Below the pieces are notes generated by a model. It saw nothing but the letters and a program-made list of their open reading frames with translations. It made no database searches and had not been told where the DNA came from. A stretch of 64,000 bases of DNA from contig JAQUSB010000007.1 in NCBI GenBank assembly GCA_028715345.1, positions 2,287 to 66,286 on the forward strand, read 5' to 3'. Below, one piece after another: positions 1 through 64,000 of the stretch. A program made the translations under genes and the position numbers. The stretch is from Candidatus Omnitrophota bacterium. Its GTDB lineage: Bacteria; Omnitrophota; Gorgyraeia; 2-01-FULL-45-10. How positions within the stretch are numbered: the first letter of the stretch is position 1; each line of letters starts with the position of its first letter.

Positions 1-3000
1 ACGGAGCGCCTTCTTTCGTTAGGAGGTACCATACTGTCGTATTCACCAAGCGTCATACATATCGGGGGGATACCCTTCCTTGAAATATCGGTTTCTACCG
101 CAGGCAGACTGAGCACTTCATTTACTGGCCTCACTAGAGTTATAAGCACATCCATATTTTCCAGTTCTTTGCTTCCTGGTTTTATCCTGGCGTTTCTTCC
201 GGTTATAGGGATAAACTCAAATGTAAGGCCAGAGTACATACCTTCGAGCTCCGCTTTCTTTGAAGCTGATTCGGCCTCAAGGTTTGCCATCTTTGCCATA
301 TCTTCCTGAAAACAAAAGACTCTTATAGTATATTTCTCCACGCCCATATTAGACATTTCTTTGGCAATGCCGGGCACCAAAAGACCTATTTTTGTTATAT
401 CACCAAGCCCGGCTAGCGCTCTGGTTGCTATCCCTATCACGGGTGCATGATCAAGAGGAGGCACTTCCTTAAAATCAGTAACATCAACTATGCCAAAATT
501 TACACTCCATTTTCCCAGTCGTACTAGCACCGGCTTTATCCTCTCTGGAAAATCGGCTGACAAATTATATTCTGCTAAAATTCCAAGCACAACTGCCTCA
601 TATTGATTTAACGTAACTTCCTCGAACTTTGCCAGATCCCGCATATCGACAAAAAACCGTGTGCGTAGCATCTCTTTAAGTTCGTTCTCTAGGCCCCCCG
701 GGACTTTTCTTATACCAATTATCCTAATGAAATCCTGAACAAGCAGATCTAATACATTTTCGATATTTAAGTTTTTATTAACACCAAATGGCGGTCTGCC
801 AACCAACGGATCCATTTCTTTACTAATTATTTTTTGAAACTGTTCCTTCAGGTTCATGTCCAGGAGTATTTTATAAATCCTATTAATTTTATCGTCAAAA
901 TATATGCCCTCGTGGATAGCGTTGTAAATAGACCGCTCATCTATTTTTCTTGCTAGCCCAAGCTCTTTAGACTTATCTGTAATAAGCTTATTATGGATAA
1001 GTACGATCGCGTTCGTGATAGAGTGTGTTAAAATTATCGCGCAAATATATGCAATAGGATTTGCAGTAACTATCGGCATTATGAACGGGAGGATGATGCC
1101 GTTTATTGCAGTAACTATGGTGGGGGCTGCCAGCTTACGCGCATATGAAGGAGGCGCTCTCCCCTGCTCAAGGTGGTCGGTTATAAACTTATATCCGAAA
1201 GCCGCCTGTAAAGGCGTCGACAGGGCAAGTGCAAGATTCCAATCGAATTCACCAAATACAAAATATGTAATAACTCCTGTGATGAAAACAGGAATGAGAC
1301 GATACAACGATTCCTCTAATAACGGCGCGGCAAAAAGAGCTTTCATCCGCTTCTGCATCCGAGGAGTAATACGATCGAACCACGCGGTAACCGCCGAACC
1401 AGTTATTGGGGACGGTCCCTGTGGTGCCACCCCAGCAGCAGGCGTTGATGGCTGCTCCGGTTTCACCGCGGCGGGGGCAACAGTAGGCGACGACATTACT
1501 GGTCCAAGATCAGGGAGAATAAAAGATGGGTTATTAGTAACAAATACTGACGGGTCATCGCTAACCTCAAATAAATTTTGTACAGTCAGGACATCTTGTA
1601 TATTTTTATCAATAGCCCTTGAAATAGCGCCGGATCTCGCAGTAGCATTTTCATCAGAGGCAGCATAGATAAGAGGTAATTTTATACTAGCGCCTAATAA
1701 TTTTCTCAACTCATTTCGTAATTGTATCGCAAAATCATTACTGAAACATGATAGTAAGATTATATTCATATCCGAAAAGACCTTATTTGTTTTTGCGTTC
1801 TTTGCCAATGCCTCAGCCATCTCGATATAACTTATAGCGTTTGTGATATGCATTTCCTTTCTTTGCGCTTGGCTCGGCTCTCCCTGCGAAAGCCATAAGT
1901 GATTTTTCCCACCATGGCCATTAAATATAAAAGTGGTTACACCGACCGCATCCTCTAAATGTTTTAATATGTCATTTTTACTCTGCGGGCCAATGAGATC
2001 TTTGGTTATTATCTCATCTTTTACGCCAGTCCGCTTGGCCATCCCAAGCCAAATAGCTTCTTCGTCCGCAAACATATCCTCGGCATGCCTGGCTATTATC
2101 ATTTTTTCAGTTCTGCCCCCCAAGATCCCCCTGTTGCGATTTTCCTGAAATTGTTTCTCAACATATTCAACAGCGTTATTAATCTCGTCATCCGTTAAAA
2201 GCATATATGATTCTGTCATATGCCTTAAGACATTTTGCGCGATGATAAACGAAGCGGCTGGTTTGTTATTAGCGACCGAACTAACGCATCGCTGAAATCG
2301 GTTATTTTGCATAATCACGGAAATGCTTATAAAATCGATTGAGGGAACTTCATAATCGGCGGCTATGGTTGATCCCTCTGTGGCACGTGTTATCATGGCT
2401 TTTAGAAAAGTCTCTTTCAGAGAGGCATCTTTGACTCCAGTTAACAACCTACCAAAAATAGTCGCAAGTTTTTCTTTGATAGCTTCAGAATATGGTATTT
2501 TGGTATATGGATCCACGCCTCTGCCATATAATTGCTTAGGGACAAGTTCCATAAATTTTCTTATAACCCATGCTATAAGAACAATATTATTTGTTTGTAG
2601 CGCAGCACTTCCATATGCGGTAAACATGGTCTTGTAAACTCTTTTAAGATACGGCGTTACTTCACCATGTGGTGCTGCATAGGGCCCTCCAAAAAAATAG
2701 TGTTCCAGTATTTCTGAGTTTCTAAGATCTTTTACGAGTTCTCGAAACTCCTTAAGAGAAAGTGATTTTTCTCCAAGAAGAATAGCTTTCGCTTTTGCAT
2801 ATTCTTCCTGCGTTAGCGCAAAGACTTCGTTGACGGATATTGCGGAGCCTTGTATTATTGGGGACGATCCCTGTGGTGCCACCCCAGCAGCAGGCGTTGA
2901 TGGCTGCTCCGGTTTCACCGCGGCGGACGGCGGTGTAATAGCAGGTGGTGCTAACGAAGTATACCAAGCGAGAAGCGGCGATATTATCAAAGCCCCGAAG

Positions 3001-6000
3001 AAATAATACAATCCCATGCCCATATAGTTATGGTAGATACTTAATGTGACTATAGCAAATAACATAACGTATTTTAGGTTAGAGTAACTCTGCTTTAGTG
3101 TTAGTTCTTTTGTTAATCCGCCCTGGGGAACCCATACTAACATTTTTTTGTTTTGCCGTATTTCGTTCTTGATATCATCGATATATGATTTAATGACAAA
3201 AATGCTTACTTCTACGACATTTACAGGAGCCAACATTATGAACATAGTTAAACTTTTTATCGATTTATACGTATCTCCCACGCTCCCGTTCCCGATAAGA
3301 GCAGAACCATAAAGTTCAAACGAGATAAGTATTCCATAAAGTACTGTCAATAAACTAAGCGAGCCATAGAATATATAATGGCTAAAAACCATGTTGGTCA
3401 AAATCAAAGCTAAAAGCATCGGTGAGGAGAGATAATTTTTTGTCGCAATATATAGCAAATATTTATTAATAAGAGTTGCTTTATTTTTAACTAATTTTCC
3501 TGATTCGTCCGGCACTTCTCTCTTAAAAAAAACAAAACTTAATTTATTCCCCTTCCACCACCTCGCCCATTGTTTAATCTGCAAAAATATATTGGGCGGT
3601 ATTTCTTCAAGAGTCACAATATCTTCTGTTAAAGCCGTTTTTAAGAATATTCCTTCTACAATATCATGACTGAGATAACCGTCTTTCATTTTTCCGGCTA
3701 TTGCATTCAGAAAAGTATCGATATTCCACGCTGCGCCATGGCCTATGAAATTAACTTGTCTAAGCGCTCTCCAAACTCTTGCGCCCCTATCTCTATACTT
3801 TTTGAATATATGATAACTATATTTAGTCAGCACAGACTCTTCGGTATTATAAGGCTCAACCCTGCTCTGAAATATCCCATATTCTCGATTTGAAGGATGC
3901 TCGATCTTTGAGACCAAGCCTTTTATCGAATCTTTAGTCCAGATAGTATCCGAATCTGCCATAGCAAGATTATTTGCACCTTTTAATCCAGAGATATCCC
4001 CAAGTATTTCATCAAAAACCTTTCCCGCGGGGCATGCGGGAAACCTAGGGTCACTATCTAGCGTGCCGTCGGCCCTTAAAGAATTTTTAAGCCACAACAT
4101 GAAATGCATATATCCGCCCCGTTTCTTTTCCCAATTATTTATTGAGGAATCCCGGTGAATATAAAAAACCCTGTCTTGTCCGTATTTTTTCTGTAATTCC
4201 AAGACCCTATCTCTTTCCAACTCTCGAATGCCATCTGGAGAACTGCTAAAAACTACCCATTTAATATTAGGGTCATTGTTGTTTTCAATGGAAGGGATAA
4301 AGTCTTCATCGAAAAATTTTAACTCACTTTCACTCCTCAATAGGATTGGATAGTAAGATATTGTTTTATATTCCGGCGGAATCCCGCTCTTCAGATCTAC
4401 TCCCGGCAATATTAAAGGGTGGGTAAAGCTTAATGCTTTTGTAGCTATGCCTTCAACGATATTGTAATTAAGTATAGCCATGAAAAACACGTTCAATGCC
4501 GCTATAAAAATATTTGATTTTGACCAATCTATAAATGTAGCAAACGCGGCTGACATCAAAAGCGTCGCCACAATGGTTGAGTATATATATAGGTAGGGCG
4601 AATATTTTTTAAGGAATGGCTCGCTCGACGGAGCCGATATTGTTAATCCGCCGACTTGTATTATTGGGGACGGTCCCTGTGGTGCCACCCCAGCAGCAGG
4701 CGTTGATGGCTGCTCCGGCTTCGCAGCTGCAGCTATAAAAGCTGCAGCTACTGCGGTTGATAAAGGCCTGCTCCCATTGAGATCAAGTGTAGTGGCCGAG
4801 AGCTTAAGAATTTTATCAATTTCTTTCTGCTCCTCGGGAGACAAATTATTTTTACCAGGCGCTTCAGGCTCTTTAATACTATTACTGGAGATATTTATAA
4901 ATAAAGTTATCGGCTCAGCTGAAGGATTCAGCCTATCATAAAGTGTAATCGCCATAAGCTCTTTTTTATATCTAAACACATTAACATAGCTTATATCGTT
5001 AAATTCGGCGTCCTTAACATTAAGTATTTTGCAAACCTTCGATCTATTTTTTACCAGAATGTCAAAAGTTTTATACACATCGTTAGCATATTTGATAGAC
5101 GCTTCATTCTCGGGCTCTAATTTCGATACGGCTTTCCATGTTGCCCAGTACGCCCAAAACTCATCTTTAAGCTCAGAAATACCGGGTCGAACGAGCTTAT
5201 TATTCAAATGCGTCCATTCATGCGCCATGGTTTCCACAAGCCATATCATTGCACGGCGTTCCCCGTATTTTTCACGTAAATCCATAAACCTATCGTAATT
5301 TATGATAATTAGGTCGAGCTCGGAATCCGCCGACCCATCAAAAGAACGCAGCTCCATCTTCTCGGTATTAGTTATTAATAATACCGGGTAGCGTTCTATG
5401 CCTGCATCTAGTATTGAGAATCCTTCTAACCTGTCATACGCTTCTTCGATTAATGCTACATTACTATTTGATCTATCAATAGATGCTTCTATGTCTTTTT
5501 TATACATGCTTGCCACTAATTCACCCGGCTTCCTCAAGCTCATCCTAAGAACCTTAAGTATTCTCTTTACAGTCTCTTCATCTTTATGTATTATAAGGTC
5601 GCTTGAGATTGCTTCTGTTGCAGCGGGTGACTGCTTTTTTTGGGTTTTCCTACCTGTAATGTACGCTATTGTACCGCCCGCAATAACACTTCCTATTGCA
5701 ATTGCCGCGCTCTTAATAAACTGTCTTCTCTGATTGTGTATTATTGGGGACGGTCCCTGTGGTGCCACCCCAGCAGCAGGCGTTGATGACTGCTCCGGCT
5801 TCGCCGCGGCGGGTACAGCGGCAAGTGGTATTTTACCGGCTACTTTAGTCAATGTACTGATCTTGGCTAATATGCTTTCTGCTTTTTCGCGGCTTTTATC
5901 GGGTATTTCATAGTCAGTGGCTATCTTCCGGCATAATTCAACGGACAATTCATTGCCTATCGTATCGTTAGCGCACATTTCCATTATAAGATCCAATGCC

Positions 6001-9000
6001 TTGATAAAATTTTCCTCACTCAAACCATAGGCGGCATCTTTTTTAGTTTCCAAATACCTAAATTTAATTCTATTAATTGTTTCGACATAGTTAATATATT
6101 TATTCGGCAGGCATGCCAAGAGGCCTGCCCTATTGGCATCCTTCATCATACCATTCAGTATCTTAGATGAAATCGAGTCGGGAGGGAATAATGCGTCCAA
6201 TTTTTTATCATCGAGAATTACTTGCGCGCTTTTGGTCATCTCATAGTAATCCCCCGTATCGTATCCACTACTAGTTTTAATCAATCTCTCTTCGATAGGA
6301 ATATCAAAAACAACTTCGACGCGATCCGTGTCACCTCTACTTGCGACATAAGGCTCTCTGGAGCAATCTGACAGTGTAGATTTACCTACTCTTTGGTACA
6401 AGCCTTCGCGTAATATTTTTTCAAAGGCAGATAATGAAGTTGCATGAGCAACATGATTTAATATCTTTGGAGAAGGCGCTTCTCCTTGCCCCTTTGGCTT
6501 CGCCGCGGCGGACGGCGTCTCACCCATAAAATCGTTGGGGAAACTGCCTATAGGAAGTGCGAAGAGCTCCGCCTCCGAATTCGTTGCCGAAGGCCCTGAT
6601 TGTAAAAGTTTTCCTTCAAGAAAAGCACTAAAAGCATCTTCATCCATTTCCCTAAGTGTATTTATAGCAAATTGGAATTCGGGTAGCATCCGAAGACTGG
6701 GATCAAACTCAACGAAATTACCGTCTCCTGTAACCAGTAAGCGATAGATCGGTTCGGGGTGCGGCCAAATTCCTAAAGCATACGCTACAACCGAAAGCGT
6801 GTTTAATAATGCCGCAATATCACTAGCCCGTGCCTCGGCACTGCCTTTGCCGATACTATCGTAATCGAAAATAAAAAGCGGATTTAGATTTTGATGATTT
6901 ACTATTGTTCCATATTGATGGCTGGCGGAAAAACTTTCTTTCCAAAGTATGCGCAGTAAGGCCAGGTTACGCACAATCATCTCATTAAATAGTTTTCTGC
7001 GATCTGCGGGGTTTTCGCGTTTAAGGGTAGGATCAAGATATTCAAAAAAACTGTCCCAACGGCTATCTGCTGTGCGCCAGCTATGGTGGGACCGGATATC
7101 TCCCACTAGCGATAGTTCTTCTATTCTTTCCGATATCCCTACCTGATAAAAAAGGACCTCCTGTCCCTCAATAATCTCCCTGTCATCGGTTTTCGAGAAA
7201 CCTACGTGCTCGAGCGCAGTTTCTGCTTCAACCAATCTGGTGACATCAGTCACCGGGATACCCTTCTTTGCGCCTTCCCATATTTCCCCGGCGTGGCGAG
7301 GATCAAAAGTAGCGGATAAAAACAAAGGTTTGAATATCGCGCCGGGTTGAATAATCATGTCTTCTGCCTCGTGTTTCAAACCTCTGGCCTTTAATTTATC
7401 GAATATAGCGTCGTTTGTATCAAAATATTCATTAAATTTATTTTTTAGCCACCAGCTTGCGCCCAGATAAGTCATGTTTTCCAACGTTAGCACTCCTCCG
7501 CGCAAGCCATACGGTGGTTTACCCTTATAGAAAGGTATACGTACCCCGTCTACTGTTCTATATTCCATTCGGTCAGCTATACCTACGCCCTTAAAAACAT
7601 CCGAGCACGGCTTACCGTTTTTAGTGAACTTGGTATGCACGGCTCGATTGTGCATCAGGTTAGCGCTTGGGTTTGCGCGCATTGGTATAAGATAAATATT
7701 TGGATTCGCGCTATCTATATTAAAAAGCCTGAGCACTTCCCTGGCAGTTTCCGATAAAGACGATACAGGTAGAATAAATCTTTTTCCAACGGCCTCGTCT
7801 ATCAGATCCCTGCTATTAATGTTCTTCAAACTTGCCGGCACGAAACTGAGATCTTCGTCAGGAAACGCCTTTTTTAAGCCTCCGCTATCGTCATGAATCT
7901 CGTCCAGCGCGCGTAATATTTCCTTGACCTCTTTGCCTTCTCCAAGTTTATGCCAAACTTCGTATATATCAACTATGGCACGCTCACTGATATCAGGTCT
8001 TAAAGCACGTATAGCGCCTATAAATTCCGCTGTTGGGCCTTCGGCGGATGGTGCTGTTAAATATACGACGCCCCCGGTAATCTCTTTTATCACATCCGCC
8101 ACTTCTTCAGAGTGTGACTTTTTGCCCGTGATTTGTGAAATTCTATAGATAAATTGCCTTAAATCTTCAGGTCTGCCCGTTTGCTGGCTCAAGGCATACC
8201 CCATTCCGACTAATGCCACACCTAAACCGTATGTATATTCAGGTTCTACCGAATTATAACTGCCCCATCTTCCTTTCGCCCATTCTTCTATTCGTTCATA
8301 TTTAATTTCCAGCCCTACATCATTGTCTTTCATTACATTGTATCCATATTCGAAAGCTTCTTTTCTCCATTCCCCCATAGAGCCGGCCGCAATATCTACG
8401 TTGTGCTCTTTCTCTAAAACGCGCATCACTCCCATGGCGGAAGCAATCGGATAATCGATGTCATGCTTTATATGCCCCATTCTTTTCATTAAATGAGTAA
8501 ATTCATGGGCAACTGCCAATCTGAATCTCCTGTCACTTCCCAGAGTAGAAAGAAATATATTGGGTGTCCGCTCAAATAATAAAGAGAAATATTTTGCTAT
8601 TATCGGAAATCTACTCCCGTATCCTAAATATGAACTACCGCCCATCCTTGTTGTTTCCATGGAATCAAATAGACCATAGAGCGTGGCTGCTCCGATTAAT
8701 GGTATATAGAAAGAAAATATAATATTTTCAACAACACCGGTTGCTGATGGGTTTATGTACAATGTAATAGCCAAATACGCAATAGTAAGAAAAGGTGCTA
8801 TGAATATGGAAATCATGGCATCTTCCCGCAAAACGTGTTTTATATGATAAAACAAGTTTAACGGTTTCACTTTTTTTACAAGTTCCAGCGCGATTGCCTG
8901 TTTTTGTTCCGCTTCTTCATCGGGTAAGAAAATATTCACTACCTCAACGGCTTCTTCCGATACAATTTTTTCCTGTTCATTCGTAATCTTACCGCTTACC

Positions 9001-10937
9001 ATATTTTTTAAATATTCCCAGCGGCTAACCGTTCCCTCCTCATGCGTAACTATCGGAAGTCCTGTCCCATCCTCGGCAAGTTCCGGCTTTTGCGCCAGAT
9101 CGGATATTTCATCAGAGCCGGAAGAGGACCCTCTGTCGGGTTTGGCGGGCGGCGCTTTGAGCCCGGCGCCGATCATTGCCTCGGTCATGGTGGGGCATAA
9201 CTGGGCGGCTGTCGCCATGGAACTCTTCAAAACCGACGGCATAGCATCTCTTATCCAAATATTTTTCTCTCCCGATAGTATCTTGAAATACGGGCACTCG
9301 TAGCCGTCGCAAGTCCTGAAATTCGGTATTATAGAAATATAGGCGATATTCTTCTCTTTGAATTGTTCGGTCAAATTTTCGGTGTGGAAACCGCCGGTAA
9401 CTACGATGGAGGATTTCTGAACCTGTTTCATAGAATTAGATTGCTTGCGTGAAACAGGTTCAAGCGTCATATTCTTTATAAACGCATTGTCGCGTTTGAA
9501 TGAATACTCATAAAATTTCTCGATCCGGCCGCGATATCCGTCTAATCGGTATAAGTCCTGAACCTGTTTCATGCCGGCGATCGACTCACTTGAAACAGGT
9601 TCAAGCAACGAGGCTTCCTTATTTATAAAAGAGGTGTAATTCCGTATAGCAAAGGCGCCTTCATTAGCCTTGTAATACCTGTAATCGGCTCTCGTAAGCG
9701 AGATATTGAATATATTTTTCAGGATGGCGAGATCTTTGGAAAGTTTATCAAGCTGTCTTTGCTTATCGTTTTGATACAGGACCTCGCGGATCTTCGTTTC
9801 CAGCGCCCCGACCTCATCGATCACTTTCGACTTATCGACGGCTGCGTAGGACGAGATGTAGACGATATATTTTTCCAGCTCGGGGAAATTCCCGACCGGG
9901 ATATCCGCCTGCTTTGCCTTATTCACCAGATATCCGTAAAATTCTTCCTGCGGGGTAATCCCGGCCTTAAACTCCACCGTCTTCACCACCAGCTCCTTCA
10001 TACCGTTCTTAGATAACCTCTTCTGCAATCTGTCTATAAGCTCATCCCGCTCGTTATTGGCTTTGCGAAAGTCTATCTCGTCCTCCCGTTTCATTACCTG
10101 GTTCAGCAGGAATATGTCGGGGAAAGATTTTATATCTATCAATTTATCTCTTGAGTTCGCTGCAAGATAATTCAGGTAATCTTTGAATTCGATATTGCCG
10201 GCCTTGTATTGAGTGTATTTCAGGTCGAGCGAGAGAAGCTCCTTGGAATATATCTTCATTTTGAGATTGGTAAGGATATGACTCAGGTTTTTCAGCAGCC
10301 TGTCGACATCATCTTTATCTTTTAAAGAATTGCGGTAAACTTTAAGGTTATCGATATATAGCCTTGTATCCTCTATGCCCCACAGCCTCGCTTTATCGGG
10401 ATTGTTCAGTGCAAAATATTCGGCGCCGTTTACCAGGCCTTCTTTGACAAAATGATCCGCGACACGCTCGCGTTTAGCCCTGTCCTTTATGCCCGTAAAT
10501 ATCGAAAGGTCATAATCTTTGGCGCCGCCTTCAAGGTTTATCTCGCTAACGCCGTATTCTTTATTGAGATATTCGATTATGTCTGCTATGGCGCGCTGGG
10601 CATAGTAGTTACAGTGGGCATCCTGGATGTGGATAACGGTGGTTCCGGTCTTCCTGCTTCCGATAGCCGGCTCCCAGGAGTCTTTTACAGTCCCGAGAGA
10701 TCGCGGTAAACTGAACGTCTTTACGGTCAGCTGTTTTAAAGCGCCCGTACTGGCAGGACTGGCAGCTCTTTTATCAGAACCGACGCTAGTAAGTTCTGAG
10801 GGCGTTCTGCCAGCCCAGGCAATATCGTAACATATAGTATTAGCTAAAAAGGCCACCAAGGTGATGAAAGATATCATCGCCTTGAATGGCCTCTTAGAAA
10901 TTAAACCGACACTCCTATCAGATCTAGCGTCTAACAT
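1..10937 (-). CDS. giant modular membrane-anchored multidomain protein; 3' end beyond window (>=3,645 aa in window)
   Basis: ATG at 10937..10935 is the first start after an in-frame TAA; a possible AAGGA RBS lies 11 nt upstream. I translated every codon from 10937 to 8461 by hand in one frame (forward triplets beginning at positions divisible by 3) with no stop. Spot translations at 6481-6540, 5761-5820, 4681-4740, 2581-3140, 1441-1500 and 1-60 sit in the same frame and read as sensible protein. The rest was read less rigorously, but the length of my running translation matches 10937/3 = 3645 codons. The N-terminus reads MLDARSDRSVGLISKRPFKAMISFITLVAFLANTICYDIAWAGR (signal anchor). It is absent from the ORF track because the stop codon lies outside the window. 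Lower GC than the rest of the window. Confidence 0.8.
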   Translation of the reverse strand, partial: MLDARSDRSVGLISKRPFKAMISFITLVAFLANTICYDIAWAGRTPSELTSVGSDKRAASPASTGALKQLTVKTFSLPRSLGTVKDSWEPAIGSRKTGTTVIHIQDAHCNYYAQRAIADIIEYLNKEYGVSEINLEGGAKDYDLSIFTGIKDRAKRERVADHFVKEGLVNGAEYFALNNPDKARLWGIEDTRLYIDNLKVYRNSLKDKDDVDRLLKNLSHILTNLKMKIYSKELLSLDLKYTQYKAGNIEFKDYLNYLAANSRDKLIDIKSFPDIFLLNQVMKREDEIDFRKANNERDELIDRLQKRLSKNGMKELVVKTVEFKAGITPQEEFYGYLVNKAKQADIPVGNFPELEKYIVYISSYAAVDKSKVIDEVGALETKIREVLYQNDKQRQLDKLSKDLAILKNIFNISLTRADYRYYKANEGAFAIRNYTSFINKEASLLEPVSSESIAGMKQVQDLYRLDGYRGRIEKFYEYSFKRDNAFIKNMTLEPVSRKQSNSMKQVQKSSIVVTGGFHTENLTEQFKEKNIAYISIIPNFRTCDGYECPYFKILSGEKNIWIRDAMPSVLKSSMATAAQLCPTMTEAMIGAGLKAPPAKPDRGSSSGSDEISDLAQKPELAEDGTGLPIVTHEEGTVSRWEYLKNMVSGKITNEQEKIVSEEAVEVVNIFLPDEEAEQKQAIALELVKKVKPLNLFYHIKHVLREDAMISIFIAPFLTIAYLAITLYINPSATGVVENIIFSFYIPLIGAATLYGLFDSMETTRMGGSSYLGYGSRFPIIAKYFSLLFERTPNIFLSTLGSDRRFRLAVAHEFTHLMKRMGHIKHDIDYPIASAMGVMRVLEKEHNVDIAAGSMGEWRKEAFEYGYNVMKDNDVGLEIKYERIEEWAKGRWGSYNSVEPEYTYGLGVALVGMGYALSQQTGRPEDLRQFIYRISQITGKKSHSEEVADVIKEITGGVVYLTAPSAEGPTAEFIGAIRALRPDISERAIVDIYEVWHKLGEGKEVKEILRALDEIHDDSGGLKKAFPDEDLSFVPASLKNINSRDLIDEAVGKRFILPVSSLSETAREVLRLFNIDSANPNIYLIPMRANPSANLMHNRAVHTKFTKNGKPCSDVFKGVGIADRMEYRTVDGVRIPFYKGKPPYGLRGGVLTLENMTYLGASWWLKNKFNEYFDTNDAIFDKLKARGLKHEAEDMIIQPGAIFKPLFLSATFDPRHAGEIWEGAKKGIPVTDVTRLVEAETALEHVGFSKTDDREIIEGQEVLFYQVGISERIEELSLVGDIRSHHSWRTADSRWDSFFEYLDPTLKRENPADRRKLFNEMIVRNLALLRILWKESFSASHQYGTIVNHQNLNPLFIFDYDSIGKGSAEARASDIAALLNTLSVVAYALGIWPHPEPIYRLLVTGDGNFVEFDPSLRMLPEFQFAINTLREMDEDAFSAFLEGKLLQSGPSATNSEAELFALPIGSFPNDFMGETPSAAAKPKGQGEAPSPKILNHVAHATSLSAFEKILREGLYQRVGKSTLSDCSREPYVASRGDTDRVEVVFDIPIEERLIKTSSGYDTGDYYEMTKSAQVILDDKKLDALFPPDSISSKILNGMMKDANRAGLLACLPNKYINYVETINRIKFRYLETKKDAAYGLSEENFIKALDLIMEMCANDTIGNELSVELCRKIATDYEIPDKSREKAESILAKISTLTKVAGKIPLAAVPAAAKPEQSSTPAAGVAPQGPSPIIHNQRRQFIKSAAIAIGSVIAGGTIAYITGRKTQKKQSPAATEAISSDLIIHKDEETVKRILKVLRMSLRKPGELVASMYKKDIEASIDRSNSNVALIEEAYDRLEGFSILDAGIERYPVLLITNTEKMELRSFDGSADSELDLIIINYDRFMDLREKYGERRAMIWLVETMAHEWTHLNNKLVRPGISELKDEFWAYWATWKAVSKLEPENEASIKYANDVYKTFDILVKNRSKVCKILNVKDAEFNDISYVNVFRYKKELMAITLYDRLNPSAEPITLFINISSNSIKEPEAPGKNNLSPEEQKEIDKILKLSATTLDLNGSRPLSTAVAAAFIAAAAKPEQPSTPAAGVAPQGPSPIIQVGGLTISAPSSEPFLKKYSPYLYIYSTIVATLLMSAAFATFIDWSKSNIFIAALNVFFMAILNYNIVEGIATKALSFTHPLILPGVDLKSGIPPEYKTISYYPILLRSESELKFFDEDFIPSIENNNDPNIKWVVFSSSPDGIRELERDRVLELQKKYGQDRVFYIHRDSSINNWEKKRGGYMHFMLWLKNSLRADGTLDSDPRFPACPAGKVFDEILGDISGLKGANNLAMADSDTIWTKDSIKGLVSKIEHPSNREYGIFQSRVEPYNTEESVLTKYSYHIFKKYRDRGARVWRALRQVNFIGHGAAWNIDTFLNAIAGKMKDGYLSHDIVEGIFLKTALTEDIVTLEEIPPNIFLQIKQWARWWKGNKLSFVFFKREVPDESGKLVKNKATLINKYLLYIATKNYLSSPMLLALILTNMVFSHYIFYGSLSLLTVLYGILISFELYGSALIGNGSVGDTYKSIKSLTMFIMLAPVNVVEVSIFVIKSYIDDIKNEIRQNKKMLVWVPQGGLTKELTLKQSYSNLKYVMLFAIVTLSIYHNYMGMGLYYFFGALIISPLLAWYTSLAPPAITPPSAAVKPEQPSTPAAGVAPQGSSPIIQGSAISVNEVFALTQEEYAKAKAILLGEKSLSLKEFRELVKDLRNSEILEHYFFGGPYAAPHGEVTPYLKRVYKTMFTAYGSAALQTNNIVLIAWVIRKFMELVPKQLYGRGVDPYTKIPYSEAIKEKLATIFGRLLTGVKDASLKETFLKAMITRATEGSTIAADYEVPSIDFISISVIMQNNRFQRCVSSVANNKPAASFIIAQNVLRHMTESYMLLTDDEINNAVEYVEKQFQENRNRGILGGRTEKMIIARHAEDMFADEEAIWLGMAKRTGVKDEIITKDLIGPQSKNDILKHLEDAVGVTTFIFNGHGGKNHLWLSQGEPSQAQRKEMHITNAISYIEMAEALAKNAKTNKVFSDMNIILLSCFSNDFAIQLRNELRKLLGASIKLPLIYAASDENATARSGAISRAIDKNIQDVLTVQNLFEVSDDPSVFVTNNPSFILPDLGPVMSSPTVAPAAVKPEQPSTPAAGVAPQGPSPITGSAVTAWFDRITPRMQKRMKALFAAPLLEESLYRLIPVFITGVITYFVFGEFDWNLALALSTPLQAAFGYKFITDHLEQGRAPPSYARKLAAPTIVTAINGIILPFIMPIVTANPIAYICAIILTHSITNAIVLIHNKLITDKSKELGLARKIDERSIYNAIHEGIYFDDKINRIYKILLDMNLKEQFQKIISKEMDPLVGRPPFGVNKNLNIENVLDLLVQDFIRIIGIRKVPGGLENELKEMLRTRFFVDMRDLAKFEEVTLNQYEAVVLGILAEYNLSADFPERIKPVLVRLGKWSVNFGIVDVTDFKEVPPLDHAPVIGIATRALAGLGDITKIGLLVPGIAKEMSNMGVEKYTIRVFCFQEDMAKMANLEAESASKKAELEGMYSGLTFEFIPITGRNARIKPGSKELENMDVLITLVRPVNEVLSLPAVETDISRKGIPPICMTLGEYDSMVPPNERRRS
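1402..1474. repeat. linker direct repeat copy (encodes VAPAAVKPEQPSTPAAGVAPQGPSPI)
   Basis: Near-identical to the other copies. Followed in the protein by TM helices (LIPVFITGVITYFVFGEF; IVTAINGIILPFIMPIVTANPIAYICAIIL). Confidence 0.85.
1620..1985 (-). other. caspase-like (C14/CHAT or clostripain-like) cysteine peptidase fold candidate
   Basis: VGVTTFIFNGHGGKNH (His at 1914..1916) is followed ~57 residues later by NIILLSCFSNDF (Cys at 1746..1748), the caspase His/Cys dyad pattern. Both were translated by hand. Confidence 0.45.
2854..2926. repeat. linker direct repeat copy (encodes PPSAAVKPEQPSTPAAGVAPQGSSPIIQ)
   Basis: The 73-bp copy has one substitution (GACGATCC vs GACGGTCC). Fully hand-translated in frame. 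Confidence 0.9.
2960..3470 (-). other. polytopic TM region after the GT2 domain (at least 5 predicted helices)
   Basis: Hydrophobic stretches such as LLYIATKNYLSSPMLLALILTNMVF, IFYGSLSLLTVLYGILISF and YVMLFAIVTLSIYHNYMGMGLYYFFGALIISPLLAW, translated in frame. Confidence 0.5.
3550..4280 (-). other. processive family-2 glycosyltransferase catalytic domain (cellulose-synthase-like) within the giant ORF
   Basis: Motifs in the order expected for this family: VFYIHRD ... KKRGGYMHFM ... LAMADSDT (DxD, 3948..3956) ... GHGAAWNIDTF ... LSHDIVEG ... QIKQWARWW (QxxRW, Q at 3570..3572). The two key motifs were translated by hand. Flanked by TM helices on both sides. Confidence 0.6.
4670..4718. repeat. 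linker direct repeat copy (encodes AAFIAAAAKPEQPSTPAAGVAPQGPSPIIQ)
   Basis: Near-identical 49+ bp core. Followed in the protein by TM helices (YLYIYSTIVATLLMSAAFATFIDW; NIFIAALNVFFMAILNY). Confidence 0.85.
5208..5222 (-). other. HExxH motif 2 (VETMAHEWTHLNNK)
   Basis: The reverse complement of 5205-5235 translates in frame to VETMAHEWTHL. Confidence 0.45.
5750..5812. repeat. linker direct repeat copy (encodes AAVPAAAKPEQSSTPAAGVAPQGPSPII)
   Basis: ATTATTGGGGACGGTCCCTGTGGTGCCACCCCAGCAGCAGGCGTTGATG(A/G)CTGCTCCGG core, at least 97% identical to the copies at 4670, 2854 and 1402. Confidence 0.85.
6489..6520. repeat. degenerate copy of the linker repeat (encodes ETPSAAAKPKGQGEAPSPKI)
   Basis: Shares GGCTTCGCCGCGGCGG with the other copies. 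In-frame translation confirmed. Confidence 0.5.
8493..8507 (-). other. HExxH motif 1 (LAVAHEFTHLMKRMGH), putative zincin-like metallopeptidase site
   Basis: Hand-translated in frame: RLAVAHEFTHLMKRMGHIKH. The family is not identified; a DUF4157-like pre-toxin peptidase is one possibility. Confidence 0.45.
9418..9462. repeat. intragenic palindromic unit 1 (13-bp perfect stem TGAACCTGTTTCA / TGAAACAGGTTCA, 19-nt loop)
   Basis: Seen directly in the sequence. It encodes LEPVS-(x6)-MKQVQ in the giant ORF. Confidence 0.7.
9559..9603. repeat. intragenic palindromic unit 2 (same 13-bp arms, unrelated 19-nt loop)
   Basis: Same arms as unit 1, 141 bp away; the loop sequence is entirely different. Again encodes LEPVS...MKQVQ. 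Confidence 0.7.
10812..10877 (-). other. N-terminal signal-anchor/TM helix of the giant protein (AMISFITLVAFLANTICYDIAWA)
   Basis: Hydrophobic stretch at residues ~21-42, directly after a basic N-terminus. Confidence 0.6.
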
Positions 10938-11116
10938 ATCTAATAGTGTCCTTATACTTTTTAAATCTTTAAATTAATGGGCGAAAAAATATACCCTGCA
11001 CAACATACATTGTACCGGGTGTTCTTTTTTCCTAGCGTCTACATATATAAGATTACACTATAATATCATTATCGGCAAGGAACAAAATCTTGCTTTTTTA
11101 TGTCCTAACATTGTGC
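10938..11116 (-). promoter_or_regulatory. AT-rich intergenic region with a putative sigma70-type promoter for the giant gene
   Basis: 179-bp gap after the etfA stop. On the minus strand, TTGTTC-N17-TATAGT and TTGCCG-N17-TAATCT are both candidates. Confidence 0.3.
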
Positions 11117-12319
11117 TTATTTCTTGAGGATCCGTTTGAATTCTTTGGTAAGCGCGGGGACTACCTCGAAGAGGTCACCTACTATACCGTAGGTGGCGAC
11201 TTTAAATATAGGGGCATCGGGGTCTTTATTTATTGCTACTATCACTTTTGAAGACTGCATACCTATTAAATGCTGTATCTGGCCTGAAATGCCGCATGCT
11301 ATGTAAAGCTTCGGGCAGACCGTCTTCCCCGTCTGGCCGACCTGGTGCGAATAAGGCATCCATCCCGCGTCGACCGCGCTTCTGGAAGCGCCGACTGCGC
11401 CGTTAAGGACTTTGGCAAATTCCTTTATGATAGCAAAATTTTCTGCTCCGCCCACGCCTCTGCCGCCTGAAACTATAATATCGGCCTCGGCGAGGTTCAC
11501 GGTCTCCTCGATCTCTTCGACGATATCGAGAAGCGTAGTCCGCGACTTTAGAATATCACCCGAAAAAGTCTTCCTTATAACCTCGGCTTTGTGCCCTTTA
11601 TGTATCTCCGCCTCTTTCATTACCTTATGGCGGACCGTCGACATTTGCGGCCTGTGGTTCGGTGTAATGATAGTAGCCATGATGTTGCCGCCGAACGCCG
11701 GGCGCGTCTGAAGAAGCAATCTCTCTTTTTCGTCTATATCCAACCCTGTGCAGTCTGCCGTGAGACCTGCGTCTATCTTTATCGCGACGCGCGATATCAT
11801 GCTCCTCCCCACCGTAGTGGCGCCGCACAAAATTACCTCGGGCTTGTATTCTTTGACCAGCTCTACAAGTATATTGGTATACGGATCGTCCTGGTAAGAT
11901 TTTAATTCGGGCGCGTCGACAATGTAAATTTTATCCGCGCCTCGCGCGCTCAATTCCGCTATTTTAGGCTCGATATTATGCCCCAGTATCACGGCGCAAA
12001 GTTTCACGCCGAGTTTTTTGGCAAGTTTCTTGCCTTCCCCCAGAAGCTCGAAGGAAATGGTCTGTATTACGCCTTTCTTCTGTTCGCAGAATACCCAGAC
12101 GTCTTTGTAAGCGGAAAGATCTTTCTTCTCGACGGCTTCCCTGTTAAGCTCTATCGCCTTAAATTTGCACGCCGCCACGCAGGCGCCGCAAAGATTGCAC
12201 TTCGCCATATCGATGACCGCTTTTTTATTCGCCATATGGATCGCGACGAACGGACAGGTTTTGACGCAGAACGTGCATCCGATGCACTTATCGAGCAATA
12301 TTTTTATCGAGCTTGCCAT
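11117..12319 (-). CDS. etfA: electron transfer flavoprotein alpha subunit with N-terminal 2x[4Fe-4S] ferredoxin domain (FixB-like)
   Basis: CIGCTFCVKTCP and CNLCGACVAACK cysteine motifs, followed by an ETF-alpha/FAD-binding region. Confidence 0.8.
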   Translation of the reverse strand: MASSIKILLDKCIGCTFCVKTCPFVAIHMANKKAVIDMAKCNLCGACVAACKFKAIELNREAVEKKDLSAYKDVWVFCEQKKGVIQTISFELLGEGKKLAKKLGVKLCAVILGHNIEPKIAELSARGADKIYIVDAPELKSYQDDPYTNILVELVKEYKPEVILCGATTVGRSMISRVAIKIDAGLTADCTGLDIDEKERLLLQTRPAFGGNIMATIITPNHRPQMSTVRHKVMKEAEIHKGHKAEVIRKTFSGDILKSRTTLLDIVEEIEETVNLAEADIIVSGGRGVGGAENFAIIKEFAKVLNGAVGASRSAVDAGWMPYSHQVGQTGKTVCPKLYIACGISGQIQHLIGMQSSKVIVAINKDPDAPIFKVATYGIVGDLFEVVPALTKEFKRILKK

Positions 12320-12320
12320 A

Positions 12321-13103
12321 TTAAATCACTATATCCTTTAAAAGTTCGGTCAGTTCCTTTGCAATGTCAACGGTCTCACCGCTCAGTATCTCCCCGCCTT
12401 TTCTCGCGGGCGGAGTGAATATCTTGACGACCCTCGTCGGCGAACCTTCGAGCCCGAGCGATTTAGGATCGGCTTTGATATCGTCGGCCGTCCACTTCGT
12501 TATTTTAGCGGATTTCGCTTTCATCATACCTTTTAATGAAGGTATGCGCGGCGTATTGATCTCTTTTACGACCGTCAAAAGGCACGGGAGCGGGGTCTCG
12601 ACTATGTCGTAGCCTTCTTCGGTCATGCGCTCGACCTTTGCCTTGTTTGCCGTGATATCTTCTATCTTTTTTACGTAAGTTACCTGGGGGATATTAAGGT
12701 GCGTCGAAATGCCGGGGCCGACCTGGGCAGTATCTCCGTCCGAGGCCTGCTTGCCGCATATGACGATGTCGTAAGCTGCTATCTTCTTGATTGCGCAGGA
12801 CAGCGTATAACTCGTCGCCCACGTATCGGAGCCGGCGAACTTCCTGTCGCTGACAAGGATCGCTTCGTCGCAGCCGAGCGAGATCGCCTCTTTAAGCGCG
12901 TTCTCGGCCTGCGGGGGGCCCATCGAGATTACGGTGACCTTACCGCCGAACCGCTCTTTAAGCCTGACGGCCTCCTCGATCGCGTATGTGTCGAACGGGT
13001 TTATCACGCTCTCGACGCCGGCGCGGATAAGCGTATTCGTGACCGGGTCTATCTTCACATCGGTCGTGTTAGGGACTTGTTTTATGCAAACTACTATGTG
13101 CAC
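12321..13103 (-). CDS. etfB: electron transfer flavoprotein beta subunit
   Basis: MHIVVCIKQVPNTTDVKIDP is a typical EtfB N-terminus. 1-nt spacing to etfA. Confidence 0.85.
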   Translation of the reverse strand: MHIVVCIKQVPNTTDVKIDPVTNTLIRAGVESVINPFDTYAIEEAVRLKERFGGKVTVISMGPPQAENALKEAISLGCDEAILVSDRKFAGSDTWATSYTLSCAIKKIAAYDIVICGKQASDGDTAQVGPGISTHLNIPQVTYVKKIEDITANKAKVERMTEEGYDIVETPLPCLLTVVKEINTPRIPSLKGMMKAKSAKITKWTADDIKADPKSLGLEGSPTRVVKIFTPPARKGGEILSGETVDIAKELTELLKDIVI

Positions 13104-13110
13104 GTTTAAA

Positions 13111-14265
13111 CTATTCTCCCTTCAGGCTCTCTTTGATAAGGTTGGCCGCGATGACATTGCGCTGTATCTGGTTCGTGCCTTCGTATATCTGGGTTATCTT
13201 CGCGTCACGCATATATTTTTCGATCGGGTAATCTCTCATATAACCGTATCCGCCGAATATCTGAATGGCGTCTACGGTGACCTTCATCGCCACATCCGAT
13301 GCGAACATCTTCGCCATCGCGGACTCTTTCGCGACGCTCTTCGCGCCCGAGTCCACCATCCTCGCGGTCGCGTAAACGAGCGCGCGCGCCGCCTCTATCT
13401 GCGTCGCCATGTCCGCCAGCATATGCTGGATAGCCTGGAAACTCGATATCGGCTGCCCGAACTGGACGCGCTTCCTGGCGTATCCGACAGCGTGATCGAG
13501 CGCGCCCTGCGCTATACCGAGCGCCTGCGCCGCGACTCCGGGGCGGGAGTTATCGAACGTCTTCATCGCTACTATGAAACCCATACCTTCTTTGGATATG
13601 AGGTTCTCTTTCGGTATCCTGCAATCGGTGAATATGACCTCGCGCGTCGCGGAAGCGCGTATGCCGAGCTTCTTCTCTTTCGCGCCGAAATCCACACCCT
13701 TAGTGCCCTTCTCTACTATAAATGCGCTCGCTCCCCTGGCGCCCTTGGTCTTATCGGTCATTGCTATTACAGTGTAAACTTCAGCCTCTCCGGCATTCGT
13801 GATCCACTGCTTCGTGCCGTTCAAAATGTAATGATCGCCGTCTTTTTTTGCCGTGGTCTTGATCGAACCCGCGTCGGAACCTGCTTCGGCTTCCGTTATA
13901 CAGAAAGCCGCGACCCTTCCCTTGGCTATCTGGGGCAGATATTTCTTCTTTTGCTCTTCGCTTCCGTAAAGTATTATAGGAAATGTCCCCAGCCCTGTCC
14001 CGGCAAATCCAAGCGCTATGCCGCCGCAAGCTTTAGAAAGCTCTTCGGCCACAAGGCACATATCTACTATGCCGCCGCCCAGCCCGCCGTATGCTTCCGG
14101 TATATAAACACCGAAGAGATCGCTATCCACAAGGACTTTCACTATCTCCCAGGCGAACGCTTCCGTTTCGTCATATTTTGCGGCTAAAGGCGCTATCTTT
14201 TCTTTGGCGATCTTGCGCGCCAGGTCCCTTATCATTATCTGCTGTTCGGTAAATAAGTAATCCAT
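13111..14265 (-). CDS. acyl-CoA dehydrogenase (short-chain/butyryl-CoA type)
   Basis: ACAD family signature, including a C-terminal YEGTNQIQ-like segment. Adjacent to etfBA. Confidence 0.8.
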   Translation of the reverse strand: MDYLFTEQQIMIRDLARKIAKEKIAPLAAKYDETEAFAWEIVKVLVDSDLFGVYIPEAYGGLGGGIVDMCLVAEELSKACGGIALGFAGTGLGTFPIILYGSEEQKKKYLPQIAKGRVAAFCITEAEAGSDAGSIKTTAKKDGDHYILNGTKQWITNAGEAEVYTVIAMTDKTKGARGASAFIVEKGTKGVDFGAKEKKLGIRASATREVIFTDCRIPKENLISKEGMGFIVAMKTFDNSRPGVAAQALGIAQGALDHAVGYARKRVQFGQPISSFQAIQHMLADMATQIEAARALVYATARMVDSGAKSVAKESAMAKMFASDVAMKVTVDAIQIFGGYGYMRDYPIEKYMRDAKITQIYEGTNQIQRNVIAANLIKESLKGE

Positions 14266-14302
14266 GGTTTCACTCCTATGGTTAGATATAATTACAGGGG
14301 TT

Positions 14303-15562
14303 TTACGTAAATCTCTTGGCGATGAGCGCCGCGTTATGGCCGCCGAAACCGAGCGCGTTGGACATTATCGCATCGATCTTCGCCTTGCGCGGCTTATTCG
14401 GTACGTAATCGAGGTCACATTCGGGATCCGGCGTTTCGTAATTTATCGTCGGAGGTATGATGCCTTCTTTTATGGCCATCGCGCAGGCTATCAGCTCGAC
14501 GCCGCCCGCGGCCCCTAACAGATGCCCGGTAACGGATTTCGTGGAGCTTATTGCGACTTTTCTGGCGTGTTCACCGAATACTTTTTTAATGGCGGCAGTC
14601 TCGATCTTATCGTTATAAATGGTGGATGTGCCGTGTGCGTTTATATAATTTATGTCCTGCGGCTTCAGCCCGGCGTCTTTCAGGGTCGCGGCCATGCACC
14701 TTACGCCGCCGTCCCCCGCCGGATCGGGCGCCGTCATGTGATACGCGTCGCCGCTCATCCCGTAACCCGCAAGTTCGCAATATATCCTGGCATTACGCTT
14801 CATAGCGCGCTCGGCTTCCTCTAATATGACAACGCCGGAACCTTCGCCCATTATAAACCCGTCTCTATTCTTATCGAAAGGCCTTGAGGCCTTTTCGGGG
14901 GTATCGTTGTAGCCGCACGATAAAGCTTTCAAAGCGCAGAATCCGCCGAATCCCATATGAGTGATGGCCGCTTCGGAACCGCCGCAGACCATTACCTCGG
15001 CCTCGCCTCTCTGGATTATTCTCATAGCGTCGCCTATAGCGTGGTTAGAGCTGGCGCATGCGGTGGCAACGGCCGAATTCGGCCCCTTGAGGCCAAGCGT
15101 AATAGACACCTGGCCCGAAGCCATGTTTACTATAAGCATCGGGATCAAAAATGGAGATATGCGGGACGGCCCTTTTTCGGGGCCAAGCGCGATATACTGC
15201 CTGTGTTCGGCTTCAACCGTATGGAGGCCCCCTATACCCGAACCGATGAAGACACCTATCTTATTTTTGTCTTCCTTATCAAGGTGGATGCCTGAATCGG
15301 CCATGGCCATTTTGGCCGCGCATACGGCAAATTGGACAAAGCGATCCATCCGCTTTATCTCTTTCGGGGAAAGATACGGGGACGGATCGAAATTCTTTAC
15401 TTCTGCCGCTATTTTCGCGGTAAAGTTGGTGGGATCGAAACAGGAGAGGCGCTTTACACCGCTTTTACCTTCCAGAAGAGATTTCCAAAATTCTTCTATA
15501 GTGCAGCCTACCGGAGTTATAGCGCCGAGACCCGTTACAACAACTCGTCTTCTATTTTGCAT
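14303..15562 (-). CDS. fabF: 3-oxoacyl-ACP synthase II
   Basis: VVVTGLGAITPVG, an active-site Cys region, and a C-terminal HxxGxxG pattern. Confidence 0.85.
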   Translation of the reverse strand: MQNRRRVVVTGLGAITPVGCTIEEFWKSLLEGKSGVKRLSCFDPTNFTAKIAAEVKNFDPSPYLSPKEIKRMDRFVQFAVCAAKMAMADSGIHLDKEDKNKIGVFIGSGIGGLHTVEAEHRQYIALGPEKGPSRISPFLIPMLIVNMASGQVSITLGLKGPNSAVATACASSNHAIGDAMRIIQRGEAEVMVCGGSEAAITHMGFGGFCALKALSCGYNDTPEKASRPFDKNRDGFIMGEGSGVVILEEAERAMKRNARIYCELAGYGMSGDAYHMTAPDPAGDGGVRCMAATLKDAGLKPQDINYINAHGTSTIYNDKIETAAIKKVFGEHARKVAISSTKSVTGHLLGAAGGVELIACAMAIKEGIIPPTINYETPDPECDLDYVPNKPRKAKIDAIMSNALGFGGHNAALIAKRFT

Positions 15563-15574
15563 TATTGTAGGGGA

Positions 15575-15814
15575 TTATTTCCCGGCTTTCTCTTCGATAT
15601 ACCTGAGAGCGTCTCCTACAGTAACGAGCTTCTCCGCTTCTTCATCGGGTATCTCTACGCCGAACTCTTCTTCGAGAGCCATTACAAGTTCGACCGTATC
15701 GAGAGAATCTGCTCCTAAATCGTCTACAAATTTGGCGCTATCGGTAACTTCTTCTTTCTTCACGCCAAGCTGGTCCGCTATGATCTGCTTTATTTTATCC
15801 TGAGAAACTTCCAT
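15575..15814 (-). CDS. acpP: acyl carrier protein
   Basis: 79 aa with [17 protein letters not shown] (phosphopantetheine-attachment Ser). Confidence 0.9.
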
Positions 15815-15838
15815 TTTCCCTCCTTGTTTTTACGATAC

Positions 15839-16579
15839 TTACATTACCATTCCGCCGTCCACTTGTACTACTTGTCCGGTTATATAGGACGAATTATCGC
15901 TTGCTAAGAATAACGCAAGATTTGCCACATCCTGAACCGTTCCGAATTTGGCGAGCGGAACGAACTTCAGCATCTCGCTTTTAACATTGTCGGGAAGCTT
16001 GGCGGTCATCTCAGTCTGTATGAAACCGGGCGCTATGGCGTTGGCCCTGACATTCCTTGACGCAAGCTCTTTTGCTACTGTTTTGGTCAATGCAATAAGC
16101 CCGCCCTTCGAAGCGGCGTAATTTGCCTGGCCGGCATTGCCCATTATACCTATTATGGAGGCCATATTCACTATCCTGCCGTCACGTTGCTTCATCATTA
16201 TCTTCGATACGGCCTTGGTGCAGTTGAAAGCACCCTTTAAATTAACGGCAATGACTGCATCCCAGTCGGATTCGGACATCCTTACCAGAAGCCCGTCCTT
16301 TGTGATGCCTGCATTGTTAACAAGTATATCTATTTTACCAAATTTGTCAAGGGTTTTTTGGACGAAAGACTCGACTTGATCGGACTTTGTAACGTCCACT
16401 ACGCCCGTTATGGCGCTCCGGCCCAGCGCCTCTATCTCTTTCTGTGTCGCGGCAAGGACTTCGGCGTTAACATCGGCCAAAGCGATATTCGCCCCCTCTT
16501 TCGCGAACTTAAGGGCTATCTCCCTGCCTATTCCCCTGGCACCGCCCGTAACTATCGCTATCTTATCCTTTAAAAGCAT
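15839..16579 (-). CDS. fabG: 3-oxoacyl-ACP reductase
   Basis: SDR fold with TGGARGIG and YAASKGG motifs. Confidence 0.85.
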   Translation of the reverse strand: MLLKDKIAIVTGGARGIGREIALKFAKEGANIALADVNAEVLAATQKEIEALGRSAITGVVDVTKSDQVESFVQKTLDKFGKIDILVNNAGITKDGLLVRMSESDWDAVIAVNLKGAFNCTKAVSKIMMKQRDGRIVNMASIIGIMGNAGQANYAASKGGLIALTKTVAKELASRNVRANAIAPGFIQTEMTAKLPDNVKSEMLKFVPLAKFGTVQDVANLALFLASDNSSYITGQVVQVDGGMVM

Positions 16580-16629
16580 ATGAGCCTTTCGTTAAGGTTT
16601 CAGATATTTTAACCGTAATAGGCGTATTG

Positions 16630-17955
16630 TCAAGAAATTTTTATACCTTTTGTATACGCCAATGTCATATCGGTTATTCTCACCGGCACTATATTGCCCA
16701 TCAATTCATCCGGCCCGTCGAATAAGATCCTTATATAGTTGTCTGAGTACCCGGTAAGAAGCCCCGTATGTTTATCCCTCTTGTTCTCGACGAGGATATC
16801 CAGCGCCCTGCGCTCGAATTTGGTCCGGTATGTGTAGGAAGACATGAGAGTGGCCGCCCTCAGGGTGCAATATCTTTTTTTCGCGACGGCTTCATCTACC
16901 TCGCCGCTCATCGTAGCGGCGGGAGTGCCTTCCCTTTTACTGTATGTGAATATATGCGTCCGCGCGGGTAAGATGCCTTTTACGAATTCAAGCGTATTGG
17001 TAAAATTAGACTCCGTCTCTGCCGGGAATCCGACCATGACATCCGTAGATATAGCCACGTCTCCCATGGCGGCTCTCGCCTTCTCTATTATAGCCCTGTA
17101 CTCCGCAGTGGTATACGGCCTGTTCATGCGCTTAAGTATCTCGTCATCGCCCGACTGGAGCGGTATGTGCAAGTGGCGGCATATCCTCTTCGATCCGGCC
17201 ACGAACTTTATCAACTCGTCGGTGACATATTTCGGCTCTATCGAACTCAAACGGACGCGGAAATTTCCGTCGATCCCTTCAATGGCTTTAAGGACATCCA
17301 TAAGGCTTAAATCTTTCAAGCCAACGCTTGCCGCCATTCCCGAAGGGACAAGGTCCCTGCCCCACGCGCCTAAGCATATGCCGGCCAGTATTATCTCTTT
17401 AAAACCGTTGGCAGTGAGCGCCTTCACCTCTTCCGTTATCTTATCCAGCGGCTTCGATCTTAAAACGTTCCTCACCAGGGGTACTTTGCAATATGAACAC
17501 CTGTTCTCGCACCCGTCCTGTATTTTTATGAACGCCTTTGTGCGCCCTTTGAACGCGGTGATAGTCAACTCGTCCTGCCGTTCACCGGCTTTCTTCTCTT
17601 CACCGTTCAATATCTTGTCTATGCGCGATTTCTCGCTGTTCTTCACCGTATAGGCTACGCCGGGAAGGAACGATATCTCGTCGGCATTCTTTTCGACAAG
17701 ACAGCCGGCCACGACGATCTTCGCGTTGGGATTCGACCTGTGGAACATACCCACCATATGGCGCGCCTCCCTGTCCGCATGCTGAGTGACAGTACAGGTA
17801 TTGATTATGTAAATATCGGCTATATCTTTGGCAAGGCATTCCTTAAAACCTGCTTTAAGCAATATCTCGCGCATCGCCTGCGTTTCGTACTGGTTCACTT
17901 TGCAGCCGAGCGTGTGGATATAGAATCTTTTTGAAATGCTAATTTGTGAATTCAT
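16630..17955 (-). CDS. MiaB/MtaB-family radical-SAM tRNA methylthiotransferase
   Basis: N-terminal MTTase domain, a CxxxCxxC radical-SAM cluster (CENRCSYC) and a C-terminal TRAM-like region. Confidence 0.75.
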   Translation of the reverse strand: MNSQISISKRFYIHTLGCKVNQYETQAMREILLKAGFKECLAKDIADIYIINTCTVTQHADREARHMVGMFHRSNPNAKIVVAGCLVEKNADEISFLPGVAYTVKNSEKSRIDKILNGEEKKAGERQDELTITAFKGRTKAFIKIQDGCENRCSYCKVPLVRNVLRSKPLDKITEEVKALTANGFKEIILAGICLGAWGRDLVPSGMAASVGLKDLSLMDVLKAIEGIDGNFRVRLSSIEPKYVTDELIKFVAGSKRICRHLHIPLQSGDDEILKRMNRPYTTAEYRAIIEKARAAMGDVAISTDVMVGFPAETESNFTNTLEFVKGILPARTHIFTYSKREGTPAATMSGEVDEAVAKKRYCTLRAATLMSSYTYRTKFERRALDILVENKRDKHTGLLTGYSDNYIRILFDGPDELMGNIVPVRITDMTLAYTKGIKIS

Positions 17956-18670
17956 AGTTTAAGATCGAAAGAAGGGCAAGCCCCGCCGTATCGCTTTTAA
18001 GGACCCTCGGGCCCAGGCTTATAGGTTTAAAACCGGACTCTTTGGCTATTTTCGCTTCATTCGGGGAAAAATCTCCTTCGGGCCCTATGGCGATAACGAC
18101 TTTCCCCGAACCGGACCCTTTTATGGCGTCCTTTACCGGGACAGCCTCTTCATTTAATATAGCGATAAGCTTGAGATCGAAATCCGCGAATCTTCCGATC
18201 GAATCCGCGAACGATTCTACCGGCAGGACTTCCGGGATATCCGCCCTGCCGCATTGTTTGGCGGCTTCTTTCGCTATCTTGCGCCACCTTTCCGACCGGG
18301 AAACCATTTTGGCCTCCGTCCAGTCGGGTATCGTCCTCTCGGTAATGACCGGATTTATAGAGCCGGCTCCCAGCTCCGTTGCCTTTTCTACTATGTAGTC
18401 CATCTTCTCTTTTTTCGGCAGGGCCTGGAGGAGCGCTATCCTGAAAGTCTCTTTTCCCTGCACGACACGGGTCGAGATTATTTCTACGGTAAGAGAGCCG
18501 CGGGATATATTTTTGATCACGCCCGTGTACTCTTTCCCCGTACCGTCGAAAGTAACCACTTTATCGGAAATACGCAGGCGCATTACATCTATGATATGAT
18601 GGGCCTCTACGCCGCCTATGGTTATGATATTTCCTTTAACGGCTTCTGCCGGCACGAAGAATCTGCTCAT
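17939..18670 (-). CDS. rsmE: 16S rRNA (uracil1498-N3)-methyltransferase
   Basis: RsmE/DUF558 family. MSRFFVP... N-terminus with a PUA-like domain. Confidence 0.8.
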   Translation of the reverse strand: MSRFFVPAEAVKGNIITIGGVEAHHIIDVMRLRISDKVVTFDGTGKEYTGVIKNISRGSLTVEIISTRVVQGKETFRIALLQALPKKEKMDYIVEKATELGAGSINPVITERTIPDWTEAKMVSRSERWRKIAKEAAKQCGRADIPEVLPVESFADSIGRFADFDLKLIAILNEEAVPVKDAIKGSGSGKVVIAIGPEGDFSPNEAKIAKESGFKPISLGPRVLKSDTAGLALLSILNYEFTN

Positions 18671-19602
18671 TATTTTCTTTTTACCGTCGCCGCAGCCTGG
18701 GCCGCAGGCTGAGACTGAGTTACGGGCTGGCTCTTCACGGAAAATTCTACGGCCGTTTCCTCGCCGGCAATTATCTTGACGCCCTTCTTGACCTGGATGG
18801 GCACGGACGAGAGTTCTATGTCATATTCTCCAGGGGCGATCTCGCCGGCTTTGTTCGAAACAGCGGAGGCTACCACAGAACCGGTCTTCGGGTCTTTTAC
18901 GCGCGCGCTAAGGCGTACCTCTTTGCCGCTCTCATCGAGCGTTTTTATAATAAGGGACCCGGACGCCACGCCAAGGTCTATAATAGTCTCTTTGCCTTTC
19001 TCTATCTTTACGCCATTTTTTATCTGATGCGGAAAAGTCTCGATGTTTATATTATAGACGCCGGACGCTATCTCGGCCGGGCGGTTGGTCATTATGGACG
19101 CGGCGATATAATTTGTCCTCGGGTACATTATCTTCACCGGCAGGAAGACCTCTTTCTTCTTTGAGTTCAGCGCTTTTACAGTGATCGAGCCGGTCACCGG
19201 ACCAAGGTCCTCTACGGTCTCCTTGCCTTCGTTCACTCTTATGTCTTTATATATTTTTGCGGGGGTAGTTTCGATCTCTATATCGTAAGTGCCGGGAAGT
19301 AATTCCTGCATACGTCCCGCCGTGAGAGCGGCGACGAATACGCTCGATCCTTTGCCGTCCGAGACAAAAGCCCTCATCTTCAAAAACTGCGGCCTATTAT
19401 TCGAGCCTTTTGCCTTTACGGTAAGGCCGCCCATGCCTTTAGAAAATGTTTTCTTCGCCGGAACCTTCGCTTTTTCGGACTTCACCGCGGCCGCCGGGGA
19501 TCTTTTAGCGCCCTTTTTCATAACGGCGCAACTGCGGACGAATACCAGTGCCAATACAGCCGCAACCGCTATTACAGCTACGATAATGATCTTATTCTTC
19601 AT
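18670..19602 (-). CDS. membrane-anchored hypothetical protein with three ~75-aa internal repeats
   Basis: N-terminal TM helix. Repeated motif of the form G(x)YDIE...(P/V)..I.K..(K/R)V..GKET..DLG, three times. Confidence 0.5.
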   Translation of the reverse strand: MKNKIIIVAVIAVAAVLALVFVRSCAVMKKGAKRSPAAAVKSEKAKVPAKKTFSKGMGGLTVKAKGSNNRPQFLKMRAFVSDGKGSSVFVAALTAGRMQELLPGTYDIEIETTPAKIYKDIRVNEGKETVEDLGPVTGSITVKALNSKKKEVFLPVKIMYPRTNYIAASIMTNRPAEIASGVYNINIETFPHQIKNGVKIEKGKETIIDLGVASGSLIIKTLDESGKEVRLSARVKDPKTGSVVASAVSNKAGEIAPGEYDIELSSVPIQVKKGVKIIAGEETAVEFSVKSQPVTQSQPAAQAAATVKRK

Positions 19603-21088
19603 ACCCTTTTCCTTTCTCTCCGAAAACTTCTGCGGAAAATGTGTATATCTCCGTTTTTGGATCTTTCCACGCCTGGGGCGGAAGGCCTGCCTTATGGGCG
19701 CAAAGATATGTAAGGAACTCGTCTCTATCCCACCCTGTCTCTGTCGCGACCTGCGGCAGGAAAACCCCGCTCCTGAAACCCGACTTTATCAGGACGCCGT
19801 CGCCCGGTATAGTGACTTCTTCATAACCCGAAACTCTTTTGAGCGGCGAAAGCACGGATATCTCTATGTCCACTTTGCCGATCTCATCGGCGGAGAGCTG
19901 CGAAAAACGGGGATCGCCGGTCGCGGATTCTATCGCCATATCGGCTACGGTCTTATAGAGCGGGCCGCGCCCTATCATATTCCCGATACAGCCTCTTAAC
20001 TCGCCATTCTCATGCAAAGTAACGAAAGCCCCCATATTTTGTTTCAACACGGGGTCATCCTCCGTGAAAGTCTTTCTCTTCCCGTCTTTAACGTAACTCG
20101 TAAGCGATTCCCTGGCGATCTGCAGAAGCCTCTGCCTCTGGGCTTTATTCAGCATCGCGCTCTTCTTTTCTTTTTTGACTACCTGGTCGGCTATTCCTGC
20201 GTCTTTTTTATATATCGCGGCGCTCAGATACCCGACGACCTGGCGTTTATCGCCGAACGTGTCCCCGGAATTCGCGTATTTTAATATCTTTATGCCGTCA
20301 TAGCCGGCTTTCTCCGCCGCGAGAAGCACCGCGGTGACCGGCATGACCCCGCAAAGTTCGCATGCACCGGTGGAAGCCCCGCTATACAGCTCTTTCGCTT
20401 TCATCTTTGTCAGGATATCGATAAGGCCTTTATCTATGGAATTTGCTTCTTTGTACGGATGGTAGTGAGAAAGATCTGTCGATGCTACGACAAGTACGTC
20501 ACGTCTGCCTTTCAGGACCGCGGCCAGCGCATCGGCCAATATTTCGGCGTCCTTATAGTCCTGCGTCCCGAATGCCACAGGGACGATCTTCGCGCCTTCC
20601 AGCGCTGCCTGGACGAACGGTATCTGCATCTCGACCGAATTTTCACCGTCGAACAGCTCCGGCTCGAAACGCAGCCGTTTGTTCTGCGACATAAGCTCCG
20701 CCGCCAACGCTTCGTCGATCCCGGCGTCTCCCAGAGGAGTCTGCCAGGCCCCTTTCGCGTACACCGATATCCCGTCGAAGTATTTCCTGTGGCTGAAGCC
20801 TATGACAATGACCGTTTTGATATTTTTATTCCGGGCCGCCTTGAACCCGTAAGCGGCAACCGGGCCGGAAAATTGGTATCCGGCGTGGGGAGAGATTATC
20901 GCGAAAAGCTGTCCGTCGATCTTTTCATCCTGCGCGTTGTCGAGGTAGGACTTGAGCAAAGCCGTAAGCTTGGCCTTGTCATCGGGATACCAGGTGCCCG
21001 CAAGATCCGATCTCTTTATGTCCATAGCAAATAAGGTTGTAGTGAAAAATAACGCCGCAAATAAAATCGTTAACGCAGATTGCTTCAT
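19592..21088 (-). CDS. MEMO1-like (AmmeMemoRadiSam system protein B) fused to an AMMECR1 domain (protein A)
   Basis: N-terminal half: SPHAGYQFSGP ... DLSHYH (Memo-like). C-terminal half: GAFVTLHENGELRGCIGN (AMMECR1). The track ORF starts at 21163, but its first 25 codons translate the tRNA-Ala gene (VAGSNPV is GTTCGAACC), so I place the start at the Met at 21088, which begins a signal peptide (MKQSALTILFAALFF). Confidence 0.7.
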   Translation of the reverse strand: MKQSALTILFAALFFTTTLFAMDIKRSDLAGTWYPDDKAKLTALLKSYLDNAQDEKIDGQLFAIISPHAGYQFSGPVAAYGFKAARNKNIKTVIVIGFSHRKYFDGISVYAKGAWQTPLGDAGIDEALAAELMSQNKRLRFEPELFDGENSVEMQIPFVQAALEGAKIVPVAFGTQDYKDAEILADALAAVLKGRRDVLVVASTDLSHYHPYKEANSIDKGLIDILTKMKAKELYSGASTGACELCGVMPVTAVLLAAEKAGYDGIKILKYANSGDTFGDKRQVVGYLSAAIYKKDAGIADQVVKKEKKSAMLNKAQRQRLLQIARESLTSYVKDGKRKTFTEDDPVLKQNMGAFVTLHENGELRGCIGNMIGRGPLYKTVADMAIESATGDPRFSQLSADEIGKVDIEISVLSPLKRVSGYEEVTIPGDGVLIKSGFRSGVFLPQVATETGWDRDEFLTYLCAHKAGLPPQAWKDPKTEIYTFSAEVFGEKGKGYEE

Positions 21089-21102
21089 AAAGTATCGTTT
21101 AG

Positions 21103-21178
21103 TGGTGGAGCAGACCGGGTTCGAACCGGCGACCCCCACGTTGCGAACGTGGTGCTCTCCCAACTGAGCTACTGCCCC
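21103..21178 (-). tRNA. tRNA-Ala (anticodon CGC)
   Basis: Hand-folded. Acceptor stem GGGGCAG/CTGCTCC with the G3:U70 alanine identity pair; GCTC/GAGC D-stem; anticodon loop TTCGCAA (anticodon CGC); T-loop TTCGAAC; encoded 3' CCA. 76 nt. Confidence 0.85.
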
Positions 21179-21516
21179 GTACTGCTATCGATCCATTTCA
21201 AATATTCTTCGCTTCCCGCTATTATAGGCACCGCTATTATCTCCGGAACAGCGTAACTATGCAAGCGTTTTACTTCTTTGGCGATCTTCCTGAAATTGCG
21301 GAGTTTTGTCTTAAAGATTACCAACACTTCGTTCGCTTTATTTATTTTCCCGTCCCACCAGAATTTAGAGCACAAGCCCGGGACAGAATTAGCGCAGGCG
21401 ACAAGCCGTTTTTTAAGAAGCGCGGACGCTATCCTGTCGGCCTCTTTAACGGACCGGCATGTGACAAGGATAATACAAAGATCATTGGCCATAGATTTTA
21501 AAGGTTTTAAGTTCAA
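21169..21516 (-). CDS. cutA: divalent-cation tolerance protein CutA
   Basis: 115 aa, CutA1 family. The last three codons overlap the tRNA 5' end. Confidence 0.7.
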   Translation of the reverse strand: MNLKPLKSMANDLCIILVTCRSVKEADRIASALLKKRLVACANSVPGLCSKFWWDGKINKANEVLVIFKTKLRNFRKIAKEVKRLHSYAVPEIIAVPIIAGSEEYLKWIDSSTGQ

Positions 21517-21563
21517 GGGCGGGATATCGTTTTTTAATAACGGCCTGCGAATCGCGTTCGGCC

Positions 21564-21836
21564 TTATGTCAGTTCGCCTATCATTCCGCTGACGGCGCCC
21601 TGGATAAGTTCCCAGTCTTCCTGGTTATGAATGGCAAATTTCTGCTTCCTCTTCCATCCGCCGTCTTCCTTCTTCTGCCACAGATACAAACAAACCTGTT
21701 TTCTTCCGTAACTTTCGAGCAAAACGACCGCGCTCCACCAGCCAAAGCGCTTATTTACCGTCTTCTGGGTCAATACTTTTAAAGGAGCTACTATAGGTAC
21801 AGGCTCGTCATCTCTGAGGATCTTTTTTTCTTCCAT
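21564..21836 (-). CDS. hypothetical protein
   Basis: 90-aa ORF with no recognisable motif. Confidence 0.4.
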   Translation of the reverse strand: MEEKKILRDDEPVPIVAPLKVLTQKTVNKRFGWWSAVVLLESYGRKQVCLYLWQKKEDGGWKRKQKFAIHNQEDWELIQGAVSGMIGELT

Positions 21837-21838
21837 AG

Positions 21839-22039
21839 CTACCTCCTTAAATAGACCAGGTAATCCGGGCCGGACTTATCCACTATGACATGGCCTTCCC
21901 TGGCAAGCCATCCTATGCTCATAAGGACTCTCTCTTTTTCCGTACCTATGCCTTTCGCTATCTGCGACAACGTGCTCTTACCGTTCTCATCGAGGTAATG
22001 CCATATATCTCCGGCAGTAATGCCTATTTCGGTGATCAT
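21839..22039 (-). CDS. small winged-helix-like hypothetical protein
   Basis: 66 aa: MITEIGITAGDIWHYLDENGKSTLSQIAKGIG... Confidence 0.4.
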   Translation of the reverse strand: MITEIGITAGDIWHYLDENGKSTLSQIAKGIGTEKERVLMSIGWLAREGHVIVDKSGPDYLVYLRR

Positions 22040-22290
22040 TTTATCTCCCCTCTCTTGTTATAGCTACCGCATAAAGGACAAACCGATATCTCATCGTGTT
22101 TAGAATCTATGTAAGGATGCGAGCAGACCGAGCATTTCCAGGTATAATCCATATTTTTACCTATCTGCCTTGGCGCTCTTTTATGGCCAAATAAGGCCCA
22201 TATGACCAAAATTATTACAGCAGAGAATAGCGTATAAAAAAATATTAAGGTAGATATATCCAATTTTATCATAATTATATTATTAGTCAA
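22036..22290 (-). CDS. small membrane protein with C-terminal CxxC...CxxC zinc-ribbon
   Basis: TM helix followed by CSVCSHPY...CPLCGSY. Confidence 0.45.
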   Translation of the reverse strand: MTNNIIMIKLDISTLIFFYTLFSAVIILVIWALFGHKRAPRQIGKNMDYTWKCSVCSHPYIDSKHDEISVCPLCGSYNKRGEIK

Positions 22291-22302
22291 GGGTTAGCGG
22301 CA

Positions 22303-22716
22303 TTATTCTTCATCATAAGACGGCTCCGTTTTATCGGCGCCCAGAGCATCTTCTATCAACATCACCATATTCTCGTCTCTTGAGCGATAAGCGCCGGTAT
22401 CCGTCTCGAAATCATCTGTAGCAGGGTTTGTTGTCTCGACCGGGTAATACGATGAACGGTCGAGCTCGAGATATCTCTTTTCCAAAAAAGATCCTTCTTT
22501 AGGCCTGGCCTGCAACCCCATGTCCCCCTTACCGAGCAGCGGCCCGAGGAACGATACCTTGGAAAATTTTACATGGCCGGCGCTATCGGGCCTGGAAACC
22601 ACCGTTATCGCGGACATCCAAAAAAGATGCCATAAAAAAGAGGCGAAAACGGCAAGCGCGAATATCCGCCAGCCCTCATCCCTGAATATTTTTATGAAAT
22701 TCTTTACCACTGTCAT
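22303..22716 (-). CDS. membrane-anchored hypothetical protein (possible TonB/TolA-like anchor partner of ExbBD)
   Basis: N-terminal TM helix and acidic C-terminus. Position is immediately downstream of exbD. Confidence 0.35.
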   Translation of the reverse strand: MTVVKNFIKIFRDEGWRIFALAVFASFLWHLFWMSAITVVSRPDSAGHVKFSKVSFLGPLLGKGDMGLQARPKEGSFLEKRYLELDRSSYYPVETTNPATDDFETDTGAYRSRDENMVMLIEDALGADKTEPSYDEE

Positions 22717-22721
22717 TATTT

Positions 22722-23114
22722 TTACCTATTCGTGGCTATGTTCGCCTGCGACACGCCTTCTTTTCTGCACATGTCCCATATCTCGACCACCTTGCCGAGC
22801 GAAGCGCGGCTGTCCGCCTTTATCAGGAGCGGCGTATTATTATTTGCCATAAGCCGCAGGTTGGAAAGAAGCTCATCGCGGGATATTTCGCGGTCGTTAA
22901 GGTATATGTTGTCCGTTTTGGTAACGATGATGACCGCGCTGTCCTGCTGGACGACTTCGCTTGTGACAGCCTTGGGCAGGTTGACATTTATACCGGGCTG
23001 AAATATGAAACTTGAAGTGAACGCAAAGAAGATGAACAGAAGAAAAAAGACGTTTACAAGCGGCGTCAATTCTATCATGGGCTGGTCTGTCTTCGAGCGC
23101 CTCTTAAACTTCAT
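22722..23114 (-). CDS. exbD: biopolymer transport protein ExbD/TolR
   Basis: 130 aa with one TM (LTPLVNVFFLLFIFFAF). ExbD family. Confidence 0.75.
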   Translation of the reverse strand: MKFKRRSKTDQPMIELTPLVNVFFLLFIFFAFTSSFIFQPGINVNLPKAVTSEVVQQDSAVIIVTKTDNIYLNDREISRDELLSNLRLMANNNTPLLIKADSRASLGKVVEIWDMCRKEGVSQANIATNR

Positions 23115-23736
23115 ACGTATCTCTCCTCGATGAGAGCAGATTCACCAGATCGGTGGCGCTCCTCTCCATGTCGTAAACGAGGGTATCCACCTGGCTGGTC
23201 AGGTAATTATAAGCGACGTACGTCGGTATGGCGACCGCAAGCCCCGCCACCGTCGCCAACAGCGCTTCCCAGATACCGCCGGCGAGGTCGCCCGGATTCA
23301 CAGGCACGAGGTTAAGCGCCTTGGTCTGGATGACCTGGAATGATTTTATCATTCCTGTGACAGTACCAAGGAGCCCGAGGAGCGGCGCTATATGCGCGAT
23401 CGTCGCGAGTATCGGCAGATGCTTCTCGAGCCTCGGTATCTCGAGCTGCGCCGCCTCTTCAACCGCTTCCCTTATTTCAGGCTTGGACCTGTCGTGCTTC
23501 AATATCCCGGCCTTCACTATATGCGCTATAGGCCCGGGCGTTTTATTGCACATCTCGATCGACTCTATTATCTTGTTGCGTTTCAGCACGCTGGTTATCT
23601 CGTCCATGAACTTATCCGCGTCTATCCTGGCCTTGTATAAATTATATATCCTGTCTATCACGACGCCGAACGCCAACACCGATGACAGTATTATAAGATA
23701 CATCATCGGTCCGCCTTTTTGCACCAGATCCCACAT
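23104..23736 (-). CDS. exbB: MotA/TolQ/ExbB proton channel
   Basis: Three TM helices and a conserved C-terminal region. Overlaps exbD by 11 nt. Confidence 0.75.
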   Translation of the reverse strand: MWDLVQKGGPMMYLIILSSVLAFGVVIDRIYNLYKARIDADKFMDEITSVLKRNKIIESIEMCNKTPGPIAHIVKAGILKHDRSKPEIREAVEEAAQLEIPRLEKHLPILATIAHIAPLLGLLGTVTGMIKSFQVIQTKALNLVPVNPGDLAGGIWEALLATVAGLAVAIPTYVAYNYLTSQVDTLVYDMERSATDLVNLLSSRRDTYEV

Positions 23737-23746
23737 ATGATCCCCC

Positions 23747-26113
23747 TTATTTATTTCCTTGCGTTTTTATCCATTCTATCCGTTTTTTCGCGAATGCCGA
23801 CTCTTCCACGTCCATACCGGCGAGTTTTTCATATAACTTTTTCGCCTCGGGCAATTTACCGAGCTTTTCGAATATCTGCGCGGCTTTCAATTCCGCCCGG
23901 ACGGACCAGAACTTACCCGCTGAAAACAAGCCCGGCACCTTCATATACTCTTCCGCCGCTTTCGCGAGATCGCCTTCCTCCTCGAAACATTCCGCTATCT
24001 CATACTGGAGCTGCGAATTCAGTTCGTTATTCTCCTGCCCGAGCGCTTTCTTAAGATAATCCACGGCGCCGGCAATGTCTTCCTCCTCTTTTTTGATGCG
24101 CGCTATCTTTTTGTAGCTGTCTCTGGCGGTTACCGAGCGCGGGTATTTCAGCGCAAGATCTTCCAGCTTTTTAACGGCTTCGTCCGTGTTGCCTTCTTCC
24201 CGGAACGTAAGCGCCGCCTGATAATACGCTTTCTCCGCCAGGTCGCTCGACGGAAAATTCTTGGGGATCGAGTAATAAGCTTCCCGCGCCTTATCGTAGC
24301 GGGCCTTGGCCGCGTAATATTCGCCGAGCCAGAAGGCCGCGTCCGCAGCCATGGGCGAGGCGGGATACTCTTTCGAGAATCTTATGAATTCCTCGGCGGC
24401 CTGGCCTTCTTTTCCCATATTATAATAACTCCATCCGGCCTGGTACGCGGCCATTGCCCTTATTTTTTCCACGGAGGTTTCTTTTTCCGCGTTTTTATAC
24501 AGAGAGAGGGCCTCGCCGTAGCTGCCGATATTATAAAGAGAATCGGCCATATATAATTTTGCCTCGGGGACGGCGCCGCTCGAAGGAAAAACTTTTATGA
24601 AATTTTTGAATTCGGACGCCGCGCGCTCGAAATCGCCGTTCCCGAAACTGGCAGCGCCGAGCCGGAACATGACTTTTTCCCGGAGCGCGGTGTTCGGAAA
24701 ATTCGTCAGGACGCTCTGGTAAGCGAGTATAGCCTGGCCGAATTTACCCGTCGTCAAAAATATATTGCCTATCTGGGCCTGGGCATAGTCGGCGACGGGG
24801 CTGTCCGGGTATTTGTTCAGGACGGCGTCGTAGCTTTCTACGGCCCTTTTATAGTCTTTAATGCCAAGAAAAATATCGCCTGTCCTTACATAAGAATTTG
24901 CTGCCAGGAGAGGATCCCTGGTCTTTTTCACGGCCGATCCGAACTGCCGGACTGCGTCCTCATCTTTCCCGATGAGTAAATATATCCGGCCCAGTTCATA
25001 ATGCATGCTGTCGATATATTTCGAGTCGGGAAATTTCTCTATCGCGTTCTCTATGAGCTCCCCGGCTTCGCTGTAATTTTTCGCCCCGGCAAGAAGCCGC
25101 GCCTTCCTGTAGTATGCTTCCGCCGCGAAGGCGGCGTTAGGATACGCCGTTATCAAATTATCGTATGCCTTCATCGCTTCGCCCGCCGTACCGGTCTTTT
25201 CATAGTTTTTCGCCAGCCCAAGAAGGACGGCCCCTTTCAGGGATCCGTTAACGGGCTTTTCAAGGCACTTCTTATACCACTTTGCGCTTTCATTATAATT
25301 ACCTATCTGGAAGAACGCTCCGGCCATGCGATATACGGCGAGTCCCGACCATTTGGCATCCGGCGATATCGCCAGCGCGCGCCGGAAAGACGCTATGGAG
25401 TCTTCGTATCTTTCCAGGTAAAAATCCACTTCGCCCGTCAGGTAATACGCTTCGGCCGTCTTTTCGGAGACCGGGAATCTCTCGATAAATTTTTTAAGGT
25501 CCGATCCGGCTTCGGCATACCTGGCCATCAGGTATTCGCACTCCCCTATGCGGAATTGGGCTTCGGAGGCGGATCTCTCATGAGGGTAGTCGGCGGCTGC
25601 CTCCCTGAAATACGATATCGCGTCTTCCAGGAGGCCAAGCTTATAATAACTCCATCCTTTCGAATATACGGCGGCGCCCATGTATTGCGACGAAGGAAAT
25701 TCGTCTATCAGGCGCTGGTGAAATTCCAGCGCTTTCTGGTAATCGCCGTTCTTAAGATATATCTCGCCGGCCCAGTAAAGGGCTTCGTCCTGCGAATCGC
25801 TTCCGGCGGGCGCGTTAAGGACGACCTCGAATTCGTACAGCGCCCTGGTAAATTTGTTCTGATGAAAATAAGAGCGCCCGAGGAGTGAATGGATCTCGTA
25901 TATGAGCGGCGTGTTCGGATAATTCCTCAGTAGCGATTCGAAACGCGCGGCGGAGATCTCATAGAGGCCGTCTTTAAACATTTTTTTGGCAAGCGCATAG
26001 TCGGCGCCTTCGGGCGTCTCGGCGGCAACGCAAACGGACGTCAGAAGAACGAGGGCTATGAAAAGAAATATCTTTTTCTTCGTCCCCTGCCGTACGGCCC
26101 ACGACCATGTCAT
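23747..26113 (-). CDS. secreted tetratricopeptide-repeat protein (788 aa)
   Basis: Signal peptide, then more than 15 TPR-like repeats (recurring A..Y......Y..A pattern). Upstream of exbB. Confidence 0.65.
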
Positions 26114-28905
26114 TTTAACACTTCCTTGAGGTATTTACCGGTATAAGACACAGCGCTCCCTGCTATATCCTCGGGGGTCCCGCTGGCTACCACTTCGCCG
26201 CCTGCGTCGCCGCCGTCCGGGCCGAGGTCTATCACGTGATCGGCCGTCTTTATCACGTCGAGGTTGTGCTCTATCACAAGCACCGTGTTGCCGCTTGCGG
26301 CCAATGCCTGCAGAACGGACAGAAGCTTATCGACATCGGCAAAATGCAGGCCCGTCGTGGGCTCGTCCAGTATGTACAGCGTCCTGCCCGTCGACGTTTT
26401 CGATAATTCCGCGGCGAGCTTTATCCTCTGCGCTTCTCCCCCGGAAAGAGTGGTCGCCGACTGCCCCAGCCTTATATAACCTAAACCGACCTCGCTAAGA
26501 GTCTTCAGCTTATTTCTCACTGACGGTATGTTCTCGAATAGGACGAGCGCTTCCTCAACGGAAGTGTCGAGAATATCGGATATAGACCTGCCCTTGAATT
26601 TTACCTCGAGCGTCTGCGCATTGAACCGTTTGCCCTTGCAGACCTCGCACTGGACATATATATCCGGGAGGAAATGCATCTCTATCTTCTTTATCCCGTC
26701 ACCCGAGCATGCTTCGCATCTTCCGCCTTTTACGTTGAAACTGAAACGGCCCGGCTTATAACCCCGTATCTTCGATTCCGGCAATTTCGAGAACAGGTCG
26801 CGGATGAACGAAAAAGCCCCGGTGTAGGTCGCGGGGTTCGAACGCGGCGTCCTCCCTATCGGCGACTGATCTATTACGATAACTTTATCGATCTCCTGCA
26901 GTCCTTCTATTTTTTTATACGCCCCGGGCCTTTCTTTGGAACGGTAAAATTTTTTCGCGAGCGCTTTATAAAGGATATCGTCGACGAGAGTGCTTTTGCC
27001 CGAACCGGAGACCCCGGTAACGCATACAAAAAGGCCGAGAGGTATTTCGACATCTATATTCTTTAGGTTATGCTCCGAGGCGCCGATGATGCGCAGGACT
27101 TTCTTTTTATCATAAGGCCTTCTCGCCGCCGGCACCTCTATCTTCAGCTCATTGCGGAGATATTTACCGGTCAACGAATCCTTCGAGGCGAGGATATCGT
27201 CAAGCGTCCCCTCGGCTATCACGTGACCGCCGTGCTCGCCCGCGCCCGGGCCGAGGTCTAAAATGTGGTCGGCCTTGCGGATCGTCGCTTCATCGTGCTC
27301 GACGACTATGAGAGTATTGCCGAGGTCCCTTAGCGTAATAAGCGTGTCAAGAAGCTTCGTATTATCTTTCTGGTGCAGGCCGATACTCGGCTCGTCCAAG
27401 ATATAGATGACCCCGACGAGGCCGGAGCCTATCTGGGTAGCAAGCCGTATCCGCTGCGCTTCGCCTCCGGACAAAGTGTAGCTGGGCCGGTCGAGCGTCA
27501 GGTAGTCGAGCCCCACGTTCACCATGAACTGCAGCCTGTCCGATATCTCTTTTAAGACCTGGTGGGCGATCTTCTCCTGCGTCTTATTCAGATTTAAGCC
27601 GGACATGAAAGCGTTCAGGTCTTTGATCGACATCGCCGAAATTTGCGCGATATTCTTGTCTTTAATAGTGACCGCGAGGCTTTGGGGTTTGAGCCTTGCG
27701 CCGTTACAGGCCGGGCACGGCTGGGCGGACATATATTTGTTTATCTCCATCCTGATGAATTCGCTCTCCGTCTCGCGGAAACGCCGCTCGAGGTTCGGGA
27801 TAACGCCTTCATAGACGCCCCACCCCCTGCCTTTACCCTCGCCGTATAAGACCAGTTTCTTGATACTTTTAGGCAGGTCTTTGAACGGCGTCTCAACGTC
27901 AAAACCATGTTCGTGGGCCAAAGACCGCATTAACCGCCTGTAATAAAGATAAAGCCCTTTGCCGCCGCGCCGCCAGGCCTCGATGGAATCGATCACAGGC
28001 TTGGATTTATCGGGTATCACGAGGTCGGGGTCTATTTCCATTTTATTGGCAAGGCCATCGCATGCCGGGCAGGCGCCGTAGGGAGAATTGAACGAAAATA
28101 TCCTCGGCGTAAGTTCTTCCATACTTATGCCGCAGTCGGCGCACGCGTACTGTTCGTTGAAAAGCATGTCGGCCTTGGCGCCGCCCTCTCCCCTGGCTAT
28201 GATGACGATGCCGCTTCCGGCCTCGAGGGCCGTTTCTATAGAATCCGTAAGCCGCTTCTTTATGTCAGTTTTTATAACAAGCCTGTCGACGACAACTTCT
28301 ATGTCGTGTTTCTTGTTCTTATCGATCTTCACGGGGCTCTCTATACCGTATATCTTGCCGTCGACCCTGACCCGGACGAAACCTTCCTTTTTGACTTTTT
28401 CGAAAAGCTCACGATATTCGCCTTTCCTCCCGCGGACGATCGGGGCGAGCACCAGGATGGCTGTCCCCTCGCCCAGGTTCAATACCTGCTCCACTATCTC
28501 CTGGGATGTCTGCCTTTCTATCGGCTTGCCGCATTTCGGGCAATGGGGCGTACCTATGCTCGCGTAGAGAAGCCTCAGGTAATCGTGTATCTCGGTCTGT
28601 GTCCCGACGGTGGAACGGGGGTTGGAACCGGCGGTCCTCTGTTCGATGCTGATGGCGGGCGACAGCCCGTCGATGTACTCGACGTCCGGCTTCTGCAGCT
28701 GCTCGAGGAACTGGCGCGCGTAGCTGGATAGAGATTCGACGTACCTGCGCTGCCCCTCGGCGTATATCGTATCGAACGCAAGGGACGACTTGCCGGATCC
28801 CGAAAGGCCCGTAACGACGGTGAGTTTGCCCCTCGGTATCTCGACATCGATATTTTTGAGATTATGTTCCCTGGCGCCTTTTATGAATATATTATCTTTT
28901 TCCAT
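26110..28905 (-). CDS. uvrA: excinuclease ABC subunit A
   Basis: 931 aa. Two ABC ATPase modules ([11 protein letters not shown]; [11 protein letters not shown]), zinc-finger cysteines and LSGGEAQR signatures. Confidence 0.9.
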
Positions 28906-28940
28906 AAGCGTTATTATATTTTAATCTTAACAATATTACC

Positions 28941-28998
28941 ACAAAAAACAAAAGGGGACAGATACCTATTTTTGAAATAAAAATTAGGTATCTGTCCC
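28941..28998 (-). terminator. intrinsic terminator (14-bp perfect stem GGGACAGATACCTA, 16-nt loop, then TTTTGTTTTTTG on the minus strand)
   Basis: Seen directly. Lies downstream of the 29022..29261 gene and upstream of uvrA. Confidence 0.7.
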
Positions 28999-29021
28999 TA
29001 TTTATTGATTCAGACCAACGA

Positions 29022-29261
29022 TTATTTTCTTTTTTTCTTGCCGCCTACGAGCATTTTAGCTCTCGAGACGTCGCCTTTCTTATCGACGAAGTAGAGGTAT
29101 CCTTTTGCTTTCTTCACCGCCGGCTTCGCTATAACCTTGCCGCCGCCGCCTTTGGATTTGCCCCTGGCCATCTTCGTCTCAACCACGTTGCCCTTCTTAT
29201 CTACGTAATAGAGATATCCTTTTTTCCTGGTTATCCCTACCTTTGCGACTTTTTCCGCCAT
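29022..29261 (-). CDS. small lysine-rich protein with duplicated KKGYLY(Y/F)VDKKG(N/D)V motif
   Basis: 79 aa. Two KOW-like repeats separated by a Gly/Lys tract, plus a basic tail. Confidence 0.5.
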   Translation of the reverse strand: MAEKVAKVGITRKKGYLYYVDKKGNVVETKMARGKSKGGGGKVIAKPAVKKAKGYLYFVDKKGDVSRAKMLVGGKKKRK

Positions 29262-30013
29262 TTTATTTCACCTCCCTTCGTCTGTATATTTTTAAGATTT
29301 ATATAATCTTCTTTGACCCTCGAAACACTCCTGAATATATTAGTCTTCACGGAAACGCAGTCCCGTCCGAGGTCCTTTATTATATTCTTCATCTTGCGCC
29401 GCTTCGATGTCTCGGAATTCGGACAGGCGCAGACCTGCGACGGGAATTTCGCCTCTTTCGCAAATCTTCGCGTATTCTCTTCCTCGACGTAACAGAGCGG
29501 CCGTATTATTGTTATCTTGCCGCCGAACAACTCCTGCCGCGGGTTCATCGCCGCGAATTCGCCCTTGTAGAACATATTCAGAAGAAGCGTCTCTATGATA
29601 TCGTCTTTGTGGTGCCCCAACGCTATCTTGGCGCATTTCAATCTGTCGGCCGCCAGGAATAACGCCTTTCTCCTGTTCCACGAACACCAGAAGCAGGATG
29701 CTTTCCTGTCCGGCTGAACCATTTTTATCTTCCGGAAATGATATTTTACTCCCAGGCCTTTGAATATTTTTTTCAATTTCGGCCTGAGCCCTTTATCGCA
29801 GAGAAAGTCCGTCTCTATGTGTATGGCGATAAGTTCGTACTTTATCGGCGCCCATTTTTGTCTCTCGGCCAGAAGTTTCAGCATCGTCAGGCTGTCCTTC
29901 CCGCCGGAAACCGCGACGAGGATCCTGTCTTTATCCTCGATCAAATCATAATCGGCTATCGCCTTACCGATCCTGTTCGATATGTAAGCGCCGGTTTCGG
30001 TCAAAGAGCGCAT
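29237..30013 (-). CDS. ttcA: PP-loop ATPase, TtcA-like tRNA 2-thiocytidine biosynthesis protein
   Basis: VAVSGGKDS PP-loop. CFWCS and CACPN cysteine motifs. Confidence 0.7.
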   Translation of the reverse strand: MRSLTETGAYISNRIGKAIADYDLIEDKDRILVAVSGGKDSLTMLKLLAERQKWAPIKYELIAIHIETDFLCDKGLRPKLKKIFKGLGVKYHFRKIKMVQPDRKASCFWCSWNRRKALFLAADRLKCAKIALGHHKDDIIETLLLNMFYKGEFAAMNPRQELFGGKITIIRPLCYVEEENTRRFAKEAKFPSQVCACPNSETSKRRKMKNIIKDLGRDCVSVKTNIFRSVSRVKEDYINLKNIQTKGGEIKWRKKSQR

Positions 30014-30018
30014 CTTTA

Positions 30019-30837
30019 CTATGTCCCAACCCTGACGCTGTTCGTAATACCGTCAAGCGTCGCTATGGCCGACAGGACGGCCAGTTCGCTCGTCTTGGGA
30101 TTGGCTTTCGAAGGAACGTTCTCCGTCCGGGTAAATATATTTCCGCATTCGCCTTTTATCTCGACTTCATGTATATTTTTCGTATATTGCGGCGAAGTAA
30201 CGATTCTCACGCACGTCTTTTTGGCGCCGAGCCCTGCCAGGCTCAGGACGGCGGAAACATTCACATTCTGCGGGAAACCTTTTATCGCTTCTTCGGCGCT
30301 TCCCTCGAATATCACCGTCTCGTCTTTTATGGCCGAGAGGTCCAACTTGTTTTTCTCCAGGTACGGCGCCCCGGCCAACCCTTTAACGGGCTTTCTCGTC
30401 GTAAGAGAAACGGAATCGACCCTCCCGGCCGAAGCCGACTTCAACCCGTCGACGCCGCACAAAGCGCCGCTGGGTATATAGACTTTCGCGCCTTTTTCTT
30501 TCGCGGCCGCCAGGAGATCTTCCCGTCCGACGAGGCCGCCCACGCTCATTATCATACAATCTCTGCCTGCCCTGACGCACTCGCTCAAAATATCCCCGGA
30601 TATCTTCGCGCTCGCCGCCTCCACGACCAGGTCGCATCTTTTTATAAGATCGCGAAGATCCAAAATTTGCGGGACTTTTTTGAGCGCTTTAACAAGGTTA
30701 ACGGCTTTATCTTTATCCGTATCACAGATCGCGGTAAGCTCAACCTTATTTTTGAGCCTGTCCTGGCATGCGCGGGCAACTTGGGAACCTATGGTGCCGC
30801 AGCCGATAACGCCTACCCTCAGTTTCGTTTTACCCAT
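30019..30837 (-). CDS. nadX: L-aspartate dehydrogenase
   Basis: VGVIGCGTIG Rossmann fold and NadX family length. Sits beside nadA, with no nadB in the window. Confidence 0.7.
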   Translation of the reverse strand: MGKTKLRVGVIGCGTIGSQVARACQDRLKNKVELTAICDTDKDKAVNLVKALKKVPQILDLRDLIKRCDLVVEAASAKISGDILSECVRAGRDCMIMSVGGLVGREDLLAAAKEKGAKVYIPSGALCGVDGLKSASAGRVDSVSLTTRKPVKGLAGAPYLEKNKLDLSAIKDETVIFEGSAEEAIKGFPQNVNVSAVLSLAGLGAKKTCVRIVTSPQYTKNIHEVEIKGECGNIFTRTENVPSKANPKTSELAVLSAIATLDGITNSVRVGT

Positions 30838-30858
30838 ATTCTCCGTAACCCCCAGCGT

Positions 30859-31830
30859 CTAATATCCCGCCAGGGCCGCGCCCTGGGCCTCGCCGGTCAC
30901 TACGAGCATCCTGTCCAGAGCCTTCTTCGCCTTATCCCTTATCTCGTCGGAAACTTTTATCTCATATACCATATTCTCGAGGCTATGCGCAACCCAGCCA
31001 AGCGTGATGAGTTTCATGTTGGCGCACACAAGGTGTGATGTGGGCAGGTAAAATTTCTTGTCAGGGTTCTCTTTCTGCAATTTGTACAGCATACCCGATT
31101 CAGTGGATATTATGAATTCTTTGGTCTTGGATGCTTTGACATATTTGAACATCCCGCCCGTAGAACATATATGGTCGGCCTGCTCCAGCACTTCCGGGTT
31201 ACACTCCGGGTGCGCGATAACCTCTGCGCCGGGATGCGCTTTCTTGGTCCTTAAAATGTCTTCCTCCTGCACCCTGATGTGCGTGGGGCAAAAACCGTCC
31301 CAGAGTATTATGTTTTTTTCGGGTAATTGCGACTGGACATACCGCCCGAGGTTCTTGTCCGGGACGAATATTATATCCTTTTCTTTCAACGCCTTTACTA
31401 CCTGGACGGCGTTGCTTGAAGTGCATGCTATGTCGCTCTCAGCCTTTACTTCAGCCGAAGAATTGACATAGCAGACCACTGCGGCCCCCGGGTACTCCCT
31501 CTTCTTGGCGCGCAATTTTTCCGGCGTTATCATATCGGCGAGCGGGCAGCCGGCTTCTATGACCGGCAGGAGCACTTTCTTATCCGGGTTCAGTATCGAT
31601 GCCGATTCCGCCATGAACTGAACGCCGCAAAAAACTATGACATCCGCGTCGGTCCTGACCGCGGCCTGGGACAGCGCAAGCGAATCCCCGCCTATGTCCG
31701 CTATCTCCTGTATCTCGTCGCGCTGGTAGTTGTGCGCTATTATTACGGCATTACGTTTCTTTTTCAGTTTCTCTATCTTCTTTTTCAGCGCTTCGTTATA
31801 TTTCAGATCGCTGTTCACAGGAGTGTTCAT
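30859..31830 (-). CDS. nadA: quinolinate synthase
   Basis: NadA family; conserved Cys residues. 323 aa. Confidence 0.85.
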   Translation of the reverse strand: MNTPVNSDLKYNEALKKKIEKLKKKRNAVIIAHNYQRDEIQEIADIGGDSLALSQAAVRTDADVIVFCGVQFMAESASILNPDKKVLLPVIEAGCPLADMITPEKLRAKKREYPGAAVVCYVNSSAEVKAESDIACTSSNAVQVVKALKEKDIIFVPDKNLGRYVQSQLPEKNIILWDGFCPTHIRVQEEDILRTKKAHPGAEVIAHPECNPEVLEQADHICSTGGMFKYVKASKTKEFIISTESGMLYKLQKENPDKKFYLPTSHLVCANMKLITLGWVAHSLENMVYEIKVSDEIRDKAKKALDRMLVVTGEAQGAALAGY

Positions 31831-32678
31831 TTCGCGCCTTTCACGATAATATTATCTATCAGCCTCGTCTTGCCTATAAATACGGCCAAGGCAATAAGGG
31901 TTTCACCGGTTACCGTCTTGATCTTTTTCAGGTTCCGGGGGTCCACCATCGATACGTAATCTATTTTCGCATTAGGTATCACGCGTATCATGTCTTCCGT
32001 CGCTTTTATTATTTTTGCCGCGTCCTTCTCACCCGACCTGACCAGCGTTTCCGCTTTTTTAAGCGATTCGTAAAGGGCGGGTGCGTTCTTCCTCTCGGCG
32101 GGCGATAGATATGCGTTGCGGGAACTCATAGCAAGCCCGTCAGGCTCCCTCACTATAGGCATTATCTTTATTTCGATACCCATATTAAGGTCTTCGGTCA
32201 TCTTCTTTATTATTATCGCCTGCTGCGCGTCCTTTTGGCCGAAATACGCTATATTAGGCCGGACTATCTGGAATAGCTTCGCTACCACGGTCGTAACGCC
32301 CTTGAAATGGCCGGGCCTCGACGCGCCGCATAGGGTATCTCCCAGGCCGCATACCTCCACATAAGTAGAATAACCGGCGGGATACATATCGCTTACGGAA
32401 GGATGGAATATCACATCCACGCCTGCCGACGCGGCCAGATGCTCGTCTCGCTTGAGATCCCTGGGATATTTTTCGAAATCCTCTTTAGGGCCGAATTGCA
32501 TGGGATTGACAAATATGCTCATGACGACCACATCGGTATGTTTTCTCGCGGCGCGCACCAGTGAAAGATGGCCTTCGTGCAGATAACCCATCGTGGGAAT
32601 AAGGCTTATGGACTTGCCTTCTTTTTTGAAGATCTTTACAAGGGTGGACATTCTCGGTATAGTATCTACTACTTTCAC
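31827..32678 (-). CDS. panC: pantoate--beta-alanine ligase
   Basis: PTMGYLHEGHLSL (HIGH-type) motif. Confidence 0.85.
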   Translation of the reverse strand: MKVVDTIPRMSTLVKIFKKEGKSISLIPTMGYLHEGHLSLVRAARKHTDVVVMSIFVNPMQFGPKEDFEKYPRDLKRDEHLAASAGVDVIFHPSVSDMYPAGYSTYVEVCGLGDTLCGASRPGHFKGVTTVVAKLFQIVRPNIAYFGQKDAQQAIIIKKMTEDLNMGIEIKIMPIVREPDGLAMSSRNAYLSPAERKNAPALYESLKKAETLVRSGEKDAAKIIKATEDMIRVIPNAKIDYVSMVDPRNLKKIKTVTGETLIALAVFIGKTRLIDNIIVKGAK

Positions 32679-32679
32679 G

Positions 32680-33084
32680 CTAGATCCTTCCTAATTCTTT
32701 CAGTCCCCGCAAAACAAAATCTCTTTCCGGTATCTTCGGGTGCGGGACCACAAGACCGGTTTCCTCTATTACATCCTGGCCGTAATATAAAATATCGAGG
32801 TCTATCTCTCTGGGCGCATTTTTCAAAGTCCTCTTCCTGCCGAGCTTCTTCTCTATCTTATTCAGCTCCGTTAAAAGCTCGCGCGGAGTAATTCCGGCCT
32901 CTATTTCCAGGACGCCGTTCAAAAATTTGCCCTGAGGTATATCGCTGACAGGTTCCGTTTCGTATATCGAAGAGCTTCTTTTGAACTTTATGCCTTTTAC
33001 GGCCTTCAATTCTTCTATAGCTCTGTCTATATTTTGCCGCCTGTCGCCTAAATTCGACCCTATACCGATATAGCAGGTCTCCAT
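32680..33084 (-). CDS. folK: 2-amino-4-hydroxy-6-hydroxymethyldihydropteridine pyrophosphokinase
   Basis: IGIGSNLGDR ... YETEP ... IDLDIL motifs. Confidence 0.85.
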   Translation of the reverse strand: METCYIGIGSNLGDRRQNIDRAIEELKAVKGIKFKRSSSIYETEPVSDIPQGKFLNGVLEIEAGITPRELLTELNKIEKKLGRKRTLKNAPREIDLDILYYGQDVIEETGLVVPHPKIPERDFVLRGLKELGRI

Positions 33085-33086
33085 CT

Positions 33087-34256
33087 TTAGGTGAGCCTGT
33101 CCTTTATACGCCTGACAGCCTCTTTAATACGCTTCTTGTCCACAGTGAGCGCGAACCTGATGTAACCTTCGCCATTCTCGCCGAACCCGTTGCCCGGCGT
33201 CGCCACTATATCGCACTTCTCGAGCAATTCTTTCGCGAACGCAGCCGAGGTGTACCTGGACGGCACGTGGGCCCAGACGTAGAACGTGGCTTTCGGCTTC
33301 TCGACTTTCCAGCCGAGCCCCTGCAGGCCGTCGACGAGGACATTCCTGCGTTCTTCGTATATCTTTAAGACCGACCTCATCTGCTTGTCGTAATTTTTCA
33401 GAGCCGCGACCCCGGCCCACTGTATGGCGAAGAATGCGCCTGAATCGATATTGGATTTGACTTTCGCCAGGCCCGAGACGATATCCTTATTTCCTACCGC
33501 GAATCCCAGCCGCCACCCCGTCATATTGAATGTCTTCGAGAGAGAGTGGAACTCTATAGCCACATCTTTGGCGCCGTCCACTTCGAATATGCTCGGGGCC
33601 TTGTAGCCGTCGTATCCCATCTCGGAATAAGCGGCGTCGTGGCATACGATTATATTATGTTTGGCCGCGAACTCTACTACGCGCTCGAAAAACTTCTTAT
33701 CGCAAACCGCCGATGTGGGATTATTGGGGTAATTTATGAACATCATCCTGACCTTGTGCAGGATGGCGTGGTTGACCGCTTTAAGGTCCGGTAAAAAGTG
33801 ACGTTCGGCCTTTAAGGGCATAACTACTATTTCTCCGCCGGCAAATAAAGTGGATGATTTGTAAGGAGGGTAACACGGGTCCGGGACCAGCACACAATCG
33901 CCCGGGTTTACGAACGCGAGCGGGATGTGCGCGATGCCTTCTTTGGAGCCTATAAGAGGATATATTTCGGCGTCGGGATCGAATTTCACGCCGTAGCGCT
34001 TAAAGAACCATTTAGCGCATTCATTCCTGAATTCGGGCAATCCCTGGTCAAGAGGATAGCGGTGATTTTTAGGGTCGCGGGCGGCGCGATTAAGCGCGTC
34101 TATGATGAATCGCGGCGTAGGGATATCCGGGTCGCCGATGCCGAGATCTATGATGTCGCGGCCTTCTTCGCGGGCTTTTTTCTTAGCCTTATCGATCTCG
34201 ATAAATAAATACGGCGGCAGCTTCTTCAGCCTCTCGGACTTCTCGATCTTTATCAT
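33087..34256 (-). CDS. dapL: class I/II aminotransferase, LL-diaminopimelate aminotransferase-like
   Basis: PLP aminotransferase fold (SKTFNMTGWR lysine region). Located in the dap/lys block. Confidence 0.65.
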   Translation of the reverse strand: MIKIEKSERLKKLPPYLFIEIDKAKKKAREEGRDIIDLGIGDPDIPTPRFIIDALNRAARDPKNHRYPLDQGLPEFRNECAKWFFKRYGVKFDPDAEIYPLIGSKEGIAHIPLAFVNPGDCVLVPDPCYPPYKSSTLFAGGEIVVMPLKAERHFLPDLKAVNHAILHKVRMMFINYPNNPTSAVCDKKFFERVVEFAAKHNIIVCHDAAYSEMGYDGYKAPSIFEVDGAKDVAIEFHSLSKTFNMTGWRLGFAVGNKDIVSGLAKVKSNIDSGAFFAIQWAGVAALKNYDKQMRSVLKIYEERRNVLVDGLQGLGWKVEKPKATFYVWAHVPSRYTSAAFAKELLEKCDIVATPGNGFGENGEGYIRFALTVDKKRIKEAVRRIKDRLT

Positions 34257-34265
34257 AATGGCCCC

Positions 34266-34799
34266 CTAGTTCGATGCCAGCAGTTTTTTATACATCTCGA
34301 CGTTTTTGTCGATAGACTCTATTACCTGCAGCGGAGCGTCGTGGCTTATGTACAACTTCCTGATACTCTCCATGGCCGCTATCTCGGACATCATCGCCGT
34401 ATGGGTGAAGTTCCTTATATTTATGATGTCTTTCTGTATCGTGGCTTCGTTCGCCTTCAGCCTGTAAGTATAAGCTTCGACGACTTTCTCGTGATACTCT
34501 TTAAATTCAGCCGGCGGTTCCAGCGCCTTAAGAAGATCCACTATAGCGGATAATTTCTTCGTGGTATCGGCAAGGACCTTCTCTCCCGTCACCGTATCTT
34601 TATTCTTTATTGCCGCGCCCAATTCCGAATTTTGCCTGAGCGCCAGCTTTCTGCTCATATCCATGAGCGACTCGACTTTATCGAGATAGGCTTGCTGGGC
34701 GGTTATCCATTCACGCCATTTAGAAACGTCATCCTGTGCGGCGCAAAGGACCGCGGACGCGAAAAGAACGGGAAATATTAAAAAAATTATTTTTTTCAA
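34266..34799 (-). CDS. secreted hypothetical protein
   Basis: Signal peptide MKKIIFLIFPVLFASAVLCAAQ, then a predicted helical protein of 177 aa. Confidence 0.45.
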   Translation of the reverse strand: MKKIIFLIFPVLFASAVLCAAQDDVSKWREWITAQQAYLDKVESLMDMSRKLALRQNSELGAAIKNKDTVTGEKVLADTTKKLSAIVDLLKALEPPAEFKEYHEKVVEAYTYRLKANEATIQKDIINIRNFTHTAMMSEIAAMESIRKLYISHDAPLQVIESIDKNVEMYKKLLASN

Positions 34800-34810
34800 A
34801 TGAAATAGCC

Positions 34811-35488
34811 CTAAAGCCCCAGGACTTCCTTCATAGTGAACAACCCCTTCTTCTTACCGGCTACAAACTTTGCCGCCTGGAGGGCGCCTTTGGCAAATAT
34901 ATCGCGGGTCTTGGCGCTATGGGTGATCTCGATCAGGTCGACATTGGATTCGAATGTTACGGTGTGTTCTCCGACCGTCTCGCCTTCGCGAATCGATTCT
35001 ATCGGTACATCCGCGCCGCCCCTCGCTTCTTTAATAACGCGGGCGATCTCCTTAGCCGTCCCGCTGGGCGCGTCTTTTTTATGCACATGATGCGCTTCCA
35101 CTATCTCCGCATTGTAGTCCTGCCCCAATACCTTAGCGGCATCTTTGACTATTTTGAACAGCAGGTTCACCCCTATGGACATGTTCGGCGAAAATGCGAT
35201 CGGTATATTGGCCGAAGCCGCCTCGATCTTGCTTCTCTGGTCGTCGGATAACCCCGTGGTCCCTATGACCATCGCCTTTTTATGCTTTTCGCATAGAGCA
35301 AGATGCTCTATCGTGGCCTGGGGGGTCGTGAATTCTATCAGGCAATCGGTCGATTCTATGAATTGTTCCGGATTTTCCTCTATGGCATCGAAAGCCCCGC
35401 AGACCTTCAGGTCCGGGTCTTCTTTTGCCAGATCCACTATCCTGGAGCCCATCTTACCGCTGGAACCGCTGACACATATTTTGGTCAT
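34811..35488 (-). CDS. dapB: 4-hydroxy-tetrahydrodipicolinate reductase
   Basis: N-terminal GSSGKMG Rossmann fold. DapB family. Confidence 0.85.
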   Translation of the reverse strand: MTKICVSGSSGKMGSRIVDLAKEDPDLKVCGAFDAIEENPEQFIESTDCLIEFTTPQATIEHLALCEKHKKAMVIGTTGLSDDQRSKIEAASANIPIAFSPNMSIGVNLLFKIVKDAAKVLGQDYNAEIVEAHHVHKKDAPSGTAKEIARVIKEARGGADVPIESIREGETVGEHTVTFESNVDLIEITHSAKTRDIFAKGALQAAKFVAGKKKGLFTMKEVLGL

Positions 35489-35505
35489 TATTCACTTCCT
35501 TCTCA

Positions 35506-36381
35506 TTAGATAAGTTCGTATTCCTTGAGCGCCTTGACGAGTTTCTCCCTGTTTTCCGGCATCATATCGCATAACGGCAGCCGCATCTCGGGGCTGGATA
35601 GTTTCATAAGCCCCATCGCCGTCTTCACAGGTATCGGGTTCGTCTCGACGAACATCGCCTTGATAAGCGGCAGCATCTTGTAATGCAGGCTTTCGGCTTT
35701 CTTCAGGTCGCCCTTCTCGAACGCGGCGCACATATCCGCGACGTCGCGCGGGATGATGTTCGCGACTACGGAAATTATCCCGACGCCGCCTATCGCCATC
35801 ACGGGAAGCGTAAGCGCGTCATCGCCCGATATGAGTAAAAAGTCCTTCGGACAAAGCTTCTTTATCCTCGACATCTGTTCGAGCGACCCGCTCGCTTCTT
35901 TTACGCCTATTATGTTCTTGATCCCGGCCAATTTGGCGAATGTCTCAGGCTCTACGTTAACACCGGTGCGTGAAGCTATATTGTAAAGTATTATAGGTAT
36001 ATCTACCGCCTCGGCGATCGCCTTAAAATGCAGGTAGAGGCCTTTTTGCGTCGGGCGGTTATAATAAGGATTGACCTGCAGCGACGCGTCGGCGCCGGCC
36101 TTCTTTGCGTGCTTTGTGAGCGCTATGGCCTCATCCGTAGAATTTGACCCTGTGCCGGCTATTACGGGGACCCGGCCGCGGGTAAATTGTATGGTGAGCT
36201 CTATCACCTTGTCGTGTTCTTCATAATTAAGGGTGGCGGATTCGCCCGTAGTCCCGCACGGGACGAGCGCGGACGTGCCGTTCTTTATGTGGAACTCGAT
36301 CAGCTCTTTCAGGGTCTTTTCGTCGACCTTGTTATTCTTGAAAGGCGTAACCAATGCTACCATCGATCCTTTAAATGTCAT
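35506..36381 (-). CDS. dapA: 4-hydroxy-tetrahydrodipicolinate synthase
   Basis: TALVTPF, GTTGE motifs. Confidence 0.85.
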   Translation of the reverse strand: MTFKGSMVALVTPFKNNKVDEKTLKELIEFHIKNGTSALVPCGTTGESATLNYEEHDKVIELTIQFTRGRVPVIAGTGSNSTDEAIALTKHAKKAGADASLQVNPYYNRPTQKGLYLHFKAIAEAVDIPIILYNIASRTGVNVEPETFAKLAGIKNIIGVKEASGSLEQMSRIKKLCPKDFLLISGDDALTLPVMAIGGVGIISVVANIIPRDVADMCAAFEKGDLKKAESLHYKMLPLIKAMFVETNPIPVKTAMGLMKLSSPEMRLPLCDMMPENREKLVKALKEYELI

Positions 36382-37180
36382 TTGTCTCTCCCTCGTAAAC
36401 TAACTGCGCTCTTCCTTCTAGATATACGTTCCTGAAATTCCCGCCTACCATTTCAAAATATACCTTAACTTTTTCGCCGCTGCGCGTCTCGACCGTCACG
36501 GGCGAGGACATATTCTCCGTCTCCGCCGATATTATGGCGCTTGCGACCGCGCCCGTGCCGCAGGCGAGCGTCTCATCCTCTACCCCGCGCTCATATGTCC
36601 TGACGCTTATCGTATGTTTGTTCACGACTTTTACGAAATCGGCATTCGTCCCTTCGGGCGAAAATTCATTGTGATTACGTATATGAGAACCCAGATTTTT
36701 TACATCTATTTTTTCAAGGTCATTTATAAAATGGATAGTATGCGGAACGCCCGTGTTGGCAAAACTTACCTTGTAAGGGCACTTATTTATCATAAGGCAC
36801 AGGTTCCACTTGATATCTTTCGGGTCGGTCAGCTTTATCTTTACGACATCGCCTTTTACTTCCGCGTCGAGCGTGCCGGCCAAAGTCTCTATTGCCATCT
36901 TCGTTTTCGCTATCTTTTTAACCGCGGCGTAAAGAGCTATGCACCTTGAGCCGTTGCCGCACATTTCCGCTTCACTGCCGTCGGAATTAAAGATGCGCAT
37001 TTTGAAGTCGGCCTTCTTTGACGGCTCGACGACCAGGAGGCCGTCGGCCCCTACCGCCCTCTTCCTGTCGCATAATCTCTTCGCAAGCGCCGCGAGGCCC
37101 GCGATCTTACCCGGTCTGTTATCGATTATGACGAAGTCGTTCCCCGTCGCTACCGCTTTCGTAAATTTCAAGCGTCTCAC
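36371..37180 (-). CDS. dapF: diaminopimelate epimerase
   Basis: FTKAVATGNDFVIID ... CGNG and GTGA catalytic cysteine motifs. Confidence 0.85.
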   Translation of the reverse strand: MRRLKFTKAVATGNDFVIIDNRPGKIAGLAALAKRLCDRKRAVGADGLLVVEPSKKADFKMRIFNSDGSEAEMCGNGSRCIALYAAVKKIAKTKMAIETLAGTLDAEVKGDVVKIKLTDPKDIKWNLCLMINKCPYKVSFANTGVPHTIHFINDLEKIDVKNLGSHIRNHNEFSPEGTNADFVKVVNKHTISVRTYERGVEDETLACGTGAVASAIISAETENMSSPVTVETRSGEKVKVYFEMVGGNFRNVYLEGRAQLVYEGETNDI

Positions 37181-38433
37181 TTGAGCACCTTCGGTATTGT
37201 TTCGCCGCGCACAAGGTCTTTGTACGTTTCGCCTTTGCGGACGACATAAAATTTATTCCTTATCACCATGACCTCCGAGCCGCGAGGCCTGGAATTATAA
37301 TTGCTCGACATCGTAAAGCCGTATGCGCCCGCACCCATCACCGCCACAAGGCTTCCCGGCCGCATATACGGCAGATACCTGTCTTTACCGAGGAAATCTC
37401 CGGACTCGCAGATAGGCCCCACCACATCCACCTTCTCGGCCGTCGCGGAAGAATCCCGGGGAACGCTCACCGGCACTATCTTGTGATACGCCTCGTAAAG
37501 GCTCGGCCTGATCAGGTCGCTCATCCCGCTGTCGACGATGACGAAAGTCTTACGCGGCGTCCTCTTCGTGTAGAGGACCTTCGTGACCAGTATGCCGCTG
37601 TTGCCGGAGACGAACCTGCCCGGCTCGAGTATTATCTTAAGCCCCGACCTCTTCAAAAGCGGCAGTATGGACTTCGCGAAACTTTTCGCCGTCTGCGGGT
37701 TCTCGATAGAATAAACTATGCCGAGCCCGCCGCCGATATTGAAATATTCCACGTCTATCTTGTATTCTTTCAAAAATTCCAGGACCTTCTTTATCGCTTC
37801 CGTGAAAGGCGCCGCGTCCAATATCTGAGACCCGATATGCATCTGCACGCCGCATATATTCAGGCTGGGATATTTCCACCTCGAATTGAATATCTTATGA
37901 ACCGTTTCGAAATCAAGGCCGAACTTGCTCTCACCCTTTCCCGTCGCTATATATTTATGCGTTTTCGGTATGATGTCGGGGTTTATCCTTATGGCGACGT
38001 TCACTTTTTTCTTCAATTTCGCGGCCGCCTTCTCGATCTGGCCGAGCTCTTCTTCGGATTCGGCGTCAAAGAATAATATCCCGAACTTTATCGCGCTCTC
38101 GATCTCATCGCGCTTCTTACCCACTCCGGCATAGACGACCTTTTTCGGATCCACTCCCGCGATCTTAGCTTTATACAATTCCCCGCCCGAGACTATGTCG
38201 AGCCCGGCGCCGTTTTTCACGAGCGCTCGAAGCACTGCGAGGCTTGAATTTGACTTCACCGAAAAGCATATGAGCGGTTTTATCGACGAGAACGCGCTCT
38301 TTATCTTTTTGTAGTGGTCTATCAGCGTCTTGTAGCTGTAAAGGTAGAAAGGCGTGGGGACTTTTTTGGCGATATCCGAAACCTTTATATTCTCGCAATA
38401 AAATTCGTTATTTTTGAACGTGAATTCATGCAT
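37177..38433 (-). CDS. lysA: diaminopimelate decarboxylase
   Basis: PLP fold-III decarboxylase (FSVKSN, GGG motifs). Confidence 0.85.
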   Translation of the reverse strand: MHEFTFKNNEFYCENIKVSDIAKKVPTPFYLYSYKTLIDHYKKIKSAFSSIKPLICFSVKSNSSLAVLRALVKNGAGLDIVSGGELYKAKIAGVDPKKVVYAGVGKKRDEIESAIKFGILFFDAESEEELGQIEKAAAKLKKKVNVAIRINPDIIPKTHKYIATGKGESKFGLDFETVHKIFNSRWKYPSLNICGVQMHIGSQILDAAPFTEAIKKVLEFLKEYKIDVEYFNIGGGLGIVYSIENPQTAKSFAKSILPLLKRSGLKIILEPGRFVSGNSGILVTKVLYTKRTPRKTFVIVDSGMSDLIRPSLYEAYHKIVPVSVPRDSSATAEKVDVVGPICESGDFLGKDRYLPYMRPGSLVAVMGAGAYGFTMSSNYNSRPRGSEVMVIRNKFYVVRKGETYKDLVRGETIPKVLK

Positions 38434-38447
38434 GATTTAATACCCTG

Positions 38448-39809
38448 CTATCCTCTCTTTAGCGACTTCTTCGATTCGACCGAAGTTTTCGGGTCGAGTA
38501 ATTTGACGATGTCCGATTTTTTGAACGATGCGGAAAATTTGCCGAGCTCCCGCTCCGTCATACTCTTTATCTCGACTGAATTATCGATCGAATATTTGAC
38601 GAGCTTGCCTACGATCGTATGCGCGTTCTTGAACGCCACGCCCTTACCTACCAGGTAATAGACGAGATCGGTGGCGTACAAAGACTCGTCCTCCAGGTGC
38701 TGTTCTATCTTCGCTTTATTGAATTTAAGCCCCTTCACCAGGCCGCTCAATACCGCAAGTTCGGCCGATACTATTTCTATCGAATCGAACAACGGCTCCT
38801 TATCGAGCTGCATATCCCTGTTATAGGTAAGCGGCAGCCCTTTCATCATCGCCAGTACGCTCATGAGATTACCGTATAACCTGCCGGTGTATCCTCTCAC
38901 CAGCTCCAGCACGTCCGGATTCTTCTTCTGCGGCATAAGGCTTGAACCCGTGCAGAAAGCATCGTCGATGGAAATGAACCCGAACTCTTTCGATGACCAG
39001 ATTATGATGTCCTCGGATAATCTCGAAAGGTGCATGCCTATGATAGCCGCCGTATTCAGCACTTCTATCACAAAGTCCCTGTCGCTCACGGAATCGAGCG
39101 AATTTACCGTCGGCTGTAATTTAAAAGACTTCCTGAGGTCCTTATTTCCTTTAATGTATCCGGAGACGTCGACGTTATATTTCGCCGCGTCTATCGGAGT
39201 GCCGGCAAGGGCTCCGGCGCCCATGGTCAATTCTATATTCTTAGCGGCTACCCACGTCCTGTCATAATCCCGCTTCAGCATCTCGCCGTAAGCCATAAGG
39301 TAATCCATCAGGTAGACGGGCTGGGCATGCTGCATATGAGTAAAGCCGGGAATAACGACGTCGCTATTCTTCGCCGCCAGTTCGCACAACGTTATGTCGA
39401 GATCGACGAGCGCTTCCTGCAATTTCATCAGCCCGGCCTTGCAGTACAGCTTCGTCGCGAACACTACCTGCTCATTCCGCGACCGGGCGGTGTGGAGCTT
39501 CATTACCAGATCGCCCACCTTCGCCTGCAGCTTGTTCTGGATGTCGGTGTGTATGTCCTCGCACGAGAGATCCGGCTTAAAAGTCCCGTCCTTAACGGCG
39601 GAATACAGCGCCTTAAGGCCGCTCTCAAGTTTCGCTTTCTCTGTTTTATTGAGATATCCGGCATTCTTTAGTATCTGGATATGGACGAGCGATCCTATAA
39701 TGTCGTACTCGGCCAGCTTGTAGTCGTATTGCACGGACCGGGTAAATTCCTCGACGAGCGGATCGGTCGCCTTCGCGAATCTCCCACCCCAAAGTTTTTT
39801 AGCCATCAT
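38448..39809 (-). CDS. argH: argininosuccinate lyase
   Basis: WGGRF N-terminus. Fumarate-lyase signature GSSLMPQKKN. Confidence 0.9.
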   Translation of the reverse strand: MMAKKLWGGRFAKATDPLVEEFTRSVQYDYKLAEYDIIGSLVHIQILKNAGYLNKTEKAKLESGLKALYSAVKDGTFKPDLSCEDIHTDIQNKLQAKVGDLVMKLHTARSRNEQVVFATKLYCKAGLMKLQEALVDLDITLCELAAKNSDVVIPGFTHMQHAQPVYLMDYLMAYGEMLKRDYDRTWVAAKNIELTMGAGALAGTPIDAAKYNVDVSGYIKGNKDLRKSFKLQPTVNSLDSVSDRDFVIEVLNTAAIIGMHLSRLSEDIIIWSSKEFGFISIDDAFCTGSSLMPQKKNPDVLELVRGYTGRLYGNLMSVLAMMKGLPLTYNRDMQLDKEPLFDSIEIVSAELAVLSGLVKGLKFNKAKIEQHLEDESLYATDLVYYLVGKGVAFKNAHTIVGKLVKYSIDNSVEIKSMTERELGKFSASFKKSDIVKLLDPKTSVESKKSLKRG

Positions 39810-39895
39810 CTTCTCCCGTCTTCAATGTAAAATTTTTCGCTCTGCACGTCCTTGCGAACCACTTTGACACAGCACATTCTACTGTGCCAAAAATT

Positions 39896-41086
39896 TTACT
39901 TCCCCTTCCTGTATGATCCTCTATACGGCAAGCCCCATATCTCTATGAAACCTTTTGCAAGGGACTGATCGAATACATCGCCTTTTTCGTAAGTAGCCAG
40001 CTCCTTCTTATATAAGGAATCCGGCGATTTTCTGCCGACGACCGAACATGTGCCTTTATGCAATTTCAGCCGGACGGTGCCGTTCACGACAGCCTGCGTC
40101 TCGTCTACGAATTTATCGAGCGCTTCTTTAAGCGGCGTATACCAAAGCCCGTAATAAGTGAGCTCGGAATATTTCTGCGCTACCAGCTCTTTAAAATGCA
40201 AAGTCTCCCTGTCGAGAGTGAGCGCTTCGAGCGCTTTGTGCGCCTTATACAGCACCCATCCTGCCGGAGCTTCGTATATCTCGCGGCTCTTTATGCCGAC
40301 GAGCCGGTTCTCGATCATGTCGCTGCGCCCGACGCCGGCGTCACCGGCTATTCTGGCGAGCTTAGTTATGAGGCTCACGCCGTCCGCAGCCTTGCCGTTC
40401 AATTTTACGGGAACGCCTTTTTTGAATTCGACCTCGACGTAGGCAGGCTTCGCCGCTGCCTTATCTATTCCTTTCGTAAGTTGATATATATCTTCGTCAG
40501 GCTCGTAATAAGGATCTTCCAGCTTCCCACTTTCAATCGATATTCCCCAAAGATTAACATCAATCGAGTATGGCTTCTTCTTCGTTGTGTCGATGGGGAT
40601 ATTATTATCCTTCGCATATTCTATCTCTTCTGATCTTGTCTTTAATTCCCATTCCCTGACCGGGGCAAGTATCTTTAAGCTCGGATCGATGGAGTTTACG
40701 GTAACTTCGAATCTCACCTGGTCGTTGCCCTTACCGGTACAGCCGTGCGCTACGTATTTGGCGCCTTCACGCTGGGCGGTGCGGACTAACCCTTTCGCTA
40801 TAATGGGCCGTGACAGCGCCGTAGCCAGCAAATACCCGTTCTCGTAAATGGCGCCGGCCTTGAGCGCTTTAAACACAAAATCTTTCACGAATTCATCGCG
40901 CAGGTCTTCGACCACTACCTTTACAGCGCCCGTCGCGAGCGCCCTTTTCTTATACGCCGCGAAATCGGACTCCTGCCCGACATCCGCCATGTAGGCTATG
41001 ACGTCGTAGCCGCGGTTCGTAAGCCATTTTATTATTACCGAAGTATCGAGCCCGCCCGAATAAGCAAGAACAACTCTATCTTTCAT
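39896..41086 (-). CDS. argG: argininosuccinate synthase
   Basis: AYSGGLDTS PP-loop. Confidence 0.9.
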   Translation of the reverse strand: MKDRVVLAYSGGLDTSVIIKWLTNRGYDVIAYMADVGQESDFAAYKKRALATGAVKVVVEDLRDEFVKDFVFKALKAGAIYENGYLLATALSRPIIAKGLVRTAQREGAKYVAHGCTGKGNDQVRFEVTVNSIDPSLKILAPVREWELKTRSEEIEYAKDNNIPIDTTKKKPYSIDVNLWGISIESGKLEDPYYEPDEDIYQLTKGIDKAAAKPAYVEVEFKKGVPVKLNGKAADGVSLITKLARIAGDAGVGRSDMIENRLVGIKSREIYEAPAGWVLYKAHKALEALTLDRETLHFKELVAQKYSELTYYGLWYTPLKEALDKFVDETQAVVNGTVRLKLHKGTCSVVGRKSPDSLYKKELATYEKGDVFDQSLAKGFIEIWGLPYRGSYRKGK

Positions 41087-41100
41087 AGTTCCCCTCTATT

Positions 41101-42015
41101 CTATTGTAATAATTTTAAAAGTATCGCTTTCTGCACATGCATCCTATTCTCCGCCTGGTCATATACGACGGAGTTTTTCGAGTCTATCACCGAATCCGTT
41201 ATCTCCTGCCCGCGATTGGCCGGCAGGCAATGCATCACTAAACAACCCTTCTTCGCAAGTTTCATCAAATTATCATTGATCTGGAAGCCCTTGAATGCTT
41301 TCAGCCGCTTCTTGGCATCCTTTTCCTGGCCCATGCTCACCCACACATCCGTATATATGACATCGGCGCCCTTTGCCGCAGCATTAGGGTCATTCGATAT
41401 CCATATCTTCGCACCAGACTCTTTGGCAAATTTCTTCGCTATGTCCACGATGTCTTCTTCCGGTTCATAACCTTTGGGCGAGGCGATCTTCATATCGAGG
41501 CCTACTTTTGCCGCCGTCATCATAAGCGAATTCAGGACGTTATTACCGTCTCCTATATAAGCGAGCGTAATGCCTTTAAAAGTGCCGAGCTTCTCTTTTA
41601 TCGTAAATATATCCGTCAGGGCCTGGCAAGGATGGGCTCGGTCGGACAGCCCGTTTATCACGGGGACATCCGCATACAAAGCGAGCTCCTTTATGTCGTC
41701 GTGGTTATAGGTCCGCGCGACAATGCCGTCGAGGTAACGCGACAATACGCACGCCACGTCTTTGACCGACTCCCTGCCGCCCATATCTATCTCATCAGGG
41801 CCCAGGTAAAGAGCGTTACCGCCCAGCTGGATCATCCCTATCTCGAACGAAACTCGCGTCCTGTTCGACGGCTTCTGGAATATCAGCCCTATCGATCTGC
41901 CTTTCATCGCGTCGGTATATTTGGCCTTATCGGCTTTCACTTTCTCCGTCAGGCTGAAGATGTCGGATATGCCCTGCGTATCGAGGCACTGTATGGATAT
42001 CAGGTCTTCCTTCAT
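41101..42015 (-). CDS. argF: ornithine carbamoyltransferase
   Basis: STRTR ... HCLP motifs. Confidence 0.85.
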   Translation of the reverse strand: MKEDLISIQCLDTQGISDIFSLTEKVKADKAKYTDAMKGRSIGLIFQKPSNRTRVSFEIGMIQLGGNALYLGPDEIDMGGRESVKDVACVLSRYLDGIVARTYNHDDIKELALYADVPVINGLSDRAHPCQALTDIFTIKEKLGTFKGITLAYIGDGNNVLNSLMMTAAKVGLDMKIASPKGYEPEEDIVDIAKKFAKESGAKIWISNDPNAAAKGADVIYTDVWVSMGQEKDAKKRLKAFKGFQINDNLMKLAKKGCLVMHCLPANRGQEITDSVIDSKNSVVYDQAENRMHVQKAILLKLLQ

Positions 42016-42032
42016 AACGCACCGGTCTTTCT

Positions 42033-43217
42033 TTATTTTCGTGAAAATACCTTGTCCAATATCGAAACGGCCTTATCGATCTCGGCCTTCGTGACATTCA
42101 AAGGCGGCATTATCCGCAATATGGATCCTTGCGTGCAATTTATAAGCAGCCCCGCGTTCAAACATTCCTTATAAATATCGTCGCCTTTAATGCTGAGCTC
42201 AACGCCTATTATTAACGCGACGGAGCGTATCTCTTTTATGAAACGGTATTTCTTCTTAAGCTCTTCGAGCTTCTTCTTCATATACGCGCCCATCTTAGTC
42301 GCGTTTTGGATCAATTTTTCCTTCTTTATCGCCTCGAACACGGCTAGGGCCGCGGCGCATACTATAGGCGAACCGCCGAAAGTCGACGCGTGAGTGCCCG
42401 GCGTGAGGACATCCGCGAATTTTCCCCGCGCTACGCAAACGCCTATCGGCAATCCTCCGCCGATCGCCTTGGCGAGCGTCATCATATCCGGCTCGATGCC
42501 GTAATTCTGGTAAGCGAACATTCTGCCCGAGCGGCCCATGCCTGTCTGCACCTCGTCCAATACCAGCGCAATGTCTTTCTCGTCGCACAGAGCGCGCAGG
42601 GCTCTCATATATTCGAGGCTCGCTATGTTTATTCCGCCCTCGCATTGTATCGGCTCGAGCATAATAGCGGCCGTCTTGTCTGTCACTGCTTCTTTAACAG
42701 CCTCGATATCATTGAACGGTACGTGTACAAATCCTGACGGAAGCGGCTCGAATCCAAGTTTTACTTTATCCTGCCCCGTCGCCGTGATCATAGCGAGCGT
42801 CCTTCCGTGGAACGATTTTGTCATCGTTATAACTTCGTACCTGCCTTTATCGTGGCCGTATTTTCGCGCAAGCTTCACACTGGCCTCATTTGCCTCGGCG
42901 CCGGAGTTCGCGAAGAAAACTTTACCGGGGTAAGAATTTTTTATTATCTCCTCCGCCAGAAGAGCCTGCAGCTCGCTGTAATAATTGTTCGATACGTGCA
43001 AAAGCTTCTTTGACTGTTTATTTATCGCGGCGACCACTCTCGGATGGCAATGGCCTATTCCCGACACCGCCCATCCCGGGAAGAAATCGATGTAAGTTTT
43101 GCCGTCGATATCCCACAGCTTCGCGCCTTTAGCCTTTTCTATGCACAAAGGGAAGCGCGAATATGTCTTCATTACATATTTGTCGTACAACGATACTATT
43201 TTTTCCGTCTTGTTCAT
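42033..43217 (-). CDS. argD: acetylornithine aminotransferase
   Basis: Class-III aminotransferase. I place the start at MNKTEKIV (ATG 43217..43215), which overlaps the argB stop as ATGA. The longer track ORF (to 43334) is an upstream extension that overlaps argB. Confidence 0.8.
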   Translation of the reverse strand: MNKTEKIVSLYDKYVMKTYSRFPLCIEKAKGAKLWDIDGKTYIDFFPGWAVSGIGHCHPRVVAAINKQSKKLLHVSNNYYSELQALLAEEIIKNSYPGKVFFANSGAEANEASVKLARKYGHDKGRYEVITMTKSFHGRTLAMITATGQDKVKLGFEPLPSGFVHVPFNDIEAVKEAVTDKTAAIMLEPIQCEGGINIASLEYMRALRALCDEKDIALVLDEVQTGMGRSGRMFAYQNYGIEPDMMTLAKAIGGGLPIGVCVARGKFADVLTPGTHASTFGGSPIVCAAALAVFEAIKKEKLIQNATKMGAYMKKKLEELKKKYRFIKEIRSVALIIGVELSIKGDDIYKECLNAGLLINCTQGSILRIMPPLNVTKAEIDKAVSILDKVFSRK

Positions 43218-44068
43218 TTTACTATTTCCGTTCCTATTCCTTTGTCTGTGAATATTTCCAAAAGCAGCGCGTGCGGGATACCCGCGTTCAGGATGTGCGC
43301 TTTCTTGACCCCGCCCTTTGTAGCGTTTATACACGCCCTGGCTTTCGGTATCATGCCGGCGTCTATGGTTTTATTTTTTATCAGGCGCTCTACTTCCGCC
43401 GCCTTTATCGTATTGTATAAAGTCTTCGGATTATTCTTATCTTTCATTATCCCGTTAACGTTCGTAAGCAGGACAAATTTTTCCGCTTTCAGCGCTATCG
43501 CGAGCGAATACGCCACATCATCGGCGTTCACATTATATATATGCCCGTCCCGGCCGATGCCTAAAGGATATATCACCGGTATTATATTGTCCTCGATAAG
43601 CTGCTTCACTACCGTGGTATCGACGGAGGTCACCTCGCCCACGTACCCGAGGTCGTATTCACACCGGAGCTTCCGGACCTTTATCATGCCGTTCTCTTTA
43701 CCGCTCAACCCGAAAGCCTTCGTGCCCATGCTCTTCAATGTGCTCACTATCTTTTTATTGATAGCGCCGAGCGCTTTATCGATCATGTGAAGAGACTGGC
43801 TGTCGGTAACCCGCCTGCCCTGGATGAATTTGGGTTCTATGCCGGAACGCTTCATCATCTTCGATATATACGGCCCTCCGCCGTGGACTATTATCGGCCG
43901 CATCCCGGCGTAGTTCATGAATATAATGTCCTCGAGAATACCCGCCTCGATGCCGCTGGCTTCGACGGCAGCTCCGCCGTATTTTATGACTACGGTCTTT
44001 TCGAAAAATTTACGTATATAAGGCAGTGCCTCGATGAGCACGTCGCTCTTCCGTATCGCTTCCTTCAT
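43214..44068 (-). CDS. argB: acetylglutamate kinase
   Basis: Amino-acid kinase family (VIKYGG). Confidence 0.85.
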   Translation of the reverse strand: MKEAIRKSDVLIEALPYIRKFFEKTVVIKYGGAAVEASGIEAGILEDIIFMNYAGMRPIIVHGGGPYISKMMKRSGIEPKFIQGRRVTDSQSLHMIDKALGAINKKIVSTLKSMGTKAFGLSGKENGMIKVRKLRCEYDLGYVGEVTSVDTTVVKQLIEDNIIPVIYPLGIGRDGHIYNVNADDVAYSLAIALKAEKFVLLTNVNGIMKDKNNPKTLYNTIKAAEVERLIKNKTIDAGMIPKARACINATKGGVKKAHILNAGIPHALLLEIFTDKGIGTEIVK

Positions 44069-45289
44069 TTATGTGCTGTACTCCGAATTTATCGCGACGT
44101 ACTCTTTCGAGAGATCGCATGTCCAGGCCGTCGCCTTATATCTTCCGTTCTTCAGGTCTACGGCTATCTTAACATTATTACCTTTAAAGAATTTGCGCGC
44201 TTTCTCTTTATCGTAACTTTTGGCGATCGCGCCGTTAGACAAAGCTTTCATCGCGCCTAAGTATATATCGGTCTTGTCGGGATCGAAACTGACCCCCGCC
44301 GCGCCGCATGCGGCCGCCACCCTGCCCCAATTCGGGTCTTCCCCGAAGACGGCGCATTTCAAAAGGTTCGAAGCAGATATCTTCCGCGCCGCCAGCTTCG
44401 CATCGAGCAAAGACTTGGCGCCCCTGACCTCTATCTCGATGAATTTTGTAGCTCCCTCGCCGTCCCGCGCAAGCATCTTCGCAAGCTCGATCGAGAGGAA
44501 TTTTAAACCTTCCACGAATTTTTTATACTCCTGATTTTTCTTCGTTATCTTTTTATTCCCCGCCATACCGTTGGCAAGGACAAAACAAGTGTCATTTGTG
44601 CTCATATCGCCGTCGACCGAGACCATATTGAACGAATCCCCGATAGATTCGCTCAAGGCCTCTTCGAGCATCCTCTTCGATATGGCAGCATCGGTCGCGA
44701 TAAAACATAACAGAGTAGCGTGTTTTTCGGCCTTCATTACCGGGTAGATCATGCCCACACCCTTACAGGCGCCGCCGATCGTCACCACTGACGAGCCCAA
44801 CTTCACCTTTACCGCGAACTCTTTAGCGACGGTGTCGGTCGTCATTATCGTCTCGGCGAATGTCCTGCCGCCCGCCTTCGATAAGCCGTCCACAAGCGGC
44901 GCGATATTGTTTCTGATCTTCTTTATCGGCAAAAGCTCACCGATTATACCGGTGGAAGCCACGAGGACTTCGCGCCTGTCGAGCCACAGCTTCTTCGCCG
45001 CGCACTCCGTCATGGCTACGGCGATCGCGTCGCCTGCCTTACCGTTCGCGCAATTGGCGTTGCCGCTATTGGCGATGACGGCCTGGTGCATCTTATTCTT
45101 TATATGAAGTTTGCTCACCTTTACCGGCGATGCCGCGAAATTGTTCGTCGTGAAAGCGGCAGCGGCGACGCAAGGGACCTCGGAATACAGGAGCGCCAGG
45201 TCTTTATTGCCGGATTTTTTTATCCCGGCCTTTACGCCGTTGGCTACGAAACCTTTAGCCGTAGCTACTCCGCCTTTCACTATTATCAT
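44069..45289 (-). CDS. argJ: bifunctional glutamate N-acetyltransferase/amino-acid acetyltransferase
   Basis: ArgJ family, including the ATML-type self-cleavage region. Confidence 0.85.
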   Translation of the reverse strand: MIIVKGGVATAKGFVANGVKAGIKKSGNKDLALLYSEVPCVAAAAFTTNNFAASPVKVSKLHIKNKMHQAVIANSGNANCANGKAGDAIAVAMTECAAKKLWLDRREVLVASTGIIGELLPIKKIRNNIAPLVDGLSKAGGRTFAETIMTTDTVAKEFAVKVKLGSSVVTIGGACKGVGMIYPVMKAEKHATLLCFIATDAAISKRMLEEALSESIGDSFNMVSVDGDMSTNDTCFVLANGMAGNKKITKKNQEYKKFVEGLKFLSIELAKMLARDGEGATKFIEIEVRGAKSLLDAKLAARKISASNLLKCAVFGEDPNWGRVAAACGAAGVSFDPDKTDIYLGAMKALSNGAIAKSYDKEKARKFFKGNNVKIAVDLKNGRYKATAWTCDLSKEYVAINSEYST

Positions 45290-46302
45290 AAAAGCCCTTC
45301 CGTCTCGTCGAAACCGGCCATTATATTCATATTTTGTATTGCCTGTCCCGCCGCGCCTTTGGTCAGATTATCGATACACGAGATGACTATCAAAGTTTCA
45401 CCCGTTACCTTCAGGCCGATATCGCAGTAATTGGTGCAAACGACGTCTTTTATCTGCGGGAATTTACCCTCGTCCGAGATCCTGACGAACGGCTTTCCTT
45501 TATAGAAATCCTTATATATATCCAGAACGGCTTTAGTGTCGAGCTTCTTATTCAAACGCAAATATATCGTCGAGAGTATTCCGCGGTTCATCGGTATAAG
45601 GTGCGGGGTAAAAACTATATTGATCGCCCCGCCGGAAACCGCGGACAATATCTTATTTATCTCGGGTGAATGCTGGTGTTCGTTCACCTTATACGCCTTC
45701 AAATTCTCGTTCACTTCGCAGAAAGACAAAGCGCTGTCGGGTTTGCGCCCGGCGCCGCTCGTCCCGGATTTCGAATCCGCTATTATGTTCTTGGGGTCTA
45801 TGGCCTTTGCTTTAAGCGCAGGCGCAATGCCCAATATTACGCTCGTTGGGTAACAGCCGGGGTTGGCGATAAGTTTTGCCTTTTTTATATCGCTGTAATA
45901 AAGTTCCGGCAGGCCGTAAACTGCTTTGGAAAGATTCGCCTTATCTTTATGCTCCGCGCCGTACCACATCTTATAAACGTCCGGCGCCAGCCTGTAATCT
46001 GCGCTTATGTCTATGGCCGACTTTCCCGCCTTCATAAATACAGGGACGATATCCATCGCGGCTTTGTGCGGCAGGCCGAGAAAAACAAAGTCAACATTCT
46101 TAGCTATCGCTTCCGGGTCGATCTTTTTGCATACGAGGTCGATCCGGCCTTTGAACTCCGGGAATACCGCGGAAATAGGTTCATCTGTATCGGAAAAACG
46201 CGCGAGCTCGGTTATTTTAACGTCCTTGTGCCGTAAAAGTATCCGTATCGCTTCCTGGCCGGCATAACCTGTTGCGCCCAATATTCCAACTTTTATCATC
46301 AC
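45286..46302 (-). CDS. argC: N-acetyl-gamma-glutamyl-phosphate reductase
   Basis: GATGYAG Rossmann fold. Overlaps argJ by 4 nt. Confidence 0.85.
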   Translation of the reverse strand: MMIKVGILGATGYAGQEAIRILLRHKDVKITELARFSDTDEPISAVFPEFKGRIDLVCKKIDPEAIAKNVDFVFLGLPHKAAMDIVPVFMKAGKSAIDISADYRLAPDVYKMWYGAEHKDKANLSKAVYGLPELYYSDIKKAKLIANPGCYPTSVILGIAPALKAKAIDPKNIIADSKSGTSGAGRKPDSALSFCEVNENLKAYKVNEHQHSPEINKILSAVSGGAINIVFTPHLIPMNRGILSTIYLRLNKKLDTKAVLDIYKDFYKGKPFVRISDEGKFPQIKDVVCTNYCDIGLKVTGETLIVISCIDNLTKGAAGQAIQNMNIMAGFDETEGLL

Positions 46303-46347
46303 TCTCCCCCTGCAATTTTAAAACCTCGTCGGGAACATTAACTTATA

Positions 46348-46410
46348 GTAAAATAAAAAACCTATCGTGTCAACTAAATTCGCCGTCGGCGGAAGCCACG
46401 ATAGGTTTTT
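46348..46410 (-). terminator. intrinsic terminator after rpsI (stem AAACCTATCGTG/CACGATAGGTTT with a nested GC palindrome in the loop, then TTTTATTTT)
   Basis: Seen directly. Confidence 0.55.
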
Positions 46411-46432
46411 GAAACTCGTCGGAGATGTCTTT

Positions 46433-46828
46433 TTATCTCTTAGTGAACTGGAATCGCCTCCTGGCTCGCTTTCTGCCGTATTTTTTGCGCTCCCTGGCCC
46501 TGGAATCTCTTGTCAGGAACCCGGCTTTCTTGATGTCGGCTTTTAGGCCTGAATCCATCTTTACAAGCGCCCTGGCAATACCCTGTTTAACCGCGCCGGC
46601 CTGGCCGCTTAATCCGCCGCCGTTCGCGTTTATGAATATGTCCACCTTAGTTTCGAGCTTGGCCGTTTCGAGCGGCTGCATTATGACAAGCCTGTTGGAC
46701 TCCCTGGGGAAATAAGCATTGAAAGGCCTGCCGTTCACGGTGACCTTCCCTTCGCCTGTCATTAGCCTAACGCGCGCTATGGAATTTTTGCGCCGTCCGG
46801 TCGCTATATATTGAACTTTCTCTGCCAT
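46433..46828 (-). CDS. rpsI: 30S ribosomal protein S9
   Basis: MAEKVQYIATGRRK ... C-terminal KYGRKRARRRFQFTKR. Confidence 0.9.
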   Translation of the reverse strand: MAEKVQYIATGRRKNSIARVRLMTGEGKVTVNGRPFNAYFPRESNRLVIMQPLETAKLETKVDIFINANGGGLSGQAGAVKQGIARALVKMDSGLKADIKKAGFLTRDSRARERKKYGRKRARRRFQFTKR

Positions 46829-46843
46829 TATCCGTTCCTTTTA

Positions 46844-47275
46844 TTAGTCTATCTTTAGAATTTTAGGCTGCTGAGCCTGGTGCGGATGCACATCCCCGGG
46901 ATAAACCCTGAGTTTCTTCAGGAGTTTGGCTCCGAGCTTACTTTTCGGGAGCATACCGTGGACCGCGTGCCTTATGGCGCGTTCCGGGCTCTTCTTCATA
47001 ACGGTCGCCAGCGTTTCGCTGTTCAAGCCGCCCGGGTATGCGGAATACCGTAAATATTGCTTCTGCCCCAGCTTATTGCCGGTAGTCTTTATCAATTTAG
47101 CGTTTATAACGATCACTTCGTCGCCAGTATCCTGGTGGGGAGAATATATCACTTTATTCTTTCCCATGAGGATAGAAGCAACTTTGGCCGACAGCCTGCC
47201 GAGGACTTTATCCTTGGCATCTACCACGTGCCATGTCTTCTGAATATCTTTTTCTTTCGCAATGTAGGTTTTCAT
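46844..47275 (-). CDS. rplM: 50S ribosomal protein L13
   Basis: I place the start at MKTYIAKEKDIQKTWHVVDA (ATG 47275). The track's extra 21 N-terminal codons translate the terminator hairpin of the upstream giant gene. Confidence 0.85.
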   Translation of the reverse strand: MKTYIAKEKDIQKTWHVVDAKDKVLGRLSAKVASILMGKNKVIYSPHQDTGDEVIVINAKLIKTTGNKLGQKQYLRYSAYPGGLNSETLATVMKKSPERAIRHAVHGMLPKSKLGAKLLKKLRVYPGDVHPHQAQQPKILKID

Positions 47276-47280
47276 CGTTT

Positions 47281-47316
47281 TTCCCAAGTTAAGACAAAAA
47301 AATCGCCTCTTTATCA
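47281..47316 (-). terminator. intrinsic terminator of the giant gene (10-bp perfect stem AATCGCCTCT, 5-nt loop, then TTTTTTTGTC)
   Basis: Seen directly, 65 nt downstream of the stop at 47381. Confidence 0.75.
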
Positions 47317-47380
47317 GAGGCGATTTATAGTAACACACCTTACTGATATTGTCAACAGAATATAAAAAACTTTTTTCGGC

Positions 47381-50300
47381 TTATGCCGCCGTCCAGAATT
47401 CGCGCATTATGAGCTTCAGGCGCTCTATTGCGCTCGCGGTCAATTCCGAAAGCAGTCTTATGGCGCTCTTCGAGCAGAACTCTATCCTGTCAATGGTGTC
47501 CTGCGCCGTCTCATTCTCTTTCTCGGGCAATCTTTGTAATAGAACGTTGGCATCGCCTTTGTAGCAGCCCTTGAGAATATTCCTGAAAAACATGCCGATC
47601 CACGGATTTTTTTCATCCGATTCGTACAAACGCGCGCAGATAGCCCGCATGAACAGGCTGGACTGATAAAACGTCTTTTCCGCAGATCTCATATTATTAT
47701 AGCCCTCGGGAAGTTCAAAACCGAGATCCCGGACTTCTTTAAAAAGGGCCGGTTCTTCTTTCACCAGGGATCTCACTATATCCTTCGAGCGCTCTCCCGT
47801 AATGACAATTATTCTTTTTACATGGTCTTCGGGTTTGGCGGAACGGAGAAATTTTCTAAGCCCCTCTTTATCCTGGAACGCCTTACAACCCACGATATCG
47901 TCTCTGCCGATCTTTTTCCTTATATCCCTTAATGCGTCGGCCATCGTTTCCGTAGTGCCTACCTCATCCTGGAGCACCAGCGCCTCCACCCTGTCCTGAT
48001 GGAAAATATTGATCGTCTGCCAGATGTTGAATACATCCTTACGGCTTAAGGTCATACTTCCGGGGCCAAGATGCCTGCCTATCCGCGCTTTCACGATCTC
48101 TTCAGCGCCTTCCTTTATTTCGGTAATGAGCGGATGGCTTTCCAGCGCCTTCATGGCAGCGTCTCTTCTCTGCCAGAATTCATCCGAGCCGATACCGGTA
48201 GAGGTTGTGCCTGCCGATGCCAGAACAAGTTCAGGCTCGTTCTGCTCAACCGCCGGCGGTTGCACTTTATCATCACCTGGCGTAGCCGGCTCAATGCCGT
48301 TCTGCGCTTCAAGGTTTTGAGACGATCCTTCATCTGTAGACGCCAGGTCTTCCACCGCCCCTGTTCCGACGAGATCAGCCGGCGGCATGTATCTGTCATC
48401 GTAGCCTGCGCCGAATATGTCATCGAGCCTCGTCCAGTCCAGCATCGGTTCCTCTGCCTCTTCCTGCGCTCTTTGATATAAACTTCTGACTATAAAGATC
48501 ATGAAATCTACCCGCGGAGCCGCATCTTCTTCCGTAAGATATACTGACCGGGCATAACACGTTATAAGCGCCTGCCTCGCTTCTATTTTTTCGGAATCGG
48601 ATGTCTGAGGGTTTGTAAGCACTTGCATTTTTTCCAAGAAGAGAGACCTATTGCTTTGTATATCATATACCATGAATATGCCAAAAAGACGCAGGGCAAC
48701 GTCTCTTACCGTAACATTGGATGACGGTAACGCATAAAATAGCCCCACCGTGTTTTCTTTAAGCCATCCCATAAAATCACTTAAAGTCATGTCAGCAGGA
48801 ATTTCTACATTATCTCGCATCGAAGCAACAAACTCTTCTTCCGGGCTAAGGATAATGTTCACAGGCTGTATATCGGCTTCACGCTGTCCGCCTAATACCC
48901 CAGCCGGGAATATTATTTCACCGTCATCCGTTACTGTCACTTTAAACGCATCGCCTGTCACATAATGCGGAGTGGTATTTTCCCCGATAGTTACATAATA
49001 TTCGCCTTCTGTCGGCGTCGGACGGACCGTTATACTTTCTACCGGCACCCCTTTATCTTTGGCAACGGCTTTTTTGATATTGTCAAAAGGTGCGCCAGCC
49101 TCCGCCTTTTTCGCGTCCCGGGCTGTAACAGCCATAGCCGCGATCGCCGCGCCTATTCCTGCGCCGTCTTTGGCCTCGAAGACTTCGAGCTTCTGGACAT
49201 AAATACCTCCGAATATATCGGCCAGAGCTTCTTTCATCATTCTGATATATCCAGGATAATTTAAAAGCGGCCCGTCCACCGCATATGCGTATTCGCCGGT
49301 CGGTTGATAAGTTCCTTCTCTCTGCATAACGATACCTGCGAATGTAGCGGCACCCAGCCGAGCGGATCTTGACATGATATTATGCGCAATGGTCCTGACT
49401 TCCTTAACATCGTCATCGGTCGGGTCCTGTATCCCCATATCCGTAAAGTATTTCTTCAAACCATCCATATTTCCGGCCAGCCATAACGCCTCGATCTCGC
49501 TCATATTCCTGGCAGTGAAACCTTTATAACTATCCTTCTCATAATCGTGATCAGTGAAGGTAGCGGGCAGAGCGCCGTTATGATTAGCAAACAAATTATT
49601 TGCGCGAACCTCTTTTTCGAGCATGAGCCCGAACAGAGGCCCTACATATTTGCCGGAAAGCCTCTTTTCTAAAGGATGGACACCCGGATTCGAGGAAAGC
49701 CTGTCCACTTCGGCATCCAACCTCATCGCCTCAAGCTTAGCGCTACCTACTTCCAGAAGATTAAACGCTCCGGATTCCAGATTGACCGAATTTCCGTTCT
49801 CGTCAAGCATATCCGTATTATGGCCTGTGGCGAATACGCCTCCGGCGATCGTTCTGGGATTCAAAAACATGCCGTAGAGCTTCACTGTTTTTGTATCATT
49901 ACAGATTTTGACGATCTTAATGTTGATCTTATCGGTCTGCAGGCCTGCTTTCGCCAGAGCTTCATTCATAAGCGCCGCGACATCCTGCCCCATTATCCCG
50001 TCGAAATTGTAGCCTTTGACATTACACTCCGGCGTAATGGCATTTTCGCTTGTTCCTACTTTTTTCGTAGCGAAAGAAAATGTGAAGCCGGTGCTTAAAT
50101 CCCCCGACAGATTATATTTATCTGCGAAAAATCTTATCTTTTCCGCGATAAAGTCAAAGAGCTGTTTCCCCGCGCTTGCGCGTATTTCCTCCGGCACAGC
50201 GAAAGTAAGCTCGTGCTTTTTTTCGAGCGTATGGTTACCTTTAAATTCGACAAGACCTACGCGGAAATTTGTCCCTCCCAGGTCTAAAAATAGGGTCTCG

Positions 50301-53300
50301 CCCTTCTCGTCGCCCGTTAGCCTTTCTGTCTCCGTAACTATATTGGAGAGCGACGACTGATTTGTGCCGCGGAGCATAACGTCTCCCCTGAAATTCATCG
50401 CGATCTGTTTCAATGTAGTTACAGCTATCGCGAAAATGTTCGGCTTTACTCCGCCGAAGTTCGCGCGGTTCTCCGTAACTAACGCGATAAGCTCTTCCGC
50501 GCTTTTTTCCGCCGATTTTCTATCCCCGTTTATGAAGATTATCTCAAGAAATCGATCTACTATCGCGTTGAAAGCTTCAGCCTTTACTTGTTCCGACGCA
50601 TCAAGCCTTACATACATGCTTAATGCTTCTACCAAAACTGCATCCGCATTAGCCTCCTCGCCTATAGGTTTATTCGTGGCTATGCAAACGGCTTGCCTGA
50701 TCTTTCTCTCCGCGCCCTCGCGCATTTCGGCAGTTTCTAATTCGGTTATCTCGCGATTAAGCCTTGCTATATCGGCCCCCAGCTTCTCTTTTTCGGCTTC
50801 CGAGATAGAGGGCTCATCTTTACGGCCTGTCTGTTTTCTTATAAGTTCGGCCCTTTGAGCTCTTAGCTGGCTTATCCTGGCGCCGAGCGTTTTGGCGGGT
50901 TCGGCAGGCGCGCGGACAGCGGCATCGTTCGCCGGGGCTTTATCCGATAACGCAGCATTAAATGCGGTGAGTTGTCCGGTCAATCCGTCATCGGTTAATG
51001 CTTTTCTCACGGCCGCTATATTCGCTTCCTCACCCGGCAATTCCGCTACTTTAATATCTTTCGCGGCGGCAACCGGGTCGATTTTTGCAAGCTCGATAAT
51101 ATCGACTATCGCCTTCCCTCCGCCCATAGGAGGCCGTTGAGTGCCGGTAAATTCGTCTTTAGACTTATTTATTAATTCCCACGCTCTGGATATTCCATCC
51201 GCATATAAGCCCACTTCACCTATCTGTAAAAAGAGGCATCTGGCGATCTTATCGGCCAACTTCTCATCCGTGTCGATACCGCCCTTTAGCCTCGCGGCAA
51301 ACGCTTCGCGCACTGCCTGATTCTGATGCAGACTGTCGATAACAGCTTTCTCTCTGTCACTGAGCAATGCATAATAGGAAGCGGGATGGAAATCGACGGT
51401 TTTATTTGCCCCTTTATTATCAACGACTACTCTGTAATCGGGATTGCCGTCCAAAGCTGCCAATACTTGCTCAGGTCTCCATATAGCGGGGTCGATGTAA
51501 ACAGCGTCGGCGCCATAACTGCGGGAATGATCACGTAGTTTCCCGAGCAGCCTCTTCCATATCTCGGGATGATCCCATTGCAATTTAAGCAGCATATTCA
51601 TGGTATGCCTGCCGGGAGCACCGTTAAGCTCGGCCAGATTAAATATATTATTAATACCCAGCGCGGCAAGATCGCGCTTTACCCATTGCTCGTGGATAGG
51701 TAACACGATCGGCCGTGAAAATGCACTACTCTGAGGTATCTGAAAAGTACCTGCACGCAGGGTCAATTCCGGCCCTATATCTACGGAAGAATAGTAAAAT
51801 GCGGTATGCACAACTCCTAACGGACCGCTCCGGTTGACGGCAACGTCATATCGACCCAAAGGAATTTCCCGGATCGCGATAGTAACGTTGTGACTGAAAC
51901 CACGCAAGGCATACCAGCGCGAAGTCTTGCTGAATTTGTCATCCGATACCGAAACAAGCCGCGCAAGTCTTATGAACGAACTGACATCCGGCCCATCCCA
52001 CTCGCCTTTTTCCTCAAGCGCTTGTAGTCTCGCCTTCCATTCGCCCGAGGCGGCGCTCATAGCTTCTTCTCTCATTGCAGGCGTCGAACCTATCCCGCTT
52101 CTTTCGAATATGTCGCGGATCAGATCCCTCACCCTGAACTTTTTTAACTCAGGATATGTAAAGTACCGGAGTGTTGTTTCGCTAAATAAAGCGTCGGGCC
52201 GATTCATCACTAATACCGAAGAACTGCTACTTAATTCCCATATCTTGGATCTCGCATAATCTTGGAATTCGACGTTGATACCTAAGCCGGCAAACCATCT
52301 GCGCAATGATCCAAGATCAAGCTTAACCTCTACTTGATCCGCGGCATGCTGCGCGTAAGCGGCAAGTTCTTCTGCTAACGCCTGCCTTTCGGACGCGATA
52401 CGCTCGGCCGCGTATACTAATCCGGGCAGCCAATCCATGTTTTCCGCGCCAATACGCACTAACCCGCAATCAACGCTATAATAAATACGCTTCCTGACCT
52501 CTTCCGATACTACGCTCCCGGCGTTCACCCTTAAAACTTTTATACCCTTGTCGCTGACGTTGGTGCAGATCTCAAATATCTGCTCACCATTTCTCATATA
52601 TGTCAGGACATCGCCCTCTTTGATAGCATTTGCATCCAAGGGGTATGTTCTGGAGATCGAAAATAAATCGACCAGTAATTTCGTTAATGACGCGAAATCA
52701 TCCCGTACATCTTTAATGCGGGGCCGCAATTTTTCGGGCGTTTCTTTTGCGGTAATATCCGGTAAGAGCGGTAATCCCTCTAGTTCCCTCCCGACCGTAA
52801 GCATAATCTGCGCCGCCGCGGGATTGTTTATTTCGGTCTCCGTAAGAGATTTTCTTTGCCGCCTCGTTCCTTCCGCCAGGGTTTTAATTTTAGCGTGAAA
52901 TTCTTTTCTTGCCGATACTAATTCAGCGGCGCTTCTAGCGATCTCAGATAACCTATTTACATTTTCGCCGCTTATATTTACAAGCTGCCAGTTGTCAAAA
53001 TCATGCCGCTCCGCGTCCATCGAAATAATGTCTTCCGCGGTAATTTGTAATATCTTCAGCCGCCCATCCTGATCGGCCGCAAGGCAAATGCAAAACTCCC
53101 GCTTTTCGACCCTGCCGTTGGTTAAAATATCTCCTGCCCTGATAATAGAGTTCTCCGGGATCGGCTGAGATCGCCCTGAATAGAAAAGTACCCGATATAA
53201 ATATCTGACAAGCGGATCCCGCCTTTCCAACATTTCGGCAACCCAGCTCTTTAATTCATCGGGATCCACACCGCTATATTCTTCATATGAATTCGGCAAA

Positions 53301-53779
53301 AACGCTAATCCCGACAATGAGTTACCGAGAGCCGCCGCTATGCCGGCTATATCTGAAGCCTGCGTTATCTGCTTCATCAGCGTATCAAATTCAGCCAATT
53401 CAGGACTGCCTTCCGCGTACTCGCTCCTGAACGCACGATGCTTACTGCCATCCCTGTCTGCGGCGGAAACAAGATATATGATCGCTTCCCTGGGCGTAGG
53501 CCGTTTGCGTTCGAAATCGAGCAAACGATGATCCCCGGATACGACAATGGAAAAAGTGTAGCGGGGATCGCCGTTTAAAGCAGCTATTATATTCTCGGCT
53601 CTGAATAAATCCGGGACAAAACGAATTGCATCAACTCCCCTGTCAATATTTAGCACACTCAATGTCCCGATCAAATGATCCCATACGAGAGGATGATTAA
53701 GTTCGATACCCATGAGAGCGACAATAGCATCCGACTGTCTGTCGGATAGGAATATATATGATCGATGCCTGCCACCCAA
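47381..53779 (-). CDS. downstream ORF of a frameshift-split giant gene (2,132 aa), with an embedded hexokinase-family domain
   Basis: Track ORF; its start in this frame is a TTG. LFLDLGGTNFRVGL at 50250..50290 ... GFTFSFATKK ... IVKICNDTKTV, with a C-terminal lobe down to about 49.1 kb. Second copy of the SFIRLARL..SDD.FSKTSRWYA module at about 51.25-51.94 kb. Confidence 0.75.
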   Translation of the reverse strand: MGGRHRSYIFLSDRQSDAIVALMGIELNHPLVWDHLIGTLSVLNIDRGVDAIRFVPDLFRAENIIAALNGDPRYTFSIVVSGDHRLLDFERKRPTPREAIIYLVSAADRDGSKHRAFRSEYAEGSPELAEFDTLMKQITQASDIAGIAAALGNSLSGLAFLPNSYEEYSGVDPDELKSWVAEMLERRDPLVRYLYRVLFYSGRSQPIPENSIIRAGDILTNGRVEKREFCICLAADQDGRLKILQITAEDIISMDAERHDFDNWQLVNISGENVNRLSEIARSAAELVSARKEFHAKIKTLAEGTRRQRKSLTETEINNPAAAQIMLTVGRELEGLPLLPDITAKETPEKLRPRIKDVRDDFASLTKLLVDLFSISRTYPLDANAIKEGDVLTYMRNGEQIFEICTNVSDKGIKVLRVNAGSVVSEEVRKRIYYSVDCGLVRIGAENMDWLPGLVYAAERIASERQALAEELAAYAQHAADQVEVKLDLGSLRRWFAGLGINVEFQDYARSKIWELSSSSSVLVMNRPDALFSETTLRYFTYPELKKFRVRDLIRDIFERSGIGSTPAMREEAMSAASGEWKARLQALEEKGEWDGPDVSSFIRLARLVSVSDDKFSKTSRWYALRGFSHNVTIAIREIPLGRYDVAVNRSGPLGVVHTAFYYSSVDIGPELTLRAGTFQIPQSSAFSRPIVLPIHEQWVKRDLAALGINNIFNLAELNGAPGRHTMNMLLKLQWDHPEIWKRLLGKLRDHSRSYGADAVYIDPAIWRPEQVLAALDGNPDYRVVVDNKGANKTVDFHPASYYALLSDREKAVIDSLHQNQAVREAFAARLKGGIDTDEKLADKIARCLFLQIGEVGLYADGISRAWELINKSKDEFTGTQRPPMGGGKAIVDIIELAKIDPVAAAKDIKVAELPGEEANIAAVRKALTDDGLTGQLTAFNAALSDKAPANDAAVRAPAEPAKTLGARISQLRAQRAELIRKQTGRKDEPSISEAEKEKLGADIARLNREITELETAEMREGAERKIRQAVCIATNKPIGEEANADAVLVEALSMYVRLDASEQVKAEAFNAIVDRFLEIIFINGDRKSAEKSAEELIALVTENRANFGGVKPNIFAIAVTTLKQIAMNFRGDVMLRGTNQSSLSNIVTETERLTGDEKGETLFLDLGGTNFRVGLVEFKGNHTLEKKHELTFAVPEEIRASAGKQLFDFIAEKIRFFADKYNLSGDLSTGFTFSFATKKVGTSENAITPECNVKGYNFDGIMGQDVAALMNEALAKAGLQTDKINIKIVKICNDTKTVKLYGMFLNPRTIAGGVFATGHNTDMLDENGNSVNLESGAFNLLEVGSAKLEAMRLDAEVDRLSSNPGVHPLEKRLSGKYVGPLFGLMLEKEVRANNLFANHNGALPATFTDHDYEKDSYKGFTARNMSEIEALWLAGNMDGLKKYFTDMGIQDPTDDDVKEVRTIAHNIMSRSARLGAATFAGIVMQREGTYQPTGEYAYAVDGPLLNYPGYIRMMKEALADIFGGIYVQKLEVFEAKDGAGIGAAIAAMAVTARDAKKAEAGAPFDNIKKAVAKDKGVPVESITVRPTPTEGEYYVTIGENTTPHYVTGDAFKVTVTDDGEIIFPAGVLGGQREADIQPVNIILSPEEEFVASMRDNVEIPADMTLSDFMGWLKENTVGLFYALPSSNVTVRDVALRLFGIFMVYDIQSNRSLFLEKMQVLTNPQTSDSEKIEARQALITCYARSVYLTEEDAAPRVDFMIFIVRSLYQRAQEEAEEPMLDWTRLDDIFGAGYDDRYMPPADLVGTGAVEDLASTDEGSSQNLEAQNGIEPATPGDDKVQPPAVEQNEPELVLASAGTTSTGIGSDEFWQRRDAAMKALESHPLITEIKEGAEEIVKARIGRHLGPGSMTLSRKDVFNIWQTINIFHQDRVEALVLQDEVGTTETMADALRDIRKKIGRDDIVGCKAFQDKEGLRKFLRSAKPEDHVKRIIVITGERSKDIVRSLVKEEPALFKEVRDLGFELPEGYNNMRSAEKTFYQSSLFMRAICARLYESDEKNPWIGMFFRNILKGCYKGDANVLLQRLPEKENETAQDTIDRIEFCSKSAIRLLSELTASAIERLKLIMREFWTAA
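49080..50290 (-). other. hexokinase-family (ASKHA) sugar-kinase domain embedded in the giant protein
   Basis: LDLGGTNFRV is the canonical hexokinase phosphate-1 motif. GFTFSF and a VNDT-like (ICNDT) motif follow in the right order. Confidence 0.6.
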
Positions 53780-56700
53780 AGATCCTGCGCAACCAATTGC
53801 TCACGCATAGATAAGGTAGAGTTCTCATTGAAATAATCTGTATCGGAAAGTTGCGAAGCTCCTGCCTGGGCTTTGGCTAGTTCAGGTTCGATAGAATCTG
53901 CTTCGGCGTAAAATACAAAATCATACGGTCTTGCTACGCTATAACGCCCTACGCAAACCTGCTTATTATTGGTGACAGGTATATTTCTCACCGATATAAT
54001 TACGCAGCTATCGATACCGTCGAAAGCATACCAGCGCGAGGTCTTACTGAATGTATCGTCGGACACAGCTGTAAGCCGTGCAAGCCTTATAAAGGAAATG
54101 ACGTCTGCCGCTTCCCAGCGAGGCTTATTCTCAAGCTCAGCCAATTGCCTATGCGCCGACTCTGCCGCGGATACTTTATCACCTCTACGAACGTCTTCGG
54201 TCGTCTGCACTTCAGCTAAAAGATCCCGTGCTTCCTGTGTCAATTCTGACAAATGGTCAAGTTTGTCACCGCTTACATGTACCACTTTCGTTTCCCTGGG
54301 GCCATCGTAATTATGACGTTCTGCACCCATCGGAATGAGTTTATACTGACCGACGGCGACCACGCTTATATGCCCGCCGCTGACCTCGGTGCAAATGTGA
54401 AACTCCGGGCCTTCGTCCATATTTATTTCCAGAATATCTCCCTTATTGATAGGAGTTCCGCTATTAAGAGGAGATGATTTCGAAGACGAGAGTAATTTAT
54501 ATACTGAGCTTGTCAGCGAGACTCGCTCACCCTGGTCGTTGTCAGGAAAACGTGATAAGCCCTCTAATGCCTGCCCGAGGCCTATCGTCATCCGGGTTAT
54601 ATCCAGGTCTTCGCGAGCGGTTTCATCTATATTGTAATGCTTTAAAACATCTTTCCTGCTCACGCCTACGGTTTTCCACGGCGGAGTCGGAAGGTCGGTG
54701 TTTTTATCATCTTTTAAATATGTGTGCTTATTATTGCCGCTTATTCCGTAAACAGTCTTCTCTTCTTCGGTGCGTATCCAGTAATGGGATATCGCGCCGG
54801 CGTCGATCCAACGGGGCTCGATGATAACATTATCTATCTTAATGGCAAAATGGCGGACGCCGTTTACCTTTGCCAGGCGGTCGCGTTCCTCTAATATGGC
54901 TCTGAAATTCGCCAAAATAAACTCCAGGGTATCTTTATGATGATCGATGACCGCAGGGGTAATTCTTATCTCATCGATATTGTTAAGTTTATGCTTCGCC
55001 GCCCAAATCAGCTCGGACGGAAGCACGATATTTTCATTATTTCTATTGCGAATGCTGTAAGTACCGCTGCCTATTCTTGTGGCTATTTCGTAACCAGATT
55101 CCGACCTCATCGCAGCGGTTTTCAATGAAACATAGATAATACCCCATGCCTGATATCCCGGCTCGGCCATAAATTTACCCAGATTATCCGTCACTGTCTT
55201 GACATCACGCTCAGGGACACGGCGCAATATTTCGCTTCCGAAATTCGCCCCGCTCGCGCGGACGGAAGATATTAAAAGCATCGCCTGGTTAACCGGATCT
55301 GCTACTCCTAATCCCTGTAGACATTCGGCGATAAGCACTGCGGCATGGGCTTTCTCAGCGTCTTCTTTAGCAGTGACTAACCGTGCAATGCTGTTTAGAA
55401 GAACGGCGTCGAGTCTGTCCCCTCTCCACCCTGCATTCATGGCCCATTCGTCGACACCCTCTTTTATCCTATTCTGTCTCTGGGCAGTCAAACCGCTCCA
55501 ATAGCCGGCCTGATCCTCGTCGGCAACTGCCGTAACGGCACTTTCGACTGGCTTGCCTGTCCCGGCGAATCCGAAATCATTGGCAGTTCCAGATATATAC
55601 TTTAAAACCAAATCTACCGTTACTTTCTCGGACTTATTCGGGTCGAGCCCCAGCTCACGCAGACGGCCTTTTATAAGCAGCATGGCGGCATTTTTATCGT
55701 CATCTGTCTTGGCCTTTGTCAGCCTCGCTATATTATCCAAAAGGGTTGCGTCATACAGCCATGCTTTCTTTATATCACGGCACTCTTTAAGACTGGCCAC
55801 TATTTTATCATGCGCCCGTTTAGATAAAGACATCCAATATTTAAAGTCGTTCTGCCGTGCTCTGGGGCGTATACGCTCGTGCAGAATTTCTTCGAACATT
55901 TCAATCCGTTTATATAAAGGTATCCAATATTTAAAGTCGCTCTGCTGTGCTCTGATGCGCATACGCTCGCGTATAATTCTGTCGAGCATTTCAAGTTGGT
56001 CAATAGAGAAAACTCTCGGCCAGTTGGCAGATTCTCTAGTCATAGGTTCGAGGTAGGTTAAAAAAGTGCGAAGAAGTATGGCGCCGCTGGGATTTTCAAC
56101 AACCAATCTTTCTATTGCTCTTCTATCTTCCGCTCTGAGCGCTTCGCCCATCCTTTTCTCAAAGTCTGCCGTAAAAGCAGTGCCTTTTTTCGAAGCGCCT
56201 GATTCCACACTAGCAGTCAGTTTGGCTGGATCATCCACTCTAAATAACAAGCTGCCGTTAGGGCCCTTTTCGCTAAGCTCTCTTATTACCCTGTATCTTT
56301 TTTCCGGATGGAAGGCCAGATCCAGAAGATCCCTTCGCGCAGTCTGGAGAGCGGACTTCCTGTTTTCCGCCGGAGCATCGAATCTAAATTCCGGATGCTC
56401 TTTCACAAACTTCGCATATCCTTTATCGAGATAATCAGCTACGCTGAAAGGCTCGTTTTGTAATTCGGGTGTATGCGCAAGTACTATAAGCGCTGCCTCC
56501 GCGCTTTTGCCGGGGCGCGTACGCGGCTTGCCTGCCGACGGCTCGTCCAATATGATGCGCGTATGGCCCAATAATTTGAGCCGAAACTGGGTGTATCGCC
56601 ACTTTAAAACTATATATTCCGCATATGCGCGCGTTTTCGCTATTAATTTAAATGTCCTCTTTCCTTTATATATTCTTTCCCATGCCGCTAAAAACCTCCC

Positions 56701-58557
56701 CGCTTCCGCAAAAACATCGCGTTCTCCTTCGTCATAGGCCGCTTCCTTAATAATATTAATAATTGCCTTATCCGTATAATCAGCGATCAGCTTTTTATGC
56801 TCTCTCACGTAATCCGCTAATCTGGGCAATGCTTCTCTATACGCCGGCGAGTACCTGTCTACCATTTTATAAGCGGTTGCCAAATATTTTTTTATGAAAT
56901 TCACATAAGGATCTGAAGCGTTAGAACCGTCTCTTTGTAATGTATCGCGACTTCTCTCAAGCATTAAATACTCTAGGGAGCCTTCCGGTATCCGCGTTTT
57001 AAGCGCCTTATCCAGATCTTCTATAAGCGCCTCTACTTCAGAACTTCGTTTTTCGACAGATGGCTGAGCTGCTTTTATTCTATCAATATCCGCCCCCGAC
57101 GCAGGTCTGACCACGCCGGTCGCAATAGACTGATATGTAAAATTATGATAGCGATTGGTCAGATCTTCTCTCACACGAATCGTATCGCCGTGTTTTTCGG
57201 ACACATACCCTATGCTTTCCCTGCCACCTTGTGTAATAATTACGGGCGAGCCAGTTTTGATGTTCTTGAATACAGATTCCGGCGATTGCTGGCGTCTGCT
57301 CTTGGTCGGGCTTTTGCCGCCGTCGTTTTTCGCGGGAAAACCGAAATTCGCCGCCGGGAAAGAAAGGTCCGATATAATAGTATCGGCCAGGAAACGCGCC
57401 GATATCGGACCTAAATTTGTTAATTCATGTAAACGGCTGGCCACAAGCCCCATTGCCTGCTCTTTTCTATCATACTTCTCAGCTTTTATTCTTTGCGCTA
57501 TATAATTCAGAAGGACGGCATCGCGGCTTAATTGCAAACCATCGACATTATAATCTCTGCCGAGAAGGAGCGGTCTTTGCATATTTGCAAGATATGCCAG
57601 TATCCTATCCCGCGACTGCCGGGACAATTCCGGCCAATAGTCATGCCCGGCTACTACAGCCGACATCCCGGTGGTATCTTGAGCGGCGGCTTTAGCGCGT
57701 ACTGCGCGCTCTCCATAATACTTGTCATTCATTAAAAGCGCTAATTGCTTGGCTTTCTGCCGTAAAGCGGGGTCACCCTTAATGCTTTTAAACTCATCGT
57801 TAAGCTTCAGTTTCGCGGCTTCATCGTTTTCGAATATCCAGTCGATCCTTCCTGCCAATATGTTGTTGTTATAACGCACCATATTGGAATTAGCGTATGA
57901 GTGTAAAAACCACATCCATACGGCGTCACTGAGCCAGTCTTCCTGCGGGTCATCAGCGGCAACTCTCTTTGTTACGCGTTTCAATAATTCAGACGCGGCG
58001 GAAGTTGAGCCCTGTCCTTGTCTGGGCGAATTCTTAGGGTCTTTAAAATCGATCATTATATCGTTTTTCGCAAGACCATCGAACATAGCCACGAAATTCT
58101 CATCGAAGATCACCGTGACCTTACCGCCTGCCTTTGACCTCTTGAATATTGGAAGCACACCCGGCTCCGCATCGGACACATCTCTACGGAGGTCGCCTTT
58201 TATCACTTCTACATTCGATATTCCGGAATCGGCAAGCCTGGATTTAGCTAATGTGAGGAAAGACGGCATTTCCCATCCGGGAGGAGTCTTATCTGTGGTT
58301 GCACCCGGCCTAATCTCGATACCTTCGATAGGCACAAGCCCAGTGCTTGGAATAAAATTTATCGGAAGGACCGCATCAAAATCGACACGAACATGGCTGG
58401 CATTTGCGAGAAGATAATCGGCCATATCGACCATGGCCGCCTGGGTAGGCTCATTTCTCGACCCGGGCATAGGGCTCAGGCCGTAAGCGACGCTGTTAAA
58501 GATAAAGAGTATAGCGACAACTAAAGATATTATCCTGTTCGTCATAGTAATTTTCAT
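53671..58557 (-). CDS. upstream ORF of the frameshift-split giant gene (1,628 aa); signal peptide; repeat-module protein
   Basis: MKITMTNRIISLVVAILFIFNSVAYG signal peptide. The C-terminus (SFIRLARLTAVSDDTFSKTSRWYA ... MLLSLSW) is the first half of a ~230-aa module whose second half (NHPLVWDHLIGTL ... AALNGDPRY) is read in the overlapping frame of 47381..53779. Confidence 0.75.
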   Translation of the reverse strand: MKITMTNRIISLVVAILFIFNSVAYGLSPMPGSRNEPTQAAMVDMADYLLANASHVRVDFDAVLPINFIPSTGLVPIEGIEIRPGATTDKTPPGWEMPSFLTLAKSRLADSGISNVEVIKGDLRRDVSDAEPGVLPIFKRSKAGGKVTVIFDENFVAMFDGLAKNDIMIDFKDPKNSPRQGQGSTSAASELLKRVTKRVAADDPQEDWLSDAVWMWFLHSYANSNMVRYNNNILAGRIDWIFENDEAAKLKLNDEFKSIKGDPALRQKAKQLALLMNDKYYGERAVRAKAAAQDTTGMSAVVAGHDYWPELSRQSRDRILAYLANMQRPLLLGRDYNVDGLQLSRDAVLLNYIAQRIKAEKYDRKEQAMGLVASRLHELTNLGPISARFLADTIISDLSFPAANFGFPAKNDGGKSPTKSRRQQSPESVFKNIKTGSPVIITQGGRESIGYVSEKHGDTIRVREDLTNRYHNFTYQSIATGVVRPASGADIDRIKAAQPSVEKRSSEVEALIEDLDKALKTRIPEGSLEYLMLERSRDTLQRDGSNASDPYVNFIKKYLATAYKMVDRYSPAYREALPRLADYVREHKKLIADYTDKAIINIIKEAAYDEGERDVFAEAGRFLAAWERIYKGKRTFKLIAKTRAYAEYIVLKWRYTQFRLKLLGHTRIILDEPSAGKPRTRPGKSAEAALIVLAHTPELQNEPFSVADYLDKGYAKFVKEHPEFRFDAPAENRKSALQTARRDLLDLAFHPEKRYRVIRELSEKGPNGSLLFRVDDPAKLTASVESGASKKGTAFTADFEKRMGEALRAEDRRAIERLVVENPSGAILLRTFLTYLEPMTRESANWPRVFSIDQLEMLDRIIRERMRIRAQQSDFKYWIPLYKRIEMFEEILHERIRPRARQNDFKYWMSLSKRAHDKIVASLKECRDIKKAWLYDATLLDNIARLTKAKTDDDKNAAMLLIKGRLRELGLDPNKSEKVTVDLVLKYISGTANDFGFAGTGKPVESAVTAVADEDQAGYWSGLTAQRQNRIKEGVDEWAMNAGWRGDRLDAVLLNSIARLVTAKEDAEKAHAAVLIAECLQGLGVADPVNQAMLLISSVRASGANFGSEILRRVPERDVKTVTDNLGKFMAEPGYQAWGIIYVSLKTAAMRSESGYEIATRIGSGTYSIRNRNNENIVLPSELIWAAKHKLNNIDEIRITPAVIDHHKDTLEFILANFRAILEERDRLAKVNGVRHFAIKIDNVIIEPRWIDAGAISHYWIRTEEEKTVYGISGNNKHTYLKDDKNTDLPTPPWKTVGVSRKDVLKHYNIDETAREDLDITRMTIGLGQALEGLSRFPDNDQGERVSLTSSVYKLLSSSKSSPLNSGTPINKGDILEINMDEGPEFHICTEVSGGHISVVAVGQYKLIPMGAERHNYDGPRETKVVHVSGDKLDHLSELTQEARDLLAEVQTTEDVRRGDKVSAAESAHRQLAELENKPRWEAADVISFIRLARLTAVSDDTFSKTSRWYAFDGIDSCVIISVRNIPVTNNKQVCVGRYSVARPYDFVFYAEADSIEPELAKAQAGASQLSDTDYFNENSTLSMREQLVAQDLWVAGIDHIYSYPTDSRMLLSLSWVSNLIILSYGII

Positions 58558-58610
58558 TTTTCGTTTTCCTTTTCGATTATATCGAAGTTTTTAAACATTT
58601 TTATTAAAAC
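58558..58610 (-). promoter_or_regulatory. putative promoter/RBS of the giant gene (TATAAT, then AAGGAAAA RBS 8 nt before the ATG)
   Basis: Minus strand: ...TTCGATATAATCGAAAAGGAAAACGAAAAATG. Confidence 0.35.
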
Positions 58611-58642
58611 AAAAAACGCTCGGCAAATTTTGCCAAGCGTTT
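58606..58642 (-). terminator. intrinsic terminator after the HAD hydrolase gene (imperfect palindrome ACGCTCGGCAAA/TTTGCCAAGCGT, then TTTTTGTTTT)
   Basis: Seen directly. Confidence 0.5.
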
Positions 58643-58707
58643 TGACTCGTTTGTAAAAAACAAATGTAGTGTTAGTTTACCATATGAGGAGTGCTTGTCA
58701 AGAAAGT

Positions 58708-59316
58708 TTAGATAACTTTTTTGAATCTTAACATTTCTCTGAGATCGGCCGAATTTTTGAATCTGATAGAGTCGATGCCTATGTTTTTCGCCGCGCTTAT
58801 AAGATCTTCCCTGTCGTCGATATAAAGTATGCCGGACTTATCTCCGCCGGCGCGTCTTATTACATCGTCGTATATCGGCCGCTCGGGCTTCATCGAACCT
58901 ATCACGAATGAAAGTATCAGTTCGTCAAACTCTTTTATGATATCGAATTTTTTCTCTATATGTTCGAAGTGCAGGCGGTTCACGTTTGACAGTAGAAAAA
59001 GCTTGTAGTTATCTTTAAGTTCTTTTACGATACTGCAGGTACCTTCATCCGCCCAGAAAATGTCATTCCATATTTTTACAAAATCTTCGTACGGCAGTTT
59101 TATGCCGAGCTGTTCCGAAGCCTTATCATAAAACTGACTCGGAGACAACTCGCCTTTTTCGAAGGCCCTCGTTATCTCCGAGTCAAAGAATAGGTCGTAA
59201 ATTTTCTTATGCTCCAGCCTGAAAAGATTCGAGATCTTTTTGGCCGCTATATTGTGGTCAAATCTTATAACGGTGTTACCCAGGTCGAATACTATGGTAT
59301 TGTATTTATTTTTCAC
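58708..59316 (-). CDS. HAD-superfamily hydrolase
   Basis: FDLGNT (DxG) motif I and a C-terminal DD motif. Confidence 0.7.
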   Translation of the reverse strand: MKNKYNTIVFDLGNTVIRFDHNIAAKKISNLFRLEHKKIYDLFFDSEITRAFEKGELSPSQFYDKASEQLGIKLPYEDFVKIWNDIFWADEGTCSIVKELKDNYKLFLLSNVNRLHFEHIEKKFDIIKEFDELILSFVIGSMKPERPIYDDVIRRAGGDKSGILYIDDREDLISAAKNIGIDSIRFKNSADLREMLRFKKVI

Positions 59317-59330
59317 TTAAAGCTTCGTTT

Positions 59331-59579
59331 CTATTTCATGCCCTTCATATGCATGCCGCAATGTTTCATCATCTTGCAGTGCGGGCAGCCCTTACCGATA
59401 TCTTTCATGCAGGCGTAGGGCGACATGATAAGCCCCGACAGAAGCGTCAACGCTATTATAGCGGCTCCTAGCGTATAACCTACGGTCTTCAGGACGGCTG
59501 TCTGCTTTTTAGCCACTACGCACAGAATATAGCCCAATGCCAGAGACATAAAAAACATAAATATCTCTTTCATCCACAT
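59331..59579 (-). CDS. small membrane protein with Cys/His/Met-rich C-terminus (metal-binding candidate)
   Basis: Two TM helices, then GCPHCKMMKHCGMHMKGMK. Confidence 0.4.
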   Translation of the reverse strand: MWMKEIFMFFMSLALGYILCVVAKKQTAVLKTVGYTLGAAIIALTLLSGLIMSPYACMKDIGKGCPHCKMMKHCGMHMKGMK

Positions 59580-59594
59580 AGCTACCCCCTTTTG

Positions 59595-60332
59595 TTAGTA
59601 CGTTACCCGCACCATACACAGGCCCTTTGCGGGCATTGTAGGGCCCGAAAACCGCCTGTCCTGTTTTGCTATGATCTCTTTTATTGCCGATGCCTTAATT
59701 TTGCCCCGGCCTATCTCAACGAGCGTACCTACGATGCTCCGGGCCATGTTGTACAAAAACCCGTTGGCCTCTATGTAAATATACACTAAATCCCCGTCTT
59801 TTTCAATTTTAATGTCCTTTATCGTCCTGACGGAATTCTTCTTTTCGCCGTCGACTGCTTTGAATGCCCTGAAGTCATGCCTGCCTACTAAATATTTCGC
59901 GGCTTTCTTCATCAGCCCTATATTGAGCTTGTAGAAACACTTCGCGGCGAAGTGGCGGATCAAAGGGTCCATATAATCGTTATTCATTATCGTGTAGCGG
60001 TAAAGCTTGGACTTGGCGCTCTTCTGAGAGTTGAATTTGGGGCGGGCTTCCTCTATATATATGATAGCGATGTCCCTGGGAAGCATGCTATTGAGCGCAA
60101 GCTGCAGTTTCTCAAGCGGTATCTTCGACTTTGTCCTGAAATTCGCCACCTGCGCTTCGGCGTGGACGCCTGCGTCCGTCCTGCCGGAGCCGATGAGGTT
60201 AACACGCTCGCCGGTTATTCTTTTAATTATACCCTGGATAACGTCCTGTATGGCAAGGCCGTTCTTCTGCGATTGCCATCCGGCGTAGCGCGTCCCATCG
60301 TAGCGTATTGTGAGCTTAATATTTCGCATCAA
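59595..60332 (-). CDS. truA: tRNA pseudouridine(38-40) synthase
   Basis: GSGRTDAGVHA catalytic Asp motif. Confidence 0.85.
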   Translation of the reverse strand: MMRNIKLTIRYDGTRYAGWQSQKNGLAIQDVIQGIIKRITGERVNLIGSGRTDAGVHAEAQVANFRTKSKIPLEKLQLALNSMLPRDIAIIYIEEARPKFNSQKSAKSKLYRYTIMNNDYMDPLIRHFAAKCFYKLNIGLMKKAAKYLVGRHDFRAFKAVDGEKKNSVRTIKDIKIEKDGDLVYIYIEANGFLYNMARSIVGTLVEIGRGKIKASAIKEIIAKQDRRFSGPTMPAKGLCMVRVTY

Positions 60333-60335
60333 ATT

Positions 60336-61334
60336 TTACAGCAGTTCGGCGATCTGGATGGCGTTGAGAGCGGCGCCTTTACGGATATTGTCGGCAACGA
60401 CCCACATCGAAAGGCCGTTCTTTATCGACTCGTCCTGCCTGACCCTGCCGACTAAAGTCGCGTCTTTGCCTTCGGCGTCTATCGGCATCGGGTAAACCTT
60501 ATTGTGCGGATCGTCTACAAGTTTTACGCCCGGCGCTTTCAGGAGAAGCTCTCTGGCCTCATTCGCGCTTATATATTCTTTAGTCTCGATATTGACGCTC
60601 TCCGAATGCGCGTAAAATACCGGCACCCTGACGCAGGTGGCATTCACCCGGATGGAATCATCGCCCATGATCTTTCTTGTCTCATGGACCATCTTCATCT
60701 CTTCCTTGGTATAATCGTTGTCCATGAACACGTCTATCTGCGGGAGCAGGTTAAAAGCTATCTGGTATGGAAATTCCGCGGGTTTAAAGGGTTTATTGGC
60801 AAGCCATGCTGCGGTCTGTTCACGAAGTTCATTGACCTTCTTCTGTCCGCCGCCCGAAACCGACTGGAAAGTGGTAACGACTATCCTCTTTATCTTTGCC
60901 TTTTTGTGTATAGGTGCGAGCGCCACGACCATTTGTATGGTCGAGCAATTAGGGTTCGCGATTATGCCTTTGTGCTTCTTTATATCCTGAGGGTTGACCT
61001 CGGGGACGACGAGCGGCACTTCTTTATCCATCCTGAAGGCGCTCGAATTGTCGATGCAGACCGCGCCCGCCTTTACCGCGCTCGGCAGAAATTCGAGAGA
61101 GCGCGAAGCGCCCGCCGACGCGAGCACTATATCGACGCCGTCGAAAGAGTTGTGGGTCAAAATCTCGACAGGATATTCTTTGCCCATAAATTTTAAGGCT
61201 TTGCCCTTCGAGCGTTCCGACGCCAATAGCTTGAGGTTTTTTATAGGAAATTTGCGCTCTTCGAGTATCCTCAAAAAAGAGTTTCCTACGGCGCCTGTCG
61301 CGCCCATCACCGCTACGTTGTAGTTTTTCGACAT
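60336..61334 (-). CDS. asd: aspartate-semialdehyde dehydrogenase
   Basis: VAVMGATGAVG Rossmann fold; active-site Cys region. Confidence 0.85.
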   Translation of the reverse strand: MSKNYNVAVMGATGAVGNSFLRILEERKFPIKNLKLLASERSKGKALKFMGKEYPVEILTHNSFDGVDIVLASAGASRSLEFLPSAVKAGAVCIDNSSAFRMDKEVPLVVPEVNPQDIKKHKGIIANPNCSTIQMVVALAPIHKKAKIKRIVVTTFQSVSGGGQKKVNELREQTAAWLANKPFKPAEFPYQIAFNLLPQIDVFMDNDYTKEEMKMVHETRKIMGDDSIRVNATCVRVPVFYAHSESVNIETKEYISANEARELLLKAPGVKLVDDPHNKVYPMPIDAEGKDATLVGRVRQDESIKNGLSMWVVADNIRKGAALNAIQIAELL

Positions 61335-61336
61335 TT

Positions 61337-62398
61337 TTACAGATTCTCCACTACGAGATCCCCGACCTCTTCGGTCGAGTACCCCATCTTCCCCGCCGCA
61401 AGGCTTTTTAGTTTGCCGGTCGAGACTTTTATGACAGACGCCTCTACGGCCTTTGCCGCTTTCTCTTCGCCCAAATTATCGAGCATCATTCCCGCGGCGC
61501 ATATCGCGGCGAGAGGATTGATCACGTGCTTACCTGTGTACTTAGGGGCGGATCCGCCTATAGGCTCGAACATCGAAACGCCTTCGGGGTTGATATTACC
61601 GCCGGCCGCGATGCCCATCCCGCCCTGGATCATTGCGCCCAGGTCGGTGATGATGTCGCCGAAAAGATTATCGGTCACGATGACGTCGAACCACTCCGGA
61701 TTTTTCACGAACCACATCGTCGTCGCGTCTACGTGCGCGTAATCGGTCTGGACGTCCGGGTAATCTTTTTTAACTTCGTCAAATGTCCTCTGCCACAGGT
61801 CCCAGGCGTAAGTGAGAACATTTGTCTTCCCGCAAAGTGTCAGCTTTTTTCTCTTATTGCGTTTTTGCGCGAGCTTGAACGCGTAACGGATACAGCGCTC
61901 GACGCCTTTACGCGTATTGTAAGAGATCTGTATCGCGACCTCGTCTTTGGTGCCCTTCTTCTGGAATTCTCCCATGCCCTTGTAAAGCCCTTCGGAATTC
62001 TCGCGCACGACGACGAAATCGATGTCTTCCGGTTTTTTATCTTTCAACGGGCAGAAGGCGGAACTGTATAATTTCACAGGCCTTAAATTAATATACTGGT
62101 CGAGGCCGAATCTGGTTTTGAGCAAAATACCCTGTTCAAGTATGCCCGGCTTCACGTCGGGGTGGCCTATCGCCCCTAAAAATATCGCGTCGAATTTTTT
62201 AAGCTCGGCGAGGTCTTTGTCGTCGATCGTCTTACCCGTCTTTAAGTATCTCGCGCCGCCGTAATCGAACATCTCCGTCGTATAATTAAATCCGAATTTC
62301 TTCGACGCGGCTTTTAGGACCTTCAATCCCTCGGCCACTACTTCCGGCCCTGTCCCGTCTCCGCCGATAACCGCTATCTTGTAATTTTTTGCAGCCAT
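61337..62398 (-). CDS. leuB: 3-isopropylmalate dehydrogenase
   Basis: IAVIGGDGTGPEV; IDH/IMDH family. Adjacent to leuDC. Confidence 0.8.
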   Translation of the reverse strand: MAAKNYKIAVIGGDGTGPEVVAEGLKVLKAASKKFGFNYTTEMFDYGGARYLKTGKTIDDKDLAELKKFDAIFLGAIGHPDVKPGILEQGILLKTRFGLDQYINLRPVKLYSSAFCPLKDKKPEDIDFVVVRENSEGLYKGMGEFQKKGTKDEVAIQISYNTRKGVERCIRYAFKLAQKRNKRKKLTLCGKTNVLTYAWDLWQRTFDEVKKDYPDVQTDYAHVDATTMWFVKNPEWFDVIVTDNLFGDIITDLGAMIQGGMGIAAGGNINPEGVSMFEPIGGSAPKYTGKHVINPLAAICAAGMMLDNLGEEKAAKAVEASVIKVSTGKLKSLAAGKMGYSTEEVGDLVVENL

Positions 62399-62399
62399 T

Positions 62400-62894
62400 T
62401 TACTTTTTCCCTTTTCTCTTTAACGACTCCATAAGCCCGCCCGATGAAAATATCTTCTGCATGAACGGCGGATATTTCTCTATTTTATAACTCTCTTTTC
62501 TGGTCAAATTTTTTATGACGCCCGCTTTCGTGTCGACCAGAACAAGGTCTTTAGCCCTTATGCGCTCCGCAGCCTCTTTCGACTCTATTATAGGAAGGGC
62601 GGTATTTATACTGTTGCGGAAAAATATCCTGGCGAAACTTTCGGCTATTACGCACGAGATACCCGCTGCCTTTATCGCTATGGGCGCGTGCTCTCTCGAC
62701 GAGCCGCAGCCGAAATTTCTTCCGCCTACCATTATGTCGCCGGGCTTCACCTTTTTCATGAAATCTTTATCTATATGTTCCATGCAATGGCTCGCGAGCT
62801 CTTTTTTATCGGTAGTATTGAGATATTTCGCGGCGATTATGTCGTCTGTATTTATGTCCGTGCCGAATTTATGCGCGTGCCCTTTATATGCCAT
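62400..62894 (-). CDS. leuD: 3-isopropylmalate dehydratase small subunit
   Basis: 164 aa. Aconitase swivel domain. Confidence 0.85.
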   Translation of the reverse strand: MAYKGHAHKFGTDINTDDIIAAKYLNTTDKKELASHCMEHIDKDFMKKVKPGDIMVGGRNFGCGSSREHAPIAIKAAGISCVIAESFARIFFRNSINTALPIIESKEAAERIRAKDLVLVDTKAGVIKNLTRKESYKIEKYPPFMQKIFSSGGLMESLKRKGKK

Positions 62895-62895
62895 A

Positions 62896-64000
62896 TTACA
62901 TCACCTCTCCCGGATGCGTGATCTTGCCGGTGACGGCTGTCGCCGCGGCCACGGCCGGGTTCGACAGGTAAACGCCGCTATTCGGGTGGCCCATCCGCCC
63001 CGTGAAATTCCTGTTCGTCGTCGCTATCGCGACCTCTCCCTCGGCGAGGATACCCATATGCCCGCCTAAGCACGGCCCGCAGGTAGGCGTCGAGAATACG
63101 CCTCCGGCATCGACGAATATCTTTGCCAGCCCTTCGTTCACGCATTCCAAATATATCTTCTGGGTCGCCGGTATCACTATTAAACGGACGCCCGCTTTCA
63201 CCTTTTTGCCGCGCAGGACTTTCGCGGCCGATCTCATGTCGGAGATCCTGCCGTTCGTGCAGGAGCCTATCACGACCTGGTCTACCGCGACGTTCTTTAA
63301 TTTACTTACGGGCTTTGTGTTGCTCGGCAGGTTCGGACATGATACGACAGGCTCTTTTATTTTGCGCACATCGTATTCTTTAACGGCTGCGTACTTCGCG
63401 TCCTTATCGCTTGAATAAATTTTGCCCAAACCGGCGCGCGGCTTATTCTTTATCGCCCTTACATACTGCGCCGTTATCCTGTCGGGCGCTATGATACCGT
63501 TCTTACCGCCGGCCTCTATCGCCATGTTACACATGCTAAGACGATCGTCCATCGGCAGGTTTTCTATCGTCTCACCGCAGAATTCCATCGCCATATACCG
63601 GGCGCCGTCGACGCCGATATCGCCTATTGTGTGGAGGATCAGGTCCTTACCGCCGACCCATTTATTCAGGCGGCCGTAATATACGAACTTCATCGATTCC
63701 GGGACTTTAAGCCAGCATTCGCCCGTGACCATCGCCGCCGCGAGATCGGTAGAGCCTACGCCCGACGAGAAAGCACCGAGCGCGCCGTATGTGCAGGTAT
63801 GCGAATCCGCGCCTATCACGAGGTCGCCCGGCAGGACAAGCCCCATCTCCGGCAGTAACGCGTGCTCTATGCCCATCCGCCCTATCTCGAAATAATTTTT
63901 AACATCGTATTTCTTCGCGAAGCCGGCGAGCACTTTGCACTGATTGGCGCTCTTCATGTCCTTCGCCGGCGCGAAATGGTCGGGCACCAGCACGACCTTC
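62896..64000 (-). CDS. leuC: 3-isopropylmalate dehydratase large subunit (5' end beyond window)
   Basis: Aconitase-family Cys ligands (CTNGR, GSCTNG-like). The frame stays open upstream of the track's GTG start, to the right window edge. Confidence 0.8.

Follow-up and report, generated by a model that had tools for sequence, protein, structure and literature searches.

A minus-strand reading frame that stays open for almost 11 kb at the left end of a 64,000-nucleotide stretch of Omnitrophota DNA (the window) raises two questions: whether it is a gene, and what a polypeptide built from such dissimilar modules could do. Translation of all of positions 1..10937 gave 3,645 open codons and zero stops from the ATG at 10937..10935 to base 1, where the frame exits the window at its left edge. 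This agrees with the original prediction, which had also correctly explained the absence of the frame from the list of open reading frames by the list's rule for frames that run off the window edge. The stop rate calculated from the base composition of the frame (GC 0.424) is ~5.9% per random codon, so that 3,645 open codons would arise by chance with a probability of ~1e-96. The ATG is the first start codon past an in-frame stop 13 codons upstream, and this start is supported by the many homologues that align from residue 1 of the ORF. A 100% identical protein is deposited at NCBI (P0001, 'hypothetical protein PHI58_02250, partial') from a Candidatus Omnitrophica MAG, which bears out the suggested origin of the giant ORF in an Omnitrophota-type lineage; it is 4,407 aa long and flagged partial, and the true stop lies beyond the window. 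We conclude that the giant ORF is a real gene that codes for a protein in an Omnitrophota bacterium. The neighbouring genes (ETF, acyl-CoA dehydrogenase, FabF, FabG, MiaB and RsmE) give no hint to its function, no secretion-system genes adjoin it, scanning the intergenic region upstream for promoters and terminators turned up none on its strand, and an exact 43-mer from the left end of the window had no match in metagenome contigs.

All features described below lie on the minus strand. The signal anchor that had been proposed at the N-terminus was found as a hydrophobic stretch at residues 18-36 (Kyte-Doolittle peak 1.78; anchor at residues ~18-40, 10818..10886). It is preceded by five Arg/Lys residues and, by the positive-inside rule, would be oriented N-in. 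A crude hydropathy scan gives ~13 transmembrane (TM) segments in the part of the protein inside the window, among them a predicted hairpin at residues 702-753 (8679..8834). Searching the whole protein against Pfam returned zero matches, splitting it into modules returned sub-threshold matches only, and no module of the window's own sequence reached a curated HMM threshold. About 40% of the protein is without assignment, namely the modules called M3, M4 and M8b (and what follows it) and the N-terminal part of M7.

The part that defines the protein's family is an N-terminal domain at residues ~60-590 (9168..10760), hereafter the head, which we annotate as a putative Tiki/TraB/EreA-like hydrolase. 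In the structural model it consists of an alpha/beta core interrupted by a ~300-aa all-helical insert. Its invariant motifs are HIQDAHCN (10631..10608), NLEGG (10538..10524) and TGGFHTENL (9398..9372), and the invariant residues D106-x-H108, E136 and H518 sit at the C-termini of core strands, in the same order as in the 2His/2Glu motif. This motif is catalytic and located at the sheet edge in RRSP and Ere (PMC6254334), suggesting by analogy that the residues in the head are its putative counterparts and candidate catalytic residues. Modelling points to a core that may resemble the Tiki/TraB/erythromycin-esterase hydrolase fold: as in the Tiki/TraB/EreA/ChaN superfamily, a parallel beta-sheet is flanked by helices in an alpha/beta arrangement. 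The head differs from Tiki, TraB, PrgY, erythromycin esterase, ChaN and RRSP by the ~300-aa helical insert that splits the core, and the first acidic residue is Asp, whereas it is Glu in the superfamily. The family HMMs PF01963, PF05139 and PF04187 did not match the head, except for a match to Cofac_haem_bdg (E=0.2) in one of 26 members, and PDB profile searches with the whole head and with the core alone yielded nothing meaningful. A Foldseek search of the head model against the PDB returned nothing significant, with Ere-family entries at ranks 11, 19 and 48 only; in this search the helical insert draws coiled-coil noise.

The head is nevertheless widespread. All 319 word-indexed homologues are from Omnitrophota, and each aligns over only ~16% of the query, at residues ~40-590. 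An exhaustive HMM search recovered 9,051 representatives (5,750 at E<=1e-30); the domain is N-terminal in every one of them, and the members listed range from 630 to 7,683 aa. Species-representative genomes contain 399 head loci, including one on the complete chromosome CP070780.1, and several genomes carry two or three; the other large ORFs of the window lack a second copy. One complete member of 2,452 aa (P0002) is located among housekeeping genes. Sequence comparison places the protein in a multi-copy family of long membrane proteins that is very large and confined to the phylum, and the head is a strongly conserved, so far unannotated domain common to thousands of long proteins that are otherwise unalignable. 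It therefore provides a handle by which long Omnitrophota proteins, and the N-termini of fragmented ones, can be recognised, counted and classified, as well as one tractable domain of ~530 aa for expression and assay.

Downstream of the head, the most clearly assignable module is the polytopic glycosyltransferase M6 (2922..4655), which comprises two TM segments, a GT-A catalytic domain and about four further TM segments. A processive GT2-type enzyme in a polytopic membrane module had been predicted here, and the assignment stood up to profile comparison: residues 444-831 of a cyclic beta-1,2-glucan synthase (PDB 8rf9) matched at E=1.5e-9 with the catalytic motifs (DxD, SHDxxEG, QxxRW) aligned, and NCBIfam MdoH matched at E=6.9e-8 (31.1 bits, below its cut-off of 419). 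Pfam Glyco_trans_2_3 scored 22.1 bits against a cut-off of 27 bits. The motifs in M6 itself read DSDT (from 3956), QSRVEP, LSHDIVEG and QWARW (from 3572), and the DxD, QxRVxP, SHDxxEG and Q/RxxRW motifs of Cgs/NdvB (GT84, 8rf9) and OpgH/MdoH (GT2) align with them. TM helices flank the catalytic domain of Cgs and OpgH in the same manner. M6 differs from Cgs in that the phosphorylase and cyclase domains are absent and in being a cassette inside a larger protein, and it scores far under the curated cut-offs. The same cassette, with the same boundaries, occurs in P0002 at 71% identity. On sequence grounds, M6 is a real glycosyltransferase module of a Cgs(GT84)/OpgH-like type, to which cyclic beta-1,2-glucan synthase and OpgH come nearest.

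The caspase-like module that had been predicted from a GHG...SC dyad (M7; core at 1533..2330) was likewise upheld. Its predicted structure has the caspase-haemoglobinase fold of clan CD, with legumain and GPI8 as nearest neighbours. The motifs GHGG and LSCF begin at 1919 and 1754, and His3008 (1916..1914) and Cys3064 (1748..1746) form an invariant dyad: H3008-G-G and C3064 are conserved in six sequences and follow model strands E132-137 and E189-193. The model confirms M7 as a clan CD cysteine peptidase-like domain, albeit one with ~12-14% identity to family C13 (legumain, GPI8/PIGK) and with a ~190-aa helical N-terminal extension that distinguishes it from that family. The window copy had no Pfam match, one of five homologues matched Peptidase_C13 below threshold (E=0.007), and a PDB profile search gave no meaningful match. 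A homologue search with the M7 alignment yielded a single fragment. Legumain usually cleaves after Asn or Asp (P1), and a clan CD processing protease (CPD) is also carried by MARTX toxins. Immediately beyond M7 and the linker that follows it lies a CPBP/Rce1-like (Abi) intramembrane protease module (M8a, 963..1385), with the motifs EExxxR (LLEESLYR), FxxxH (FITDH) and HxxxN (HSITN) in successive TM helices. Residues E24, E25, R29, F67, H71 and N125 are invariant in seven homologous segments, and six of the seven also have the His of HxxxN. Four of these seven segments match PF02517 (Rce1-like; best E=2e-4), with no match for the window copy. This module, the N-terminal ~530-aa domain and the four near-identical nucleotide linkers described below are features beyond those noted originally.

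Two HExxH motifs had been interpreted as marks of two peptidases, and both motifs are indeed located as described and kept in homologous modules, while the peptidase assignment itself found no matching peptidase HMM or PDB profile. The first, HEFTH (8507..8493), lies in M2 (7938..8675), a putative zincin-like metallopeptidase of no known family. P0082 keeps this HExxH in three repeats, and P0126 contains the module as well; the only Pfam match was a faint one to Peptidase_M78 (E=0.06), and no third metal ligand was identified in M2. The second, HEWTH (5222..5208), lies in the core of M5 (4848..5540), a putative metallopeptidase-like domain of no known family, in which the HExxH and a Glu 16 residues downstream are invariant in four homologous modules (P0009, P0043 and P0061). 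M5 had no Pfam match and no meaningful match in a PDB profile search. Upstream of M5 is a TM segment (5664..5720) with a twin-arginine-like n-region, NQRRQFIKSAAIAIGSVIAGG, identified by hydropathy; its match to the TAT-signal Pfam model is faint (E=0.83). Between M2 and this segment, M3 (residues 1010-1470) and M4 (residues 1485-1705; together 5823..7910) are without functional assignment, and neither has a Pfam, PDB or family-internal homologue, which is weak evidence of absence. An H..N...DYD pattern can be seen by eye in M3 and raises a suspicion of a kinase-like domain, for which we make no claim. At the left edge of the window, M8b (3..962) is the start of a further soluble module that continues past the edge; neither this part nor the complete module as it stands in P0001 had a Pfam match, and this lack of homologues is again weak evidence.

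Cassettes are joined at several junctions by a direct repeat (family D1) encoding the peptide AAKPEQPSTPAAGVAPQGPSPII. Its four copies lie at 5724..5810 (containing AAKPEQSSTPAAGVAPQGPSPII), 4644..4730, 2838..2924 and 1386..1472, and their 53-nt core is Pro/Ala-rich and differs by at most one mismatch among the four, with no synonymous differences. It had been claimed that TM helices follow every linker; this holds for three of the four repeated linkers and fails after the third, which is followed by the caspase-like module. Near-identical linkers between cassettes occur in the giant gene only, and a 30-mer from the linker had no match in genome contigs or metagenome contigs. Apart from the linker, the protein has no internal domain repeats. 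A repeated linker is present in 9 of 161 long family members, and a role as a family-wide processing signal was rejected on this count. The four near-identical copies constitute a small test case for whether processing or recombination takes place at cassette junctions. The cassettes themselves recur at other positions in other family members, and P0126 reproduces the arrangement from the head to M2. As judged from sequence, the downstream cassettes are discrete and exchangeable and are shuffled between paralogues.

The combination of a membrane glycosyltransferase with putative peptidases in one polypeptide had been described as an architecture that was not recognised. It does have published counterparts: membrane glycosyltransferases, peptidases and other enzymes joined in one polypeptide with many TM segments are the pattern reported for Omnitrophota giant proteins (10.1101/2023.11.21.568195; 10.64898/2026.06.07.730766; PMC12419801). 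They are described there as the 'Archaeovorin' type (West-Roberts et al. 2023, bioRxiv 10.1101/2023.11.21.568195) and as class 1 'multi-enzyme clusters' (Nielsen & Lui 2026, bioRxiv 10.64898/2026.06.07.730766), and proteins of the same kind are mentioned in eLife 2025 (PMC12419801). The architecture of the giant ORF matches these giant multi-enzyme membrane proteins, and the protein is already deposited as hypothetical. Both come from the same phylum, have a long polypeptide with many TM segments that combines glycosyltransferase, peptidase and other enzymes, diverge strongly from Pfam models, and show poor sequence conservation apart from domain content. The surveys applied thresholds of >=10,000 or >=30,000 aa, compared with at least 4,407 aa for the protein here, which is cut off by the end of the contig and probably falls short of these thresholds, given that lengths among the listed family members run from 630 to 7,683 aa. 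SecA-DEAD, C39, HEAT and GT5 domains were not detected by Pfam in the giant ORF. In the >30 kaa set a SecA-DEAD-like domain and/or an N-terminal C39/S8 peptidase are common, and the giant ORF carries the Tiki-like head at its N-terminus instead. West-Roberts et al. 2023 state that N-terminal regions are generally without identifiable domains (10.1101/2023.11.21.568195), and a conserved Tiki-like head is not mentioned in the accessible portions of that study, Nielsen & Lui 2026 or PMC12419801.

Based on these results, we think it fairly probable that the protein is an envelope-remodelling multi-enzyme array of the 'Archaeovorin / multi-enzyme' kind, which resides in the cell's own membrane and consists of the family head plus shuffled cassettes. 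Its constant part would be the N-terminal anchor and the ~530-aa head, followed by a variable string of enzyme cassettes, here presumably two HExxH modules, a glucan synthase of the Cgs/OpgH type, a clan CD module resembling legumain, a CPBP module and several of no assigned function. With its ~13 TM segments, the polypeptide would be threaded into the cytoplasmic membrane; a location in the cell's own membrane is suggested by the polytopic synthase and the CPBP protease, neither of which can be cargo in soluble form. Hydropathy counts five TM segments before the glycosyltransferase catalytic domain, which, with the head outside, would place this domain in the cytoplasm, the site of nucleotide sugars. 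Such a tethered array could build a glucan and proteolytically process envelope or surface substrates, and the Pro/Ala-rich linker that joins the cassettes would have been homogenised recently across its four copies.

The constant head and variable cargo invite comparison with MARTX toxins, as a functional analogy only. These are also very long and modular, with unrelated enzyme cassettes that include a Tiki-fold domain, the effector RRSP (PMC6254334), as well as a clan CD protease, but they possess RTX repeats and a type I secretion context, both absent here, where the cassettes include polytopic membrane enzymes. We speculate, and hold it doubtful, that the >9,000-member family works by cassette shuffling, as a 'constant head, variable cargo' system comparable to polymorphic toxins or MARTX, in which the membrane-anchored head would be a processing hydrolase that matures or frees the cassettes downstream and the linkers would be sites of both recombination and cleavage. 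In a related reading the protein works like a MARTX toxin, as a polyprotein or array of effectors that processes itself: the head, the clan CD and CPBP modules, or all of these would cut at the linkers, and the freed cassettes would each work on their own, perhaps against a host or prey cell. It would draw on the several protease-like modules with intact predicted catalytic residues, on four near-identical linkers that could be uniform cleavage sites, on the constant-head, variable-cargo pattern across the >9,000 members, on the pairing, in MARTX toxins too, of Tiki-fold RRSP (PMC6254334) with a clan CD processing protease, and on the predatory or parasitic lifestyle inferred for Omnitrophota in the literature. 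We consider it unlikely, however: as polytopic membrane enzymes, the cassettes for the glucan synthase and the CPBP protease could not be delivered like soluble effectors, secretion-system genes are absent next to the giant gene, the linker lacks the Asn or Asp usual at the legumain P1 position, and its repetition in so few of the long members means that it is not a general processing signal.

Adhesion or coat roles have been proposed in the literature for Omnitrophota giant ORFs, and the protein could in principle be a structural surface coat or adhesin whose enzyme-like modules are mainly binding domains. This strikes us as improbable, since Pfam found no adhesin, lectin, dockerin, Ig or repeat domains, internal domain repeats are limited to the linker, and in the head, glycosyltransferase, clan CD and CPBP modules conservation of the putative catalytic residues is strict. 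Least credible is that the single ORF or its cassette order is an artefact of assembly or annotation, the sequence really being several shorter genes or differently ordered. The sequence comes from a MAG contig assembled from short reads, and the four 53-87-nt linkers share one frame, so a mis-join between them would keep the ORF open and be undetectable. Against this stand 10.9 kb without a stop, non-repeat junctions included, and thousands of independent homologues of 2,000-7,683 aa with the same plan of a head plus cassettes, including one on a complete chromosome and the complete P0002; the order from the head to M2 is moreover reproduced in P0126.

The minus-strand frame that opens at the ATG at 10937..10935, the first start codon past an in-frame stop 13 codons upstream, runs to the left edge of the window without interruption: translation and recount of positions 1-10937 gave 3,645 codons and zero stops, in agreement with the original prediction. 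At the GC content of this ORF (0.424), ~5.9% of random codons are expected to be stops, and the calculated probability of such an open run by chance is near 1e-96. Many homologues align with the giant ORF from residue 1. Its absence from the ORF list had been put down to a stop outside the window, and the listing rule indeed leaves out ORFs that run off the source; every motif that had been named was recovered at its position. A search of 5.8 billion proteins returned a 100% identical protein already deposited in NCBI, 'MAG: hypothetical protein PHI58_02250, partial [Candidatus Omnitrophica bacterium]' (P0001, on a 67,235-nt contig). As P0001 has 4,407 aa and is still partial, the 3,645 residues encoded in the window are the N-terminal part of a longer protein. 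The predicted leftward extension is therefore real, but the true stop is not reached, P0001 itself being truncated; a search of the metagenome collection for the 43-mer at the left end of the window gave no exact match. The GC content is 0.42 in the giant ORF (1-10937) versus 0.505 in the adjoining housekeeping genes (10938-47380), a gap that could stem from the amino-acid composition or from a distinct evolutionary history.

Besides P0001, the search yielded 318 further matches, to long proteins from Omnitrophota. Each of the 119 listed (2,060-6,126 aa) covers only ~16% of the query, and local BLASTP places the region common to homologues at aa ~40-590, N-terminal in all 119. Their downstream Pfam domains are very different, including HATPase_c, protein kinases, ABC1/UbiB with M48, HEAT, PEP-utilisers, GNAT and metallophosphatases. 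When a profile of 26 of these N-terminal "head" domains (A1) was run over the full set of 1.84 billion cluster representatives, 9,051 proteins matched with E<=1e-3, of which 5,750 reached E<=1e-30. The domain begins at about residue 7-133 in each of the best 150 of the 9,051, and the matches listed are 630-7,683 aa long. In species-representative genomes, 399 loci encode the head domain; wherever an organism is named it belongs to Omnitrophota, Ca. Omnitrophus magneticus being one of them, and some third-party MAGs carry the label 'Planctomycetia'. Several genomes hold two to three copies; one of these is the complete 1.43-Mb chromosome CP070780.1. Operon context is not conserved: the giant ORF neighbours genes for ETF alpha/beta, acyl-CoA dehydrogenase, FabF, FabG, MiaB and RsmE, whereas P0002, a complete 2,452-aa member, is surrounded by FtsH, FolP, DacA, PdxJ and AcpS.

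The head sequence has no match in Pfam, NCBIfam or PDB, nor does a profile of its core alone in PDB or Pfam, and of the 26 members a single one shows a marginal match to the ChaN model (E=0.2); by sequence comparison, the domain is not a detectable member of any existing family. Its invariant motifs in the 26-member alignment are HIQDAHCN, NLEGG, NGAE, LWGxE, RD and TGGFHTxNL. An AlphaFold2 model (mean pLDDT 81.3) predicts a beta/alpha core (residues ~80-190 and ~500-540) split by an all-helical insert of ~300 residues. In structural comparison the model matched a TraB family protein (score 8.3), ChaN (8.1), HopBA1 (8.0), BcR136 (7.4), EreC (7.4) and the Ras-cleaving endopeptidase RRSP (7.3), with 137-168 residues aligned in each case, about the size of the core. 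Foldseek found nothing significant with the same model, Ere-family entries appearing only at ranks 11, 19 and 48 (E 0.6-1.6). The superfamily is defined by a 2His/2Glu site in which one strand bears Glu-x-His, the strand after it the second Glu, and a subsequent strand the second His; a His-Glu pair of this site activates water (RRSP structure, PMC6254334). The invariant D106-x-H108, E136 and H518 of the head follow model strands 40-47, 73-76 and 449-456, in the same order as this site. We consider that the head domain is probably Tiki/TraB/EreA-like by fold and may be a hydrolase, which gives this family-defining domain a useful new annotation. The 12 top-ranked full-text results include no paper linking Omnitrophota to erythromycin esterase, TraB or Tiki, and the domain is unmentioned in the sections and term searches covered of West-Roberts 2023 (bioRxiv 10.1101/2023.11.21.568195), Nielsen & Lui 2026 (bioRxiv 10.64898/2026.06.07.730766) and eLife 2025 (PMC12419801).

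Downstream, the module predicted to be a processive GT2 (M6, aa 2095-2672) is supported as a glycosyltransferase by a phmmer match to the PDB cyclic beta-1,2-glucan synthase 8rf9/8rf0 (E=1.5e-9), in which the catalytic motifs align with those of 8rf9 (DSDT/DADT, QSRVEP/QPRVTP, LSHDIVEG/LSHDLLEG, QWARW/RQHRW). It also matched NCBIfam MdoH/OpgH (E=6.9e-8, far under that model's cut-off) and Pfam Glyco_trans_2_3 (22.1 bits, cut-off 27), and hydropathy places two TM helices before the catalytic domain and ~4 after it. These matches support narrowing M6 to a putative Cgs/OpgH type.

The caspase-like call on M7 was likewise borne out: its core (aa 2870-3135) is clan CD-like in an AF2 model (pLDDT 81.1, pTM 0.82), with H-G-G ... 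C invariant across five homologous modules. Pfam detected only Peptidase_C13, in one homologue (E=0.007), and C13 is the nearest family. A CPBP module absent from the original prediction (M8a, aa 3185-3325) was recognized by motif conservation: EExxxR / FxxxH / HxxxN is kept in seven homologous segments, four of which match Pfam Rce1-like (best E=2e-4). Of the two proposed HExxH peptidases, M5 (HEWTH) and M2 (HEFTH), the motifs stand and are conserved, but family matches are faint or absent. In four homologues of M5, HExxH is conserved together with a Glu 16 residues further on, and M5 had no match in Pfam or PDB; M2, also present in P0126, keeps its motif in three repeats of P0082 and gave only a faint Pfam match to M78 (E=0.06). 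A metallopeptidase function of both is plausible from these motifs. Homology searches gave no assignment for M3, M4, the N-terminal half of M7 or anything after aa 3330. A word-indexed protein search returned one match only for the M7 profile and lost the self-hit of a 1,500-aa low-complexity-containing query, so its negatives for single cassettes do not indicate absence of homologues.

Cassettes of the giant ORF recur at other positions in other family members: M5 in P0009, P0043 and P0061, M7 in P0012, P0034, P0075 and P0081, and the CPBP cassette in six proteins, of which P0075 (aa 1942-2854) and P0097 (aa 1413-1966) have two copies each. The GT cassette of P0002 (aa 634-1241) starts and ends at matching residues, while its flanking Pro/Ala-rich linker differs. 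The repeats in P0075 and P0097, and the threefold HExxH unit of P0082 (aa 1058-1867), point to duplication within genes besides exchange between genes. In the giant ORF, M5, M6 and M7 are each flanked by one same linker, an 87-nt direct repeat on the minus strand (copies 1-4 at 5724-5810, 4644-4730, 2838-2924 and 1386-1472). Its 53-nt core differs by at most one mismatch among the four copies, which is not expected by chance, and has a GC content of 72% versus 42% for the gene; the only two differences across the 19-codon core are non-synonymous (Pro->Ser in each case), and synonymous ones are absent. This pattern suggests recent copying, gene conversion or cassette insertion rather than long-term selection on the peptide. 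Among 161 long members of the family, just 9 have a repeated linker of any kind, and the linker DNA had no match in genome or metagenome collections; it is therefore peculiar to this gene. Directly after linker 1 lies an internal, mid-protein twin-arginine-like signal (NQRRQFIKSAAIAIGSVIAGG; window ~5664-5735, aa 1735-1758), and in NCBI P0020, of the same family, bears the name 'twin-arginine translocation signal domain-containing protein'.

The simplest reading, and the most likely, is that the giant protein is an array of tethered enzymes in the inner membrane of the cell itself, which would make a glucan and process envelope or surface proteins. Hydropathy indicates ~13 hydrophobic segments in the part within the window. 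With five Arg/Lys before the first TM segment and five predicted TM segments between head and GT catalytic domain, the head would be extracytoplasmic and the GT domain cytoplasmic, where a nucleotide-sugar-dependent synthase needs its catalytic domain. Polytopic synthases and intramembrane proteases work only inside a membrane, and the presence of both argues for such an array; that the protein is instead a self-processing polyprotein or effector array, as its protease-like modules might suggest, we regard as unlikely. The GT, clan CD and CPBP modules retain intact catalytic signatures; a role as structural coat or adhesin seems less probable still. Because all linker copies are in frame, a short-read mis-join or wrong cassette order would not break the ORF; an assembly artefact is nonetheless highly improbable.

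The original prediction did not recognize this architecture, yet the same combination is a published hallmark of Omnitrophota giant proteins. The giants described carry peptidases, methylases and glycosyltransferases along with numerous TM helices (West-Roberts 2023) or polysaccharide-synthesis enzymes, peptidases and TM segments (eLife 2025), and 94% of a 'multi-enzyme' class have a TM or signal peptide (Nielsen & Lui 2026). The function type proposed there for multi-enzyme giants is, like ours, an envelope enzyme array. The present protein differs from the surveyed giants in being probably smaller than the size thresholds of those surveys and in having no SecA-DEAD or C39 domains.

Two more very large minus-strand ORFs lie within 47381-58557. 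One (53671-58557, 1,628 aa) has an N-terminal signal/anchor, a C-terminal TM and no Pfam match; the other (47381-53779, 2,132 aa) lacks a TM and carries Hexokinase_1 and Hexokinase_2 domains within aa 1116-1549. Neither has a Tiki-like head or a match to the 207 family proteins compared. Lying in different frames with a 109-nt overlap, they could be two genes or one frameshifted gene of ~3,700 aa. Every plausible gene in 10938-64000 is encoded by the minus strand and the GC skew stays negative all along, which places the window within one replichore with full strand co-orientation. A tRNA-Ala(CGC) lies at 21103-21178.

Follow-up and report, generated by a model that had tools for sequence, protein, structure and literature searches.

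A short coding cassette recurs at the module junctions of a giant Omnitrophota gene and was probably copied or homogenised recently

Results

The giant gene and its modules

At the start of the window, by which is meant the whole 64,000-nucleotide stretch of DNA analysed here, lies a giant open reading frame on the minus strand (Table 1). Its stop-free frame spans positions 3 to 10973, with the start ATG at 10937, and the ORF exits at the window start. The corresponding database entry, P0001 (locus tag PHI58_02250), derives from a Candidatus Omnitrophica MAG; it has 4,407 residues, is still partial, with the gene reaching a contig end, and is the only sequence in its cluster.

More than 300 Omnitrophota proteins make up the family of this protein; they have a Tiki/TraB-like N-terminal domain in common, followed by highly variable modules whose order differs between relatives. 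The N-terminal domain resembles the TraB/Tiki/RRSP superfamily, which counts endopeptidases among its members. Module D, for which no match was found in the PDB or Pfam, has distant copies in two relatives (P0009 and P0043). Module F has the alpha/beta fold typical of caspases, including a His...Cys dyad; in the window protein it has no Pfam or NCBIfam match, and among its relatives only weak C13 and C11 matches were obtained (E ~1e-3, in 3 relatives). Module G carries the motifs EExxxR, FxxxH and HxxxN in that order (as LEESLYR, KFITDH and THSITN), all conserved in relatives; it has no PF02517 match in the window protein, and one relative (P0169) reaches 21.0 bits on that profile, for which the cut-off is 22.4. 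Approximately 12 hydrophobic segments are found in the window protein. No mutual similarity was detected among the modules separated by the repeats described below, in agreement with the preliminary description of this DNA, which had called them unrelated.

Table 1. Positions of the giant gene, its modules and the linker repeats in the window.
Feature	Position	Strand	Description
Giant ORF	3..10937	minus	3,645 codons in window; stop-free frame; 100% match to P0001
N-terminal domain	9054..10937	minus	family-defining; signal-anchor, then Tiki/TraB/ChaN/EreA-like fold with helical insert
Module B	6534..8828	minus	two hydrophobic helices and HEFTH motif; weak Peptidase_M78 match, E 0.025
Decayed fifth copy (PSAAAKPKGQGEAPSPKIL)	6476..6520	minus	B/C junction
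Module C	5829..6533	minus	no recognisable family
Linker L4 (AAAKPEQSSTPAAGVAPQGPSPII)	5739..5810	minus	junction of module C and module D
Module D	4749..5732	minus	HEWTH motif, putative zincin-like
Linker L3 (AAAKPEQPSTPAAGVAPQGPSPII)	4659..4730	minus	junction of HEWTH module D and module E
Module E	2934..4652	minus	GT2 glycosyltransferase, membrane-embedded; resembles MdoH or cyclic beta-1,2-glucan synthase
Linker L2 (AAVKPEQPSTPAAGVAPQGSSPII)	2853..2924	minus	junction of glycosyltransferase module E and module F
Module F	1494..2846	minus	legumain/caspase-fold domain, clan CD-like, invariant His-Gly...Cys
Linker L1 (AAVKPEQPSTPAAGVAPQGPSPIT)	1401..1472	minus	junction of legumain-like module F and CPBP-like module G
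Module G	3..1394	minus	CPBP-like intramembrane module and start of further C-terminal sequence

Four in-frame repeats at the module junctions

Four direct repeats were detected computationally within this gene (1386-1472, 2838-2924, 4644-4730 and 5724-5810), with a core of 72 nt common to all copies; a 38-mer taken from the core gave four matches at ≤1 mismatch, against none expected in shuffled sequence. The near-identical, in-frame direct repeats reported in the preliminary description are thus borne out. The repeats are on the minus strand, which that description did not state. L1 to L4 are all read in the single stop-free minus-strand frame, their start-to-start spacings (1452, 1806 and 1080 nt) being multiples of 3, and the encoded peptide, AA(A/V)KPEQPSTPAAGVAPQGPSPII, is a non-repetitive stretch of 24 residues, rich in Pro, Ala, Gly, Ser and Thr, that is placed exactly at the module junctions. 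The degenerate fifth copy proposed earlier is also real, but it is partial: over 16 nt (CCGCCGCGGCGAAGCC, ~6496-6511) it is identical to the 5' edge of L4, and it encodes AAAKP..QG.APSP.I.

A hydrophobic segment follows three of the four linkers, rather than all of them as first suggested; in the case of L2 the segment precedes the linker, which is followed by the soluble legumain-like module. L4 leads into a sub-threshold Tat-like motif (RRQFIK) and a hydrophobic helix (14.3 bits, cut-off 16.7). Next to the linkers the AF2 model is of low confidence, with pLDDT values below 50 for the 14 residues that open module F and the 32 that close it. The spacer peptide is most likely disordered, and it probably acts only as a flexible tether.

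Divergence between the copies

The 72-nt cores differ pairwise at 3-6 positions (92-96% identity), while the 60-nt flanks of the linkers are 23-33% identical, which is the random level. The figure of 0-2 substitutions given in the preliminary description applies to the inner 57 nt (19 codons) only, where two substitutions occur in total, both of them C>T changes that replace Pro by Ser, and where there are no synonymous changes. The longest exact runs between copies measure 35-59 nt. The tract edges are sharp and differ by copy, the similarity of L3 breaking off sooner on the 5' side and that of L1 sooner on the 3' side, a pattern of differing end points that would be expected from conversion tracts or from serial local duplication. 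Furthermore, the variants at the 5' edge track position along the gene, GCG AAG being found in the decayed copy, L4 and L3, and GTG AAA in L2 and L1. The decayed fifth copy shows the cassette family to predate its present near-identity, and the lack of synonymous divergence points to recency and not to maintenance by selection; the near-identity probably does not stem from selection acting on the sequence over the long term.

Selection acting on the DNA or RNA, which had been offered earlier as an alternative to recent homogenisation, is not supported here. The identity might be kept by an mRNA structure, by a pause or processing site, or by a protein-binding or recombinase site for programmed module switching, and the nucleotide identity indeed exceeds what the peptide would need, with a GC-rich cassette (61-65%) set in a gene body of 38-43% GC. 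The high GC content, however, is accounted for by the Pro, Ala and Gly codons, and both inner substitutions alter the peptide, as they would in young neutral copies. The linker copies fold no better as RNA than shuffled sequences (z-scores -0.34 to +0.37), Rfam gave no match, whether searched with the gathering threshold or with a cut-off relaxed to E<=1, no pair of inverted repeats was found in the window, and no recombinase gene was noticed beside the giant gene, whose neighbours encode ETF and acyl-CoA dehydrogenase. Maintenance at the nucleic-acid level is very improbable on these grounds.

That the arrangement arose in assembly, by the joining of modules from different genes or strains at a common repeat, is hardly credible, even though the source is a MAG and the gene, with its partial annotation, adjoins the end of a contig. 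Each copy has private variants and unique flanks, and the longest exact runs are below ordinary read length. Moreover, the frame is kept over all four joins, GC3 is uniform (0.34-0.41) from module B to module G, and the adjacency of F and G recurs in a relative (P0075).

Absence of the linker from relatives

The preliminary description had proposed that giant genes of relatives be checked for the same linker, and this comparison turned out negative. The linker motif is present in none of 280 family proteins and is absent from 142 matches of an exhaustive search; no exact 28-mer of the linker occurs in the GTDB representative genomes, a degenerate TPAAGVAPQG pattern gave only unrelated chance matches in genome and JGI metagenome contigs, and the cassette was not found in PLSDB plasmids or in the 53 kb of the window beyond the gene. 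As judged from these sequence searches, the linker cassette is private to the window gene.

The junctions of individual relatives are in agreement with this. Module E is 71% identical to residues 638-1241 of the closest relative, P0002, with the homology beginning ~12 residues after L3 and ending 6 residues before L2; the P0002 glycosyltransferase module is bounded by other Pro-rich sequence that lacks the window linker, and the DNA of its gene shows no linker similarity at the equivalent junctions (best local score 17, shuffled mean 19). In the distant relative P0075, F-like and G-like modules are joined without a linker, and the alignment contains a 17-residue gap exactly at the linker site. 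Homologues of module G in relatives start right after L1, and in 22 relatives of this module the junction holds other sequence or no linker.

These comparisons bear directly on the suggestion that the linker serves for proteolytic processing, with a cleavage site at each copy where a polyprotein would be cut by its own protease-like modules to free separate membrane proteins. The part of this suggestion that stands is the presence of protease-like modules in cis with apparently intact catalytic residues: the candidate cutters would be the legumain-like module F (His-Gly...Cys), the CPBP-like module G (three CPBP motifs), module B or D (HExxH) and the Tiki/TraB-like N-domain. Each of the protease-like modules D and F lies between two linker copies with matching edge variants, which also fits a history of module insertion, and the Tat-like motif directly after L4 would be usable only if a new N-terminus exposed it. 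That giant proteins of Omnitrophota might be cleaved is also the subject of speculation in a preprint on them (10.1101/2023.11.21.568195). Against this, the linker sequence is missing from the junctions of relatives that retain modules E, F or G, whereas a conserved protease should go with a conserved site. The linker contains no Asn, Asp or Arg, and its single Lys precedes Pro; Asn, Asp and Arg are the P1 residues of the legumains, caspases and metacaspases of clan CD. The missing synonymous divergence likewise speaks for recency and not for selective maintenance. A processing site is accordingly an unlikely function for the linker, although such a function would be compatible with a recent recombinational origin.

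Junction cassettes in other family members

Repeated junction cassettes between unrelated modules were found in 3 of 120 sampled family members and are, as far as seen, not a general mechanism of the family. P0016 contains 3-4 copies of a TM-hairpin cassette (63-93% nucleotide identity), and P0024 contains two copies of a 167-nt junction cassette (90% identity). In addition, four insertions in P0016 relative to the N-domain of the window protein coincide with palindromic repeats, which encode the peptides VIARRPKADEAISK and DCPPGRGMPKVGTVPI.

In-frame palindromic insertions do therefore occur in the family. By analogy, the window cassette could be a small repeat, mobile or dispersed, whose repeated in-frame insertion was tolerated in the regions between modules. 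A small palindrome inside the linker (GGGGACGGTCCC) is similar to the P0016 palindromic repeats, and the missing F/G linker of P0075 is consistent with insertion. The palindrome, however, follows from the Gly-Pro-Ser-Pro codons; the cassette as a whole is no palindrome, lacks inverted repeats, be they terminal or long, and folds at the level of shuffled sequence. All copies share one orientation, one frame and one gene, and none was recovered from the remainder of the window, the GTDB representatives, the JGI metagenomes or the PLSDB plasmids. A mobile repeat is on this evidence quite improbable.

Discussion

The repeats are probably best understood as one short coding cassette for an inter-module spacer, which was recently copied or homogenised within a single gene. 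Recent homogenisation, as the preliminary description had proposed, is supported by the zero synonymous differences in 19 codons, the sharp and copy-specific edges, the presence of an older, diverged copy and the absence of the linker from every relative examined, and the four copies are more alike (92-96%) than the equivalent P0002 junctions, as in concerted evolution. The cassette fills five consecutive module junctions, namely B/C (in decayed form), C/D, D/E, E/F and F/G, and it probably came to do so by gene conversion between Pro-rich junctions already present or by duplication of a junction upon module insertion. Since conversion does not readily produce a linker without pre-existing homology, the absence of an F/G linker from P0075 suggests that at least some copies may stem from insertion.

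As a by-product, the four copies in phase offer 35-59 nt of exact homology for recombination, which exceeds the minimum of ~25 nt for RecA-type recombination in E. coli. Recombination between two copies would delete or duplicate whole modules with the reading frame intact, and such frame-preserving loss or gain fits the extreme module variability of the family. The earlier proposal that the repeats drive module gain and loss receives indirect support in this respect, as the homology of module E stops near the linkers, module order varies and the copies are in phase. The cassettes look like marks of sites of module shuffling and not like a conserved functional signal.

Modular polyketide synthases provide one precedent: in them, too, short, highly identical DNA recurs within one very long modular gene, is attributed to gene conversion and acts as a natural point of recombination at which modules are exchanged. 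Gene conversion within the gene and concerted evolution of modules are described for these synthases (e.g. PMC12391348). The homogenised stretches of the synthases are located inside homologous domains of paralogous modules, whereas here the modules are unrelated and the spacer alone is common to the junctions. Modular glycoside hydrolases and cellulosomal scaffoldins have Pro/Thr-rich linkers, which are low-complexity, extended sequences between independently folding modules and are poorly conserved across orthologues. Those linkers are usually internally repetitive and junction-specific, in contrast to the one non-repetitive 24-residue sequence that is encoded at four junctions by near-identical codons.

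Rickettsia palindromic elements, reportedly inserted in frame in coding genes (Ogata et al. 2000), and MITE-like elements are short repeats, dispersed in the genome, which extend proteins by a peptide segment and leave the frame intact, and a clear analogue is found in P0016; the window cassette differs in not being palindromic, in having no inverted termini, and in its confinement to one gene with constant frame and orientation. In polyproteins such as those of viruses and of Porphyromonas gingipain/HagA, the known junction sites consist of short motifs that relatives have in common and that suit the specificity of the protease. The window protein resembles them in its repeated junction sequence between functional units and in having protease-like domains in the same chain, but its linker is lineage-private and lacks the typical P1 residues of clan CD.

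The closest comparison within the phylum is with the giant multi-enzyme proteins of Omnitrophota (West-Roberts et al. 2023, 10.1101/2023.11.21.568195; 2026 preprint 10.64898/2026.06.07.730766), which combine unrelated enzyme-like modules on one polypeptide with interspersed TM helices and peptidase-like domains and are mostly Pfam-dark. The window protein shares these traits: it comes from Omnitrophota, carries many unrelated enzyme modules and several TM segments on a single reading frame, contains peptidase-like domains and is mostly Pfam-dark. At no fewer than 4.4 kaa (partial) it does not reach the thresholds applied to the giants (10,000 aa in the 2026 preprint and >30,000 aa in the 2023 preprint), and the Tiki/TraB-like N-domain that defines its family is not described for the giants in the available portions of either. 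Nucleotide repeats of the giants are mostly 'dissolved' according to the 2026 preprint (10.64898/2026.06.07.730766), unlike the near-identical repeats of the window gene, and neither 'linker' nor 'recombination' occurs in the main texts of the two preprints.

A more far-reaching reading, to be regarded as speculative and rather doubtful, is that the junction cassette is a dedicated in-phase recombination handle for the capture, deletion and reordering of modules, which might double as a polyprotein cleavage site. Were this true, near-identical junction cassettes, such as those seen here and the TM-hairpin cassettes of P0016 and P0024, would supply the mechanism by which each giant gene of Omnitrophota comes to have a nearly unique set of modules.

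Organization of the giant gene

The giant ORF lies on the minus strand, which corrects the preliminary description, and its translation is identical to a 4,407-residue partial protein (PHI58_02250) encoded on a 67-kb contig of a Candidatus Omnitrophica MAG. More than 300 homologues were found, all from Omnitrophota and 2,000-6,000 residues in length, and what they all have in common is limited to the N-terminal ~600 residues (40-70% identity). The N-domain, which defines this family of more than 300 giant Omnitrophota proteins, has no Pfam family and appears to adopt a Tiki/TraB/ChaN/EreA-like fold into which a long helical segment is inserted; short family members (P0143, 918 residues; P0182, 905 residues) consist of the N-domain and a CPBP-like module only. 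Giant, transmembrane-rich, multi-enzyme proteins of Omnitrophota are described in two preprints (10.1101/2023.11.21.568195; 10.64898/2026.06.07.730766), in whose main texts a term search found neither 'linker' nor 'recombination'.

Behind the N-domain follow the modules B to G (see table). Sequence searches of the PDB with modules D and F and with the N-domain returned nothing useful, and fold comparison took their place. The similarity of module E to cyclic beta-1,2-glucan synthases was seen in a protein search from which the N-domain was left out, a search that was saturated by word candidates and did not recover the relative P0002. The 'HExxH or caspase-like domains' noticed earlier are real features, namely HEFTH in module B, HEWTH in module D and the legumain fold of module F. 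Modules B and D both carry AHE(F/W)THL around the HExxH motif; BLAST detected no similarity between the two, which may, from this motif, be distant paralogues. Directly after linker copy L4, a Tat-like motif, NQRRQFIKSAAIAIGSVIAGG (~5660-5735, minus strand), resembles the TIGR01409 model with a sub-threshold score (14.3 bits, cut-off 16.7), and a Tat signal is hence not claimed; the motif could be what is left of the signal peptide of an exported protein that was formerly encoded separately, or just a transmembrane anchor of the usual kind.

Coordinates of the giant gene, its modules and linker copies, and of the palindromic repeats in the gene of the relative P0016
Feature	Position	Strand	Remarks
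Giant ORF	3..10973 (stop-free frame)	minus	start ATG at 10937; runs off window start
N-domain	9054-10937	minus	
Module B	6534-8828	minus	two hydrophobic helices and HEFTH motif
Module C			orphan module
Module D	4749-5732	minus	HEWTH motif
Module E			membrane GT2 glycosyltransferase, related to MdoH and cyclic beta-1,2-glucan synthases
Module F			soluble, legumain-fold domain, after L2
Module G			three CPBP motifs: EExxxR, FxxxH, HxxxN
Linker L1 (F/G junction), 72-nt core	1401-1472	minus	codon-framed alignment
Linker L2 (E/F junction), 72-nt core	2853-2924	minus	codon-framed alignment
Linker L3 (D/E junction), 72-nt core	4659-4730	minus	codon-framed alignment
Linker L4 (C/D junction), 72-nt core	5739-5810	minus	codon-framed alignment
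Decayed fifth copy (B/C junction, preceding L4)	~6496-6511	minus	16 exact nt, CCGCCGCGGCGAAGCC, matching the 5' edge of L4
Palindromic MITE-like repeats, P0016 gene (locus L022, GCA_041643055.1 JBGGHI010000035.1)	689-744, 1329-1415, 1803-1859, 2039-2094, 2637-2668		

A near-identical cassette at successive module junctions

A repeat finder applied to the first 9 kb returned four direct repeats of a single family (1386-1472, 2838-2924, 4644-4730 and 5724-5810), which is also the sole noteworthy dispersed repeat across the whole 64-kb window, and a 38-nt core was matched four times with at most one mismatch, compared with no match in 100 shuffles. The near-identical repeats reported for the giant ORF are thus confirmed: all lie in one stop-free frame, with core identities of 92-96% between pairs of L1-L4, against 23-33% in the 60 nt adjoining each side, and the spacings between copies (1452, 1806 and 1080 nt) are each divisible by three. 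The longest exact runs in common between copies measure 35-59 nt. The 72-nt cassette encodes AA(A/V)KPEQ(P/S)STPAAGVAPQG(P/S)SPI(I/T), a peptide of 24 residues with seven prolines and a remainder of mostly Ala, Gly, Ser and Thr; the decayed copy encodes AAAKP..QG.APSP.I. Within the inner 57 nt the four copies show only two substitutions in total, both C>T and both replacing Pro by Ser, and none that is synonymous. At the edge of the cassette the variants track position, with GCG AAG in the decayed copy, L4 and L3, and GTG AAA in L2 and L1. A hydrophobic helix follows three of the four copies, and not every one as previously described, the exception being L2, where the soluble module F comes next.

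Comparison with relatives

As judged from alignments with relatives, the linker sits exactly at the module boundaries, and within the collections searched it is private to the giant gene. In the closest relative found, P0002 (from a Logan contig; 57% identity in the N-domain, 71% in module E), the N-domain is followed directly by module E, and the homology in module E begins ~12 residues past L3 and ends 6 residues short of L2. The equivalent junctions of P0002 carry other Pro-rich sequences without DNA similarity to the cassette, and internal DNA repeats are absent from its gene. The two loci have different neighbouring genes and are thus not taken as orthologous. In P0075, another family member, F-like and G-like modules are adjacent, with a 17-residue alignment gap exactly at PEQPSTPAAGVAPQGPS. 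The 50 residues upstream of module G are variable and mostly not Pro-rich in 22 relatives, the window protein being the most extreme. Exact 28-mer and degenerate peptide-pattern scans of GTDB representative genomes found neither cassette nor peptide, only unrelated chance matches in high-GC genomes, and the JGI metagenome contigs yielded only chance matches in unrelated high-GC genes. The linker is also absent from the 142 matches that L2-F-L1-G gave as the query of an exhaustive HMMER search, and from 280 family proteins, and blastn with the cassette gave no match among PLSDB plasmids. A protein search with an 88-residue query of concatenated linkers had no match at E<=1, missed even the source protein, and therefore does not count as negative evidence.

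Internal DNA repeats of family genes, found with a custom k-mer/extension script, include repeated junction cassettes in three of 120 sampled members. In P0016 a TM-hairpin cassette occurs 3-4 times (63-93% nucleotide identity), and in P0024 a 167-nt cassette occurs twice (90% identity), in each case between unrelated modules; repeated junction cassettes are therefore not unique to the window gene, yet they are not common.

Origin of the identity and role of the linker

The absence of synonymous divergence, the sharp and uneven edges and the presence of a decayed older copy indicate that today's near-identity is recent and came about within the giant gene itself, which supports the 'recent homogenisation' proposed earlier. 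Gene conversion or unequal exchange, preferentially between neighbouring copies, would generate the position-linked edge variants; alternatively, the junction would have been duplicated upon insertion of modules D and F. Since D and F are each bracketed by a matching linker pair, this second route would fit the edge variants equally well. The case is read here as concerted evolution acting on a linker between modules, in a gene family about which little is known. By the conclusion of the 2026 preprint (10.64898/2026.06.07.730766), nucleotide repeats of long genes are generally decayed.

Misassembly at the repeats is unlikely, given private variants in each copy, exact runs shorter than ordinary reads, a reading frame kept throughout and GC3 that is uniform from module B to module G. 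RecA-type recombination in E. coli has a minimum homology of roughly 25 nt. Because the copies are in phase and exceed this minimum, module-precise deletions and duplications are expected, and the rearranged module order of P0002, with its breakpoints at linkers, speaks indirectly for the occurrence of such events. The suggestion that the repeats are a recombination substrate thus gains indirect support.

A mobile in-frame element also deserves mention, as comparison of P0016 with the window protein shows palindromic dispersed repeats (GGGACTGTCCCC...GGGGACTGTCCC and CCGTCATTGCGAGGAGGCCGAAGGCCGACGAAGCAATCTC) as four insertions in the N-domain of P0016. These keep the frame, lie in the conserved N-domain coding region, encode the peptides DCPPGRGMPKVGTVPI and VIARRPKADEAISK, and resemble the in-frame Rickettsia palindromic elements. 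The cassette of the window, however, lacks palindromic structure, occurs in one orientation and frame, and is confined to one gene in the sequences searched. Selection on DNA or RNA finds no support: folding z-scores of the copies lie near zero (-0.34 to +0.37), Rfam gave no match for them at the gathering threshold or at E<=1, and there are no inverted repeats in the window.

The Pro-rich Ala/Gly/Ser/Thr peptide, together with the low-confidence ends of module F adjoining the linkers in the predicted structure, makes a flexible spacer the simplest role. It is conceivable, but unsupported, that the linker is a processing site cut by the protease-like modules, which are indeed present, with D and F bracketed by linkers. 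Clan CD enzymes, however, prefer Asn, Asp or Arg at P1 and the linker has none of these; its sequence is not conserved where modules are kept, and the near-identity of the copies is a sign of recent origin, not of constraint.

Base composition and the remainder of the window

GC3 breaks inside the giant gene (3-10937), from 0.55 in the N-domain to 0.34-0.41 in the variable modules B to G, with values of 0.59-0.68 in housekeeping neighbours (within 11117-62398). A drop from the N-domain to the variable part is also seen in three relatives (loci L021, L022 and L023), and could reflect imported tails, fast-turnover tails or weaker codon selection.

All sizeable genes examined at 11117-64000 are on the minus strand, and cumulative GC skew falls steadily across the window. 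Two long minus-strand ORFs, unrelated to the giant ORF, overlap by ~100 nt: one of 2,132 residues (47381-53779) with an embedded hexokinase (PF00349 and PF03727, residues 1116-1549), and one of 1,628 residues (53671-58557) that had no Pfam match at E<=1e-5 and contains two 89-90-nt repeats in tandem that are 83% identical (55816-55994). A single tRNA-Ala(CGC) gene lies at 21103-21178.

Significance

Omnitrophota have among the longest bacterial genes known, with a module content that differs in nearly every one, and the present locus, where one spacer cassette recurs at five junctions in a row, is a concrete and testable clue to how such genes are built and rebuilt. Its exact in-phase homology is enough for ordinary homologous recombination to remove or duplicate modules cleanly, and the breakpoints relative to P0002 coincide with linker junctions. 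For experimentalists, the locus provides defined module boundaries in a largely unannotated protein, delimiting a Tiki/TraB-like N-domain, two HExxH modules, a glucan-synthase-like GT2, a legumain-fold and a CPBP-like module, and one defined candidate sequence for the long-speculated cleavage of Omnitrophota giant proteins. If the linker is simply a recently homogenised spacer, this would be a neat yet unexceptional example of concerted evolution. The locus is chiefly of value as a way into the remodelling of Omnitrophota giant genes.

Follow-up and report, generated by a model that had tools for sequence, protein, structure and literature searches.

The window analysed here is a 64,000-nt stretch of DNA from a Candidatus Omnitrophota bacterium. 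In it two long open reading frames adjoin on the minus strand: ORF A (53671..58557), the upstream half, and ORF B (47381..53779), the downstream half. ORF A starts with ATG, encodes 1,628 aa and is identical to the annotated protein P0002. The extent of ORF B depends on the start chosen: counted from its first TTG codon (53779) it spans 47381..53779 and 2,132 aa, and from the ATG annotated by NCBI (53713..53711) it spans 47381..53713 and 2,110 aa, the latter product being P0001. A database search found P0001 and P0002 annotated separately as hypothetical proteins ("MAG: Candidatus Omnitrophica bacterium") on a 67-kb contig, the NCBI pipeline PGAP having called two genes at the locus.

The frame of ORF B is −1 relative to that of ORF A. 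Frame B is open from 53800 and both frames are open together over 53674..53800, with 1,639 open codons in frame A and 2,139 in frame B. The overlap between the two ORFs amounts to 109 nt when ORF B is counted from TTG and to 43 nt when it is counted from the annotated ATG. A preliminary description of this DNA had reported two overlapping ORFs in different frames, sharing 109 nt, and had read them as a single gene of ~3,700 codons with a one-base slip. Both ORFs are present at the positions given there, on the minus strand, and the 109-nt figure was reproduced with the TTG start. A conceptual protein, F, was built by a −1 shift directly after the Trp codon TGG at the junction. With one base restored in this way, the whole gene (47381..58557, minus strand) has 3,725 codons, close to the length first proposed, and F is 3,725 aa long. 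All features below lie on the minus strand, and their residues are numbered in F unless A or B is given.

Internal repeats and the position of the frame break

Module M1, of ~230 aa, is present twice. It was detected when the two ORFs were compared by BLASTP: A 1458-1616 matched B 577-742 with 39% identity (E=5e-24). Copy 2 (51386..52072, F2163-2391) is intact, and copy 1 (53510..54186, F1458-1683) is interrupted by the frame break at 53710, so that its first two-thirds close ORF A and its last third opens ORF B. Taken by itself, the N-terminal piece of ORF B (F1618-1683) aligns with the closing stretch of the intact copy (F2326-2391, E=5e-11). In a three-row alignment the end of ORF A and the beginning of ORF B meet at a single column of that copy. 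When the frames are fused by the −1 shift, the alignment of copy 1 to copy 2 runs unbroken through the junction (F1576-1682 vs F2280-2390, E=5e-15), and query chunks of F straddling residue 1616 also match copy 2 (E=2e-20 and 5e-15). The resemblance to M1 is found in frame A only upstream of 53710 and in frame B only downstream of it. Neither the last 12 residues of ORF A nor the first 22 of ORF B (from TTG) matched M1; the last 12 codons of ORF A, VSNLIILSYGII followed by the stop, are out-of-frame read-through. The split module with an intact copy further down ORF B, the central claim of the preliminary description, is thus borne out by the two BLASTP matches and by the abutment at one column. 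The alignment of the two copies, a check proposed beforehand, gave 40% identity over the full length and continuity through the junction.

The frame break lies within 53699..53711, between the Trp codon TGG (53712..53710, frame A) and the Asn codon AAT (53698..53696, frame B). This interval is based on the sequence, the module alignments and a homopolymer and heptamer scan, and it falls inside the range of 53690..53712 suggested at first, which it narrows. The break is one missing base or, equivalently, two extra bases. Between TGG and the AAT codon of "NHPLVW", copy 1 of M1 carries 11 nt that are absent from copy 2, and one added base turns these into a 4-residue insert (W-GIEL-N). The sole homopolymer of at least 3 nt in 53730..53690 is the GGG at 53711..53709, and changing GGG→GGGG restores the frame (...SLSW-GIEL-NHPLVW...). 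Judged from the sequence, GGG→GGGG at 53709..53711 is the most economical candidate for the restored base.

A second module, M2, is likewise shared between the two halves. In the same BLASTP comparison A1319-1448 matched B150-296 (E=3e-11) and B331-505 (E=1e-6). Copy 1 of M2 lies at 54214..54603 (F1319-1448, GDILEINMDEGPEFHICTEVSGG), copy 2 at 52913..53353 (F1736-1882) and copy 3 at 52286..52813 (F1916-2091, EGDVLTYMRNGEQIFEICTNVSDKG). The existence of a second shared module had been recognised correctly in the preliminary description, but its copies number three, not two. Self-comparison of F uncovered a third repeat family, M3, all three copies of which are within ORF A: copy 1 at 57337..57639 (F307-407, E=1e-9 to copy 2), copy 2 at 55561..55839 (F907-999) and copy 3 at 55237..55503 (F1019-1107). 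The order of the repeats in F is M3…M3-M3…M2-M1-M2-M2-M1.

M1, M2 and M3 are diverged internal repeats without repetition at the DNA level. As no DNA-level repeat was found between the two M1 copies, a misassembly by repeat collapse, or by a chimeric join between these copies, is unlikely.

Positional orthologues upstream of rplM

Apart from the two ORFs of this gene itself, database searches returned no relatives of the module region. The fused junction region, searched against 5.8 billion clustered proteins with a word-indexed method, retrieved only the two self proteins. An exhaustive HMMER search of ORF B residues 1-1070 against 1.84 billion representatives found ORF A (via M1) and one other protein, P0025. 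The latter is a 4,973-aa Bacteroidota-type adhesin with a weak match (8 repeats, E=3.7e-7), which was treated as compositional and not as homology. Back-translation of the fused protein and its comparison with the GTDB species genomes and JGI metagenome contigs yielded no relatives. Two Omnitrophota proteins, P0003 and P0006, have only the hexokinase domain in common with F (53-69% identity) and their architectures are different; they were rejected as wider relatives, and comparing profiles gave no match to the C-terminal domain.

Because the module region has no sequence relatives in the databases searched, rplM, the conserved downstream neighbour, was used as an anchor for finding positional orthologues. 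The closest rplM loci are all from Omnitrophota MAGs. In four Omnitrophota loci the gene directly upstream of rplM ends with a match to the last ~250 aa of ORF B, and a fifth locus (JGI contig L035) has the same arrangement. The C-terminal domain is 30-62% identical to the ends of pre-rplM genes in five other Omnitrophota contigs.

One of these loci (L004, on a 710-kb contig, re-fetched further upstream as L036) contains a full orthologue. It is a single ORF of 3,385 aa (L036 674..10831), located between a HAD hydrolase gene and rplM, and its start has a strong SD (an AGGAGG ribosome-binding site). The products of the flanking genes are 62% (HAD hydrolase) and 78% (RplM) identical to those in the window. 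The N-terminal ~280 aa of the orthologue match ORF A (E=7e-15, F133-281 to orthologue residues 81-263) and the leader MK…F[LI]FN..AYGLSP is common to both; over the N-terminal ~330 aa the identity is 33%. A further segment is similar to ORF A residues 673-744 (E=3e-5). At the other end, the last 280 aa are 36% identical to ORF B (E=7e-39), and the orthologue ends in LKLIMKEFWTAA where the protein here ends in LKLIMREFWTAA. Its interior has internal hydrophobic segments; no recognisable M1 or M2 modules and no Pfam or NCBIfam domains were detected in this sole full-length orthologue. Comparison of the sequences thus shows that in a relative one continuous gene spans the equivalents of A and B at the syntenic position, the continuity being that of the gene as a whole and not of the exact M1 site. 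The comparison with orthologues, which had also been suggested beforehand, therefore gave a continuous ORF with an N-terminus like that of ORF A and a C-terminus like that of ORF B.

Other loci are partial or ambiguous. In L010 a partial orthologue contains a glucosamine-6-phosphate isomerase/6-phosphogluconolactonase-like domain (PF01182). The nearest relative available, L001/L037, has an RplM with 93% identity, and its contig stops 1.3 kb into the gene. L002 was considered as a second frameshifted orthologue and rejected: its frame change falls on N-runs, which deprives it of evidential value.

Since the pieces of M1 abut on the intact copy and the syntenic orthologue is continuous, ORFs A and B are very probably one gene of ~3,725 codons that was broken by a single-base indel, not by programmed recoding. 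The original reading of one gene with a one-base slip is in this way supported both by paralogy inside the protein and by a relative.

Nature of the frame break

Programmed −1 ribosomal frameshifting, or another kind of recoding, would join frames A and B during translation. The shift needed is −1, the common direction of programmed frameshifts, and both frames are long and intact. In these two respects, the direction and the presence of two overlapping long frames, the locus is like the −1 sites of dnaX and IS-element transposases, but it is without their slippery heptamer, stimulatory structure, SD-like enhancer and conserved frameshift. A scan of 53830..53660, covering all of the doubly open interval in which a shift would be permissible, found no X XXY YYZ heptamer in frame A, in agreement with the first reading of the sequence. 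The codons at the break are UGG GUA, which by codon-anticodon rules presumably could not re-pair in the −1 frame. Downstream of the junction the RNA is not predicted to be stable: the fold of 53730..53600 has −27.5 kcal/mol vs a shuffle mean of −31.9 (z=+1.37). No SD-like stimulator was found upstream of the junction, and transcriptional slippage would need a run much longer than 3 nt. Finally, the frameshift is not conserved, as the one full-length orthologue is encoded in a single frame and needs none. All this makes recoding highly improbable. The locus is much closer to ordinary frameshift-disrupted genes (pseudogenes and the indel errors of draft or metagenome assemblies), with which it has in common adjacent same-strand ORFs in different frames, single-reference homology across the boundary, a short homopolymer and the lack of recoding signals. 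Nothing substantive sets it apart from them; what is unusual is the size of the gene and a continuity reference that is partly an internal paralogous module.

A further explanation is that ORF B is a gene in its own right. An ancestral giant gene would now be a stable two-gene operon, in which ORF B starts at ATG 53713 or by re-initiation before the ORF A stop, and the two M1 halves might re-associate. The ATG (53713..53711) is located exactly at the break, the ORF A stop is just 40 nt downstream of it and within termination-reinitiation reach, ORF B is fully intact, and PGAP annotates two proteins. However, the codon pair TCA-TGG produces this ATG automatically, and no purine-rich SD-like motif was found before it or before TTG 53779. 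The ATG of ORF A is preceded by an SD-like "aaaaggaaaa", and most neighbouring genes have purine-rich SD-like motifs too. Two separate genes would also be divided in the middle of a module whose paralogous copy is contiguous, ORF A would end in 12 out-of-frame residues, and the only full-length orthologue is continuous. A two-gene operon is therefore improbable. With neither recoding signals nor a ribosome-binding site of ORF B found, the preference of the preliminary description for an authentic frameshift or indel over a programmed event holds.

The indel in this single gene may have arisen very recently as a real mutation (or population variant), or it may be an error in the metagenome consensus; the two are roughly evenly balanced, with the real variant slightly favoured. 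In the case of an error, the DNA of the organism would have one more base (e.g. GGGG), the gene would be intact in vivo and the frameshift would exist only in the MAG consensus. This is quite conceivable, if somewhat short of an even chance: the break sits at the only homopolymer near the junction, the sequence is a single MAG contig, and both halves are otherwise flawless (1,639 + 2,139 open codons, with the hexokinase motifs intact). On the other hand, 3 nt is a short run for an error of the homopolymer type and makes a weak hotspot. In addition, 20/20 conserved neighbouring genes match Pfam profiles end to end and the other giant ORF in the window (~11 kb) is unbroken, which puts the assembly indel rate at a low level, below roughly 1 per 50 kb. 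Searches of the protein database, of the GTDB genomes and of the JGI contigs turned up no independent assembly of the organism, and looking for exact copies of P0001 and P0002 in public assemblies gave none.

With 2,139 open codons and undamaged hexokinase motifs in ORF B, the break has to be either recent or unreal; a real one would have to be very recent, since no decay has set in along the 6.4 kb of downstream frame. A real mutation would be the loss of a single base in the middle of M1 copy 1, breaking a fast-evolving modular gene. The protein would be truncated after 1,616 native residues, and the half bearing the hexokinase would be left untranslated or poorly translated.

The encoded protein among long Omnitrophota proteins

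Residues 1-281 (57715..58557) form the conserved N-terminal domain, recognised by its match to the orthologue. Near its start is a hydrophobic segment (58477..58533, aa 9-27), preceded by positive charges, followed by the conserved AYGLSP and kept in the orthologue. A hydropathy scan revealed no other segment of this kind in the fused protein. It suggests a signal peptide or a membrane anchor, with a putative topology of either export or an N-in anchor. ORF A had no hits in Pfam or NCBIfam, and a PDB sequence search with it returned nothing significant.

In ORF B the only Pfam domain is a hexokinase, and NCBIfam gave no hits. The domain (PF00349 + PF03727; 49133..50434, F2709-3140) was detected with E-values of 3.7e-32 and 3.4e-30 (112.2 and 105.6 bits vs gathering cut-offs of 24.3 and 24). 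Its best solved match is human HK2 (hexokinase-2, E=1e-68). Preserved in the HK2 alignment are LDLGGTNFRV, GFTFSF, NDT, the E of NLESGAF, EKRLSGKY, VDGP and DGAGIGAA, which from general knowledge of hexokinases we take to be the catalytic and substrate-binding motifs. As in other members of the family, the full two-lobe domain is present with its nucleotide- and glucose-binding motifs, but it makes up ~12% of a 3,725-aa protein and is ~30% identical to characterised enzymes. The domain is intact-looking and may phosphorylate hexoses. Judging from the N-terminal signal, it may be exported.

The conserved C-terminal domain (47384..48226, F3445-3725), which ends in LKLIMREFWTAA, is predicted to be α/β and then helical in a low-confidence model. 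The AlphaFold2 models of this domain (pLDDT 47) and of M1 (pLDDT 44) were too poor to use. The protein could be envisaged as an exported or anchored hexokinase-bearing scaffold; any function beyond that is speculation. It evolves fast.

Long Omnitrophota proteins were described in a 2026 preprint as sequence-unique, signal- or TM-bearing and repeat-rich, with sugar-metabolism enzymes tiled along them; one giant has 9 copies of the hexokinase domain PF03727, and the classes distinguished include "multi-enzyme metabolic" and repeat giants (bioRxiv 10.64898/2026.06.07.730766). Surveys of giant genes set their threshold at >=10,000 aa (bioRxiv 10.64898/2026.06.07.730766; West-Roberts et al., bioRxiv 10.1101/2023.11.21.568195). 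The protein described here is like these giants in its Omnitrophota origin, N-terminal signal/TM segment, mostly "dark" and unique sequence, embedded sugar-metabolism enzyme and internal repeats whose DNA shows them to be old. It differs from them in its length (3,725 aa, well below the 10-kaa cut-off), in the absence of scaffold Pfam domains such as dockerin or TSP3, and in belonging to a small family whose N- and C-terminal domains are conserved and whose place between the HAD hydrolase gene and rplM is fixed. No description of this HAD hydrolase–rplM family was found in the literature on giant Omnitrophota genes. Among the long multi-domain proteins of Omnitrophota, a known class, the gene represents a new and smaller member, and its frameshift is ordinary. 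No long-standing question is opened by it. For annotation, the two "hypothetical proteins" are to be merged into a single gene (or pseudogene) of 3,725 aa, without listing the site among recoding events. A smaller example is also added to the long multi-enzyme proteins of an uncultured, possibly host-dependent phylum.

There is also a less ordinary interpretation, in which the break is real and the locus is a hypervariable, laterally exchanged cassette that is switched off or shortened by indels at short runs, or in which both halves are produced and the naturally split giant protein reassembles via M1. We regard it as unlikely. The cassette, as proposed, would have conserved ends, swappable enzyme cargo and a divergence out of step with that of its neighbours.

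The comparison of loci reveals a small uncharacterised Omnitrophota family with a fixed position, conserved ends and highly variable interiors. As interior cargo the protein described here has a hexokinase, and a relative has a glucosamine-6-P isomerase/lactonase-like domain.

Divergence of the giant-gene locus and its neighbours

The giant gene (window 47381..58557, minus strand) is surrounded by housekeeping biosynthetic genes (33087..46302 and 59595..63993), all of which lie on the minus strand as well. The upstream group comprises leuC-like, leuB-like, asd and truA genes. On the downstream side, rplM-rpsI come first and are followed by argC, argJ, argB, argD, OTCase, argG and argH, and then by lysA, dapF, dapA and dapB. 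All of these names, from leuC-like to dapB, are our interpretation of Pfam matches.

The conserved C-terminal domain of the giant gene (47384..48226, minus strand) was compared with those of relatives located directly upstream of rplM in three Omnitrophota contigs: L001 (631..1344), L035 (3..779), and L036, which carries a full-length orthologue. The neighbours and the giant gene diverge out of step. Judged by housekeeping genes, L001 is the closest relative (RplM 93%, RpsI 95%, ArgC 89%, and ArgJ 86% identity), but its C-terminal domain is just 34% identical to that in the window. L035 is more distant (RplM: 68% identity), but its C-terminal domain is 62% identical. This pattern suggests that alleles have been exchanged at the giant-gene locus or that its evolution has been very uneven.

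Enzyme domains in the interior

The partial orthologue upstream of rplM in contig L010 (3..2219) matches PF01182 (glucosamine-6-P isomerase/6-phosphogluconolactonase-like; E=2e-6), where the giant gene in the window has a hexokinase domain (49133..50434, minus strand). Sugar-phosphate enzyme domains between the conserved ends appear to be interchangeable. In P0003, a partial protein of 1,240 aa from an Omnitrophota MAG, a Glu/Leu/Phe/Val dehydrogenase domain (PF00208) is fused to a hexokinase domain 53% identical to that of the giant gene. This fusion adds to the evidence for shuffling of hexokinase domains among the long proteins of this phylum.

A second giant ORF and a tandem duplication

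Another giant ORF occupies window 3..10973 (minus strand; at least 3,657 codons) and continues past the left end of the window. No similarity to the giant gene under study and no Pfam domains were found in it. The G+C content around this ORF is 0.39-0.46, below the approximately 0.50 found elsewhere.

The only noteworthy DNA-level repeat in the giant gene under study is a tandem duplication inside ORF A (55816..55994), the units of which (89/90 nt) are 83% identical. It encodes two copies of approximately 30 aa, containing RAQQSDFKYWIPLYKR and RARQNDFKYWMSLSKR.

What the first reader, a model, noticed from the sequence alone, without database searches (positions are those of the whole stretch)
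49080..50290. Hexokinase-like domain embedded in the middle of a secreted giant repeat protein
The segment translating to LFLDLGGTNFRVGLVEF ... GFTFSFATKK ... IVKICNDTKTV matches the hexokinase phosphate-1, sugar-binding and connect motifs in the correct order. It sits at about residues 1150-1570 of the 2,132-aa ORF and is flanked by unrelated sequence. The N-terminal half of the gene has a signal peptide. A sugar-kinase fold in an apparently exported giant protein is unusual. It could be a repurposed ASKHA ATPase or a carbohydrate-binding, catalytically dead module.
Basis: partly seen in the sequence, partly recalled or inferred. Interest (0 to 1): 0.6.

Follow-up and report, generated by a model that had tools for sequence, protein, structure and literature searches.

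The report
Hexokinase domain inside Omnitrophota long protein
A complete but unusually diverged sugar-kinase (hexokinase) domain sits in the fast-evolving middle of a ~3,700-residue protein of an uncultured Omnitrophota bacterium; this adds one more case to the already reported habit of this phylum of embedding metabolic enzymes in very long proteins.

Summary
Residues 1116-1549 of the 2,132-aa minus-strand ORF (window 49133-50434) match Pfam Hexokinase_1 and Hexokinase_2 (E 4e-32 and 3e-30). They model as a two-lobed hexokinase fold (pLDDT 83, TM 0.73-0.81 to solved hexokinases). The catalytic Asp, the Lys, the phosphate-1 loop and 6 of 7 glucose contacts are kept. However, 13 of 48 positions invariant in other hexokinases are changed, against 0-3 in any reference.

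The contig is from a Candidatus Omnitrophota MAG. The hexokinase-bearing ORF has no signal peptide. The signal-like segment heads the preceding 1,628-aa ORF, which is in another frame. A 230-aa repeat runs through the junction, and a related genome has one 3,385-aa gene at this site, so the two ORFs are halves of one ~3,730-aa gene.

Syntenic loci in related genomes carry giant genes that share only a short N-terminal piece and a ~235-aa C-terminal domain (36-40% identity, against 73-95% for neighbouring housekeeping proteins). Two such lineages lack the hexokinase domain and one lacks the gene. The domain is therefore lineage-specific cargo in a hypervariable gene.

Two preprints already describe enzyme domains, hexokinase included, in long Omnitrophota proteins. 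I rate this a new member of a known kind.

The parts
49133..50434 (-). Complete hexokinase-family domain (aa 1116-1549 of the 2,132-aa ORF). Hexokinase_1 lies at 49892-50434 and Hexokinase_2 at 49133-49789.
   Evidence: Pfam E 3.7e-32 and 3.4e-30. PDB HK2 E 9e-69. AF2 model pLDDT 82.7, pTM 0.82. Foldseek TM 0.73-0.81 to KlHxk1 and human glucokinase. Coordinates checked.
47381..53779 (-). Downstream ORF p2 (2,132 aa from TTG; annotated in GenBank as MDD5428079.1, 2,110 aa from the ATG at 53713). It is the C-terminal half of the long gene and contains the hexokinase domain. It has no signal peptide or TM segment.
   Evidence: No purine-rich Shine-Dalgarno-like tract lies before the ATG at 53713, unlike most genes of the window.
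53671..58557 (-). Upstream ORF p1 (1,628 aa; MDD5428080.1), the N-terminal half of the long gene.
   Evidence: It shares repeat modules with p2.
58477..58557 (-). Signal-peptide-like N-terminus MKITMTNRIISLVVAILFIFNSVAYG|LSP. It has K2 and R8, then a 17-residue hydrophobic core, then A-x-G.
   Evidence: It is the only hydrophobic segment in p1+p2 (Kyte-Doolittle 19-residue window, 2.34). The sequence was read directly. No dedicated signal-peptide predictor was available.
53700..53716 (-). Frame change separating p1 and p2. Homology to repeat copy 2 switches from the p1 frame (…MLLSLSW) to the p2 frame (…NHPLVWDHLIG) here.
   Evidence: tblastn of module C copy 2: frame -2 up to ~53710, then frame -1 from ~53716. 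No slippery heptamer and no homopolymer of 4 or more in the overlap. A related genome has a single uninterrupted 3,385-aa ORF at this site.
53510..54186 (-). Repeat module C, copy 1 (~230 aa). It spans the p1/p2 junction.
   Evidence: 37% identity, E 5e-30 to copy 2. Alignment A2. p1 was the only significant hit (E 1.3e-26) of an exhaustive search of 1.84 billion representatives with p2 aa 23-1100.
51386..52072 (-). Repeat module C, copy 2.
52286..54603 (-). Three copies of repeat module B (~150-170 aa each, at 54106-54603, 52835-53353 and 52286-52813).
   Evidence: blastp self-comparison, E 1e-12 to 1e-7. Coordinates.
55237..57639 (-). Three copies of repeat module A (~100 aa each, at 57337-57639, 55570-55860 and 55237-55524).
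57715..57933 (-). N-terminal piece (aa 209-281 of p1) conserved in the syntenic 3,385-aa protein of a related genome.
   Evidence: 39% identity, E 2e-13 to the L004 giant.
47384..48085 (-). Conserved C-terminal domain (~235 aa) ending …LKLIMREFWTAA*. It is shared by the syntenic giant genes of five lineages. Its function is unknown.
   Evidence: E 5e-39 to 7e-44 against L004, L010, L014 and L017. Alignment A3 has 44 invariant columns. No PDB relative, best E 0.15.

Best explanation
The segment encodes a complete hexokinase-family (ASKHA) domain. It was captured from the lineage of stand-alone bacterial hexokinases and now sits as lineage-specific cargo in the hypervariable middle of a ~3,730-residue Omnitrophota long protein.

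That protein has a Sec-type signal-like N-terminus, several families of internal repeats and a conserved C-terminal domain of unknown function. In this assembly a frame change cuts it into two ORFs.

The kinase core is intact: the phosphate-1 loop, the catalytic Asp, Lys, two Asn, two Glu, and the phosphate-2 and adenosine glycines. The most likely activity is therefore still binding of a hexose and ATP and transfer of phosphate. The domain is evolving under altered constraint, with 13 of 48 universal positions changed, so substrate preference or efficiency has probably shifted.

Shown: domain identity, fold, residue conservation, gene architecture, and hypervariability with presence/absence among relatives. 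Inferred: catalysis, the substrate, where the domain works, and whether the two halves are made as one protein.
For: - **Domain and fold.**
- **Residues.** In an alignment with 19 bacterial and eukaryotic hexokinases, the equivalents of glucokinase D78, G80, G81, T82, N83, R85, T149, S151, K169, N204, D205, T206, T228, G229, N231, E256, E290, D409, G410 and G446 are kept.
- **Origin.** The best per-domain scores are to stand-alone bacterial hexokinases of 450-483 aa, labelled Acidobacteriota and Omnitrophota MAGs. GC3 of the domain (0.53) matches its flanks in the same gene (0.50-0.52), so it is not a recent graft or a chimera.
- **One gene.** Repeat module C runs through the ORF junction. The downstream ATG lacks the purine-rich tract seen before most genes. 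A related genome has a single 3,385-aa ORF at the same site, homologous at both its N- and C-terminal ends.
- **Hypervariable cargo.** Between the HAD hydrolase gene and rplM, related genomes carry one of three states:
  - no gene at all (L007-L009);
  - a giant gene without any Pfam hit (L004; L017, last 1,424 aa);
  - fragments too short to judge.
  The shared C-terminal domain is 36-40% identical while L13, S9, ArgC, ArgJ and ArgB are 73-95% identical.
- **Long branch.** The domain is 29-32% identical to every hexokinase, whereas bacterial versus eukaryotic hexokinases average 37%.
- **Known phenomenon.** Sugar-metabolism domains, including PF03727 hexokinase (9 copies in one protein) and ROK kinases, occur in very long Omnitrophota proteins.
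Against: - **Divergence.** Thirteen of 48 otherwise invariant positions are changed, against 0-3 for any reference sequence left out in turn. The changes include a glucose contact (T168V) and two positions in ATP-binding motifs (G227A in the phosphate-2 GTG, S411P after the adenosine DG). Catalysis could therefore be impaired. The N-terminal half of mammalian hexokinase I is inactive despite keeping most motifs (own knowledge).
- **Localisation.** If the fused protein follows its signal peptide, the domain would be outside the cytoplasm, where ATP is not normally available.
- **Frame change.** It shows neither a slippery site nor a homopolymer, so it may be a real mutation. In that case the hexokinase half might not be expressed in this strain.
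- **No orthologue.** No orthologue carrying the hexokinase domain was found, so purifying selection on it could not be measured.
Confidence: 0.6

Rival explanations
1. The domain is a non-catalytic sugar-binding (pseudo-kinase) module. It is exported with the rest of the protein behind the N-terminal signal peptide and is used to recognise hexose-containing surface glycans of a host or prey cell, without ATP turnover.
For: - The only hydrophobic segment of the fused protein is an N-terminal signal-like sequence with positive charges on its N-side. This predicts that the remainder is translocated.
- The changes include two positions in ATP-binding motifs (G227A, S411P), while 6 of 7 sugar contacts are kept.
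- The domain is a strong outlier in conservation.
- The gene behaves like a rapidly diversifying surface or host-interaction gene.
- Published work reads many long Omnitrophota proteins as extracellular attachment or cell-wall-targeting factors.
Against: - The whole phosphate-1 loop, T228-G229, the catalytic Asp and the DG and G-x-GAA elements are retained. This would not be expected after the long divergence seen (29-32% identity) if nucleotide binding and catalysis were dispensable.
- No signal-peptide predictor or topology experiment was available.
Confidence: 0.22
2. The frame change is a real, recent mutation. In this strain the long gene is broken, only the N-terminal 1,628-aa product is made, and the hexokinase-bearing half is a very young pseudogene.
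For: - The overlap has no slippery heptamer and no homopolymer, so it is neither a typical recoding site nor a typical sequencing error.
- Removing 11 nt (GTATCGAACTT) after the Trp codon restores a gapless alignment to repeat copy 2. This suggests an insertion rather than a miscalled base (and direct reading).
- No Shine-Dalgarno-like tract precedes the downstream ATG.
- The locus is dispensable, because a related genome lacks the gene altogether.
Against: - A 2,110-codon frame without a single stop cannot persist long without selection, so any inactivation must be very recent.
- Consensus errors at strain-variable sites in metagenome assemblies cannot be excluded without the reads.
- The 11-nt reading rests on only two paralogous repeats at 39% identity.
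Confidence: 0.3
3. The 2,110-aa ORF is an independent cytoplasmic protein, either a stable gene split or made by translational coupling. Its hexokinase domain works in ordinary cytoplasmic hexose phosphorylation, tethered to a large scaffold.
For: - GenBank annotates it as a separate CDS.
- It has no signal peptide or TM segment.
- An ATP-dependent kinase makes most sense in the cytoplasm.
- Only 25 of 176 complete Omnitrophota genomes have a recognisable hexokinase, so embedded copies might supply the function.
Against: - No ribosome-binding-like tract lies before the ATG.
- The ATG lies inside a repeat unit that continues from the upstream ORF.
- The relative has one continuous ORF.
- A housekeeping enzyme would not be expected to be a conservation outlier, nor to be absent from the orthologous gene in relatives.
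Confidence: 0.1
4. The hexokinase segment is an assembly chimera that joins an unrelated organism's hexokinase gene into the long ORF.
For: The source is a metagenome-assembled contig.
Against: - The frame is continuous on both sides over 2,132 codons.
- GC and GC3 match the flanks.
- No database hexokinase is more than about 35% identical over a substantial stretch, so there is no plausible donor.
Confidence: 0.02

Closest known systems
Enzyme-bearing very long proteins of Omnitrophota (West-Roberts et al. 2023, bioRxiv 10.1101/2023.11.21.568195; 2026 preprint 10.64898/2026.06.07.730766)
   Same: Same phylum. The sequence is mostly dark, with internal repeats and a signal peptide or membrane segment at the N-terminus. 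Recognisable sugar-metabolism enzyme domains are embedded in it: TIM, PGI, FBPase, PGM, aldolase, ROK kinase, and in one protein 9 copies of hexokinase PF03727. The same unresolved question arises of how ATP- or phosphosugar-dependent domains could work outside the cytoplasm. Most such proteins are sequence singletons.
   Different: Ours is about 3.7 kAA, well below the 10 kAA and 30 kAA cut-offs of those catalogues. It has one hexokinase domain as its only recognisable domain. It has no SecA-DEAD, C39 peptidase, dockerin or multiple TM helices. It lies among housekeeping genes (truA-HAD | rplM-rpsI-arg operon), not next to secretion or pilus genes.
Stand-alone bacterial hexokinases of the PF00349/PF03727 family (for example the 483-aa 'hexokinase' of an Omnitrophota MAG, P0021, or Sporomusa acidovorans P0088)
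   Same: Same two Pfam domains, same fold and the same catalytic residues. These give the best per-domain scores and so are the likely source of the domain.
   Different: They are 410-480-aa single-domain proteins that are 36-59% identical to each other. Ours is 29-32% identical to all of them, has 13 changes at universally conserved positions and is embedded about 2,700 residues into a long protein.
Regulatory or non-catalytic hexokinase copies (N-terminal half of mammalian hexokinase I; plant hexokinase-like proteins). Comparison from own knowledge, not tested here.
   Same: A hexokinase fold that keeps most motifs while function shifts away from plain catalysis. This is a precedent showing that motif retention does not prove activity.
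   Different: Those arose by duplication within dedicated hexokinase genes of eukaryotes. Ours is a single copy fused into an unrelated bacterial long protein.

Membership tests
Hexokinase family (Pfam PF00349 + PF03727; ASKHA superfamily) | Both Pfam domains present, in N-to-C order, above the gathering thresholds | tested here: met
   112.2 bits (cut-off 24.3) and 105.6 bits (cut-off 24) at aa 1116-1296 and 1331-1549
Hexokinase family (Pfam PF00349 + PF03727; ASKHA superfamily) | Two-lobed hexokinase fold | tested here: met
   AF2 model pLDDT 82.7, pTM 0.82. All of the top 50 Foldseek PDB hits listed are hexokinases or glucokinases, TM 0.70-0.81.
Hexokinase family (Pfam PF00349 + PF03727; ASKHA superfamily) | Phosphate-1 loop LDLGGTNFRV and phosphate-2 T-G | tested here: met
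   LDLGGTNFRV is identical. T228 and G229 equivalents are kept, but the preceding G227 is Ala.
Hexokinase family (Pfam PF00349 + PF03727; ASKHA superfamily) | Catalytic base Asp (glucokinase D205) with N204 | tested here: met
   The motif ICNDT; N1294 and D1295 of the ORF align to N204 and D205
Hexokinase family (Pfam PF00349 + PF03727; ASKHA superfamily) | Full set of glucose-contact residues (glucokinase T168, K169, N204, D205, N231, E256, E290) | tested here: inconclusive
   Six of seven are kept; T168 is Val and the neighbouring W167 is Glu, within a 2-residue longer loop. The residue roles come from own knowledge of glucokinase structures.
Hexokinase family (Pfam PF00349 + PF03727; ASKHA superfamily) | Adenosine motif D-G-S/T and G-x-G-A-A | tested here: inconclusive
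   D409 and G410 are kept but S411 is Pro. DGAGIGAA replaces DGSGxGAA.
Hexokinase family (Pfam PF00349 + PF03727; ASKHA superfamily) | ATP-dependent hexose phosphorylation | not testable with these tools
   Needs an enzyme assay
Very long / giant proteins of Omnitrophota | Encoded in an Omnitrophota genome | tested here: met
   Exact matches to MDD5428079.1, MDD5428080.1 and neighbours, all labelled Candidatus Omnitrophota bacterium MAG
Very long / giant proteins of Omnitrophota | Length at least 10,000 aa (2026 catalogue) or at least 30,000 aa (2023 study) | tested here: not met
   About 3,730 aa when the two ORFs are joined
Very long / giant proteins of Omnitrophota | Signal peptide and/or TM helices | tested here: met
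   One N-terminal signal-like hydrophobic segment, by hydropathy only. No dedicated predictor was run.
Very long / giant proteins of Omnitrophota | Metabolic enzyme domain(s) embedded in repeat-containing, otherwise unannotatable sequence | tested here: met
Archaeovorin / dockerin-type giant proteins (West-Roberts et al. 2023) | SecA-DEAD helicase, C39 or S8 peptidase, many TM helices, or dockerin domains | tested here: not met
   No such Pfam hit even at E up to 1, and a single hydrophobic segment

The most novel reading that the evidence does not exclude
The hexokinase domain is exported as part of a diversifying host- or prey-interaction protein and works outside the producer's cytoplasm. 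It would act either as an ATP-using effector inside the cytoplasm of a host or prey cell (trapping hexose and draining ATP) or as a hexokinase-derived sugar-recognition module. The locus would then be a hypervariable cassette site, with conserved N-terminal and 'FWTAA' C-terminal ends, into which different cargo domains are swapped between closely related Omnitrophota.
Probability: 0.2. Interest if true: 0.75.

Novelty: new member of a known kind. Interest (0 to 1): 0.45.

Why it matters
This is a compact and tractable example (3.7 kAA, a single recognisable domain) of a puzzle already raised for the far larger Omnitrophota giants: why are ATP- and phosphosugar-dependent enzyme domains built into signal-peptide-bearing long proteins?

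The comparative series found here consists of an empty site, a giant gene without hexokinase and a giant gene with hexokinase, all at one conserved locus. The termini are conserved at 36-40% identity while neighbouring genes are 73-95% identical. This shows that such domains can be lineage-specific cargo in a rapidly diversifying gene. It also gives a small domain that could be expressed and assayed to settle whether the embedded enzymes are active. If the domain is active, or is acting outside the cell, this would bear on how these ultra-small, probably host-dependent bacteria interact with other cells.

Tried and rejected
1. **Word-index homology searches.** Searches with the whole 2,110-aa protein and with the C-terminal 563 aa returned nothing but the query itself. 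This was a false negative for the C-terminal domain: homologues at 36-40% identity were later found by synteny.
2. **Exhaustive HMMER search.** A search of 1.84 billion representatives with p2 aa 23-1100 found only the upstream ORF (E 1.3e-26) and a weak hit (E 4e-7, 26% identity) to a 4,973-aa Big_13/T9SS protein. I regard that hit as compositional or repeat noise.
3. **Collection scans.** Scans of GTDB genomes with the hexokinase domain, and of JGI metagenomes with p2 and with the module C alignment, found no close relative. They found only stand-alone hexokinases of Clostridia and Sporomusa at 29-30% identity.
4. **Family and structure searches on non-hexokinase segments.** Pfam at E up to 1, NCBIfam, PADLOC, PHROGs and PDB sequence searches gave only noise.
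5. **Structure prediction of the C-terminal region.** A single-sequence AlphaFold model of the C-terminal 563 aa was unusable (pLDDT 41), so no fold search was run on it.
6. **Programmed frameshifting.** Rejected as the simplest reading, because there is no X XXY YYZ heptamer in the overlap.
7. **Assembly chimera.** Rejected.
8. **Supplementary tables.** The supplements of the two preprints held no per-protein hexokinase data.
9. **Source sample.** The source contig of p2 is not on record in the gene-position index, so the sample could not be identified.
Full report
**1. What is at the coordinates**

The window carries a 2,132-codon ORF on the minus strand (47381..53779, called p2 here). It is preceded by a 1,628-codon ORF (53671..58557, called p1) that overlaps it by about 100 nt in another frame. 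The given coordinates correspond to residues 1164-1567.

- Pfam finds Hexokinase_1 (E 3.7e-32, aa 1116-1296) and Hexokinase_2 (E 3.4e-30, aa 1331-1549) and nothing else in either ORF. NCBIfam finds nothing.
- Against PDB sequences the best match is human hexokinase 2 (E 9e-69). Forty-five further hexokinase or glucokinase chains follow.
- An AlphaFold model built on a 20-sequence alignment has pLDDT 82.7 and pTM 0.82. All of its top 50 Foldseek hits in the PDB are hexokinases or glucokinases, with TM 0.70-0.81.

The domain proper spans window 49133-50434.

**2. Is the domain catalytically equipped?**

I aligned the domain with 10 stand-alone bacterial and 9 eukaryotic hexokinases. I then mapped it onto human glucokinase numbering. 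The glucokinase sequence was recalled from memory and checked against the known positions of T168, K169, N204, D205, N231, E256 and E290.

- **Kept:** D78, G80, G81, T82, N83 and R85 (phosphate-1 loop); T149 and S151; K169; N204, D205 (catalytic base) and T206; T228 and G229; N231; E256; E290; D409 and G410; G446.
- **Changed:** T168V (a glucose contact), W167E, P153A, G227A, T209V, Y234M, E300P, R303G, S411P (an ATP contact), S445A, L164I and L45T.
- **Counts:** of the 48 columns invariant among the 19 references, the domain keeps 35. When each reference is left out in turn, it departs from the others at only 0-3 such columns.
- **Distance:** the domain is 29-32% identical to every hexokinase, while bacterial and eukaryotic hexokinases average 37% with each other.

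The catalytic core is thus intact, which argues against a simply 'dead' module. The domain is nonetheless a long-branch outlier whose constraints have changed. Sequence alone cannot decide whether it is active.

**3. Source of the domain**

Per-domain scores are highest for stand-alone bacterial hexokinases of 450-483 aa from MAGs labelled Acidobacteriota, Omnitrophota and Lentisphaeria. None of the 120 best hexokinase homologues matches p1 or p2 outside the domain. GC3 of the domain (0.53) equals that of its flanks in the gene (0.50-0.52) and is lower than in neighbouring housekeeping genes (0.58-0.66). The domain is an old resident of this gene. It is neither a recent graft nor an assembly chimera.

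**4. The organism and the gene**

Exact look-ups identify the contig as a 67-kb contig of a Candidatus Omnitrophota MAG. The two ORFs are MDD5428080.1 and MDD5428079.1, both annotated 'hypothetical'.

The joined protein has three families of internal repeats:
- module A, about 100 aa, three copies;
- module B, about 150 aa, three copies;
- module C, about 230 aa, two copies.

Module C copy 1 runs straight through the p1/p2 junction. tblastn shows its homology to copy 2 switching from the p1 frame to the p2 frame at about 53710-53716. The downstream ATG has no purine-rich tract of the kind that precedes most genes in the window, p1 included. p1 and p2 are therefore two halves of one gene of about 3,730 codons.

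The overlap has no slippery heptamer and no homopolymer. Deleting 11 nt after the Trp codon restores a gapless alignment to copy 2. The frame change could thus be a real recent indel or a consensus error. Both frames remain open over thousands of codons, so any disruption is very young.

The only hydrophobic segment in the joined protein is the N-terminal MKITMTNRIISLVVAILFIFNSVAYG|LSP, a Sec-type signal-like sequence. p2 on its own has none.

**5. Everything outside the hexokinase domain is dark**

- Permissive Pfam scans of nine sub-segments gave nothing.
- PDB sequence searches gave nothing.
- PADLOC and PHROGs gave nothing.
- An exhaustive HMMER search of 1.84 billion representatives with p2 aa 23-1100 returned only p1 and one weak, probably spurious repeat-protein hit.
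- Scans of genome and metagenome collections found no close relatives.
- A single-sequence model of the C-terminal 563 aa failed, with pLDDT 41.

**6. Comparative genomics through synteny**

I used members of the 90%-identity clusters of ribosomal proteins S9 and L13 to fetch the corresponding loci of related Omnitrophota. The surrounding order, leuC-leuD-leuB-asd-truA-HAD | rplM-rpsI-argC-argJ-argB-argD-argF-argG-argH, is conserved. Between the HAD gene and rplM I found these states:

| Loci | State between HAD and rplM | Evidence |
|---|---|---|
| L007-L009 | No gene; a 99-bp spacer | |
| L004-L006 | One uninterrupted 3,385-aa gene with no Pfam hit | |
| L017 | At least 1,424 C-terminal residues of a long gene, no hexokinase | |
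| L010-L012, L014/L015 | Contig-end fragments of 417-544 aa, too short to reach where the hexokinase domain would lie | |

All of these long genes share with ours a C-terminal domain of about 235 aa ending …LKLxMxxFWTAA* (E 5e-39 to 7e-44; 44 invariant columns in alignment A3). The L004 protein also shares a roughly 70-aa N-terminal piece, and L017 shares a short repeat. The middles are unrelated.

Identity of the shared C-terminal domain is 36-40%. L13, S9, ArgC, ArgJ and ArgB of the same genomes are 73-95% identical to the window's.

The gene is therefore a long-standing but dispensable, hypervariable resident of this locus. The hexokinase domain is cargo found so far only in this lineage. 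The single ORF in L004, homologous at both ends, independently confirms that p1 and p2 are one gene.

**7. What is already known**

Two preprints describe very long Omnitrophota proteins with embedded sugar-metabolism domains.

- West-Roberts et al. 2023 list TIM, PGI, FBPase, PGM/PMM, aldolase and PPDK domains. They note that these are predicted to be extracellular, while warning that the topology may be wrong.
- A 2026 preprint catalogues 916 proteins of at least 10 kAA. It reports a 'sugar metabolism' module, ROK kinases in 44 proteins and one protein with nine PF03727 hexokinase copies. It also finds 94% with a signal peptide or TM helices and 80% as sequence singletons. A recognisable hexokinase is present in only 25 of 176 complete genomes.

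Our protein fits this kind. It is much shorter, has a single recognisable domain, and lacks the SecA-DEAD, C39, dockerin and multi-TM features.

**8. Most likely mechanism and its rivals**

I commit to the following. A bacterial hexokinase was captured into the variable middle of a Sec-targeted, rapidly diversifying long protein. It retains the machinery for binding hexose and ATP and for phosphoryl transfer, with altered specificity or efficiency (confidence about 0.6 overall). Identity and architecture are close to certain. Catalysis is about even odds.

The rivals are as follows; the second can hold together with any of the others.
- An exported non-catalytic sugar-binding module (0.22).
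- A very young pseudogene in this strain (0.3).
- An independent cytoplasmic 2,110-aa protein (0.1).
- An assembly chimera (0.02).

The unresolved point is the same as in the literature. If the protein follows its signal peptide, an ATP-dependent kinase ends up where there is no ATP, unless it acts inside another cell.

**9. Verdict**

The feature is real and correctly recognised. It is a new member of a known kind. Interest is moderate (0.45). The added value lies in the comparative series at one locus and in a small, assayable domain.

Noticed in passing
window 3-10877 (minus strand): A second very long ORF of more than 3,625 codons starts at the ATG at 10877 and runs off the start of the window, so the ORF listing does not show it. 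It has about a dozen hydrophobic segments by hydropathy scan (some adjacent or overlapping) and an N-terminal signal- or anchor-like segment (MISFITLVAFLANTICYDIAWAG). It has no Pfam hit and no similarity to p1 or p2. Its GC is markedly lower (0.42, GC3 0.41) than the rest of the window.
   Followed up: partly
window 53700-53716: A frame change splits one ancestral gene into the two annotated CDSs MDD5428080.1 and MDD5428079.1. There is no slippery site or homopolymer. Removing the 11 nt GTATCGAACTT would restore the frame and a gapless repeat alignment.
   Followed up: yes
window 47384-48085; L004 8560-9423; L010 520-1362; L014 790-1632; L017 3412-4272: A conserved, uncharacterised C-terminal domain of about 235 aa always ends in FWTAA-stop. 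Invariant elements include GPG, YQ, LY and IExLKLxM. It is shared by otherwise unrelated long proteins at the same locus in five lineages and has no PDB or Pfam relative.
   Followed up: partly
L007 9457-9556, L008 5857-5956, L009 1047-1146: Related Omnitrophota genomes (GCA_041643015.1, GCA_041643075.1) have an 'empty site'. The HAD hydrolase gene is followed after 99 bp by rplM, with no long gene, so the long gene is dispensable.
   Followed up: yes
window 47381-58557 versus 43214-47275 and 60336-62398: Both long genes have lower GC3 (0.41-0.53) than the flanking housekeeping genes (0.58-0.66). This is consistent with weak codon bias or a different evolutionary regime.
   Followed up: no
window 19592-21178 (minus strand): The mechanical 523-aa ORF, a Memo-like + AMMECR1 fusion, overlaps tRNA-Ala(CGC) at 21103-21178, so its true start must lie further downstream. 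A 310-aa ORF with no Pfam hit lies immediately downstream (18670-19602), and a radical-SAM/UPF0004 gene lies further downstream at 16630-17955.
   Followed up: no
L017 1-4275: The partial long protein of GCA_964482095.1 carries three copies of a roughly 63-aa repeat. In the window's protein this repeat occurs once (50948-51142), about 170 residues upstream of the hexokinase domain.
   Followed up: no
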